From Psilocybe cubensis (lineage: Eukaryota), in the NCBI GenBank assembly GCA_017499595.2, contig CM039009.1, positions 372,001-436,000 of the forward strand: a stretch of 64,000 nt of DNA, written 5' to 3'. The position numbers and the translations under genes are program-made. Positions 1 through 64,000 of the stretch are shown here, piece by piece. How positions within the stretch are numbered: the first letter of the stretch is position 1; every line of letters starts with the position of its first letter. The notes under the pieces were generated by a model. That model saw nothing but the letters and a program-made list of their open reading frames with translations, was not told where the DNA came from and searched no databases.

Positions 1-478
1 ATGTCCCATAGAATAAGAAGTAGTTCGTACGATCATATCCTCATGAGCCGTCTCGATGGGTACGGAGTCCGAAACCATAGCGGAAGCCTATAAAACGCTT
101 TGATTAGCCACTCATACTGAGATTTTATGTAACTTACCATTTTGTTGAATGTATGTCGTTGCAGAATGTAAACCTTTGGACATTGTATTTCGTCGTCGTC
201 GACGTGGATGTGACATGTTACATGTTCATAACCACGTGATGTAGTCACAGTATCCACTAATTACCAATTGCAAAGGGCTAAAACCGCACTACAGTCAAGA
301 AAGACTGAAAACGAGACTTATAATATCAGTCAGACAACCAAGCGAGATGTGGATATTTGAGAGGTTTAATATGCGATGGGGAATATTATGAGATACAACA
401 TATATCTATACTCCAGCAATTATTTAAGTAATCCGAGATCCTTAGGCCATTTGTTAGTGTTGACGTCTAGCAAATTCT

Positions 479-3394
<2,916 letters not shown>

Positions 3395-4773
3395 CGTTGC
3401 AGTTCAGAACGAAGATGAGAATTGCAGGTAAGATAAATTTTGGACACGACAGTGGGGTAATTAGCCGGCATGTTATGTAAGCTACACGAGAGTCGCCGCG
3501 CTGCAACGAGCTCAGCGCGGTTGACCAAAGCTATGTGATATTTCCTCGATATTCCTCTCAAACGACCTCAAATCTCAATGGTTGACCAGAAATCATCAGT
3601 TTCAGGTTACTTGAGGCGAACAGCTAGTGATATAACACTGGTTTTGGTCAATATATCCTGACGATGAGGACTCGACAGCGTGTGGTACAGTGAAAACCTT
3701 CCCGAAAATCTCCAAGGTGCTTCTCTCGCCGCTTCTGAGAAAACTAGACAAAAAAGATGAAGCGCTTGACTATATGGTATGCTTCAGCACCCTGCACAAC
3801 CACTGCAAACCTGGGATTAGAGGGCCCCACGACTCATAACAGATATTCATCGAGATTGAATGTATGTCTCTGCCACCTGTGTTTTGACATCCGCGGCCCG
3901 CTCAACTTGTTCAACATAAAGATAACAGCGAGATAAAGGAATTTCCCCTGAGATCTTCGCTGATCTTCATCAATAACTCTGACAGATAACGATTGCCCTT
4001 TCTTATAACATGAAGGTTACCAAACTCCAAGGTTCTTCTTCAATCTGGCACAGTCCTATTAGACCGGCTCGAGAATGTCCCATCTTTTCATCTCTCGGTT
4101 TTTTTTCTCGCCTCCAAGAGATTTCGCTCTCTCTGTCTTTCATCCTCGAATCTCAAAATCTTCTCAGAAAAAATTTTGATCCCACCCTCCTCTCCCTTTT
4201 CTTTACCAGTGTTTGGTACAGCCATATCGGAACTCTCGTTTCGACTTTCCGCTTGGTTTCGACCCCAGCGCTCAGGCCTTTGGCGACCCAACTCCTTCTC
4301 AAATCAGTCCATTTTGGTCGCGTCTTCATCGCGTCAGACTATCCGGTCGATCACAGCCCTACGCACCTACGGAAATTCGTGTCAACACGAATATTCGGTC
4401 TTTTCTTTTAAAATTCTCATATTATTCGATCTCATCTACATTTTCATCTTATATCTCACAGGAAATCATTCGAGCGATATTAGCTTATCCCCTATGGTTG
4501 CTCCTTCAGAAATTGTGAAAGCAATGAAAAGCTTTGAGCTTCCCTGGCGCGTCGGGTTGTACAGTTGCAGCAGAATTATTTCCATGAGACAGCGGTAAAA
4601 ATCAGGGGCGCTCGCAACAAATATTGAAATAAGGGCTGTCAGTCTGAATGGCTTTCATCCTGGATCTCTGCTACATGCGCCACATTCTCCGACAATGGGT
4701 GAGGTACCTATTCGCAACGCAGAGCAAGAGTCCGCTGATATCATCCTGTCCATGCTCAACCAGTTAACCGACC

Positions 4774-5293
4774 ATGCCTAAGGATCTCATCCCAGATTCT
4801 AACAAGTTTCTGGTCGTCTTAACTTCCTCAACATTTCACAAGTACTCCACGAGTATAGAACGATTCCTCGGCGCGCTCAGCACCAATATTCCAGCGTCAA
4901 AACCGTGGAAGTGTGCATGCGCCTCTCGAATGCGCGAATCATCGACCTGCTTCCTCACCGGACCTCCTGGGTGTAGCAATTCTGGATGCGTAGAATCTGT
5001 ATTTCCTTGCTAAGATTGTTGAATACTCGAAAGGGGGAGGCACACTCGTGTTTGGGTTCGGGTTTGCGCATCTCGTATCAATCACGCAGCTCCGTGAGCT
5101 CTTCCGTGATAACTGGGATTTGGACTGGGAGTTTTCAATCATGTATCATGATGCGCTCGTGGAGAAAATTTTTGGGAACTCTCTGGCCGGTCGATTTCGC
5201 GAACGTGACAAAGGCATACTTCAAGAGCTACAGGAGTTAATGTTGTTACTGAACCAAGAAATCTCAGTTATGCCTTCAAAATCTGAGCATTGA
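4774..5293 (+). pseudogene. Probable degraded copy of a conserved fungal hypothetical protein
   Basis: Peptide blocks in different frames (LSNARIIDLL / PDLLGVAILDA*NLYFLAKIVEYSKGGGTLVFGFGF...FRDNWDLDW) join only with frameshifts and an in-frame stop. Family resemblance is from memory only. Confidence 0.4.
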
Positions 5294-7077
5294 AACTCGA
5301 CTGCTGGAAATGAAAGGCCGTATATATTTCAAAATCCCTGCAGGTTGCCCACTCCTGCCACAGTATATCAGACCACTGATCCTACTAGTCAGGGCCATGA
5401 TATCCTGTTGCTCCGCATCGTCTGTTTTAAAACCCAGCGACAATTCATATGTCAGTAGTATGTGATATTTCTCCTCGATATACCTCTAATGTGTTGCAAA
5501 AACCTTCCTAACAATCTTTCTTGATCTAGAGGTTTCTGGCCGTCAAATTCAATGACCGCATCGATCAAAATGCTCACTGCATGGGACACTACTTACTGGA
5601 GAGCTACTGCTAATGATTTCTTTCTTCAACGTCTGATTGGGAGGGCACTGGTATCACCGCTAAGTCTGGGTCAATATCTTACTGTCATCACTTGATATCT
5701 TCAGTCATTCTTGACTTGTTCTCCAACTCGTGCAACACCGCCTTTGGTCTCTCTATAGGCACCCACGCTACTTTTCCCTACGAGCAAGACAGGATCTCAC
5801 AGTGTGTTCGTGGTTCCTAAACTGGCGCAAAAGAATGGACATCAACCGTACTTTGTTCAACAATCAGACTCAGTTACAATTAAACCTTCCCGACATTTTT
5901 GCCGCTTCCACTCCAGAAATGCGTATATCATGATGTCCATGTCTGCACGACTATGATATATTGCCACGTTGTGTACCAAGCGGTCAAAATTGCCGAGGTC
6001 AATGAAAAACTCTCTGTATGGAACGACATAGCCAATGATTTTTTACTCAGACACTGGCAGTGGAACACGCTGTATCTTTCCCCTAAAATCACTGCTTTCC
6101 TAGTCGGTTTCTGGATCAGGATCTGCTCCGGCGCTATGTCTGTGTTGGGACAGACATCATTTGATTTCTTCAGTCATTTTTGACTTGTACTCCAACACAT
6201 ATAATCTGTCTGTCTGCAGAAAGCCACGCGCTTCAGTAACTATGTCATCAATACCAGTGGGCATTCGGGAACTTATGGGAGCGGGAATCAGCAAACATCG
6301 CATGGTGAGGAATGCTTAAATTGCGGAAATCTGCCACATTTACGACGTTTCTGACAAGTGAAGGATCAATTCCTCATAGTCCTCTGTTTCATGCACATGA
6401 CATCTCTGTTACTGTTCGAGTCGGATTTGCTTTTCTATCGTGGAATGCAATTATAAAGGTGCAAAATTTACATCTACTCTCTTAAGCTGTCATTCGTGTG
6501 TCTCAATTTGAATATGATAGATTTTACAACACTGAAATTGAAGTCGAAATAACCGTTATCTGATTTTTCGACCCTTCTAAACATAGCCTGTTAAATGAAT
6601 GATGATCAAAAGGTGCATGTACAGTCTGTGGAAAATAATTATTCCACGAGGCAGCGTAAACCCATGCACCGAGGTCAAGAGTCTCATTCGGCGGTCGATT
6701 TTACCATGGTATTTTGCCAAAAACAATTCAATTCCAAAAATTACTTACGAAGAAGAAACCAAAAGTTGTCTAACGGTTTAGCTCGGTGCTCAATGGCTGC
6801 CAAATTTAACTTATAGTTTCATCGGGAGAAGACAATATACGGGTTGCATTCACTGTATTCAATTTGATCTGTTATAATCGTGTCGTGAAGGCTGAAAATA
6901 TACTCAGACGACAGAGAACTTGTTGAATAGAAGAATGAATTTGATCACGTTCTTTGGAGCCAGTTGGCCTATCGTGCTGAGAAGGACGAATATAAAACCA
7001 CATCCTGCCCAAGTTGGGGTTCTGCATCTGCTCTTAGCTGGGTCATCAACCGTCACTGCATTCGTCTGGAATAAGCC

Positions 7078-8406
7078 ATGCCACCCCCACCCTCGCCCAT
7101 TATATTCGCCCCTAACTTTCTAGAAGCTTATAGGGCGTCCATAGGGACCGATTTTATTGTAGGGGCACTGAGTGTAAGTCATTGACTACATGTCATGTAT
7201 TGGTTAAAACATAAAGTTATGAATTCTAGGTTTTCATCTGGGATGTTCTCTACAACCTTTGGGCAGACTATCAAATTATCCGCCTGCATGGTATTAACTT
7301 CCCTACCATGGTTTATTTTCTCTCTAGGTATGTAATTGGCTAAAGTTATGACAGATGTTGTAAACTCACCTATCAATATCATTGGCAGGGTGTCAACACT
7401 TGGATTCACATTAATGGGAGCCATTGTTATATGTGAGTTCTTGGAAAGTTTATACAGTTGTAGTGGGCTACGGTTGAAAATTTATTGTATCAGCCATGCC
7501 GGTAAAGGATTGTCACAGCTTCCAGCAAGGAATTCTGGCGCTTTACGTGATCCTCATCTCAAGTACAATGTTGCTCTCATACTTCAGAGTCTGCGCTGTT
7601 TGGGCTAAGAACTACTATATCATTGGCATTTACCTCCTCCTATGGCTTACCGGCGTCGCTGGCTCGCTCACGGTATTTAGCGGCCTGCCATTCACGCACT
7701 TGGAAGGATCCCCATATTGCCTCGAATTTGTCCTGCACGGCTTCGTAGCAGCAGCCGTTTTTGCACCCACGATTAACCATGTCCTCGTATTCTTTGCGAT
7801 AGCATACGGAGTCTGCAAAGCACATATACTTGCGACCCACCAAAAACTATCAATTAGCTCGAGCTACCGGGTATTTTTCTTCGGGGACTCCCTACCCGCA
7901 TTCTCAAAAACAATGTTGCAGGCGAGCCAACTGTGCTATCTGTATGTTTCCACTCTAATATCCTCGACACTAATCTGATGTTGACCTAAATGTGGTTGAT
8001 AAGAGTTGCTGTTCTTTCCGGAACAACGGCAGTGATATGGTTCTATGTATACGCCTCCGACCCTAATTATCGACTTGCAATATTTGTCCCTTACGCTGTG
8101 ATAGTAAACATTATGTTCAGCTGGGTCTTCCGCTCTGCCAAGCTTACATCTGGTACGATGCCCAACGGCGTGCCATCTCCAGCTGTAAACCCATATCCGA
8201 CCGCAATGCAAACACGACGCAACGAGTTTGAAATGACGCGAACGGACAACAGTGAAGGATTGAGTAGATACCCTAGCTTGCCGATACAGATAGAAGTAAA
8301 CAGAGTGGTTGATCTGAAGGGAGATATGACACCTGATGGGCACAGTGAAAGGAAACCAACGGGGACAGTAGACTACATAAAGTTTGGCACTGGTAGTGTA
8401 GAATAG
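7078..8406 (+). CDS. Agaricomycete multi-pass membrane protein (DUF6533-like N-terminus), paralog 1
   Basis: Spliced reading MPPPPSPIIF...IVGALS|VFIWDVLYNLWADYQ...VYFLSR|..., several hydrophobic segments, LLSYFRVCAVW, FFGDSLPAFSKTMLQASQLCY, IVNIMFSWVFR, polar C-tail. GT-AG introns. Confidence 0.8.
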
Positions 8407-10282
8407 GCAAGGGAATGGTGGACAATTAATGATTAGACGGAGTCCCTTTGTCCGTGAACGTATATCGTTAACAATACGAATATTTGAATATATAGTTTAT
8501 GTCAATCTTGTGGCATCACCGAAATAGCATTTTTGATGGCGTCTACTTATTTTTACTTATTCTTGCACACTGGCACTCGACCTCGTGCACAGTCATAGCC
8601 GATACCTGGGACCACCATGATCACTGCATCGGTCCGACATAAGTCACATCAGTACACTGGAAATAGTCGCTTCTTCCCTCGAGGGGCTCTCGAGCTTTGG
8701 CAACTGAAGTTGACGTCTAGCGTGATGTAACCACTCACGTCAAATGTGGTCCAACTTGTCCCAAACCCTCGAGATCTCCAGGTCAAAGACGCTGTTTTTG
8801 TCAGCTCGATTTTTTGTCTAGCAAAATCGTTGTCCAACTTAAACGATCGTGAGTTTTATCGCAGCACATATGGGATTCTCGTAGATTTGTAGCCATGAGC
8901 TTAACCGCCCACCAAAATTAGTGCGTGGGTTTGATCTTTGATATCCTGATACTCCAGCTTCACGATCAGGAGGTCGGAGGATCATATTTTGATTCAAAAG
9001 TATATATTTGCACGAACACGGCTAGAGGATGCTCAATAAAGCAGTCGTGGGGCCATCAATGCTAACAGAGATGCTAACTTGAAGTATCACTTCTTCAAAT
9101 AGATATGTAAGTAACATTACTTGTCTTTGAAGGAGGAGTCGTTAATATTCAGGCTGTTGATAGTCCAATGGACCTAATAAATTCAATATACACCCATGAT
9201 TGGTTGCTGCATAGTTGCTATGATTTTCCAGAACGAATTGTTCACTTGATGCTCACTGTGAAATATCAACTTTTTTGAGGCGAATATCGTTCGTAACCAT
9301 AGTTCATGGGCAAATGCCGTCAGTAAGTATGTGATGAGATTCAAATTTGATGGGAGCTATTTGAGGCCAAGAAGTATATAATATGCTTAACACTCGGAAG
9401 GTGCTGTCCCGTTTCAGCCTGCTCAGGTGTCCGCTTGCTTTCCCTCGCCAGCTCCAACTTATGACGAGCATTGCACAAAATGCATCGTACCCTTTGGCAA
9501 CTGCATTCATACCCGATGCTCAAAAAGCGTTCAGGCTGTCTATAGCGACATACTTCGCAGTTGGGAGTCTGAGTGTATGGGCCTGGTCTAATGCCCGCAT
9601 TTTAGCTGCTGAACTCTGCGCAACAGGTGTTTATTTGGGATATTTTATTTAACATTGGACAGGATTATCGACTATTCAAGCGACACGGAATCAATGTACC
9701 TTTTATGGTGTACTTTGTCTCCAGGTATGATTGATTTTCTGACCCTGTTTCATTTCTAATTTTTGGATAGATGTTCTGCACTGGTCTTCACCCTTGTGGA
9801 AATAATTATGTTGAGTAAGAGTAGCGCCTACGAAAAGACCCAAGATATGCTGCTTATACCCACTTTCCAGCGCGTCCAATTGCAAACTGTGGTGCGGCGC
9901 AAGTAGGAATCTTAGTGACATACAATATCTTCATTGCGACAACGCTGCTGCTTTCGTTTTTCCGAGTGTCTGCGACATGGAAAAGCTCAAAAATGATAAC
10001 GGGAGTATTCGGGGTGCTGTGGCTTGTGGCAGTTGGGATGAGTCTGACGACGATAGGAAGCTTGACGGCAATTCGTTTCCCACCTTCATCGCCTTTCTGT
10101 ACGGAGATGGTGACCAGGGAATATTTTACTGTGGCGGTTTATGGGCCCACATTTAACCACCTCTTCGTCTTCGCGGCTATTACATACCGTCTGGGCAAGC
10201 CATCACATCCAAAGGAGAGAAAACTAACGTTAAAGGGTGGCTACCAAGTATATGTCCTTGGAGAAACGCTTCCCGTTTTCTC

Positions 10283-11060
10283 CAAGGGGGTGCCGGGGTT
10301 CAAAAAAAAAACACGACCTCATATTTTTTATTTCGAGGTAATTTGGGCAACCTACCTACCTCGTGACCATTACATAACGATCAAATCGCCTAAAATGGGA
10401 ATTGCCAAGGGCCAAGACATTGAAAAGTTTGGGTTCTGGGGTTACAGAGGGAGGCGGCTGGCTCGGAACATTGTCGGTTGTTGTAGTCTCGCAAAGTGGA
10501 GTGTCTTTGGGTAGGATTACGGGAAGAGCTGTTGTAGTAGGTACACGGACTAATGCTAGTCCTCGTTTCATAAAAAAACCTTTGAGTGACAAGTCCTTCA
10601 ACTTGGGCTTTGTGGATAGCTTTGCTGCTGCGGCTTTACATTTGGCTGTTCCTCGATGGCGTAGATTTAGGTTCTTTGATCCTCCGGGACCACACTTAAT
10701 AGCCTTTTGGCAGTCAGGGCAGATTGCGTACCCATCAGCCAGATTGAGCAGTCGTCCAGATGGTAAATCAATGATCTCAGTCAAAATCAGGTCAAATATC
10801 TGTGTTGCTTGAAGCCCGGCCACCTATCATGAAGATTTTAACCTGAATTTCAACGAGATTGGTATTGTGTTTGTTTAAAAAACATAATTTGTCTATGAAA
10901 TACAGTCCAAAATGCTCTAAACTTGATCACAGACAACTTTGGACCGTGAAATTCCTCAGAAATTAGACACAAAAAATATGGTACATTTTTTTTTTCGGGG
11001 CTGATCGGCCAACCTACCTACCTAGGTGGTGTCCGAATTTTGAACACCGGCACCCCCTTG
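10283..11060. mobile_element. Non-autonomous TIR DNA transposon (778 bp) with 8-bp TSD
   Basis: TIR CAAGGGGGTGCCGG(G/T)GTTCAAAA at both ends (1 mismatch in 23). Perfect TSD GTTTTCTC at 10275-10282 and 11061-11068. Subterminal direct repeat CAACCTACCTACCT at 10348-10361 and 11010-11023. Confidence 0.92.
10356..10823 (-). CDS. Truncated zinc-finger ORF inside the transposon, probably a transposase N-terminal remnant
   Basis: CPDC-x17-H-x5-C (CPDCQKAIKCGPGGSKNLNLRHRGTAKC) followed by a basic SLKGFFMK segment. No DDE core, consistent with an internal deletion. Confidence 0.55.
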   Translation of the reverse strand: MAGLQATQIFDLILTEIIDLPSGRLLNLADGYAICPDCQKAIKCGPGGSKNLNLRHRGTAKCKAAAAKLSTKPKLKDLSLKGFFMKRGLALVRVPTTTALPVILPKDTPLCETTTTDNVPSQPPPSVTPEPKLFNVLALGNSHFRRFDRYVMVTR

Positions 11061-11597
11061 GTTTTCTCGAGAACGATGCTGCAGACGAGCCAGATTTGTT
11101 ACATGTTGAGTTGATCCGTATCTATTTTTAGATTATCATGCTAATTATAGTCCAGAGTCGCAATGTCCTCCGGGCTGGTTGCAATAGCGTGGTTCTATGC
11201 TTATTCCTCAGACGCGGGATATCGACTTGCGATATTTGTTCCTTACTCCGTGACAGTCAATATAATGTTCAGCTGGGTTTTTAGGACATCAGGAATTGGG
11301 GGATCACACGGTGCCACTTTACCAACAGCGATGGCCAATCACCCACAACCGCAAACAATCGAGTCGATCGTTATGAAGCGTACCCATATCGGAGCATCGA
11401 CGGATGTAGAGCGACCCGAGAGTACATACAGCAAGTCCTCACAGGATATAATTGAGGTGGAGATCAAACAAGTAGTAGAGTCGGTGCACGATCAGCTTAG
11501 TGCATCGGCATATAAGGCTAGTCACTTATCCATGTCTTGATACCTTACGCACATGTCTGGAACATTTATGAATTGACATTTTTTTAATCTCTTCTAT

Positions 11598-12734
11598 GTG
11601 ATCGCGTCAAGAAGAGAAAAATCCATGAAGTACGAAGCAATCAGCAAAGCCGACATATGAGTATACACAGACGGGTCGGGCCCTATCGGGCCACGAAGGT
11701 AGTATACTAAGAACAAGACGCGATCTACATAGAAATGTATTGAGGAAATACCTCGGTACCAAGGAAGAGTATATTAGATACGAAGCAGAGACGGTAGGAG
11801 GCCTGCTGGCCTCCGAGCTCATACAAAAGGAAGCACCCACGATCCATATAACATCATTGATGTTTTCAGCGGCAATAAATCTCTGTTACGGAAGTTAAAA
11901 CGACCCAGAGCCAAGACCGGGCAGCACTTTATAAGGAGCATTGTCATGGCATTCAGAAATCTACAGGGAAAAATCACATTCCATTAGATTTCTGGTCACT
12001 CGAACGTCTTGGGAAAGGAAAGGGTTGATAATGAAGAAGCAAAAAGAGCAGCCGAAGGCGATGGCTCACTACTAACCGAGTTACTTGAATCTAAAACAAA
12101 GCGCATCTGCAGAAAAACAATTATACCATGCCAAACTACTGGAAGTATGGCGCAAGCGGTGGAACACCTCACACATCAGTAAGATCGATGCCGAACAAGA
12201 CAAAGATTGCCCTAAATGTTGGGAAAGAAGAGACGGCACATAAGCAGAAGAAACGGTTGAATACTTCAGTTTCAAATACCAAGGCCACCGACTACGTCGA
12301 CAACAACTATGGAACGAATTAGGCGAGCAATGTCACAGTCTAGAAGACGGTTGACCACAAAACACAACCACGCCAAAGCACTACTCAAATTTATCGCGAA
12401 AACCAAATGACTGAAGACTTACAAAGAAGACCTACTACGACAAGAATTAGAAGAAGAGAATTGAGAGAAAGGAAGGCGGATCCAACTCACGACAGACAGA
12501 AGTGTCGTAGTATGAACAACGTGCGCAGGGAGGAAACCTGCCTAGAGAACTGGCGTTGTAGGCATAAACAGTCTAGGACAGCTGGACCTTGAGGGGTACG
12601 TGAGGGCCCCCGTGGTGCAGATCCGAATCAATGAAGGTGCAGATTGTCACCCGGACAAGTAGGTAGCTAGATAGTACCAAGCGGAGGGAGGGGCCCACCC
12701 CTTAGAGGCTACAACACAAAAAAAAAACAAAAAA
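11598..12734 (+). mobile_element. 5'-truncated, degenerate Tad1-like LINE (RNase H, C-terminal Cys/His region, 3' UTR, A-rich tail)
   Basis: RNase H motifs VYTDGSG, YEAETVGGLLA and FH*ISGHSNVLGKERVD..AKRAA. Degenerate knuckle CPKC...EETVEY and terminal ALLKFIAKT. Tail ACAACACAAAAAAAAAACAAAAAAAA near 12711-12736. Candidate TSD AAT(C/T)TCTTCTAT at 11586-11597 and 12735-12746. In-frame stops present. Confidence 0.85.
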
Positions 12735-12887
12735 AATTTCTTCTATAGAGTCATTTGGATACGGTTTCTATTCAGGTACTGGAATTCGGAGATGTAGGGA
12801 CTAGACGAACTATTAATTTTGTGCTAGACAGCGCGTTTCATTCTTCATTCCGTCAAAAACCCATACCAAAACCATTGCGAAATCAGG

Positions 12888-13902
12888 TTAGACTAGTAGG
12901 ATCCCTCCTTCTATGTCTATCCGTTGACCCGTGATATATCCACATCTACTCGAAGGATTAGCTTAATTTTGATGACCAAAAAAAATCTTACTTCATTAAA
13001 AACAAATATGCCTCTGCGATCTAAAACACATCCAGTTGTTGGCGCCTGTTTAAAAACGACACGGAACGTACCTCGCTAGGCTCCCCTACCCTTTTAAGGG
13101 GAATCTTTTCACCATAAGCTTTGAGCACCGTATCCTTATTTTCACCCATTAGCTTGTCCATAATCTGAAATACAGTTACTCAGAATTGTTAATCAAGCAT
13201 GATAGCAGGACGAACCTCAGTGATAATCTAAACCAAAATTATACTAAGTCCTTGTTTTAGATAGAGGTTGAAGTAAGCACTCACCAGTCCAGGACTAATC
13301 AGATTAACACGGACGGGGGCCAGGTCCACCGCCAATCCCCTAGTAAGCCCATCCAAGCCAGTGATCATTCCAGCCATCAGGTGTGAGCCTGGCATGGGCC
13401 GCAAACCATTGGTCCCAGAAGTTAAAGTTAACGACCCTCCCGGGTGGAATTTGGCATGTTTTGCAAGAACAATGGGACCCCAGAACCGAACAGTAAACGC
13501 GGCTAAGTGCTGTGGATTAACGAAGGAAAAATCACATTGTCCAGTGTTTCGAAGCTTACCTTGACCTTCATCAGGTGTTTCGACTTTTGAAAAGGGAAAT
13601 TCATTCAATCCTGACTTTGGCGGAATGTCTCCGCTAGTCCAGACGATGTGGTCGACAGTTCCGATGCGACCTGCAAACGCCTTGACCGCTTCTGAGTTCG
13701 TAGCATCGACGACATCTCCGTGCACTTCTCCAGGGAGATTGTGCGACTTTAAACGAGCGACGGCGTCATGCACACGAGCTTCATTGCTAGACGCAATGAT
13801 CACCGTCTTCGCAGACGACTGAAGAGACGCTAAGGCGACCGCAAATCCAATACCAGAAGAACCGCCAACTATTACGATTGTTTTGTTCTGGAGGGTTGCC
13901 AT
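12888..13902 (-). CDS. Short-chain dehydrogenase/reductase (atypical SDR)
   Basis: Rossmann motif IVGGSSGIG, DHIVWTSG, LTRGLAVDLAPVRVNLISPG, C-terminal GYITGQRIDIEGG*. Confidence 0.9.
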
Positions 13903-15108
13903 TTTATTTGGTTTCTAGTGGGTGCCGACACGACGCGCAAACAGATTTTGGTATGAATGACTCACTCTTCGGTTAGACAATGTCAGGTAGGAGAGTGTTA
14001 AAGGCATGACTCGTTATTGATATTTTTTGGTCCTTTTATCAGTAAAGAAAGCGTACATCATGTTACCTCCTGCTGTGTATTCCACATCCCTCGGGCGCCG
14101 AGACACTCCAGTAGTGCATAAAGCGTATACCATAATCAATGGCAGTTCCCGCCAAATCGGTGTTTAAGCAGCCGAGGAATCTGTCACGGAAATGAGTGGG
14201 GTCAGTAGGCTGGTATATTGTGGCGGAGAATGGGCAGCCTTTGCTTACCTTGCCTTCTCACAGTGATTCCAAAAGACATTCCTAAAAACCGCACATTAAA
14301 GCATTATCCATTTTTACCCCGCTCTCCTACTAGTAGTAGTAAAATGCTCTGCACGTTTGCCGTTGATAAGTTTGCGAAATCAAGTCGCCAACCTGGAAGG
14401 CCGCCGAGCGGGTTCGTGGATCGTCAACATATCAGTGGCAGACATATATTGTCAGTATCCGATTGGAAGACCTGTCGTATGAATAGGAGTCTCCGACATG
14501 ATATTTGTTATGGGTATTGATACTGCAAGACCGAGACCTCTAGCATGTTTGGGGTCTACAGTCGAAGGCTGTTAATGTTATGTGCGACAAACCCAAGAAT
14601 TCTTGCAACAGCCGTTACAGATTACAGGAATCACCAAGTTGGTTAACCATCGACTGTCCTCCTTGAGCCACGTCTGAAGGGATCACGCTAAATTCAAGTT
14701 TGGAATTGGTATCCCAAGATAGAAAATTTCTACTAGATGAACACCATTAGTTGAAATCTGCGCCGGAACTCTGTTGATGGTGAGCGAGGAATCACCCATC
14801 CCAAAAGTTCCCAAAGCCATACCTTGTCACCCGAAGCGTTGCTGACCACTCTCAACCCCAAATATTCCAAAAACTGACATATGCATTTCAAGCATGTTCT
14901 ACATACATTTCCTGGGATTCTAGCGCGTGGAAGAGTGGTGGTACAGATACAAAAAAGTGTCGCAGAGGGCCGTGCGTAGTTATTGACCATCGCAGCGCGA
15001 AAAAAACAAGGCTGATTGCGTCGTGATTGGCACATCGGCACATTCGGATTTTTACTTTATTACACAGTCAACAATGTTCTTGTCCATCGTCAGCTCCACC
15101 ATAAAACC

Positions 15109-16320
15109 ATGTCACTGGCATATACCGCAGAAGAACAAGTAGCCGTCGCTGCTGTGCGCAGGGCGTGCCAACTCACCTCATCAGTGTTCAACAAGCTCGT
15201 CAAGAACGAAACCCTTGTAAAGGGAGATAAATCTCCAGTAACCGGTAGGATATTTTCAAGGATCAGCGAAGTCTAGTTTACTGACTGTTTAGTTAGTGGG
15301 AGATTTCGCTGCTCAGGCTGTCATCAGCTCGATTCTGCACCACGCATTCCCAGCGGATCCCATTGTTGGGGAGGAAGATGCCTCAGATTTACGGGCCGAG
15401 TCTGGCAAGGAGATGAAAGACCGCATCGTTGCGCTAGCCAACGAAGCTATCACGGCCGAACTTGGGCTAGGTGACAATGCGAACTGGGGTATTGGCCCAG
15501 GTCAGGCCAAGTCGGACACTGAGCTCCTCGATGCTATCGATAGGGGCAACTATGAGGGTGGACGGATAGGACGTGAGCTTTCCATTGTTCGCTCACAGAT
15601 TCTTTCTTGACCTGTCTGTAGGAATGTGGACAATTGATCCTATTGACGGGACGAAAGGATTCCTTCGGGGAGAGCAGTACGCCGTATGCTTGTCTCTCAT
15701 CGTCGATTCAAAGGTGCAAGTTGGAGTCATCGGGTGCCCAAACCTCCCAGTCGACCCCGCAAACCCAGAGAAAGGCGTGGGATGCATTTTTGTTGCAGTT
15801 AGAGGCCAAGGTGCCCAACAGGTGCGCATCTATCTACTCAATCCCCTCTTGATGCATGATCTCTTTCACTTAGTTAACCCTCTCCGGAGCGAACCCCACT
15901 CCCCTGACCATCCCAGCGTCTACTCCAGAGACATTCAACTTTCTTGAATCTGTTGAGGCCGCGCACTCCTCTCACTCGTTCAATGACCGCGTCTCCTCAC
16001 TTTTGAACATTACAAGGCCACCTACGCGGATGGACAGCCAAGCCAAGTATGGCTGCCTCGCCAGGGGCGATGGTGGCGCGTACCTGCGCATGCCTACAGG
16101 TGTGGGCTACCGCGAAAAAATTTGGGATCATGCTCCGGGCCAAATTCTTGTTGAGGAGGCCGGCGGCATAGTTACCGATTCGAGGGGAGAGCCATTGGAC
16201 TTTGGCCTTGGACGTACTCTCGGCGAAAACTTTGGAGTCGTTGCTGCTGGAAAAGCCGACCATCCTCGCCTGCTGGCTGCTGTCCAAAAGGCTTTGGGAG
16301 AGGCTAAGGCCAAGGCGTAA
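15109..16320 (+). CDS. MET22: 3'(2'),5'-bisphosphate nucleotidase (inositol monophosphatase family)
   Basis: KGDKSPVT|VGDFAAQA, IVGEEDA, WTIDPIDGTKGFLRGEQYAVCL, RMDSQAKY, YREKIWDHAPG, EEAGGIVTD. Confidence 0.93.
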
Positions 16321-17076
16321 ATCAAGATTATCATGTAAGAACAGTGATCAAGAAATTTACTCGTTTGGCCGTCCTACTCTTTTGATGTAATATCTTTTAG
16401 ATTCAGGATTGACAGAGTGGTAGAATTTACTCAAGTATACGAAACCAGAATTCAAGTGCCTCGATGTTGAATATCGTAAGAGATAATGTTATTGATAAAG
16501 CTTGTCGGTACATGACCAACGTTTCTCGACCTCAACTAAATTCCAAAATTAAATGTCCAAGTCCAAGAAATCCATTCAAAACGTATAGTCGTATGGTCGA
16601 GACTCAAGGTGTCATTTGGAGAGCTGTAGGTAGATTATATGTGCCGAACTGATTGTAATTATCGTATGATGGTCTTCCTAGATGTGGAGGCCACAATACT
16701 CCTGGTATACTTGTCAGTGAAAGCACAATGGACACCAGTATTATTATTCGTGGCCTTGTTCAAACTTTATCGGTGTCTACTAAGTAAGATTACGGTGAGT
16801 CGACTAATTTTGTACTTTGCAACATCGTAACATCTATTCATTAACGTAAGCTCTCATGGGTGGCTGCAACCGAGTTCGTGGGTTGGAAAATACAAGGGCT
16901 ACCGCGGCTCAACCAGGACCAAGTTCACATCGTTTCCTGCATCCTGAAATGTTCTTATTCTTATTGGGGTCATATACCCTGCTATAATTCGTCATCCAAT
17001 ATCACCCATACAATATAAAGACTCCAACAGCCCCCGCAGGTATGCGATACGCCAACATCAATATCAACCACGACTC

Positions 17077-18257
17077 ATGGCTAGTGTAGGAACCGATGAC
17101 CAGACCGACCCAGTTGTCGCCACGCGCTTCCTCCAATGCTGGTTGGTGGGCAATATTATGGGCGCTCTTGCGTATGGCGTCTCTCTGACTTTGTCGTGGA
17201 ACTGCATTATCCTCTTGTCGAGGCCGACGTCGACTACCCCTGTTCGTATGCGGCGGCTTTTAATGGCTTTGATTGTGTTCATGTGCATGGTCTCGACTGC
17301 GGCGCTTATCTTGGCTACCGGAGGAGTTTTGAGGTGGAGCCAGAATCCAAGCACAGAGAGCCTTTTGATTGAACTAAAGGGTTCGCGTGTATGGGGCCAG
17401 CCGTATTCTTTGGTAGAGCTGATTCTGATTGTGCTTGCAACATGGTGCTCTGACGGATTCATGGTGTGCCGTTTGTTTGCATAATCGACTTATAGACTCA
17501 TTGCAATTTACCAGATTTGGCGCTGCATTATGCTTTATAGTGGTGTCTCTTCCAAGTCGAGGACAGCGATAATAAGCTTTGCTGCATTTATAATAACTGC
17601 TTCATTCGGTAAAACAATTTATTCTATTAATCGATGGTTTGTTGACGTTTTATTTGAACAGTTGCAGGAATTTGTGCGATGCTTACCATATTCAACGTCG
17701 TCATCTGGCAGAGATACTCTATCCTCTCGCTGTTCGCGCTGGTTTCCCTTGTGGCAAATGGCTCAATTGCAAGCCTCATCGTGGCCCGCATTGTTTACCA
17801 CCAAAAATTTCTTCGGAAAATATTTGGAAACGACTATGGTTCCGAATACACCAAAATTATGTCGATCCTCGTGGAATCCGCCTCCATCACGCTCACTCTC
17901 AACTTTCTTCACATCATTCTGGCAGCCGCGTACGGAAGAGTCACTGCAGTGGAGAGTCCTGCAAACATGATCATAATTAAATTGATCGTCCAAGTTAACG
18001 TGTGTAGAGCATATTTTAAAAATATCTGCATTTTGTGAAGACTTTTTTATGCTTGTTTACAGACTATCTCCCCGATTTTGATCATATTTCGAGTCGCGCA
18101 AGGACGAACGTGGCAGGTCGATCCTACGAGGTCATCGCCAGTTATAAATGGCGTAAATCTAGGTCATCTAAGTAGCTTGCATTTTGCAGCTCGTGATACT
18201 CATTCGGTGCATTCTCTTACTACTCTCGACGACTCTCGGCATACTGTGTCGGCTTAG
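17077..18257 (+). CDS. Agaricomycete-specific ~7TM membrane protein
   Basis: Multiple hydrophobic helices. Family-like motifs LATWCSDGFM|IWRC, LIVARI, ILVESA and ISPILIIFRVAQGRTW. Spliced frame ends at TAG 18255-18257. Confidence 0.8.
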
Positions 18258-18643
18258 AATCTTGCTTTCGATGTTCACTGTTTCGTTCTTGCTTGATTAA
18301 CTCATCATCATTGTATTTTTATTAACATATCACGTTTGTATTGGAATAACCACTGTATGAATATATAAGCAGCATGGATGGATCATCAACTTGAACAAAT
18401 TGGATCATAAATGTAAAGAGTTGTTCTGAACTTTTTCGATTCATCTCTACTCTGGGTGGCCTGAAATTCTGCTGAAATGAACACCGAAACTAAACCGTTC
18501 GAATTCAAGTTCCTTGAAGGAATATACCGGTTGAGTTTTTGTCTTCACGCTAAGACCTAAAGGTCGTGGGAATAACGCGCACACCAATAAATAGTGAAAC
18601 TTGGCACTCTCCCTCAGCCTCCTCTTCCTTTTTTCGTATAACT

Positions 18644-19408
18644 ATGGGCAGGGGCAACCACGGTTATGACGTCTTTGACATGTGTGACATGTTTGGTGGA
18701 GGAGGTGGCTATTACGGTGACGACTTTCACGGTTTGAACAAGGGAAGTTTCGCCCAGGTGTCCAATCGAGCAATGAGTGCCCTCTCAAGTGTGAGTACTA
18801 CCCAGCTGTTTAATTATTGTGCTCACCTCATGTTACTCAAGGCCAAATCTCATTTCCTTGAACATTTAAAAACCGTCGATACTAGCAGGGGTTCGGTGTC
18901 GCACGAGATCATCCGGTTTCATCTCGTTGCTGACACGCGAAAGCAGTTTGCGCAGTTTGTCAAGGAGTACGATTGCACGTAAGCTCTTTCCTCGCAGTAT
19001 TTTTTCGATTGAACCCCATCGTTCTTTTCAATAGCGCAACATTCAGACAACTCACACGCGAAGAGCAGGACAGATTCTACAAAAAGCGCAAATCGGTTCG
19101 ACAATTATCCTTTTTCATGGAAACTCACTAATATGCACATGTAGCTGATCCATTTTACTTCCGTAACTGTCACCCCTGAGGCCCAACAAGCCTACTTCTT
19201 GAAAAACCCTGCCATACCGAGGCCAGCGACTCTCGCAACTGCGACTATACCAGCTGCATCACCGGCGCCATGCAGGTCGAAAGTTGGTCCATTGCAAGAT
19301 GCTTTCAATAAGAAAGCAAAGCAGAAACGAAACGAAGCAGCCGCCAAATACGCTGCGTCTAACTCAAGCGTAAAAAAGATCAACACCTTTTTCAAAAAGA
19401 AAACATGA
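18644..19408 (+). CDS. Small hypothetical protein (4 exons)
   Basis: Three GT-AG introns join in frame from MGRGNHGYD to KKINTFFKKKT*. Basic C-terminus with a PIP-box-like IxxFF. Confidence 0.7.
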
Positions 19409-19596
19409 TCTTCCCCCCAGTTTTGTCTGGTTATTCTATTTTCATGATCAAGTTAGTACTCAAAATCATTGCTATAATCTCTTTGTAGGAGTGTCCGGTC
19501 CTACTCCACCTATACTACTAATGAATATTTCCGGCTTAAAAAAATTCATGCTGAGTAACAGGCTACATGTTCAAAATAATTGGGACCCGTGCAGTA

Positions 19597-19800
19597 TCAC
19601 TATCAGTTGAGAACCCGTAATGCTGAAGCCTGGCGGGCATCACAGGCCAGGAGGATGTGACTCCTATATGACCACTGGGGAACGGTGGGGGCAAGTCTGC
19701 ACTAGTTCGCACGGTATCAAGGGTAGCTCACCCTCAACACGATCTCTTCTGTTCCAAAGGTTCTCAACGCCACACAGGGTAGTCATTCGTCTGGTAGTGA
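19597..19800 (-). other. Intergenic segment able to form a nested multi-stem pseudoknot (candidate structured ncRNA or retroelement-LTR relic)
   Basis: Stems: 19597-19606/19791-19800; 19606-19615/19759-19768 (perfect 10 bp); 19658-19672/19769-19785 (15 bp on the minus strand, crossing the previous stem); 19714-19724/19730-19740 (11 bp on the minus strand); 19629-19634/19646-19651. Confidence 0.5.
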
Positions 19801-20181
19801 GATTTCATGTATGGCTTAGAGGACATAAACCTCAAACTTGTTTATACAAAAAAACTCCGGACTGCTGTTTTAGTTCATTATTGATGTTCAATCTCGACTG
19901 GTTTTGGAACCACCGTACAGGCGGCAAATCTCTATCCCAATAACCGAGATGCCCTCCAGAAAACTTTGAGAAAACCAAACTCTCAGACGCGCGTCAATTA
20001 TGCCACTCTCGTGGACGCGTTTATTACATAATCATACTGTCACAAATGTGGGTGACCGTGACGTATCGCGACTAAGCGTACGACTTGAACAGTTCCAACT
20101 GACTTCGACAATCTTCTCAAAACCAGGGACAAGCCAGGGAACCGTTTCAGCACCCATTACTGGGCCTCGGAGACACTAAAA

Positions 20182-23100
20182 ATGGCTCAGGCTCTATATT
20201 CGTCTTATGCAGATGTACTTTCAGTTTGCCAAACAATCGAAAACGATCTGGAAGCTGTACTAGATCCACAGACAGGATATGCACCTCGGATGCGGCAGAT
20301 ATGTCAAGAATAGTATGTTTAAGTTAGCCTAGCTATTATACAATACTGAATTCTGTATAGTATTGACCAATTAGAGGACCAGCCCAATAGCCACCAAGCA
20401 AGACATCAAATTGAGGTGTTACGCCTGGAGCAAAATACATGGGGGCTAATACAAGCCGTGTTACCGTGCGCCAATTTGGTTTTCTTGCTCAAACTCGTTC
20501 TGATTTGACTCAGAGCGCGGATAACAAAGTCTGCAACTGTTCCGACTGCACAAGAGTTGTTACTTGACAATCCATACACGCCACCGTCCACGCTCGCGCA
20601 GGCCATACTCAACAACTCTCATACCCTGAAAGAGCTTCTTGCCGTTCGCGAATGGCTGCAAGAAACTGCCCCCGTACCGACACCTCCCGAAGCGAACACA
20701 GGTTACTGGAAATTCACCAAACACACCATTATGCAAGGTGTACGCACAGGGCATGGTCAACGGGAAGGCCTGGTTTCTGAGATGGATCCCGATGCAATCA
20801 ACAGAGGCGATGGGGCTGCATTGGCACCAGACGACGCAGTAGGTTCATGATTAAAATAGCGTCGGATTTTGTTGACTTGCAGGAAGAGCTATGAAAAAAA
20901 CTTGCTACAAGCACTTTACGCATATGTCCGTGCAGGACGTTTGGAAGATGCCGTAGAAGCCTGTCGACGGGCACATCAACCCTGGCGAGCTTCGAGTATC
21001 CGTGGCTCTCTTCTGTTTCAGTGGAACGCTCTTTGTGCGTATTGTGGTCATATTTTGCACATACATCCTCATATTCTTTTAGCAACGTCTCCCATAGACA
21101 GAGAAGACGAAGACGAAGAGGATGAGGAAAGTATCTCCGGGAACCTCTCCAGGAATCTATGGAAATCAACGTGCATACGGGCAGCTCTAAACGTACGTCT
21201 CAGTATCACAGAAAAACAAGCTTCTAAGACCATCATAGCCAGCGTTGTCAGATCATGAACGAGTCCTGTTCGCCGCTATCGCACCTTCCTCACAAACTAG
21301 TTCTATTCTCAAGTCCGCATGCCGAACATGGGAAGACCATCTATGGGCGGAAATCAACATTCTCTGGGAAGAGAAAATCAACCAGGAGCTAGCTCGTCTA
21401 GAAAAGGGGAGCTTCTGGGCTTCCGGTGCCGATTCGCTTGACAAAGGGTTCATCGTCCTCACAGAGGCCGAGATGGTGCAGCGTGAAGAAGAGTGGGAGA
21501 AGGAAGTCACGAAGACGTTGGTCAATCTGGATAGCACTGCTGTTGTCGATGGGCAAGTTAAAACTAGTTTTGATCTTTTCATCACCTTAACCTTCTTTTC
21601 ACAGCCCTCTCGCAGAGCATGCGTTCCATTTCTCTCAACTTCATATTATCCTGGACAAGACTAACAAACTGCTGGACACATTCGCAGAGGATGTGAGGAA
21701 TGGCAAATATCCACGGAGCTCATTTGAGTAATTATTAACCGTTCGTTTATCCGGTTTGAACAATAGCTAACAAAAGCAACAGATATGACTCTATGTGCCG
21801 CTTTTTTGCACATTTTTGCTTATTTTTGCAAATGATTGATATCCCTGTACCATCAATTTCAACACAGACCATTCTGGAAACATATCTTCGAGTCCTTGAG
21901 GTTCGTTATACATCAAGCTCTGACGTCCAAGATGCATGCTTATATGCTGTTTATCTGCAGGAAGCTGGGCAAAGAGAACTTATTGCTTTGTACGCTGGAG
22001 CGCTCAAAACCAACGCAGTTGAACGTTACGCCGACTTCCTCGTCTCGCTGATGCTGGCCGCCGACTTTAACGAGCGCCGCCAGGCACTTGCAAGAGCGAG
22101 CGAACACGGGCTGGACGTCGTGCAAGTGGCAAGAGTCACAGCTGAGAGATCTCTTGACAAAGCTTTCAATGTATGCTTTCTATCTCTTTCCGACTGACTG
22201 CGGCGGACCACGCTGACGGCTATTGCATTACTTCTTACAGATGCTACCTCAGCATGGACGACTGCCAATTGTTACCGACCTACAGCCTCCGCCAAACGAG
22301 GCTGAGACTTTCCTTCTGCGCTCGATTGAATGGACGACGTTTAGAGAGGAGACCTACATCATTGCTCTCGAGCACGCGACAGAAATCATCCGCTACTTCC
22401 TCTGTACGTTGTACACAGTTTAGATTTTTCCTGTGGTCCTCTTTTCTTCCATTAGAATGACGCTGACGCCAAATTTTATTACTTTCTTCTTGACAAGGCG
22501 AGGGCCGTACGCACCCTGCACAAAAGTTGCTTCTCCTCTTACCTGAAGAGCTCGCTGCTATAGCGGAACCGGAGGAGATGGCTACCGAGTACATGCATTA
22601 CAGGCAATTCTTCGGGATTTGGGACGTCTTCAAGCAGATTGTAGAGTGTCAAGCAATGGAGAACAGCATTACCCATGGCCGTGGTGCAAGCAGGGAGGAG
22701 AAGGCGCGATGGATTGCTGAATATCGAGTACGTGCTGCAGGAGGGTAACTCAACACGCTTTCTAATTGATCTTTGAAGGGCCTTGTTGACCAAGCTCATG
22801 ATCAAACCCTCAAACTGTTGACCACAGAGTGGCTCGTCACTGAAGACGACGAGTATGATTCAGGTTTGTTTAATTCTAAGGTTCGGGAATATTTATCTAA
22901 TAATTTCATTAGGAACGGAAGCGAAGGAAAGGCGGCATAGAGATCTAATTAGAATACGACATATATTTGTACCAGAGCTCATTATCAAGTTGCACTATGC
23001 GTTATTCTACTCTCGCAAATATATCCCAGAGTCAGTCATCCATTCTTCGCACTATGCTAACATTCTGATATTAATGTACTTAATGTGTCCAGAAACTTGA

Positions 23101-23285
23101 AGCGTGCACTCGAACTGGCCAATGTAGTTGCAGATTCGCGTTATAACCTCTTCGAAGACTTTGTGGAAGGCGGCAAAACCATCGGTGACTATCTGGGCGC
23201 TGTACGCCAGGCAATCCTCGCGGGTTTGGAAGCCGAGAAGTCGTCGGACCCGTTCGCGGTCATCACCCATCATCCTAATAATTAG
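20182..23285 (+). CDS. NUP84: Nucleoporin Nup84/Nup107, multi-exon
   Basis: LRLEQNTWGL, LLAVREWLQETA, LVSEMDPDA, YVRAGRLEDAVEACRRAHQPWRASSIRG, CRTWEDHLWA, LIALYAGAL, IRHIFVPELI. Confidence 0.9.
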
Positions 23286-23603
23286 CTGTCTGGTTTTCTA
23301 GGTGGTTTCTTTGTAACAAGTGGATTGCAGTATTTATTTGTAATTTTCTTCCTTGTTCATGTTCATAATTTCGTTTGATCTGAGTTATTAATGTGAACAA
23401 CGGAACCCATCTACTTGCTTCAACCAGACCTAAGTAATAGATTGATGAAAATCAATGACCGATGACGATTATACCAATCATTGGTGATGAATTGATGAAT
23501 TGAATACTTTCATTACCATTGTGTTTTCATGACCTCTTGGCCATTCACTGCTGTCCACGGAAAAAATGGGACAATTGGAAAATCTGACGACAACAAAAAA
23601 AAT

Positions 23604-23675
23604 TACACCGAAGGGGAGTCGAACCCCTGCCGCTTGCTTGGAAGGCAAGCATGATAACCGCTTCACCATCGGTGT
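23604..23675 (-). tRNA. tRNA-Gly (anticodon TCC), intronless
   Basis: Cloverleaf: acceptor ACACCGA/TCGGTGT with discriminator A; D arm GTGA..TCAT; anticodon arm CTTGC-CTTCCAA-GCAAG; T arm AGGGG-TTCGACT-CCCCT. Followed by a Pol III T-run terminator. Confidence 0.95.
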
Positions 23676-23792
23676 TACGCTATTTACTGTTGTTTAACTT
23701 CTATGGGGTTAGGTTTTGGTGCTGCGCAGACTCCGATAACTGCTCCGAGTGCACTGTTAATTGTGACTTGTCCCTGGTATCCTTTTGCCACC

Positions 23793-25609
23793 ATGCAGCA
23801 CTTTGGGAAGGCAGCTCTCCGCGTCACCAAAAACTATACAAAAGGGTACTCAGATACGCAAGCAAAGGTTCGCGATGCCACATCCAATGATCCATGGGGG
23901 CCGTCGGGCACCCAGATGAACGAAATTGCACAGTTGACGTACAACCAGTGAGTTGTAACATCTGTTCGCTTCACTTGCGTTGATCAGAGGTCTGATAACG
24001 GTATTCTTGCACAGAAATGATTTCATTGAAATCATGGAGATGATAGACAAGCGTTTGAACGACAAGGGGAAGAACTGGCGCCATGTTTTCAAGGTTGGCA
24101 CTGTGTTACTTGTGGGTTAGACAATAGCTGAATGGCCCCGGCGAATCTTTCTTTCACTTTTGAATGACAGAGTTTGACATTACTGGACTACTGTCTTCAT
24201 CAGGGCTCAGAGAATGTTGTCATTTACTTCCGCGACAACATCTACGTGATCAAGACCCTCAAAGAGTTCCAGTACATCGACGAGGATGGCAAAGATCAAG
24301 GGGCTAATGTGCGACAGAAAGCCAAAGACATAACCAACCTACTCCAGGACGAAAATCGCCTACGCGAGGAAAGAAGAACTCGGGCATCGATGCGAGATCG
24401 AATGATTCGTGGTGCTAATGGCATGGAAAACGACGAACCAATGGACGAAAACGCGAGCAGGAGGACCGGAGGGTTGGCTGGTAAACGGCCTAACCGCGAT
24501 GAAGATGAACTCAGACGGGCGATTGAGGAGAGCAAGAAGTCACTCGCCCAGGAGCGACTAAACGCTGAGGAGAGGGATCTGCAACAAGCGCTCAAACTTA
24601 GTAAGGAAGAGGAAGAGAAGCGGAAGCAAGAAGTGGAAAATTCCAATGCTGCGTCTTTGTTCGACGACTCTAACCAACTGTAAGACCGACTGTATTTTCT
24701 CCTCTCTATGCTAATACTCATCAAAACAGGCCTCCTCCTAATGCCGTCAACAACAATCCTTTCCCGCTCGTCGATCCTACGCCATATGCCGTGGGCCTTC
24801 AGCCACAGTTCACCATCCAGCCGCAATTCACTTCTATGCAACCTCAGTTCACCGCGTTCAATCCATACCAGCAACAGGCTCAAGCAGAACAAGAGGCCGC
24901 GCAGGCCGAGTACTTGCGTCAGCAACAGTTATTCATGATGCAGCAACAAGCTCAGCAGCAGCAACAACAGCAACAGGAGGCTTGGATGCGTCAACAACAG
25001 CTTCTTCAAATGCAGCAACAACAGCAGAATCTTTTTGCACAGCAGCCGTTGCAGGTTCAGCCTACCGGATTCGGGTACGTCGTCTTTCTCTTTTCAGCCC
25101 ACAATCTCACGCGCATTCAATCAACCAGAAACAACAACCCATTTGCGCCGACCTCCCCAGCATCACTCTCACCATCACCACATCCAACAGCACAAACCTC
25201 TCCTACCTTTAACCTTGGTGGTACCTACGACAATCACTCACAGTCCCAACTCTCGTCTCTATCTTCTTCTCCCCAGCCGCCATCTCAACCCCAGTCCCAG
25301 GCCTCTAATCCCCGTCCATTCCATGTCAAAACGCGACAAAATGAGAACGAGGCGTTGGCGGCTCTGTTTGCCGATCGCGAGGGAGGTCAGGACACATTCG
25401 GCAACGTTGGTGCTTTAAGGTGCGTATCGCGGTTTGCGACCCCTGTGTATATTTATCCATTCCTTCTTTTCTGTCTCTTTAGGTACGGCTACACCGATGC
25501 CGGTAAATCGGTCATGGTGATGCAAAAGACTGGATCAGGACACAATCCTTTTGCTAAGCCACAGCAGCAGCAGCAAACCAATGCCGAGAGACCATTCTTC
25601 GACATCTGA
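23793..25609 (+). CDS. ENT1: Epsin (Ent1/Ent2-type endocytic adaptor)
   Basis: ENTH domain (KVRDATSNDPWGPSG, LNDKGKNWRHVFK, DQGANVRQKAK). Two UIM-like repeats (DEDELRRAIEES, EERDLQQALKLS), polyQ tracts, NPF motifs and C-terminal PFFDI. Confidence 0.92.
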
Positions 25610-26414
25610 GCCTTTTGACTTTTATTACCGCAAGATCAAATGGCCTGAACAGGGTGTTATATCTTTTCACCCGACAGCAATCTTTTTCATTCTCTTGTCG
25701 GACTTTTGGCTATACATGTTACATTCTAATTTCCTCCTTCATTCCTTCCTTCCCAATTCATTAGTCGCCAGTTTGATTTCCTTGCTCAATCCCTTGTTTA
25801 CATACCACCCCTCCGTGAAATGACTGCGCCACAAAACATATATGTCTTTTTTATGATGGTTGTTTTTTGCTTACACTATCTGGTTGTAGACCTCTCTTTA
25901 CATCTTCCTTCCTCGCCCAGGTTTTTCGTGTAGTCACACCTTATCACATCTCTTTCTTCACCTGCGTTCCTCCTCCTCACGCCCCCGTTCCTTTTGTGTT
26001 CTCTTATTTAGTCAGGCCTTTGTTTAAATTGGAGGCCATCAATCATTCACTATACCTATACCTCTTTTGTTCGTTTCCGTTTGTCTGTCCTATGTTTAAC
26101 GGTTTATTTATGCAGCAAATAGCTGAATGATGCATCTCAACATGATACGTGGTGTGGATTTCCTTTTCAATAGGCTATTAGCCAGTGATATCATTCACAA
26201 ATCAGGGTATACGTTGGATACAAGAACATGATGGGGTGGTGATGTGCAGAAGACAAAAAATATACTTTGAAGGAGCGGTACCGGCGCAATATGGGCTATG
26301 GATCAAGATGTTAAGTATCATAATGATTACTGTTGTACAAGAAAAAACACACTGGAGACAAGTTTTAGTCACACGCCTGAAGTGAATACATGTGGGTTCT
26401 TGTGGATGTGTTAG

Positions 26415-26442
26415 ATGTATGTATGTATGTATGTATGTATGT
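26415..26442 (+). repeat. (ATGT)7 microsatellite
   Basis: Perfect tetranucleotide run between two convergent genes. Confidence 0.9.
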
Positions 26443-26695
26443 GTAACAGTGAATTATGTTATAGCGGCAAGAAGAGGTGTTTATGAAAATGAGTGAGCGG
26501 GCAAGTGATGAAAGCGACGAATGAAAGACCGATATCCAAGTGTTATGTAGCAAAATCTAAGCACCAAAAAAACCAAGTTGCAGCAAAAGAAAAGAGAGGC
26601 GACCTTCGAAAGTCGAAAGTATGGGATGGACCCAAAGAAAAGTACTTACAGCAAGGAAGGTAAAAATGAAAAACAAAAAAGAAAGAAAGCCCAAA

Positions 26696-29600
26696 TCAAA
26701 ACCTATTCCAGCTCCTGGCAGGAGTAGCATCCGGCAGCACGCCCGCATCATCCGCCTTCAAGTGTGCGCTGCGGTTCGCGTTCGCATACGCATCGGGTAT
26801 TCTTGGTACAGGAGGGATATAATCAGACTTGGCTCCCCCTCCACCGCGCCTAGCCTCCTTCGCCAGCATCTCCTCGACCTGCCTGACGAGCCTCTCCCGC
26901 GTCTCGCCGCTAGCATCGGCATCGAGCATGCTCGCCCGGCTGTATATGCTCCCGCTCCATCGACTCATGCGGTCTCCGACCGTCAGAGAGTCGTCAAACG
27001 TATATTGTGACTCGCGGTTGTACATCAGGTCCGCGGTCGTGGATACAGTTGACCGCCCCTGGGCGTGCGTTCGCGAGTCCGCATATGCACCTGTGGGCGT
27101 CAGAGGGTCGCGGTCAGCTTCGGTGCTGGATGTTGCGTCGAGGCTGTTCTTGCTGCTGCTGTCGTTGTTGCTGCCCTTGAGCATTTCAGGCGAATGACTG
27201 CGCCCCAGTGCACGTTCGGGGAGCACACGATCACTGCCCTCGGACCTGCGGCCTTCAAATCTGTCCAGTACACCCTTTAGATCCTCAGCCGACTCATCCA
27301 GATCGTCATCTTCCTCGTGGACACCATCGTATGCACCCACCTCTTCCGCATCGCTGTCGCCATCATCATCATCCTGCCATTGACTCCGCTCCTTTGGCAT
27401 CCCCGTAGCTGTATCTGTATTGATCCAGCTCAACTCGTCCCGGAAGCGCGCATGGCGCTCCGTGGGTCCATCCACATCATCAAACCCTCTGTCCCTCCGC
27501 ACGCGCTCAGGACTCACAGCCGCAACGGGTGGTACCTGGCCAGGCGGGTACAAATCGCGGTACCGCCTCGTGCCTGTGAGAGGCATCGGCGACGACGGCG
27601 GGACAGGCCGCGAGGGGAAAGGTGATTCCTTCCCGCGTTGGATGTTCGCCTGCGTCTGCAGAAAGTCAGGAGGGAGCTGGCGTGGTGTGCGGTCGATCAC
27701 GCGCTGGCGGAGGACGGCGGCAGAGGGGAATCCTCCTGGGTTTAGATTGCCAGCCGCGCTGGTGTTGGCGGAACCAGTTGTATTTGAAGAACAAGATGCT
27801 TGTGCTGGCAGTGTAGGAAGCGGTCCCATGGGCGGAGGACTGGGGGGTGGAATATCGTAATATGCCAAGACGTTGGGACTAGGAAGACCAGAGTTTCTGT
27901 GAGACGGACCACTGTACTCTTGTGAGTTAACGGTCAACTGGGACTGGTCGACAGCTGTGATTGGATGAGATATAAAAGTATTAAGAGATGGGCTAGTAGG
28001 AAGGCCAACAGGCGAACGTGAGCGTAGTCTGCTGGTGGGACTTCCTGGTACACCCGACGACGCGTAAGGTTGAGGTGGAAGACCGAGTGTAGGCGACGAA
28101 ACCGCTGAGCGTAACGGTGTGCTCATCATTGGCGAGATGGGGGATATCGGCATAGGCGAAACAGAGTTCTCGCGCGAGGTGTAGCCCATATTCTCGAGAC
28201 TAGGCCGTACTCGCAAGCCTCCTTTGGCGATATGTAATGGAGAAACCGGAGGCGAGTTCATTGGAGAAACGCCTCTGCTCGGAAGAGGAGACAAGGAACG
28301 TGTATTCGGATATGAGATGGAAGGGGGTTTCAGGTGATTGGGACCGGATGAGACCCCTGCAGAGTTTGGAGGAGACGGTATGGTTCCATTGACTGGTGAA
28401 AAGGGTCGTTCGGTCGTATGGTTTGATGTGAGCGTGGAATGACTCCCGCTTCCATGACCATGCCCATGTCCGCTACTACTTGGCGGAGGAGAGAATTGGC
28501 CTGCCTGCCTTCTAGAATTTGAAGAAGACGACTCTGAAGACGAATGTGAGGTTCGATCTCCAACAGGTGCTATAGGCGAAGGTGGGATGACTCTCGAAAG
28601 AGGCACAACCTCTGCACTGATGGGAGATGGAGGAGCAAATGACTGAAAGGCAAGTGGTGGAAGAGGCGTTGAAGAACCTTCGGCCTTACCAGAAGTCGAA
28701 GAAGATAATAAAGCAAGAGGAGGATTTGTTGTCGAATTTTCAGCCGTCGTTGGATTGCCCAGTGTTGTGGCAAACCGCTCAGCGATCGGCAGAGGTACCA
28801 CTTCTTTAGGTATCGGCGGCATCGGCATCGCCGGCACAGCTTCCGTGCGCAAATCGGGACGCGAGGCTTTGTTTGACAACTTGAAAAATCTTGTCTTTGA
28901 CTTTTTGACAGCGCCGTCAGTTTCGTAGCCTCCCGTGATATCTTCAGACGGCACTTTGGATTTCGATTTCTTGTCTTTGCCTTTCTTGCCACTAGACAAT
29001 ATACCGCCGCCGTCTGTGTCGTATCCCTTTTCGCCGTCTTTGCTCTCTGATTTTTTCGAGGATTTGACGGCTGATATCAGGCTCTTTTTCTTCTTCCTCT
29101 CGCCGCCTTCCGGTATCTCTTTCTTCGCCTCTTTCGCGCGCTTCTTCGCTTCCTTCGGTGTCTCCATACTCGGGAACGCAATGGCATCCACTTTCTTTTT
29201 TTCTTTCTTTCCCGCAGCCTCACTAATGTAGCCGCCATCACTTTCATACCCATCGCCTCTGTGCTTCTTCTTTAATTTCCTGGGCGCAGGTATAACCGGC
29301 TGTGGAGGTACAGGAATATCCGGGAAAGCCATAGTATTGCTGCTTGCAAAGCTGCTGTCAAAACCTGTCGATGGTGATGCGGATTCGGATTCGGATTCGT
29401 TGATACGCAACATACCGTCCAACCTGGGTGCCGGCTTCGCGTAATTGGAAGGGGCGCCTGCGCCGGAGAACTTTGAAGATGAAGTGGAAGATGAGGGCGT
29501 GAGTGCCGAAGAGGAGGACTCCTCGGAGGTCGCAGAGGAGCCATACGTCAAGCTTGGAGAAGATGTGTGATCCTATTGGGCATGCGTCAGTGGGTTGCAA

Positions 29601-30180
29601 CATTTCCAAACCGAGAGGAGATAGAATGAAGAAAGAGTGGTAAATTGAACGTAATAGTGGGGATAGACTGTGTCAAACTCCCTCTAAACCGAGAGACGGA
29701 AAGGTTCATGATGAGTACTCCGATCAAAGAGCGTAACCAGTATCGTAAGTCCAAGCGTGTCCCAAGTAGTGTGGGATTCATGACTTCCAGACTTTCATTT
29801 TGTTAAATGAAAGTGACTAGAGCGTGTAGATGCGAGGGAAACCATGCCATACATGGCCCAGATCCCATTGTGGATGTGCGAGAGCGAACGATTTGCGAGA
29901 AAAGGGACGAAAAAAGAGCGTCCAAGTGCACGAAACAAAGTGGCAATTCTGACCAAACCGAACGCACCTCTTCTTCGTCCTCTTCGGCCAGAGGGTTATT
30001 GAACATCCAGTCCGTAACAAGAGAATTGCTGCCTATCCCCAGTTCGAGTGCAGCATCAAGCACGGAGGCCCTGAGCGCATTTGATTCGCGAGCGTTAGGT
30101 TGCGAAGACCCGGCTGGCCTGGGTAGCTGCTGGCGCGGTACGGCAGCCTGAGGCTTAGGAAAGGTGAAAGACGTGTTCAT
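26696..30180 (-). CDS. Large Ser/Pro-rich, mostly disordered hypothetical protein (2 exons)
   Basis: Exon 1 MNTSFTFP...EEDEEE splices over a ~0.4 kb GT-AG intron to DHTSSPSLTYG and into the 951-aa ORF. Three GY(E/D)(S/T)DG motifs and Lys-rich tracts. Confidence 0.8.
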
Positions 30181-31992
30181 CTAGGTTCTAACAATCCAAA
30201 CACGCGCTGGAAAGTGTTCCTGAACCTTTCGAGGGCAGAAGTTGGCGTTCCCGAAGAAAACCACCTGCGCAATGGTATGTCGGTAGGGAAAAACGTAAAT
30301 AGGAGAGAGTGTGTCGGTGAAAAGGATCGTATGAATTCACTGGATAGCTGAAAGCATATCCCGGTAAATACGGTTGGTCTTGACCTAACGAAAGGGCAGC
30401 GGGACCACAAGCAGAGGAGATGACGGTAAAAGACAAAGAAACGCAGCAAAGCTTCTCGAGAACGCCGAGATGCTACTTTGTGTCACGTGAAAAGGTACGC
30501 GTTAATATGTCCCTTGTCTTTCGGTGCCTTCTATTTTTTGACCACGGTTTTAGGTTTTTTGGGAACTTCCTTGACATTCTCGTCTCCAGGGCGTGTCATA
30601 TTTCGGTCTAACCAGATGTGTCGCCGTGCATGATGTTTTTATCAGACTATCGAATTGAACTCAACTACCTTTGGGATCGTCACCTTGACGATAACATTTC
30701 CAAGTTCTCTCACGTAGGAAACGATGACCATGTCTATGACACGCCCAGCGTCATCATCAGCGCTGATTCTTGTAGGAGCGACTCCGAGTCCCCGACGGAA
30801 TTGTAATGAGCACAGGGTATGGATAACTGCCAGACCACACAGACGGCTTTCCCTTTATTACATCCGTGCTTCTTTTAACAAGGATACCTTCTCATGGAGC
30901 CGTCTTTTGTTCTAATTTCTTCGGAGGCTATTCAACGTGATGTCTCTGGGTATACTGCCCCTGGGTGCGATGTAGGTGAGCATGTAATGATATATGTTCT
31001 ACGATTCGACAGGCAATGCGACCGACTATAGGGTCGTTATATCGCACTCAGTGATGGAGATCACCGTGCCTCAAACGAGCTTTGAACGCGTTGCATGCCT
31101 TTGGAAGTATCTTAAAGCCTGAGAAACACGGTTTGCCTCACAGAAATATATTTGTATGTTGCAATCTATATGCCAATAATCATTACATATTGGTTTGTCC
31201 GCCTCTTGGTACCCGGGATTTGACTTCAAATCCATATACCGCAGTTAGGCAGATATCTTGCGTTCCTGAACGACTGATCCGTTTCTTGCGTAGAATGAGG
31301 TTTTACCTTTGGAGATTGAAATTGAACCATCCAAATCTTGATTATCTTACTATTCGCATAGCCAAAGGTAAGCTTGTATCCTAGTAGCAGCCACCATTGC
31401 ATCTGCATCGACTGATGACCCTCCGCCAGCTGTGCTACCCACCCTGAGAAAAAAATCTGAGAGTGAATTTCCAGACATCTTTGAAATGGTGTATATTCCT
31501 GTACGTATTTGTTTCCGTCATGACCGATATCATCTATTGATTATGGAACTCTACATAAACATATCATACTGATTGTTGCCTCCAGTTGTACCAGATGATC
31601 GATGATTACTTTCAGGATAGGTTTTGTTTTAAAGGGAACTTGCCCAACAAACCTTAAGTCCCTTTACCTTCCATATATAGTAGTCTATCTAAGCATGTGT
31701 GAATCGCCGACTCAAAATGGATCAAACATATCCTGGAGTTACAAAATGGTCAAATGCCTTGAAATTAATTATTAGGACAACTGGGAATCTTGTACAATAT
31801 TTATGACATTTTTGCAATAACATATTTCTCCCCACCTACCGAGACTGTGTTCTAAAGTCGCAATGGAACGACAGCCACTTTGAACCTACTTCTTTGCCGG
31901 TTTCCGGCACGATAAATCTAATTCCCGCCAAATTGAGGCTCCACTGTGTGACTATTGTGACTGTATACGTAACTTGAGTCACAGTGTATTAC

Positions 31993-32762
31993 GAGAGCGT
32001 CGGATCGACTGGGAGCGAGGGCCAAATGGACCTGGACCTGGACCTGGACTTGGCCCTCACATGAATCTGGGAATATTTGTCAGATTTTCCCAAGGTCCAA
32101 GGCAAGGTCCATCGTAGGTGTTATTTTAGTGTTACCTTTGCCCGTCATTGCCATTGTGTTTGTGCCACAGCTGACAGAATCTGATAAATAACCAGTAAAT
32201 TACCACTGAATTTAAAAAATTGGATTAAGTAGCTTCTCTAACTCATTATAAACTAGCATGGTACTATGGCATTAATTTTCTAAGTAATCCAAGTAACTCC
32301 CTATATAAATTTGATATAACATTGATCATTCTGAAGAGCCCTAGTATTGTTTAAAGCACTAGAGATTTGGTCAATATTCATAAATATCTAAACAATAATT
32401 CTTCTGGTGATAGAGAACCATTTAAATCTTTTTGAGCAATGCACCACCACAAATGATGTTAAATGCAGTTGAATGAGTCTCAATATGCCGCAAATATTCC
32501 AAGTTCAAGCTGAGTTTCGGCTGAGTTTTCGAGTTTGATCCAATCAGGTGACTCATCCCACAGGTTCCCCTTAAGCTCCATGTTTGTCACTCATGGTACA
32601 ACAACAGGAATATATGTGGAACATATCTAGTCCACTGGAGGTTTACACAAAGGCCATATGTGGGCCACGGTGAGATTTTATCTCGGTCAAGCCCCGAAGT
32701 CCAAGTCCAAGTCTGGGCCACGGTCCATGTTGGACCTGTGACCCAGTCGATCCGACTTTCTG
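31993..32762. mobile_element. hAT-like MITE (770 bp)
   Basis: Perfect 15-bp TIR core GTCGGATCGACTGGG / CCCAGTCGATCCGAC. TSD TGTATTAC at 31985-31992 and 32763-32770 (also readable as 9-bp GTGTATTAC). Subterminal TGGAC(C/T) hexamer arrays, inverted at the two ends. AT-rich non-coding interior. Confidence 0.88.
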
Positions 32763-34606
32763 TGTATTACCGCCATGTGATCGCGACAGACAATCAACGT
32801 AACTCTCAGTTTACATCCGATACATCTAGTACTTTTTTTTTCTAAAGCTGTTCGTTTTCAGAGGAGAAGAGAGCTATTCCTCTACCAGACACGCTCATTC
32901 TCTCTTCTCATAACTATAACTCGCGGTCATCTTGTATACCAATGCAGTCAGGTATGTGGGGCCAGTGTTGCTCCTAAGGGTACATGGCCAATTTTGCACT
33001 TGCTTTCCTGTAGAACAATTCGGCTGCGCTCTAGGATGTCATTTTGTCGTTCGGTAGAAAGGCTCTCCATGCACTACATATCTTGGTAGCGTTCTGGTGA
33101 GTAGAATGGCCTATGTTCAACTACAGACCCATGGTATTTATGCGACCATGTATCATTCAGTAGAGGAAAGTCAAGATATTCACGTCAATGCCCCGTTGCC
33201 GGGTTGATTTCTAAATTAAATCCAATATCGTTAGGTATGTATAGCCGCTCACACAATCTGCTTCCAACTGCTCAAAAAACTCCCAGACCTGGCTAAACCC
33301 CATGACCCTCTTTCCTAACACAAACGACATGTTGTAGGCATATCTAGGGATGTTAAAGCTAGTGCCCGAAGAGTATCGCAGGGATGATGCTCGAGAAAGC
33401 ATTTCAGGCGCCGTAGATTGCACACATTTTGGAATAGCCAATTTGGTATTGGTTTGGGCAGAAAAGTACGTATTATATATTTAACGACTCAGGAAGAAGA
33501 TGACAATGTGCAATAGTGGGATCTCTACATCTATGAATATAGAGTCTCTCTTATCGGATGGAACGTATGCTGGAGTTTTTGGAGTTTAAACTACTCGATC
33601 AGCAGTAGATATTACCCCCCTTTGGTCTCGCAAGTCAAGATAGGAGTTGGTATCGGGTTTGATGGAGGTCCTGTGACGATTATCTCTCTATTTTCTTTGC
33701 GGATGGTCAAATTGGGTCAATGGAGGCTTACTTGACCTTGAGCTTCTATCCACATTGTTGGAATCTCTTTATTATCCCGCGCGACAAGCAATCGAAGTGC
33801 TGAGACAAGATGCACAAGTGAGTCATTTACCTTCTCACGCTAATGTATTTAATGTGTATCTAAAGGCCTAGCCAAAGATACATGCTTGCTTTATCAGTGA
33901 TTTGGGTGCAGTACATCCACGACGGCTCTATATACCACGCGGAAAATGCTCAGGGCTTTCAGTAGGAAAATCCTTCTAATAGCCGGATTTACCAGCGTGC
34001 CGATACGGTGACCATTTTCCGGAGCTATCTTCTGAGGGCATCTGCTAGCAGAAATACCCTGACGTACAATGTCACAAATACGAGCCTGCGAAAGTTTCCC
34101 ACCTCATCTGATTAGTGCTAAATTGCGCATATATCAGTGGAAAAATGGTTCTCTTCTTCAAGACGGCGCATGTGTGCAGGAGGTCCGGGACAAACCTTCG
34201 CGTATGGGAATCGTTTGAAAATCCACTAGCCCCTGCGGAAAATGGAGTCGATACGATTGTCGAATGGATTGCAATCGTGCTGTGAATCGCGCAACCGCTA
34301 TGTGCCTTTCGGCTTGCATTTCATACACTCTGTGAGGTGCTCGGCAGGCTTTATTTTCTCAAAAGATATAAATAGGAAACGCTTCTCGGAGTACAGGCTA
34401 TGCAATGCCCTTCCGGACCGCTGTTATTTAATTCGGCCGTCAATGATTTTAACTGATAAGAGGTTCAGAATCATCTCAAACACCCCGCACTTCTTAGGTT
34501 GCTTTAATCCAGGCTGCGAGTTTGGGCTGCGTAAGTCATGTCATGGTATGCTGTAGACGTCAACTCATTGTCTAGTATTTTAGTAGCAGTTTAACATTTG
34601 GGGCCA

Positions 34607-37600
34607 ATGTCTTACGACAAAAGTTTGCTGGAAACATTTATCTCGTTTGCCAGAAATTCATCCACAGTCGAACGCCCCGTCCTGGAATGTGGTTTAGATC
34701 AATGGACATATGGCGATCTAGATGCAATTTCTAGCGGCATCGCTCTGCAGTTATATAAACGATACGGCTCCAAACCGACAGTCGCGGTGGTCAGTGAGAA
34801 CCACCCTTACATCCTCGCTGCCCTTTTGGCTACTTGGAAACTAAATGGGATCTTTGTGCCGTTGGATCCCCACGCCCCTCTGCCTATGATTAGGCAAATG
34901 CTCTTGAATGTTGAAGCAACATGTGTCATAATACCGGAGCGTGAAATCGGCCTCGCTGATTTGCTGAAAGGTGATTTTTTCTCTCTTCTAAGCTTCTTAT
35001 ATTTCTTGAACAATGCTGCAGAATTGAACAAAGGGGCAGTGATTATTGCAAAGGATATGACTATGGTTTCACTCTCCCAACAATTTTTGGACCAAGATGC
35101 AGTTTTACCCCCCTCAATATTCCCTCTCCCTAAATTGACGTCTATGGCCATGTATATTCACACGTCTTCAGCGACATCCGTGGCCAATCTTAAATGTGTT
35201 CAATGGACACACATGATGCTCTCAATAGGCACTGGCTCAGTGGCTATGTGGCTTCATCGAGCCTGGCCCAACGTTGATTTCGATATGGCAAGAATTCTCG
35301 GAGTTTCGCCTTGGAGTCATGCGATGGGATATTTAATCGACATTGGCGGCGGGACCTTTCACACAGGAGGATGTCTCATTATGGCTTCTCCACCCTCCGA
35401 ATATCCCAGTAGCTTGATATATGAAGATCGCGTGAGAAGTATTCTGGGGAAACCTGCATCCGAGATGGATGTCCTGGATCGGCTTTTGGAGACGGCTCTC
35501 CGTTCTAAACCTGATATATTTGCTTGTGTGCCCTGGGTACTAGAAGGTTTCAAAGACAGATACCAAGAATTGTTGGCAAGGAATATGCAAGGAGAAGCCC
35601 TCAGAGTCAAGGAGATGTTGCAACGATTCAGGTGTTTAGGAGTTGGAGGAGCAGCACCCAGTCACGAGCTTCTTCTGTGGGCGGGTGAATTGAACATAAA
35701 AATTGTAGATATGATGGGCATGACTGAAATGGCTCGTAAGTCTTCTCTATACTCTGGTTTTGAATCAAATTATGCATTTATATTCTCCTGTAGGACCTTT
35801 GTTCTTCACGTGGATCGACCATCAGAAGGACCCCGAGGAAAATGCCGGGTATCCATCGGAAGATTGTCTCATAGACGATGCAACTATTGTTTTGCTCGAC
35901 GATGAAGGCAACGAAAATCCAAGCGGTATGTCACATTTAGCATGCTTTCATTATTTGCATGGCATTAATGGGGTCAGAGGGCGAGTTTGTTATAACAAGC
36001 AAAGATTTTACACGCTGCTACCTCAAATACGATAATTCCTGCTTCACCGACTCCGCTGATGGGCGAATCACATTCAGAACAGGAGATCTGTATGAAAGAA
36101 ACCGTTTTGGAAGGTTTGTATGGAAAGGAAGGAAGGAGGATTACATCCAGGTACTCATCTCCTTCCCTAAATTTTTAAATAATGATTTTGAGGAATGCAG
36201 CTGGTCTCCGGTGAATCCTTAGACCCTCGACCAATCGAGAAGGCCCTTCAAACATGTTCGGCAATCGCGCATTGCTGTGTTGTAGGGAACAATTTTTTGA
36301 GAAAATCTTCCGATGTTATATGTCTCATCATCCAACCATCATCCACCTTGGTTCATACCGGGAAAGCGAAATTGTCATCGGAGGATCTGAGTGAGATTAC
36401 TCGTACTCTAGCCTCTATAAATAGGTCTCTGTTGCCGCCTTTGCGAATCGCCTGGTCAAGGGTCGGCATTTTGGACAACGGCGTCGTTATACCATACACC
36501 AAAAAGGGAACGTTGTTCAGAAAGCGATTCCAGGAACTATTCGGGGAATTCATAGAAACTCTACTCCGCAAGGAGTCTAATAACTCTGGCGTTGTTTTCA
36601 GTCAAGATGGTGTAAAGGCTGACAAGGTCGCGCGTAGGTCAGATACAGCCTCAACTTCCGGGCTCTTAAACAGTAATTCGAAGAAAAGCGACTCCACTGC
36701 ATTTAAAGAGCGGGTAGCTGGCTCGTCATCCTCAAGGGAAACAGTTTATGGAGCAGAATTTAATGGTAGATCGAGCAATTGGAAGGTGAAAGAGGCAAAA
36801 CAGTCGGTCGCGGACGTAGTTGGGGGTGTTTTGGGCCTTGATGACAAAACCATGCATGCCAACCTGACCACATCGTTTGCGGAGGTGAATATCTCGTTTT
36901 CTTCTGTGCTCAAACGTCATTCTCACTATTTCATCCTGCTAGCTTGGTATGGACTCAAACATGGCCGTTCGCATTGTCAATAAGATCAATGGTCTTTTTG
37001 GGCTTCAGTTTCCGCTAAACGCTTGCCATAACCTCATCGATTTGAGCATGTTAACGGATGCGACTTTGGTTGAGCTGGGTCTGAAAGATCCAATCAAGCA
37101 GACAATCGAATCAAGAGACTTGCCTCCGCTTCCCAAGTTGGAGGGAGACGATGTGGTCATTGTTGGCCAAGCACTTCGTCTCCCAGGAAATGTCAATACC
37201 CCAAAGTCGTTCTGGGAAGCATTAGTCAATAAACGAGACGACATCATGACTCCTGTACCTGCTGAACGTTGGGATCACTCTTCATTCTACCGCGACCCGG
37301 ACTCCAACTCACCGCCTGAGATTTGTGATATCAGGTTCAAAAAGGCAGGCTTTATCGATTTTACTCATTATGACAACAGCTTTTTTGGCATATCTGGTCC
37401 GGAAGCGTTGCATATCAGCCCCACGTCTAGGTTGGCGCTTGAAACATCGTTCGAAGCCCTTGAGGACGCAAACATACCAATCTCTAAATTGAAGGGGACA
37501 AAAACAGGCGTATTTGTTGGCGCAATGGTAGACGAAGGATTCATCCAACTACTGTTCGAGGAATATGGGTTTGACGGTGCGTGTCGCATTGCTTCCTTCA

Positions 37601-40600
37601 TTTGATATTTGAGTCGAGTACTATGATAGCCTACAATCGCTTTTATGGGACTGGACTTTTCTCAAGTGCCGTATGTGGAAGGCTTAGCTAGTACGTGTCT
37701 TCTTTCAAATTCTAAATTGGAGAGTGAAAAGTCATTTTTGTTAATAGTCTCCTCGACATCCATGGACCTTCTCTTGCAACTGATACCGCCTGCAGTACTG
37801 GTTTAGTGATAGTTGATCAAGGTTCGGAAAGAGTTCATCAAACAAAATGCGCGGAATTAACCCTACTCTAAGCCGTCAAATATATACAATCAGGGGATGG
37901 TGATACAGCTATTGTCACAGCTGTTAATACACACGCCTGGTAAGCACTGGTCTTCTCCTTTGCGTATATCTCAACGTTAATTCAAAAGATGTGGGTAATA
38001 GGCCAGGACAGTTTGGGTAGGTTGCAAAGATTATCTCTTTTCAGCCCCTTTGCTTGTCGTGTGAATATGTTAACCTGATATGTATTAGGTTTATGTCCGC
38101 TCAGAACATGTCTTCTCCGAATTCGCGATGCGCCACATTCACCAATTTGGCTGATGGGTAAATTTGATTCCTTTTGCGAACGATAAGCTGTTCTGACATC
38201 AATTCAGATATGTCCCATCCGAAGCTTCTGTTTCCTTGATTTTGAAATCTAAAAGTGCTGCCATATGTGACCGAGATAACATTCTTGCGGTGATAAAATC
38301 AACAGAGGTTATGCATGGCGGTAGGACTCAAGGCTTAACTGCACCAAGCCTCGATACACAAATTCGCCTCCAACGCTCTCTTCTTGCTAAAGCGGGGTTG
38401 GATCCTTCACATATCCAGTGCGTAACAATTTGCGCTAAAGACATTTATTGACATTTGATATTTTCCTAAAGTCTGCTTGAAACCCATGGGACTGGTTAGT
38501 AGCATTTACTTACTTTAAGCCAATAGGATAAGCAACGATGATATGCTTCTTTAGGGACTATTCTCGGTGATTTGGTTGAGATTCAGGCAATCAATGAGGT
38601 CTTCCGAGGGTCTCATAATGATAAGCCTCTCATACTTGGTGCTGCAAAAACCTGTTTCGGTCACACTGAAATGGCCGCGGGGCTCGTCGGCCTCCTCAAA
38701 ACTGTATACAGTTTTCAAAACGCTGTCGCTCCTGGGTTTGTTCATTTGACCAAGGATAACATGAATCCTTCCATTGATTGCAACATTGTTCCTATACATA
38801 TACCCATCGAAACCACGCCTTTGATTAAAGATGACGTTGATGTTCCTTATCGGGCGCTTGTTCTGTAAGTGACATCAAAGCTTACGTGGATCAACCATAA
38901 CTGACAGTTCGGTTTAGTTCCAATGGCTTCTCTGGAACAATGGCTGGCGTCATTCTTGAACAGACGACCGACAATTTTCAGGCTTCGTTTAATGGAGTCA
39001 ATGATAACTCTGCTGAAGAACACCTGTTAATACCCTTTGTTGTCAGCGCGAAGACTCCAGCTGCATTGGAAAATTATCTGAAGAAGTACCTGGGCTTCTG
39101 TCGAACGGCTTCCGATTCCAATTTCAAGGATATCTGCTATACTGCATGCGTTGGCCGAGAGCATTATCGCCACCGCTTTGCCTGCGTTGTTTCAAACCTG
39201 ACTGACCTTAAGAATCAGCTCGAGGAACGTATCCAATCCCACGAGCACGCACATCATGAGAGCAAATCCGCTACGGGAGGTCGAGTTGCATTTACCTTTC
39301 CCGGTCAAAGTTCACAGTATCAGGGCATGGCCAGCCATCTGGCGAGTTTCTACCCCGATTTTAGAGAGTTAGTAGAGCGCAACGCTACTCTAGCGGATGA
39401 AATGTCTGGCTTTCCCATCAAATCTTTCCTATTAGACAAAGAAACCCTGTACAACCTCACAATCGACGATAGTCGAATTGGCCAGATCTGCATATTCGTT
39501 TATCAGTACTCTATGTCTATCTGGCTCAAAACACTAGGTGTTGAGGCTTCTGCTGCCCTTGGACACAGCTTAGGAGAGATTGCAGCAGTTGGTACGTCGA
39601 AAACGTTTCATGATAATGCCTTTTTGTTAATCACAGATGTAGTCATTGCTGGTACTTTGACTTACAGACAGGGCCTCGAGTTTGTTGTGAGGCGAGCAGA
39701 ACTTCTGTTATCTGACCATGACAAGCCCGGTGGCATGGCCATGATTGCTGCATCAGAGGAGGCTATTACCCATCTTATTAAGCAGTCAGGCTTCCAAAAG
39801 GAGGTCGTCATAGCGGTGTATAATGATTCTGAAAGTCATGTTATATCTGGCGAGCTAACGGCGGTCGAAGAAGTACTGTCTAAAGCCAAACTTGCAGGAT
39901 TACGCGGTACCAAATTAAAGGTTACGCAAGGTATATCTATGTCCAACCAACTAGCATTTAGCTAACATTTTTCAAGGTTTTCATAGTCCAATGATATCTC
40001 GAGCTCTCCCGGATCTTGAAGACTTGACGGCCAAGATGCACCCTTATCAGTCTCGACTGAATATCCCGATCTATTCTACTGTGTACGGTGAAGTCATACC
40101 TGCCGATACGTGCCTTAGTCCTTCCTATTGGGTGCACCATTCCCTTAAAATGGTTCATTTTTGACTTGCTAATATACGCCGTAGGTCGAACACGCTAAGC
40201 AACCAGTTCGACTATCGGAAGCCGCAACAAATCTCCTTATGGACAAAGACGTTGACATCCTCCTCGATGTTGGACCTCAACCCTTCCTACGGACCACTAT
40301 CAAAGCAATTTCATCAGGGAAAGTGTCTCTGGCTACATCCACAAAAACCGGAAATGATCAGATTAGAGCTTATTTGGATGCGCTGACTTCTCTATTTGAA
40401 TGTGGTGTAAATGTGAATCTCGAGAAATTACTTTCAAGGGGTCCTTCATTGGGAAACAAAACGTCCCTTCCTACGTACCCCTTCCAACGGCAGCGTCACT
40501 ATCCGAATATTGTCCCATCCCGGAAAAATGGCCGAATAACATCGAAACCTGCTAATTCTGTCGATGATGCTACTGATATCGAGGACGCCATCCAGGAGGC

Positions 40601-40989
40601 TGGAGCTATTACAACCAACATACTGACGCCACAAGCTTCAGGAAATGACGACCCTGAGGTTATATCAAACACAATTACTCGTATTGTACGGGATGTTCTT
40701 GAACTTCAGTCATCTGAAAATATAGGTCAGTATCATGTTCTCGTGCATGGGATACTTCTCAGCTTTCTGATATGCTATGATTTCATTCGTTGTTCGCAAT
40801 TGGAAAATAGAGTTGGCAGAGTCACTGTCGTCTTTTGGAATTGACTCCATTTTCTTTGCTCAAATCAAGGGAAGAATCATGATAGACATGCATGTCGAGA
40901 TTCCTGACACTATGCTTTCGGATTCACTCACCATTCGACAACTTATACGCTATGTCGTCGACAATACATCGTCTGCAGGAAATTCTTAA
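34607..40989 (+). CDS. hispS: Hispidin-synthase-like NRPS-PKS hybrid: A-ACP-KS-AT-ACP (about 19 exons, about 1750-1800 aa)
   Basis: A domain with HispS-type signatures (PTVAVVSENHPY, HTSSATSVANLKCV, FRTGD, SGESLDPRPIE, PPLRIAWS, TKKGTLFRK). ACP1 LGMDS. KS DTAC (Cys 37791-37793), ETHGTG and GHTEMAAG. AT GHSLGE and GFHS, then LPTYPFQR. ACP2 FGIDS. All 18 introns read in frame. The symbol denotes homology, not proven activity. Confidence 0.9.
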
Positions 40990-41223
40990 TGCATAGTAAT
41001 CTTTGCACTTGGTAGTAGGTTCAATATTTTCTTTGTGTCAGCCCACTTAACCGGATGATAATCGTTCTTAAGGACGTTGAAAATACGGTAGTAACCGCCA
41101 CTCACACAGACGACTGATTGATCTACTTGGTTTAAACTGTGAACATCAATATCTACGATATGCAAGATGCTGGTATATTGGAATTGCAAGATAAAAAAAA
41201 TAGTGTGAAATGAAAACATAATA

Positions 41224-41260
41224 TACGCCAGGCTTTCCGACTACGCCAGGCTTTCCGACT
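41224..41260 (+). repeat. Perfect 18-bp tandem duplication
   Basis: TACGCCAGGCTTTCCGAC x2, immediately 3' of the P450 stop codon. Confidence 0.9.
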
Positions 41261-43633
41261 CACGACCGCGCTCTATGGAATTTGACCCATAGACCCCCCT
41301 AAGTTACAAAAGAACCAAACCGGGAAGATCAGCACTGGTAGATGTGCTAAAAATAGCCAACTTACCTTTACATAAAGGGTCAGGGCAGCACTTGGCCAAA
41401 TCTGCTCGTACGCTTGGCGCCCTTTGCGGTTTTTCCACTCTAATGGGGGCAACGAGCCCTCAGGTTGAAACTCGGGGCAAAGTGTGAATTTATCGAATTT
41501 CTGTAAGAGTCTGACAAGGAAGTACGACATCTCATTGTACGCGTAATTCTGGCCTATGCACTGTGGATGAAGGGGATAGAGGACCCAAGTTAGTTAACTT
41601 TTTCACCGTATCATAAGATATATCCTTATGATGGAATTAAATATAGGGGGAAACACAAAAGGCAACTTACTATGCGAGGGCCAGCACTGAAGGGCGTGAA
41701 TATCGTGGGGTTTGCGACATAACGTGCCACGCTCTCTGGGTCTATCCATCTCTCCGGCTTGAATTCATCGGCATCAGCGCCCCAGTGAGCAGGGTTTCGC
41801 TGGATTAAGAGGGGAAGGTATAGAATGGTCGTTTTTGCCGGCATATATAACGGGCTTTTGGAATCACCAGACCCAGTCGAGAACGTGCAATCTGATGGAG
41901 GGAGAACACATGATGATGTTCGAGTCTCCCGAACGTTGAGCGGTACTGGAGGAAATAGACGAAGAGTTTCATTTATTACGGCACGCACTGAGCAAAAAAC
42001 ATTAGATAGTTGGATGAGTATCAGTCGTTTTATCAACCATGATGGTACGTACTATATTTCATGCGTTTAATATTGTCGAATGTAGGAGGGGAAGTCGGTC
42101 CACAGTACTCCAGAATTTCGGCACGCATCTTCGTTGCAACATCCGGGTGAATAGCAAGGAAATATGTTAGAAACGTCAAAGCACAGGCGGTCTAGAGCTT
42201 AGTCAGGATTGTTATGTCGGGAGAAACAAAGTAACAAACGGTATCGCGTGAAGCAAGCAGCATGCTGGTAAGTTGATCGCGTATTAGTACTGGATCTACT
42301 CGGGTAAATCAGTAAGTTAAGCTGGTACATGGTCTAGATTTCCTTACCATCGGTGCTATCAGTTAGATGTTGCATGAAATTTTTATCGGTTATGTTGTTC
42401 CTAACCCCAGCCTCACTCTTGTTTGACTCCAAGGCTGAACGTACAAGTGGATCCATCCATGCACGTATCACCTTGCAGTGCTCTTCATTCTTGTCCTTGA
42501 ATAGCTCAAACAGTGGCCAGATCGCTCCAAGCCGTCCACGATGCGTTATGTTTAGCTGTGCCATTTCAAATGCACGAGTGAATGATCCCCAATGGTCCTC
42601 GGTAGCCGAGCCCTTTGGTCCCATAGCCGTTTTCCCCGCGACTGGGAGTGATGCGGATAAAGTATCCAAGTTTTTTCCCATAAGAAACTCTGACGCAGCA
42701 TCCAGGGAGAACCGTCCATAGAGGTCTTGGGCATCACAGGCAGTACCCGATGCTTCCAATGACGATAAGATGGATATAGTCCGTGCACAGTGTCGCTCAA
42801 ATAGCTCGAAATCTGAGAACCGTTCTCTTGAAAAAAAAGGCCTGGTCATGTTGCGATGCTAAACCAGGTTAGCGATTACAAGGATGGGGCTCAAATGACG
42901 GACTAACCATTTTCCATTTCTTCAAGAAGGCAACTCAATTTCTGCGTTCCCGAACAACATAGAAAGCGCGTACCTCGTCATCACGGTTGAATATTCCTTC
43001 ACCAAGAAAAAGTTCCCTGGAGTCCGTTTTTCATCAGAAACATTTCCTTTTCGAACCAGGGGTACTGAGACTGACATTCGCTCTTTCTGCGATATGCCCC
43101 GCCAGAACTGTGAAAAACCCGTTGAGGTGACGTATTTAGCGTGCTCTTGATCCATGGATATGATCTATGACCGCCAACGTCAGCATTCAAACCGCGATTA
43201 TGACGTGTGACTTGGTCGCCATTGGTTTCTAGACCAGATGAGAGAGAACACACACATTATCCCGCCACAGCACTCTAAGGTTTAATGTCGTGCATTGGTA
43301 CTCTTCAAAGAGCTCCAAGTATACATCGAGCACATAGCTATTTTTGAAGGCCTTGACCATCCTGAACAGAACGTCGACATTCCCTGGCCATTTCCCGATG
43401 ACACAGGGGATCGTTTTCGCTCCGATGGCACGAGCCTCTTTTTCCTGTTTTGATTCAGCATAGAGACTCTTCAGCGTTCCCCATAACAAAATGAATCCCA
43501 AGTGCGTTGGAATAGATAGAAGCCCTAGCTGATACCCCAATAGCAACAGCACGCTCGAAAGAACAGAAGCAGGTATCACAAATATCCTAAAGCAGTCCCA
43601 GAGAAGTCTAGCCCGGTAATTAGCGGGGTTCAT
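41260..43633 (-). CDS. Cytochrome P450, CYP63-like (CYP52 clan)
   Basis: N-terminal TM, GKWPGNVD, I-helix LLASRDT|T, ExxR (ETLR), FKPERW, heme motif FSAGPRI|CIG split by an intron. Ends GGLWVKFHRARS*. Confidence 0.9.
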
Positions 43634-46600
43634 GGTGAGGAGAAAGAAAGTGAGCTGAGGGAATCAATCCTAAGCAGATAACAGTAAGAGTCTTTAAACC
43701 CAGACATGCTCGGATACATCCTTGGAGCATGCTGTCGCTGGTTAAAGAATACAATCACGCAACAGCTTTGTTGGCACATCGAGGTCCCAGGCAAATCATC
43801 CACGCCGCGTAAACATCCGCAAGCATCGGCGCGAATCTTGAACCGAGATCCCAACAGATGCCCACATATCCTCAATTATCTCGGAGCGGAACCACTTGCA
43901 CATTCCTTCTACGTAGTCCTCTATTCTCCGCCTCGCACGAATTATGCAGTTTGCATATTGATTTTTGACACAGACCGACTGTCTTTCCAATCAGCGACAA
44001 AGTCGCATAATATACGGCTTCTCCTCAAACGACATCAGGTCGATTACTCATTTGAAAATGGGCTCTCACCACGAGGATCGGAATACCCTTCAAACTCAAG
44101 AGCGCATGTTGTTTGTGGTTTTTGTGATGCTTCGCGGCATTGAGGCTGGGTACAGCAATGATAGAGCTATCCCACAAACTGCCATCGATCATGCTAGTGA
44201 CACTCAAGAAACATTAATATTCCAATAGTATTATTGGAACTCGCTGGTCATTGTCTGACCAACATTCATTGAATCCCGGGATGGCCGCCGGTGGCGCTTG
44301 TCCACCAACATCCGAAATATCTACATAAGGCGCATGAGAGAACTTTAGGTTGCTTTCTATTCAAATGAAACAAGAGATGTGAAGATAATATCCTAATGTT
44401 ATCATTGATTCAGAACACAAGATATAGAATTGCCTCCCGATGCGGATACTCCTTGTAGCGGAAATAGGGAGCAGCTTTACCTCTGGAGTACCTTATGGCA
44501 CGAGACTTATCTCGAATCCGCCTTATTTTCGTCTATACGGCGGCACGATAGTCTAATGATATGACGGGTGGACAGTGCAGGTCCCAGAGACCAACAAAAG
44601 ACTACTTCAACTACTATTGATCATGCTTCAGTAGGATCAATGTTCTTTACGTAGGGAATCCTGATAGTCTCATTGAAGTACACCGCCCTTGCTGGTGCTA
44701 TATCCGGCATTTTCACCCGCCTCCCAGGCGCCCAACGTCATGGTATGGGAACTGGTTTATTCTCCCATCTTGGACCTTTTTTCCTGTAGCCGCGGATATG
44801 ACGGCCCGTACACCGATTCAATCATGTCGGTGGGTTGAGTGTCGGCAAAGGCGTTCTGAGTTCAACTGAGTTTCTGATACGATTTAATTGAGAATCGGGG
44901 AATAAATGCCTTAGGACAGATATCCAATAGTCTGATGGAATATCAATAAACATTTACAGGGATAGAATGGCGTACAATGGACTTTTGGTCACCTGGTAGG
45001 CAAAATTCGAACGTCCTCTTCGAAGACTTATGGGCGCTCGGAATCGGTGTTAATATACAACCTATTGGTGTTCCCCACATCTCCAATTAAACATGTCCGC
45101 CGTACAGTCGGCGGATAAAATTTCCATTGATAATAGTCATCTATGTAATTATTATGACAACGTTAATTTTGGAGGCAACTTAAGTGTGCCTGTGTGTTGA
45201 TTCAAATGGGCGCTTGTGATACTCGTGGCCTATTTTGTGGTCGCCGGGAGATTTTGTATTGTGGCATTTATTGTCAATTTTCACCGACGAAGTGGCAGAG
45301 AATGGTTTTCCTGACATACTTTAATTCAATCTAATTCATTCTTCTGGAACATTACTTGAAGGTTTGAGAATTATGATTGAGAGGGTACCTGTAGGCTCCA
45401 GTATGTGATGTTTCTACCTACATTATTGCGAATGTTTGTGAATGCTTGAGTTTCTTAAGATATCGAGTATATAGGACCTTGGAGTTCCCTGATGGATGAT
45501 TCAATCAGCCTCAATTATGCAGAATGCGAGAAATAGCACCCAATGGGATTTTTCTACCCTCCATGTGAAAGGTCTTAGGGTATCGATTCCATTCGCCGTT
45601 GCTCCCGGCCTTTCCTTTAATTATTTTACATCGCTCGCTCTTTTGCGTAATGCCTCAGAAGAAAGAACCAGAATACCAAGAGATGCAATAGACGGAGACC
45701 TATAGCTGGTTCATTGATTGAAAGTCCTGCGGACACAGGCGCCACGCCATGAAGACGTAGTTGTTCCCATCGGGGCACGATGAGAAATCCGGTGCGTGGT
45801 AGTTTTTCTGTTACGCTACGGTGTCTGCCCAGTGCCCAATCCCATGTTATATGCACACGGATGATCCAAAGACTCAAGCATACTCTTTACGTTGCTTAAT
45901 CTACGAGATCGTTCTTTGGTACACCTACTTCAAAGGGGTAGTAGTAGATGAATCAGGTCCTAAGATGTGAGGAAGAGACAAGGTTGCAAATGGCGGTCTA
46001 GCCTCAGGGAATCTTTCTTATCTCCTGCCTCTGACATCGCCCATATTTTTGGTTTAGAATGGGTTCTCAAGACTCACAAAAGGACGCAGCTCGTAACAAT
46101 CAAGTTGCGCCGAATACTGATTTCAATACCAAGTAGTTTGGGAATCTATTCATTGGGCCACGGCTATGGTCACGGTAGGTCAGACTTTAGTCTTAAATTA
46201 ACACAGAAGCCTACGGCAAGACTCACACTATGTATACATATGTGTTAGAGTTTGTAAGAATAGCCAGGACTTTCCCTTTGTCGGCACTGTGGACATATCA
46301 CAGAGGTCGGCGAATGCATAGCTGCGGCAGCGGCAATGTGCCGTAAATAACATTACCGTTCATTTACAAAGTTCTTCTTGGCAGAAGCCGTGAGCTTCTG
46401 CTTGGAGCTGAAAGCAAGTCATGATGATCATTGACAAAGTAGCCCAGTCTACCGGTGAAAGAGGTTATGCTTTGCGGTGTCTCCTGGCGCAGTCTTTTTG
46501 ACATCTCGTGCCTCTCTATTGCTGTCAACCAGTTGAGCTGTAGCTCAGGTACTGCCAATAATATGAACGTTCTGTTCATGCCGCGTAGCACGGAAGAGGG

Positions 46601-47099
46601 CTCGGTATTGACTGTATGGAAATCTCCTAGACTCGTTCGATTCGGATTATCAAATGTCGTTTGGAGATGAATCGATGATTTTGGCGCCGGTGTGTTGGTG
46701 ACATGGTCGTCTGAGTCGGTAGGATAAGGTACCGCGCTGATTTAGATTATGCGTGCCCAATGTTAATGACAGGGCAATGATTTGGTACAAATAAGGTGGA
46801 GGATCAATATTACGATTGAGATGATTGGGATCGGAAAGTCGGGTGAACAGAATGGTCAAATTTCAGTTTTTGACCCTTTGATTTATCTTGTGATCGGCAT
46901 TTGAGTTTACCGTCTATGATGTGTTCACCTTGAACAAGTTGTGGAAGCTAGACCAGCTGGTACATACACAATTCTGGCAGACAGTCCTGCTCACAAGAAC
47001 CTTGGCAACTCGATCACCAGAAAAATGTAAACGTAAAGCCAAAAGAAAGAATTGTCTCTGGCTCAATGTCGCTAGACCACTGATTTAATAATGGTCATC

Positions 47100-47808
47100 C
47101 TAAGGCGAGAGTGCCGAGTCAGACTTCGTGTTGGACGATCCTTCCAAAGCCGCAAGCTGATCCACGAGATCATCCATAACAGACCGCGTCGGTGGTGGCG
47201 GTGGTGGTGGCACTTGCATCTTACCTCCACCACTCACATTAGCGTGTGCTTCGTCATATCCATATCCATGATGCGCATTTGTTGACGATGATGTTCCACC
47301 TTTTGGTGTCGGAACGAGAAGGCTTCCGTGAGGTTCGAACCCAGGGGCGATTCGGCGGAGGGCCTCGCGCTTTCTGCGCTCTTTCTCTTCTTCGCGCGAG
47401 CGGAGATATGCCTCGCGGCGCGCAGCGTGTGCAGCGAGCGTTGTCCGGCGCGATGATTCGATGGTTACGGTGTGTGGTTCTAGGGTGAATGGATAGACGA
47501 ACTGAATCAATTTCATTTGTGATTGTGCGATCAGAATGACATCCAGGTAGCAACCATGTTGAGTTTGAGTACTTACGTAGTCGTTTACAGACTCTGGGAG
47601 AGGGTGTATGTCTGGTGGAAGATCAACCTAAGCTGCACTGAGCAGGTGTTACACTTTTTGACTGAGAAAATTCAAGCATACAGGTCTCGGAACCCTGAGG
47701 CTGGGTGATTTAATCAAGGGTATCGAAGCTGCAGCTGCGTAGGGCGCTAATAATCTTTCATAGGTGATCACCCTTGGGTAAATTAAGTATCAGCTTACAT
47801 TGAGTCAT
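47100..47808 (-). CDS. Small hypothetical protein (4 exons)
   Basis: Spliced frame MTQSPYAAAASIPLIKSPSLRVPRP|VDLPPDIHPLPESVNDY|FVYPFTLEPH...KREALRRIAPGFEP...MDDLVDQLAALE. First exon is 10 nt. Confidence 0.75.
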
Positions 47809-48036
47809 TATACTGACTGCTATAAAACTGAGAAGATTTAGAAAGGTTGGGAAGAAATCAATAGAAAATGATGGTGGTGGTGTGAAGACAAGCCCCTGAG
47901 TACACCGTGGAAAAGGTCACGGAAGTTAAAATAAATAAAACCAAACATCACACAGATTGTTTGAAATACATTCCAAATCTCACTCAACGACGACCGCTGC
48001 TTCAACTAGCATTCTGACGATTTCAAGTTCGGAAGA

Positions 48037-49054
<1,018 letters not shown>

Positions 49055-49736
49055 AATTCTTTATCATAGATACCGAATTTTTCGTTTGCGTGGTCCTGTA
49101 CTTACCCGTTTGCAAGTGCCATGCAAAAAGAGATTGGCATATTATTGGAAGATGAAGCGAGTGGTGTGTAGATACTAGAGAAGTCATTTGGTTTGAGCGG
49201 AGAATCCTCCAGCTTGTTCAGAGTGTTTTGAGTGATTGCCGACTTCTTTTGGGAAGCTCTAAAAAGTTGAAATAACCAGTCAATTCTGGGACCCAGGATT
49301 CGAGTCGCCATGGTCCATCATACGACATACAAAATGGGGTATTCTCGAACTCTCCAACCATTGCAAGGTTACGCTGACACGTAGCCAACCAGCCATACAT
49401 GGTTCTGAAAGCCTCTGCTACCCCAGATACGGATCACCCATTCTCCATCAAAATCACGTTCAAAAGACTTTGCGTCCGAGATTTACTGGGGGAAAGCAAA
49501 TATAAAATCATCACAAATCATGTATAATGCCTGTCTTTTTCGTTGCATCAAATAGAGTAGATATGTAGGTGTAAACCTCTATTTTTTACGCCTGGGTACT
49601 ATGTACGTACAAGTTGAGAGTATAAATTTGGTGGCGTTGCCAAGGATCAAATATTTCTCAGCAACACTCGGCAACAATTTCTGGACTGCCGTTTTTGCCA
49701 TCGACAGCGTTGACCACGCGCAATCTCTTCCATGTT

Positions 49737-52700
49737 ATGGAAAACAATCACGAAAATTACCTGCATCATCATAGAGCTACGACCACCTCTGCAATAGACT
49801 TGTCAGTAGGTTTCTCAGCACCCAATTCGCCCGCGCTTGAGCCATCGGACTCGACACTTGCACGACGAAGGAGCTGGGGAAATAGGTTAAGGGAATCTGG
49901 CAGAACCAACAACCTGAGCCCGGACCCGCTTTATCTTGATCTGGATTCAATACAAACGTCGCCGCGCCGGTTGGCGACGACGACAACGACGATTCAGAGC
50001 GGCTCGATGTCGCAGCAAACGCAGGACCGAGACCCCTTTTACGTGCCAAGTGACGAGCGCACTCATCCGTATGCTATCGATTCGACTCGACAGTATACAC
50101 CTCGGGTGCCATCGCACACTTACAGCGACGATTCCTATACGAATCAAATAGCTGGGCCGTCGACGACGTCTCTCGTGCCATCAGGGAGGGGCCACTTTGA
50201 ACATGAGATGGACGATGGGCATAGGGAGGACGACGAAGCTCATTTGACGGCGAACATGTCGCATAGTGGTATGGGGGATCATGGTTCCGAGGGATACAGC
50301 TCGAACGACCCAGAAAACGAGGGTGGTCAGACGCCCCGGTCCCGAAGGCGGACACTGCGATATAGCGTGTCGCCTTCACCGTTGAAGAAGACGGAAACAG
50401 CTATCAAGTCGGTGTCGAAGAACCTGCGGAGAATGTCGTTGCGCGTCGTGAATCTGGCGAATACGGGCTTGGAGGGGCAGCTCAGGCTCGGGGATAATGA
50501 CCAGGACAAAGATAAAAAGCTACAGGATGACGAAGACGACGATGAGCCTCCAATGCCAGACTTGAAGCAGGTTCTACCAATTCGCGGTCGGACACTGGGA
50601 TTCTTGGGACCGGACAGCCGCGTTCGCCTGGCACTATTTAGATTTCTCGTTCATCCGTGCGTTTCCTACGAAACTTTGAAACCGTATGCGACTAATGAAT
50701 ATCTTGCAGTCTAACTGAACCTATGATTCTGATATTAATCGTGTTAAACGCTGCTGTATTAACCGCCCAGGCCTTCCCTTCTCTGACGCTTCCAACTGCA
50801 AACGGCCCAGCGCTTCCACCCATTGTAAAAGGCTACTTTCATTCTTGGACGGACTATGTTCTATTTGTACTCTTTATTGTATTTACGTGCGTCTTTTTTG
50901 TCCCTCATCTTCCAGTCATTGACCAGTATCCACAGGCTAGAAGCTGTTGCTCGCATATGTGTTACTGGATTCTTGTTCGACCCCGAAGTGTCGATGTTCA
51001 CGCTCTTTTCTTCTCCGACAGCACAATCAGAACCATATACCCCAGCACCTGTGCCTACACCAGGCATGGCGCGACCTACAACATTAACGCGTGGCCCATC
51101 TTTTTCGCAACGTCTTTCACGCCTTCAAAAGCGGATTTTCCGCCCCTTTGCGCTCAGTGCACCCCCACCCGCTTCAGTATATCCAATGACCTCGACAGCT
51201 CATGCAACTAGCAATCCTTACCGGGACAACTTAACAAACGGGCGCGCCAACGGTACTGCGGGCGCTGGAATGCATTCCACCCAACGACCGCCCAACACCA
51301 GCTTCCCGCCAGAGAATCATGAACCTACCATACTCTCGATGGCTATGCGCTCGGAGAACAGCGCGAACCACCCGGATTCTATCGCACTTCCTTTCCGGTT
51401 GAGCATTGGTCATCTGCACGATAAAACATCGCGTAATGTGCCTTATCTCAGGCAAAGCTGGAGCAGGATTGATTTTATTGCAATCATTAGCTTTTGGATA
51501 ACATTCGCTTTGGCAATTACGGGCGCCGAGAAGGGTAAATACCACATTGGGGTGTTCAGGGCGATGAGTGTGATCAGAACTGCGAGACTCTTGACGATTA
51601 CTTCAGGTACCACTGTGAGTCTTTTCTACTATACTGTGCTTTGAAAATGTGCTCAATCGATTCCTTAGACTATAATGCATTCATTAAAGACCGCCAGACC
51701 TCTCTTGACGAGCGTGGCTTATTTTGTGCTATTCGCTATGGTCCTATTTTCGTACGTGATCTATATTTATATGTCCATTCGCCTCTAATTATCTCGCAGA
51801 ATTATTGGAGTGCAATCTTTTAACGGTTCTTTGCGACGCACCTGTGTCATTAGCCCAACTCTCGGAGAAGGACCACACCTGCGAGACGGCCAATTTTGCG
51901 GCGGATACATCGACCCTGTGACATTAAATGCGACAGGGTACCTTCAACAAGATAATTCTACGACGACGAGCCCGAAAGGTTACATATGCCCTCTTGGCCA
52001 AGTCTGCATGGTATTTAGATTCTTTATATCATTAATTATTCCATATTCAAATCTGCCATTGCGCAGGAAATCTCTAACCCAAAAATGGGCATTGAAAGTT
52101 TCGATGCGATATACTATTCAGCACTTCAAGTTATTATCGTTGCCACCGCCAATGGCGTAAGTTTCCGCAACTTTGTTGTATAATTTGTCCCCATCTGACC
52201 AAATTTCTATCTAGTGGACTCCTTTAATGTACTCAATGATAGATGCTGAATTCTTTGTCTCGTGTTTTTTCTTCATTATTGCTGTCGTTGTTCTCAACTT
52301 CTGGCTCATCAACTTATTTGTCGCCGTCATTACCAATACCTTCGCTGCTATCAGGTCCGAAACGAAGAAAAGTGCATTCGGAGCTGCTCCGTAAGTGTAG
52401 AAGTGGTTTATTTACCCGTACATTGGCTGAACCTTAAGTTGCCCCCAGACTCATCGCCATCGATAAGGAGAAAGATGACGGATGGGCCATTGTGGATGGA
52501 CGTAAAGCAGTTACAAGATCTAACCCAGCGAGGACCATATATGCCTACACAAAATGGTGCTGGATCATTCTCGCACTCACTGAACTTGTCCTTCAAGCCA
52601 CACGAACTGTCAACGTCTCGCCAATGCACGAAACGTTGATGTTTTATGGTGAAATCGCTATCACCATTGCTTTTGATTTTGAAATTGGTCTTAGAGTCCT

Positions 52701-55700
52701 CGCAACGTTACCGGATTGGAGATCATTTTTTAGACACGGGAATAACTGGCTTGACTCAATTTTTGCCATTGTATCAACAATCATACAAATTCCTGTCATT
52801 CGGCACTCGGCAGTATACCCTTGGTTTACGATCTTCCAGTTGGCAAGGTTCTATCGTGTGATTTTGGTCGTTCCACGCATGAAGCCATTGCTGGTATGAT
52901 TTGTTGCATCTTTTATCCTTCAAGAGTGTCACTCATGTATAATCAATGTCGTAGATGGCGGTGTTCGGTAACATGTACGGTCTTTCGAACATGGCATTGT
53001 TCCTAGTCATCATCAACTATATCGCCGCTTTGGTGGCCGCCCAATTTCTTCGAGGCGATTTTGGAGATGATGTCACTATAAACTTTGGCGAGATTTTCAA
53101 TTCCTTTTTGGCAATGTATCAGGTTTTCTCCTCGGAGAATTGGGTCGACGTTTTGTATGGTGCTGGGATGGCGGAAATGCCTCTTGGGCAGACGGTCATC
53201 GCCCTGATATTCATTTCCGCGTGGATGTTATTTGCAAACTGTGAGTTGTTTTTTGGGTATATTCCTCGGTTCTATCTCTGAATTCCAGTTGTTTCCAGTT
53301 ATTGTTCTCCAAATGTTCATTGCCGTGATCAACGAAAATTTTGAAGTTGCAGAGGAACAGAAGAAGGGGAAACAAGCATCAAACTACTACAGTCAACACA
53401 AAGCTCGACACGGCACAGTCACTTGGCTTAGGCGTTTGAATCCTTACCGATTTGTAAAAGCTAACCCTGAAACAGCCAAAGTGTCGAACTTGCCCTCGAA
53501 CCTCGTTTTGCCTATGCAGAAGACACTGGTGCAAGATTACGCCATCTCTAGAGTTGACTCGAGGACCACAACGGCACCTGTTGTAAGAACTCCTGATTTT
53601 CGTCGTATGTCACCCGTGTTAACATAATTACAGCAAAAATCAGTTCGGAAACGTCGCTTTATGAAGCCTCAACATTACTCGTCGAAATCATTGACTGCAT
53701 TGCAACAGTTATTTGCAGGCGAAGCTAAAATGCAAGATATTCCTATGAATACTTTACATCGCCGACAAGAACCAAGTGCGGATCCTTTTGATGAGGAAAT
53801 GGACCGGCACCTGTAAGTTCTATTATTTATTTTTGTCGAGTACTTTGTAGCGATAATGTATCTCCAGGGAGCTTTTGGCTTCTGTCAACCCGACGGTCGG
53901 CCTTGCAGAAGCTGCAGACGACGAATACCACGAAAGACGGGCTCAGAAGGCTGACTTCATCCGCGACCATCCGTCATATGACAAAGTATTTTGGGTCATC
54001 GGCCAGAAGAATTGGTTGCGCAAACTCTGTCAAAAGGTCGTCCAGCCAGCCAGAGGAGAGCGAATTTTTGGCACACCACCGTCTCCAGTTGCACATCCTA
54101 TTTTCCAACTGGTATTGCTTCTAACTGTCATTGGGGGCATTGTCGTTGAAGGCATCGCTACACCCGCATACCGTCGTCATTATTTTCAGCAATTCGGACT
54201 GATTCGTGGGGCATGGTTCGAAATCGCAGAAGCGGCATTTGGATTCTCCCTTTTTGTCGAATTCATGATCAAAATCATCGCCGATGGGTTCGTTTTCACC
54301 CCAAACGGCTACCTTCTAAGTATATGGAACTGCTTGGATTTTGTGATCATGATTGGGATTATCATCAACGTCACGACTGGTTTGATATTCATCGGTGGAC
54401 TTAGTCGATTTACACGGTCTTTGAAAGCTCTCAGGGCACTCAGGCTTATCACGCTCATCGACAAGATGAGAAACACGTTCCAGACTCTCATCATCTCTGG
54501 AGCAAGCCGGATCTTGGATGCTGCTGTTTTGGCAATCCTATACATGATTCCCTACGCTGTCTGGGGTCTCAATATCTTCAACGGTCGAATGAACCTTTGC
54601 AATGACGGCGATGCCAATGGTGTAGAGGATTGTATTGGAGAGTATGTCAATACTGTTTACGACGATGCTTTTGGCTTCCCTGTTCCTCGGTCCTGGGACA
54701 ATCCATCACCATCCACCACATTTAGCTTCGACTCATTCCGCTCTTCGTTGCTCATTCTCTTCGAGATCGTGTCTCTGGAAGGTTGGATTGATGTTATGGG
54801 TGTTGCGACCAGTATTACTGGGCCGGGACAGCAACCAAGGACCAATGCGTCACAGGCGAATGCCATCTTCTTCGTTATCTATAACCTCATGGGTGGTGTT
54901 GTGATCTTGACACTCTTCATTAGGTAAAGCATGAACATGTTATGTTACAATGGGAAGCAGTTGGCTAACACACAAGTTTAGTATTATCATAGGGAATTTC
55001 AGTTCGAAAACTGGTACTGCTCTTTTGACGAAAGCCCAGCGCGAGTGGATCGACTTGCAGAAATTGTTCAAGAGGCAGAAGCCGTCCAAGCGTCCAAAGG
55101 TTCGACCCACAGGTCGCATAAGGAAATGGTGCTTTGATCGTGCCGTTCACAAGCATGGATGGTGGTCTAGAGCAACTACATTGTTGTTCGTTCTTCACAT
55201 TATCGCGTTGATGTATGCCATATCCAGCCTTCCTTTAAACTTTCATCTAGGCTAATTGCATTTTCAGGACACAATCATTCTCTACAACCGCCAACTTGGC
55301 AGAAACCTTCCGAAGTACGTTGGGGGGCTCTTTCATTTACGGTCTCCTTGAAGCTGATATCGTTATTCATAGACGACTTCTTCCTTGCTCTCATGTTCAT
55401 TTTTCTTGTGGATGTCTTCATTCGGTGGTTTGGCCTCGGATGGCGAAGCTTCCGTGCGAACGGCTGGAATCTTTTTGATATGGTAGTTGCCAGCGGAAGC
55501 TTTATAACCACCCTTATTGTCCGCTTCGGTCACAGCGGGTACGGCACACAACAACTACAAAAGTTGTTTTTGGTCAGCATCGCATTCAAGCTCGTGCAAC
55601 GTACCAACAGCTTGAATATGCTCTTCAAGACCGCGGTGTAAGCTTAACAACCCGTTACCTCGTCTCAATGGGGCAATGACTGACTGACTGACGAACCGCT

Positions 55701-57584
55701 TTCTATTTCTGTTTTCAGGTCAAGTCTTCCGGTCATCTTCAGCCTGTTGGGCCTATGGCTCGTGTTATTCATCTTCTTCGCGATCTTATACATGGAAGTT
55801 TTCGGATTAACGAAATGGGGTGGAGCGGAGACGCCGACCACAAATTACTCTTCGTTGGGATCAGCACTTGTGATGCTTGCGTTCCAGAGTACTGGGTGTG
55901 TTGCCTTACTTCTTCACATTCCCATTGATATTAACATTTCTGGAACGTCAGCGAGGGATGGAACCAGTACATGCATGATTAGTAAGAGAATTTCTCTTCA
56001 CCCTGGGTCCACCCCAAACTTATTTTTGCATTTAGTGATCTAACTTACCCGCGATGCACTGAATCTCCAAATGAGTCTGAGTCGGATTGTGGAAGTACCG
56101 CATGGGCATTTACACTATTTATTGCCTGGAATCTGCTCAGCATGGTAAGCAGCCATTTTCCCAGCATTTGGACATGATGAATTGCTCATGCTCGTTAATT
56201 ACAGTACATCTTTGTCAACATGTTTACTGGTAAGTTTCTTGTATTTTCCTAAATCTAGCCGCGGTCTTCATAGACGTTTTCCTAGGTGTGGTCGTCGAGA
56301 ATTTCTCCTATGTGTTCCAGGCTTCGGGCAGCGGGTCTAAGTCAATCTCGAGAGAGCAAATGCGTTCATTCAAAAAGATATGGGGCGAATTTTCGAATCA
56401 GAAAACTGGTTACCTCGAGCGTCACCGTTTCGCAGCGTTTTTTCAGGTATGATACGTCAATTGTTTTCCAAATTGTCATGGCTTAGTTGAACCCCTGCAG
56501 AAACTCACTGGAGTGTTTGAAGTTCGCATCTACCCAGCCGAGTATAGCGTCCGGAATATACTCAGCGTCTGCAAAGATCCTTTAGACAAGAAAGCCTGGG
56601 GCTCTCGTGTGGTGGATGGTGTTGACCTCAACAAATTGGAATCAATCGTAGATGGCATTGACTACGCTGACGTGCGGAAGCGGAAGGCCATATACAGACG
56701 CCTCTACCATGAAGCCAGCATATCACACGAGCAAGGTCTAGGAATATCTTTTACTGACATGCTTACCCTTCTGGCACATCATAAATTGATTGTTGATGCA
56801 GAGGCATTGGTGTAAGTGACATCTCTTTCTTCTAGTTGACTTTGACTGACGTATTTTTGATAACCAGCTTACAAGACCTAGTTGTGCGGACAGAGACGAA
56901 CAAATTGGTCACTGATCTTGTCAACTTGGATCGTGTGCGCTCGCTGTTGAAGACAATCTCGTATCGGCGACGTTTTCTGGCGCATCTTGAGAGAAAACGG
57001 GCCGAGAAATATGAGCAAGGTTGGTCGTTCTCTACCCTGATTTTCTAAAGAAGACGTCTAATCGAATCCCTTTAGACATCCCTTCCATCGTGGTCGAAAC
57101 GATGCCAGGGACGCCCCCCATGTCGTCGCGTGATATCTCCAGTGCTGGATTTGGTGATCATTCATTCTCACCAGGAAGCCCGACACCTGTCCCCTTGAAT
57201 CCTCGATACAGTCATGCAGATTATTCTCTCGCGATGGACACATCGTCCGGACCGAAGCTGCAACGTAGCAGTCGCCGTGGAAGTGATTACAGCACATTCA
57301 CAGCCGACACCTTCAGGTCGCCGTATGTTTATCTCTACTTTTTAATTCAATTACCCGCGGGTTTAACTCATTTCTTTTTGCTCCTGTTCTATCTATCAGA
57401 CGAACATCTCTGGTTGATGATGATCCGCAAGATGTCGTAAATGCCATGCAGAGTTCAGTTTGGGGAGGTAAGAATCTAATCCATCAATCATGGGATTTTG
57501 AGAGACAATCGAGCTGATACTTCTTCCTACGCAGATCTTATGATGGAGGTTGCAGAAGAGGAAAAAGGCAACAAAGGCTTTTAA
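49737..57584 (+). CDS. CCH1: Four-repeat voltage-gated-like Ca2+ channel Cch1
   Basis: S4-like segments ([25 protein letters not shown]). Pore loops TANG|W, SSENW, SLEGW and STG|EGW give the N-E-E-E filter typical of Cch1. S6 motifs [17 protein letters not shown] and NMFTGVVVENF. Confidence 0.95.
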
Positions 57585-58001
57585 TTCTAATTTCTATTTT
57601 ATTCACTTTATCTATTGCTCGGACTCACGGAAGTAGACTCTACATACTCACGACGGTTTATTCTTTTTTTCCCTTTATCATCTTTATGGCTAGAGCATCT
57701 GTACCACTATCCCAGCACAAGCATCATCATTCGCTCATTCATTCTTCATATTGCTTTTTTATTGTAAACTATAATTTGATACCACCCCAGCATATGTACT
57801 TATCCATCCATGTTCGTATTAGTAGGATATTTGGACCCCGAAAATCATCTAGTGACTTACTCGTATGGGTCAATAATGGGATGTCCGTTTCTACCTGTGC
57901 TGCTGACAAATCCGTTCAGTTCCTCAAATCTTGACTGTATACCTGATTAAGCTTAACTACAATCTCTCATCTCTTACTATCCTAGACAACAGGCACATTG
58001 T

Positions 58002-61000
58002 ATGACTAGACCAACATCTCCACCTGCAGCGAAACGTATAAAGCTTGAAGAACGAACGCCGACTCATCTCGATGTGGAACCGAACGAGATCCAGGGAAAT
58101 GACTCCGAAGTTGCAGACATAAATGAAGATGACGCTGTCGAGGACGAAGAAGACGAGAACAACTGCAGTATATGCCTGCACTCCGTCGTGGACCGAACTG
58201 TGATACCCAAATGCTCACATGAATTCTGTTTCGAGTGTTTGCTGATGTGGGCAGGTAAGTCTTTTTCGAACTGAATGACGTCGAGCACTTGAGGCATGGA
58301 CACTGTACTGATTCCGTAACCACTATTTCAGAGCAATCTCGACGATGCCCACTTTGTTCGCAGGCTATAGGAGACTACCTCATACACTCTATCAGATCGC
58401 GGTATGATTATCGCAAACATTATCTATCTCCCTTACGGACATCACCTCCCCCTTCTCGTCCAGCCCAAGCTACCAATGCCGTTCTACGGACTACGAGGCA
58501 GAACGCTAGAAGAAGACGTGAACGCGAATGGGGAACGCGTGTAAGAGAACACGAGGAGTTTGATAAATTGGAGCGGTCTATCCTCAAGCGGAGATGGATA
58601 TACCAGCACGATTTATATGCCAAGGTGCGAGTGTATGCCAGCAATATGCATCCTCGAGAGACTTTACTTACATTCAGATATAGCATGTTGCATCAAATTC
58701 CTACACGAAATATCGCCCATATCCTACTCCCTCGCAGTTCTCGAACTCTCAAGAACTCATATCTCGCACCACGAGCTTTCTAAGGCGAGAACTCCAAGTC
58801 TGGGAGGGCCTTGACGTCGAAGTATGTCCTGAAATAACTTTTGACCTTTGCTTTTGGTGCCTTTTACTGATAATATATTAATGTGTCAGTTCCTTACGAA
58901 TCTTATCATCTCCTTAATGAAGGCAATCGACATACGTTCCGAATCCGCGGTGAAGTTAATTTCTGAGTTTCTGGACATGGATGAGCCATATACCCCGGGA
59001 GGAAGACACGTCAACGCTGAACATTTCGCACATGGCAAGTAATTTTTTCCTCGGAACAAAAAAGCCATATTGAAGCTCGTGGCTCTACAGAGGTGTATTG
59101 CTACGTCAGGTCTCCGTACCGAGACCTGTTCGTGTACGACACAGTGGTGCAGGTCAGCCATCGTGTGTCGTAATAATAAATAAAGTCAGTTCCTAATTGT
59201 TCTTTCAGTATGATTTACCTGCGGGTGTGCCTCCTCCGCCGGACCTTGAGAGAAGCCGCAGATGGCATCCTTCTTCACCCCCACGCTCAACTGCAGGCCC
59301 TTCCCAGGAGAATCGCACACAGCGCCTGCGCTCAAGGACCAGATCATCGGAGCGCGAGTGCTCCTGGTCTCCTTCTGGAAGACAATATCCTTCCACCAGA
59401 AATAGGATCACTTTCGATACACCCGGGGCGTCAGCGAGCAAATATGCAGAGCATGGTTCACATATCCGAACCAGAAATGTGAATCTCCAGGATAAAGGAC
59501 GTTCCAGTATTTCTGATGACGAGATCTCGCATGATGGCGCGAACGAGACATGGGAAAAAGATGTTCCAATTGCATCGTCTTCCAAGAGCACTGTATTTTC
59601 GTCAGCAGCATCATCCAGCAGAAATGTCAAGCATATGCCAATTGTTGGAGCGGACGATTATCGCACGAAGGGAAAGGGTAAAGCTGATGCGAAGGAATAT
59701 CCCAAGGCGGCGATCGAACTCGCTAATGACATATCCGAATCCGCCAACACCCCCGACGCCGAAGAAATAGACCAGGATCTAGGCCATGATCCTCCGGATG
59801 GAAAACATATGCCAAATGACGTTTTTGAGGATGTGGATCCAAAGCCCGTCCCCAGTCGCCCCACCAGAACGCGTGCGCTCAGGCCTCCTCGTAACAGCTC
59901 TTTACGCGATTCGGTAAAAGCACACCTCGCGAAGAACGCGGAAACTTGGACGGGCGCTGCAGATAGCACAAAGGTGCAGCCGACGCGTCAACCTTCAACC
60001 AATGAAACCGCTCCTCCTATGAGCGCCTCAACGGAATTCCCTCCCGCATCATTGGACCACACCGACATTCCCCCAGCTTCAAATACCCAGGCACAATCTC
60101 TGTCAGTTGAGCGCCAAGCGGGGACACGTTTTGTGGATATCTCGCGTGCTGATGCTCGGGGTTCAAACGCCAGCACGCGGGACACACGGGTGGGAATTGG
60201 TCATCCCAAAATCTCCGATCCATTCCGCTCTTCAACAGAAATTCCCCGCACCAACATTGTCAGCGATGCAATGAGTGCTAGGCTGCCAACAAATATTGTG
60301 CAGGAGGACTCAGTGGATCGTACATTAGAGCCCAACGCCAGGAATGACGCTGCAAATTCACCTCTCAAGGTTATCACTGATGTTCACGGAGAGTCTTCGT
60401 CATCAAATATCAACAGACCGCAGAATTCAAACCACGGTATGTGCGCAGCAGACACCATCTCATTGAATGCAGCGGTCCCATCATCAAAGTTCTCTCCCAA
60501 GATATCTGGTGGGCGTATCTCTCCGATGGCAAACACCAATCATGGCCGCCACTCCACCTGTGCTGTCGACGGATCCGTTCAGAGACTCGCATCGTCTGAC
60601 CACGCACAAAAAGTTCACCGCGATCATGACGTGCAGGCGGACCCTGAAATTCCCGGAATGGAATACATCCCCATTAGGAAAGACGGTTGTACAAACACCG
60701 ATTCGATCACACTCGTCAATCATTCGACAGTTCCACGCGCGATAAAAACAACGCGCACGAGGCTACTGGCTCGCTTGGAATTCGAGAAACAGCTGGCTGC
60801 TGGATGCCCGGGGATACAAGATGATACCGACCCTCGTGCTTTACGAGATGGGATGCCAGTGTCGTCGACTGCTGTTACTCCAGCTTCGTCATCGTTTGAC
60901 GCGTCTGCCGTGCACATGGACGCGCCCTTGGGGGACATAAGTGATGCTCCACACCGCCCTGACGCTAGTGCACAGAGTCTAAAGGATAATAGCTACGCGA

Positions 61001-61122
61001 ACACTGATCCGGGTCCCGAGCACCCCGAAGAAGAAGCCAACGTACGAGAAGCAAGACTGCGAGCACGCATTCAGCTGAGAGCTCGTCTTGCAGCAGAGAA
61101 ACGGAAGGCAAGTGGGTATTGA
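58002..61122 (+). CDS. C3HC4 RING-finger protein, putative E3 ubiquitin ligase (Topors/Psh1-like)
   Basis: CSICLHSVVDRTVIPKCSHEFCFECLLMWA|EQSRRCPLC. Conserved middle block (RRWIYQHDLYAK, FLRREL, EHFAHEVYCYVRSPY). Long disordered C-terminus. Confidence 0.85.
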
Positions 61123-62037
61123 GAAAAAAAGCGTATATCATCAGTAGAATAGATGAGAAATCGAAGCACCGTTTCTGATTATTCTTGTCCGTGATTTTGA
61201 TAGATGTATGCTTAGGCATGCAAATGTAGTATGTAGAAGAGAGATTGTTCATGAAATTTATAATACATACCTATGGGAAGCCATCCGTTCCATTCAAATA
61301 TATGACGAACGGTGGTAATAATTTGGAAAAATGTTCCGCGAGATCTCTGGGAGATTTGTTTTTCTTGGAAAACAATGAAAACGCTTCGCGATATAATTGG
61401 CGTTATTCACGCGTAAACTCTGGGGCAGGGAAGGATTGTGGTTTTCAATTATGGGGTACTAATAATCAACAATTTGAAGTAAATACTTTGGAAAGACGTA
61501 TATGTATGTCAATAGAAAAATAGTAGCGAACGCTGGTCTGGGATAATTATAATGGGTATATGTAAGGATTCCAAGATACAGCAAGAACAAAAGAGGGGGA
61601 AGCGATGACGAAAAGAAGGCGTGAAGCACAGAGGTCGATTGATTCGGTCTAGACACAGACGGAATGGGGTTCTCGCAAGAATATATTGCGACAATAGCGG
61701 GGCTTTAACGAAGGGCGGGGGAAATTATAATGTTTGTAGTGTTCCAGGGGTACGAAAGAACGTTTTAGGCAGGTTGAAAGGATAGTACTCGCGTAATGCG
61801 GGGCTGTAAGCCTGTAAAGAACGAATGAGACATCTTGTTTTAGGCAGCGTGATTTGTTTCGTTAATAGCGTGAGGGTTTCGAGAAAAAAGGGAAAAAAAA
61901 GACAGAAAGAAAAAGGAAAAGAAAAGGAAAAGAAGGTTGAAAAAAGAACACGAGAGGGGTTGAGCGTGTCAGGTCAGGACGAAAAGCATAGAATTAACAT
62001 TAGATTTTTTTCTGCGAGAGAGTGATGGATTACAGTT

Positions 62038-64000
62038 TCAGCGTTGGTCCTCTTGCGCAGGGGACACATCATTCCTATCGGCCCGTTCGTCAACAGGATG
62101 CGCGCCGCCGCCTCCCGTGGCCTGTGTAGGAGATACGGTAGGAGATACTGTAGGTGTCGAGAACGGCACATAAGTCGCACGAACAGGATCATAGCGGCCT
62201 GAGCGTGAGGGCGGGGTCGTGGTGGGCGGCATAGTTCGGGGCGAAGGCGAATGCAGATGCGCCGGGTGCTCGGCTAGATAATAAGTATCAGAAGAGCCGC
62301 TGCCTTCCGTCAGACTGCTCCCAATGTGTTCCCGGCGCAGGGCGACAGGTGACGTCGAGCGCCCCCGGGTCGAGCGCGAGTCGGGGCGGGACCACGCCGA
62401 CGAGCTGGGCCGCGGGACGTACGATGCCTCGTCCCATTGTGGCGACGGCTGAAGTGTGAATGGGGGCGGGAGTGTGATGGGCTGGCGCGGCGCGGGGGGT
62501 TCAGGGGGATGGTGCGCGAATCGAGGCTCGGGCGAAATCGACCGGTGGGGGATGAACGGGGGCCTCGATGGCGGCGGGAACACTTGGGCGCCGGGCGCGT
62601 GCATGCGTGGAGGCACATAGTGCGAGCTCGACGGGCGCGTCGATTCGAGCGGGGGCAGCGTGCGCGACGGGTCTCTCTCTCGCCAACTGCTCGGCTGGGA
62701 CGTCGCGGGGCGCACGTTGGGGAGCGGGTACATACGCGGAGAGCTATACGGCTGCGGGCTTAGGACTCGCGGGAGGCTATATCCAGCTTGATAACGCGAT
62801 TCTACGGGCATCGCAGTTGATATGGGCGGGGGCCTCACTTGCCGATAACTTTGGGGTGCGTATACCGGCGCGCCTGGCATGCCAGGACCGAGTAATCTAA
62901 TTGATGTATCTTCAGTGGTTGGCTGTTGCTGATGTTCAGGCGATGGGTTGCGAGCGTAGTGCGTGCGATCGTGCCCGCGCTCCTCGAAACCGCGATGGAC
63001 ATGCTACAATAAATTGAATACAATTAATTAAAACCGAACGCACATAGCAATAGATTAGGATCCTTTTCATTAAGGATGGCGCGATATGGAAGTGAGTTGC
63101 TCACCGATATAGTCTCCGCGGCATTGGGGAACGGCCCGTATTGGGGTGGTCGGGCAGTCGGGGTGTCGCTTTGACTGCGCGGTCGCCTTGCCTTCTGTCG
63201 TTGGTTCTGTAGATCGCGGCAACGGTTAATCTAAATAAAAATCCGCCCGGAAATTGAAGCGTATGTTTTTTCTCACCTGAAACCAGATCTGACAGACAGT
63301 TCGTCAGCTACGCGCATTAAATCCACGGCGGGGTAGGGGAGCATATCGGTGGTGTTTACTACTTACCTGGACTTTCCGAGCGCTGAGCCCGATAGAACGC
63401 CCGACTTCTTCTCTCATAGCGGTCGTAGGAAATCGTGACTTTTTTGCGTTTTAGTACCGAATGAGCGTGATAAAATTGATAAGGGAGCAATGAACAATCC
63501 GGACAAGAGTTAATTAGTTAAAGAAATTCCTTCGGAACATGATGCAGAAAGGGCTGTCAAACAACCCCCCCGCGACGGGACACACATACCTGGGCAAGCA
63601 GCGCGTGCAATACTGCAGACTGGTGCGGCGTCGTTAAGGTGCGTGTTCGTTTCTTCTTAGGGGGTACAGAGGCCTGTGGGAGGGGCTCGGGGCGGTGGAG
63701 TTGACCGAGGTCCATCTCGTTGTCGGCGTCGTCATCTTGGGAGTCTGACGACGGGCTGGAGTGGTCGTCGGGCCTGCCAAGCGGGGCAGGTGAATCTCTG
63801 CGCATGCGTTTCGCCATGGGTTGGTCGGGGGAGTGTTCCGTGGATCGGGATCGATGTCTTCTGCGTGGGGTTGTGGAGCTGGTGCTGGCTGTAGCGGTGC
63901 TGGTGCTGGGGACGGCGAAGGAGGTATTGCTGGGTGTGTAGGCGGTGTGTGCGGTGGTGTGGGGGCTACTGCGAGCAGGACTCGATTGGGGGGCTCCCTG
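62038..64000 (-). CDS. Homeodomain transcription factor (5' end lies beyond the window)
   Basis: KKKRTRTLTTPHQSAVLHALLAQ|SRFPTTAMREEVGRSIGLSARKVQ|IWFQ|NQRQKARR, Pro-rich C-terminus. Frame stays open to position 64000. Confidence 0.88.

Follow-up and report, generated by a model that had tools for sequence, protein, structure and literature searches.

Probable separate origin of a hispidin synthase-like domain layout in a Psilocybe cubensis hybrid synthase encoded beside a CYP63 cytochrome P450

The synthase and P450 genes

The window, a 64,000-nucleotide stretch of the Psilocybe cubensis genome, includes two genes arranged tail-to-tail among housekeeping neighbors: a hybrid synthase gene, here PKS, and a cytochrome P450 gene (Table 1). 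The PKS gene model has 18 introns, all GT-AG, with the frame open across the gene, and its product is identical to the P. cubensis UniRef entry A0A8H7XR57. A Pfam scan of the protein detected AMP-binding, two PP-binding, KS N- and C-terminal, and AT domains, but, even at a threshold as loose as E=1, no KR, DH or TE; the same scan detected KR and DH_N in the reducing paralog of the genome. The adenylation domain has an ANL fold with Ala, rather than Asp, directly after the A4 His. The catalytic motifs all are intact, comprising Cys-His-His in KS, GHSLG and GFHS in AT, the latter of which we take to be malonyl-type, and both ACP serines. The LPTYPFQR motif begins at residue 1644 and is followed by 138 residues, compared to tails of ~790-1010 residues in full-length reducing relatives and ~120-135 residues in most HispS models. 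The protein is ~745 residues shorter around the post-AT linker than its Galerina relative.

Table 1. Features of the PKS-P450 locus (positions are those of the window)
Feature	Position	Strand	Details
Non-reducing A-T-KS-AT-T hybrid synthase gene	34607..40989	+	19 exons, 1788 aa
Adenylation domain (aa 19-585)	34661..36572	+	Pfam; model pLDDT 89; fold search; alignment
First carrier domain (T/ACP), GMDS serine	36804..37020	+	Motif reading, Pfam
Ketosynthase: Cys (DTACS), His (ETHGTG), His (GHTE)	37147..38748	+	Motif reading, Pfam
Acyltransferase, GHSLG and GFHS	39291..40304	+	Motif reading, Pfam
Post-AT linker (LPTYPFQR) and short spacer	40467..40643	+	Putative site of DH-KR deletion
Terminal ACP, GIDS serine, interrupted by intron 40726-40810	40644..40974	+	Pfam; spliced joint in run X1
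Convergent intergenic gap, 270 bp	40990..41259	.	Perfect 18-bp tandem repeat, 41224-41259
CYP63-family P450 gene	41260..43633	-	10 exons, 592 aa; joints in X1 and X2; homologs

Runs X1 and X2 were taken to be RNA on account of the spliced joints that they contain, no run being recorded as RNA. In RNA-like contigs, four of the 18 PKS introns were recovered as spliced joints and two further junctions had loose-end support, and eight joint rows in X1 and X2 cover all nine introns of the P450 gene. Both genes thus are spliced in the same two runs, which belong to one study and whose contigs do not rank expression levels. The joint between the post-AT exon and the last ACP exon, in which 85 nt are skipped, is present in X1 and was not found in the DNA-like runs X3 and X4. 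As the joint leads directly into the last ACP exon, a gene-model artifact was ruled out as the cause of the missing DH-KR segment, and the A-ACP-KS-AT-ACP architecture devoid of DH, KR and TE that had been outlined in a preliminary description of the locus is borne out by gene model, Pfam scan and splicing alike. The strain differences listed for PKS comprise 14 synonymous and 12 missense changes and no stop; half of the 12 amino-acid differences are situated in the post-AT linker and spacer.

The P450 protein is identical to a P. cubensis record (P0222) and carries the ExxR, PERW and heme Cys motifs. Its I-helix sequence, ASRDT, is common to agaric orthologs, with AGRDT in distant members. 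Full-length identity is 59-75% to the 44 listed relatives that score best behind the P. cubensis record, most of which bear CYP63 names as automatic database labels. By sequence, the protein is assigned to the CYP63 family, sharing the family name with Phanerochaete CYP63A2 and retaining P450 motifs intact. The predicted convergent CYP63-like gene ~270 bp away therefore was confirmed, the stop-to-stop gap being exactly 270 bp. The locus already is known. The HispS-like NRPS/PKS and CYP pair of Psilocybe, the absence of luciferase and the idea of a relic are in print (Doerner et al., 2022; PMC9400892), according to which P. cubensis has one copy of the locus, the genomes lack a luciferase gene, and the pair is adjacent in four of five Psilocybe species, the synthase gene being absent from P. 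mexicana. The same domain order and adjacent P450 are evident here, but the P450, which those authors call similar to H3H (PMC9400892), is a CYP63, whereas H3H resembles flavin-type 3-hydroxybenzoate 6-monooxygenases, and the trees described below oppose the idea of a relic. The only addition made here is the convergent origin proposed for the layout.

Phylogenetic position and chromosomal neighborhood

HispS produces hispidin from caffeic acid and two malonyl-CoA. The HispS proteins of N. nambi and M. crocata (Myccro1_1113364) resemble PKS in domain order, in the lack of DH, KR and TE, and in the short post-AT tail, but belong to a separate clade with other pocket letters. PKS is 56% (A), 67% (KS) and 53% (AT) identical to Galerina GALMADRAFT_232329 compared to 36, 53 and 39%, respectively, for M. 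crocata HispS; across HispS proteins the ranges are 35-39% for A and 52-56% for KS. In trees of KS+AT and of the A domain alike, PKS falls within a fully supported group of reducing DH-KR hybrids from Galerina, Gymnopilus, Flammula and Pholiota, here termed type A. SH-aLRT support for this position was 100 in trees of 58 and 26 rows, support was 100 in the A-domain tree, and a mixture-model tree gave 100/100; the 58-row tree was built by a quick method and the careful mixture-model tree covers 16 rows. The HispS anchor in the trees (P0049) is the published M. crocata cluster gene named above, and the five-domain Psilocybe gene that they include is that of P. cubensis. AU tests rejected a grouping of PKS with HispS (p 0.00039 in the 26-row tree; p 0.000116 in the A-domain tree). 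The A, KS and AT domains hence are placed with type A hybrids and outside the clade of luciferase-cluster hisps genes. The type A hybrids (Galerina GALMADRAFT_232329, Gymnopilus dilepis, Cyclocybe, Pholiota, Flammula, Hebeloma) are the kin of PKS in every tree and occupy the same chromosomal neighborhood, but retain the ~745 residues of DH-KR that PKS lacks; the Flammula, Hebeloma and Agrocybe chaxingu models are incomplete. From these sequence comparisons, the HispS-like layout of PKS very probably was reached separately from that in luminous fungi. The terminal branch of PKS is long (0.46-0.53), and departures from conserved columns number 7/102 in A, 9/144 in KS and 3/74 in AT, of which the KS and AT counts are within the range of type A relatives. 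Separately, a 1405-aa Mycena venus protein (P0054) that first was labeled KR-less was left out of the reduced trees because its place is among reducing genes and it shares a cluster with a protein of 2366 aa.

The P. cubensis genome also harbors an intact reducing hybrid of a second type, type B, at C12:464885-473276, followed by a ThrE-family gene and then by a remnant (C12:478437-481663) that has in-frame stops, scores best to type A proteins and is ~65 kb from PKS. The remnant and PKS share two short KS matches at the DNA level (67-71%), too few for direct parentage, and the link between them as parent and copy therefore rests on both being type A. Gene order in relatives was read from accession order, which is a proxy only. 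By this measure CYP63 is 9-37 entries from the hybrids, near but not adjoining, in each of the eight relatives with both on one contig, and none of these eight relatives, all outside the genus, has a hybrid adjoining CYP63. Similarly, nine metagenome CYP63 loci, five of which hold at least 1.7 kb downstream, gave no PKS match. The sole M. crocata match of the window P450 (KAJ7159959, 64% identity) does not share a scaffold with the cluster cyp450 (KAJ7112867), a 522-aa protein encoded head-to-head with hisps, and in none of six Mycena species with both genes listed were a HispS-clade gene and CYP63 on contigs of equal size. Judged by these placements, the window P450 is not an ortholog of the luciferase-cluster cyp450, the two being told apart by locus and scaffold.

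Proposed history and chemistry of the locus

The pocket letters of the PKS adenylation domain, at positions presumably equivalent by motif analogy, are unlike those of HispS and of most reducing relatives. A Glu that precedes xGGA in all 10 HispS-clade rows covering the column is Gly in PKS, Met and Arg occur where HispS has Gly, and conserved sites are changed elsewhere in the domain, for example G to C417 and W to V216. The Arg also is found at that column in a Pholiota type A protein. A fold search returned aryl-, amino- and fatty-acid enzymes alike at 15-20% identity, including acyl-ACP synthetase and CAR, and named no substrate. Searched against PDB sequences, the A-domain exon gave nothing significant, and a first homolog search with the A domain alone matched only PKS itself and distant bacterial NRPSs.

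The explanation that we favor, with some reservation, combines independent DH-KR loss in a local duplicate, an unreduced pyrone product and a CYP63 gene that is an older neighbor. Agaricineae carry reducing hybrids in tandem, in the order type B, transporter, type A, some 9-37 genes from a CYP63. In Psilocybe the type A gene probably was duplicated such that the copy ended tail-to-tail with CYP63; this copy would have shed DH and KR in an event separate from that in luminous fungi, and the parental copy would have decayed since in the P. cubensis genome. This origin is well supported by the sequence comparisons. The A domain would adenylate a starter acid that has no alpha-amine and most likely is of the aryl or cinnamate type, and load it on T1; KS and AT would extend it on T2 by repeated malonyl addition, probably in two rounds; and, since KR, DH and TE all are missing, the triketide would stay unreduced and self-release by lactonization as a 4-hydroxy-alpha-pyrone. 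By analogy, the chemistry of PKS probably is the same as that of HispS, although not necessarily on caffeic acid and with no light made. PKS is somewhat more apt to be an active pyrone synthase than not, but hispidin is unlikely to be its main product.

The possibility that the two genes are a relic or precursor of a luciferase cluster, as initially proposed, is highly improbable. The five-domain layout is that of HispS and the P450 adjoins PKS as in the clusters of Mycena and Armillaria, but in luminous Agaricales hisps is linked to luz and h3h and to a different P450 in a different orientation. The AU tests, the separate scaffolds of the two M. crocata P450 genes and the six Mycena species all oppose such a history, as do the replacement of the conserved HispS pocket Glu and the finding that true HispS scores better on the type B A-domain exon than on the PKS exon (227 versus 162 bits). 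Pfam profile searches found no luz- or h3h-like gene near the locus, in agreement with the preliminary description: PF17648 gave no candidates in the genome, a weak test as the genome is intron-rich; none of 20 PF01494 matches, from a scoring of 19 of the 39 candidates, was on the PKS contig; and PF01557 matched no closer than ~0.7 Mb from the locus. As the trees indicate that the layout arose separately, PKS does not represent what remains of a vanished bioluminescence, and the relic proposal fails because PKS is outside HispS and the P450 is not of the cluster type. Alternatively, PKS might be a transcribed but catalytically poor duplicate heading for loss, which is improbable. The long terminal branch, the altered A-domain sites, the absence of the gene from P. 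mexicana (PMC9400892) and the inactivity of three reducing homologs from which DH-KR was removed artificially (PMC9866795) are consistent with this idea. As those truncations gave no light, the five-domain layout is no guarantee of pyrones. However, every catalytic motif of PKS is intact, the KS and AT departures are unexceptional for type A, synonymous differences outnumber missense between strains with no stop among those listed, and PKS was kept while the parent copy decayed.

Other alternatives accept an active synthase. A young two-gene pathway, in which the pyrone of the truncated synthase is hydroxylated or coupled by a CYP63 recruited from the neighborhood, is doubtful. Retention of the pair in four of five Psilocybe species (PMC9400892) is as compatible with recruitment as with passive synteny, spliced joints of both genes were recovered from the RNA-like runs X1 and X2, and CYP63A2 is able to oxidize aromatic as well as aliphatic substrates. 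Against this, the P450 is 71-75% identical to six orthologs in related agarics, five of them from species in which the P450 does not adjoin a PKS, and so bears no sign of a new role, and tail-to-tail genes have no common promoter. The PKS part of a minimal styrylpyrone pathway is plausible from the sequence, but the wide distribution of CYP63 and its lack of adjacency to the hybrids in relatives weaken the case for the P450 as a dedicated tailoring enzyme; most likely it is an older resident of the neighborhood. A non-cinnamate starter or another chain length, yielding an alkyl-pyrone or other lactone that would suit a lipid-oxidizing CYP63, also is unlikely. The Met and Arg of the pocket and the acyl-ACP synthetase and CAR fold matches would accord with such a product, but nnHispS and hsPKS, whose activities were measured, accept hydroxycinnamates (PMC9866795), and the pocket Arg is shared with the Pholiota protein. 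Dim light was obtained from hsPKS, a reducing relative, with acids of the cinnamate type (PMC9866795). The most far-reaching proposal, that PKS is a second, independent hispidin-type synthase that arose by duplication of a reducing hybrid, deletion of DH-KR and retuning, with CYP63 recruited for tailoring and a styrylpyrone convertible to light by H3H and Luz, is distinctly unlikely.

Implications

The five-domain layout alone identifies neither HispS nor lost luminescence. In the proposal of Kotlobay et al., pyrone synthesis was favored when KR and DH were lost, as a step toward fungal bioluminescence. The PKS described here, a naturally truncated and expressed enzyme whose reducing parent type is intact in sister species, offers a direct test of that domain-loss idea. 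If PKS were such a second hispidin-type synthase, nature would have repeated the step with which fungal bioluminescence is proposed to have begun, and HispS-like enzymes for self-glowing plants and yeast could be drawn from a new source.

Structure and expression of the gene pair

The A-ACP-KS-AT-ACP layout without DH, KR and TE domains that was recognized in the preliminary description, together with a convergent CYP63-like P450 gene ~270 bp away, was verified. Within DNA of basidiomycete character, the spliced polyketide synthase (PKS) gene encodes a protein that matches UniRef entry A0A8H7XR57 of Psilocybe cubensis at every residue. Pfam scanning with the threshold lowered to E=1 detected A, T, KS, AT and T domains and otherwise nothing of note; the same kind of scan detected KR and DH_N in the reducing paralogue of the genome. 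The protein possesses 138 residues after the LPTYPFQ motif versus 882 in the nearest Galerina relative. The P450 gene is on the opposite strand with the two stop codons separated by 270 bp. The locus is real and was reported previously: an A-T-KS-AT-T hybrid with a neighboring P450 gene was described in four of five Psilocybe species (PMC9400892; Doerner et al., 2022).

Features of the window and, where prefixed C12, of the same P. cubensis contig
Feature	Position	Strand	Details
EF-G gene	800-2805
Small multi-helix membrane protein genes (two, similar, tandem)	7478-8406; 9825-11540		no Pfam match in the single scanned frame
Short-chain dehydrogenase gene	13228-13914
Inositol-monophosphatase-family enzyme gene	15570-16320
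Nup84/107 gene	20509-22197
tRNA-Gly	23604-23675
ENTH protein gene	24168-25609
Element of ~770 bp	31994-32761		1.8 kb upstream of PKS; imperfect terminal inverted repeats of ~65 bp (76-78% complementary); possibly an old miniature transposon
PKS gene	34607-40989	+	18 GT-AG introns; open frame of 1788 aa
Clustered strain differences	40572-40646		spacer where DH-KR was lost; two alleles in one run
Perfect 18-bp tandem duplication	41224-41259		directly after P450 stop, within P450 3' UTR
CYP63 P450 gene	43633-41260	minus	592 aa; identical to P. cubensis CYP63 entry
Ion channel gene	49626-57440
Intact type B reducing hybrid	C12:464885-473276		52 kb beyond PKS
Decayed reducing hybrid fragments (KS, post-AT linker, DH, KR, ACP)	C12:478437-481663 (L015 about 5400-8700)	minus

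Spliced joints were recovered for four of the 18 PKS introns, including the last, in RNA-like runs of one study (all four in X1, one in X2). Joints for the P450 introns also were present in two RNA-like runs of one study, and spliced joints were absent from two DNA-like runs. Of 73 strain differences, 40 were listed; 26 of these lie within PKS exons (14 synonymous, 12 missense, no stop), a partial count whose pattern points to constraint. Half of the 12 missense changes map to the linker that marks the deletion site.

Relationship to the luciferin cluster

The best 120 of 5137 matches in a full-length homologue search gave, with the query counted, 54 fungal hybrids, and every one was used; the top matches were reducing enzymes of Galerina, Gymnopilus, Cyclocybe, Agrocybe, Pholiota and Flammula. 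The KR-less match P0049, which corresponds by accession to the hisps gene published for the Mycena crocata luciferase cluster (PMC11527772, Table 3), anchored the clade of true hispidin synthases (HispS). In a KS+AT tree of 58 rows (the 54 hybrids, a stand-in for the paralogue of P. cubensis and three bacterial outgroups; quick LG+G4), 11 KR-less Mycena and Armillaria proteins formed a single clade (support 100) and the window protein fell in a separate eight-member clade (support 100), named type A. Grouping of the window protein with HispS was rejected for both KS+AT (AU p = 0.00039) and the A domain (AU p = 0.000116) with 26 rows each, and a mixture-model tree of 16 rows with bootstrapping agreed (support 100/100). 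The order of deeper branches among the clades was not resolved in the trees. As the window gene is nested among DH-KR-bearing relatives, it represents a separate loss of DH-KR wherever the root lies. A putative twelfth KR-less protein, P0054, proved to be a short model of a truncated reducing gene. The Flagelloscypha protein P0075 (1220 aa) is a KR-less KS-AT-T protein on a long branch outside both HispS and type A; it has just 110 aa after the post-AT motif in a model without most of the A domain, and possibly constitutes a third case of independent loss.

The locus had been proposed to be a relic of lost bioluminescence, tentatively in PMC9400892, in which no luciferase gene was found, and, as one of two alternatives, a relic or precursor of the luciferin cluster in the preliminary description. 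The PKS shares the HispS layout but is not a member of the HispS clade, and this reading is to be dropped. Our searches found no luz-, h3h- or cph-like genes close to the pair, although the blank PF17648 result is weak evidence alone. Nor did the P450 stand as a cluster member. The cyp450 of the M. crocata cluster encodes 522 aa and is head-to-head with hisps (PMC11527772), whereas the window P450 of 592 aa is tail-to-tail with PKS. Among the matches listed, the sole M. crocata counterpart of the latter is a 590-aa CYP63 on a different scaffold (64% identity). By exclusion, rather than by alignment with the cluster sequence itself, the window P450 therefore appears not to be the cluster P450. 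As H3H resembles 3-hydroxybenzoate 6-monooxygenases (PMC6294908), the P450 is not homologous to H3H either. The cluster of luz, h3h, cyp450 and hisps in its ancestral form was assigned to the mycenoid-marasmioid ancestor (bioRxiv 2020.05.06.079921).

Part of the present grouping may already be visible in the KS tree of PMC9400892 (Fig. S3). A literature search, with subscription journals mostly outside its coverage, retrieved no other relevant paper on the PKS gene and none on convergent loss. Taxonomically, Psilocybe falls outside the mycenoid-marasmioid lineage.

Origin of the pair

Ordinary genes surround the pair with no sign of a larger cluster in the window. Eleven Agaricineae possessed both a hybrid and a CYP63 among the matches listed, on contigs of equal length in eight; the others were Cyathus and two with short contigs, Pholiota and Agrocybe chaxingu. 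In those eight, the genes were separated by 9-37 accession steps and adjacent in none, accession order being a proxy for gene order (25 steps versus 12 by locus tags in one Agrocybe assembly). A PKS match was absent from nine metagenome CYP63 loci, several probably from one organism, of which five hold at least 1.7 kb downstream; in two, the 5' neighbors of CYP63 are the same as in the window. Therefore, CYP63 is an old resident of the locus and PKS a newcomer.

The intact type B gene, of the second class of reducing A-T-KS-AT-DH-KR-T hybrids, is followed by a ThrE-family gene and then by the decayed fragments, which contain in-frame stops (five in the longest match). The fragments match type A best (summed bits of 357 to Galerina 232329 versus 163 to the type B gene of P. 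cubensis). In Galerina accession order, type B is ten entries beyond CYP63 and type A two further, the same order as in P. cubensis. From this shared order and the type A remnant, the preferred inference is that the window gene arose by duplication of the type A gene; the remnant is too eroded to match the window gene directly. A decayed type A hybrid also would explain why PMC9400892 counts one reductive hybrid in P. cubensis versus two paralogues flanking a transporter in other Psilocybe species. For P. mexicana, that paper gives four hybrids in Table 1 versus two in Table S2.

Predicted activity and significance

All catalytic motifs are present in PKS, and modeling with a fold search assigned the ANL fold to its A domain. 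By analogy with HispS, as which the enzyme probably works, the A domain would adenylate a starter acid that would be extended by two malonyl units and released by lactonization. An amino-acid starter seems unlikely as the Asp after the A4 His is absent. Compared with HispS, Gly replaces a conserved Glu in the pocket and Met and Arg replace two Gly, and thus caffeic acid is not a safe guess. Three truncated reducing homologues produced no light, which counts against activity, but full-length hsPKS gave dim light with a preference for coumaric acid (PMC9866795), and a DH-KR-bearing relative in Sanghuangporus was tied by expression to hispidin (PMC10621269). CYP63A2 accepts alkanes, alkylphenols and polycyclic aromatics (reviewed in PMC4950769), a range that would neither demand nor exclude a pyrone role for the window CYP63. 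The remaining interest of PKS is as a natural, independent DH-KR deletion that is usable to test the domain-loss hypothesis.
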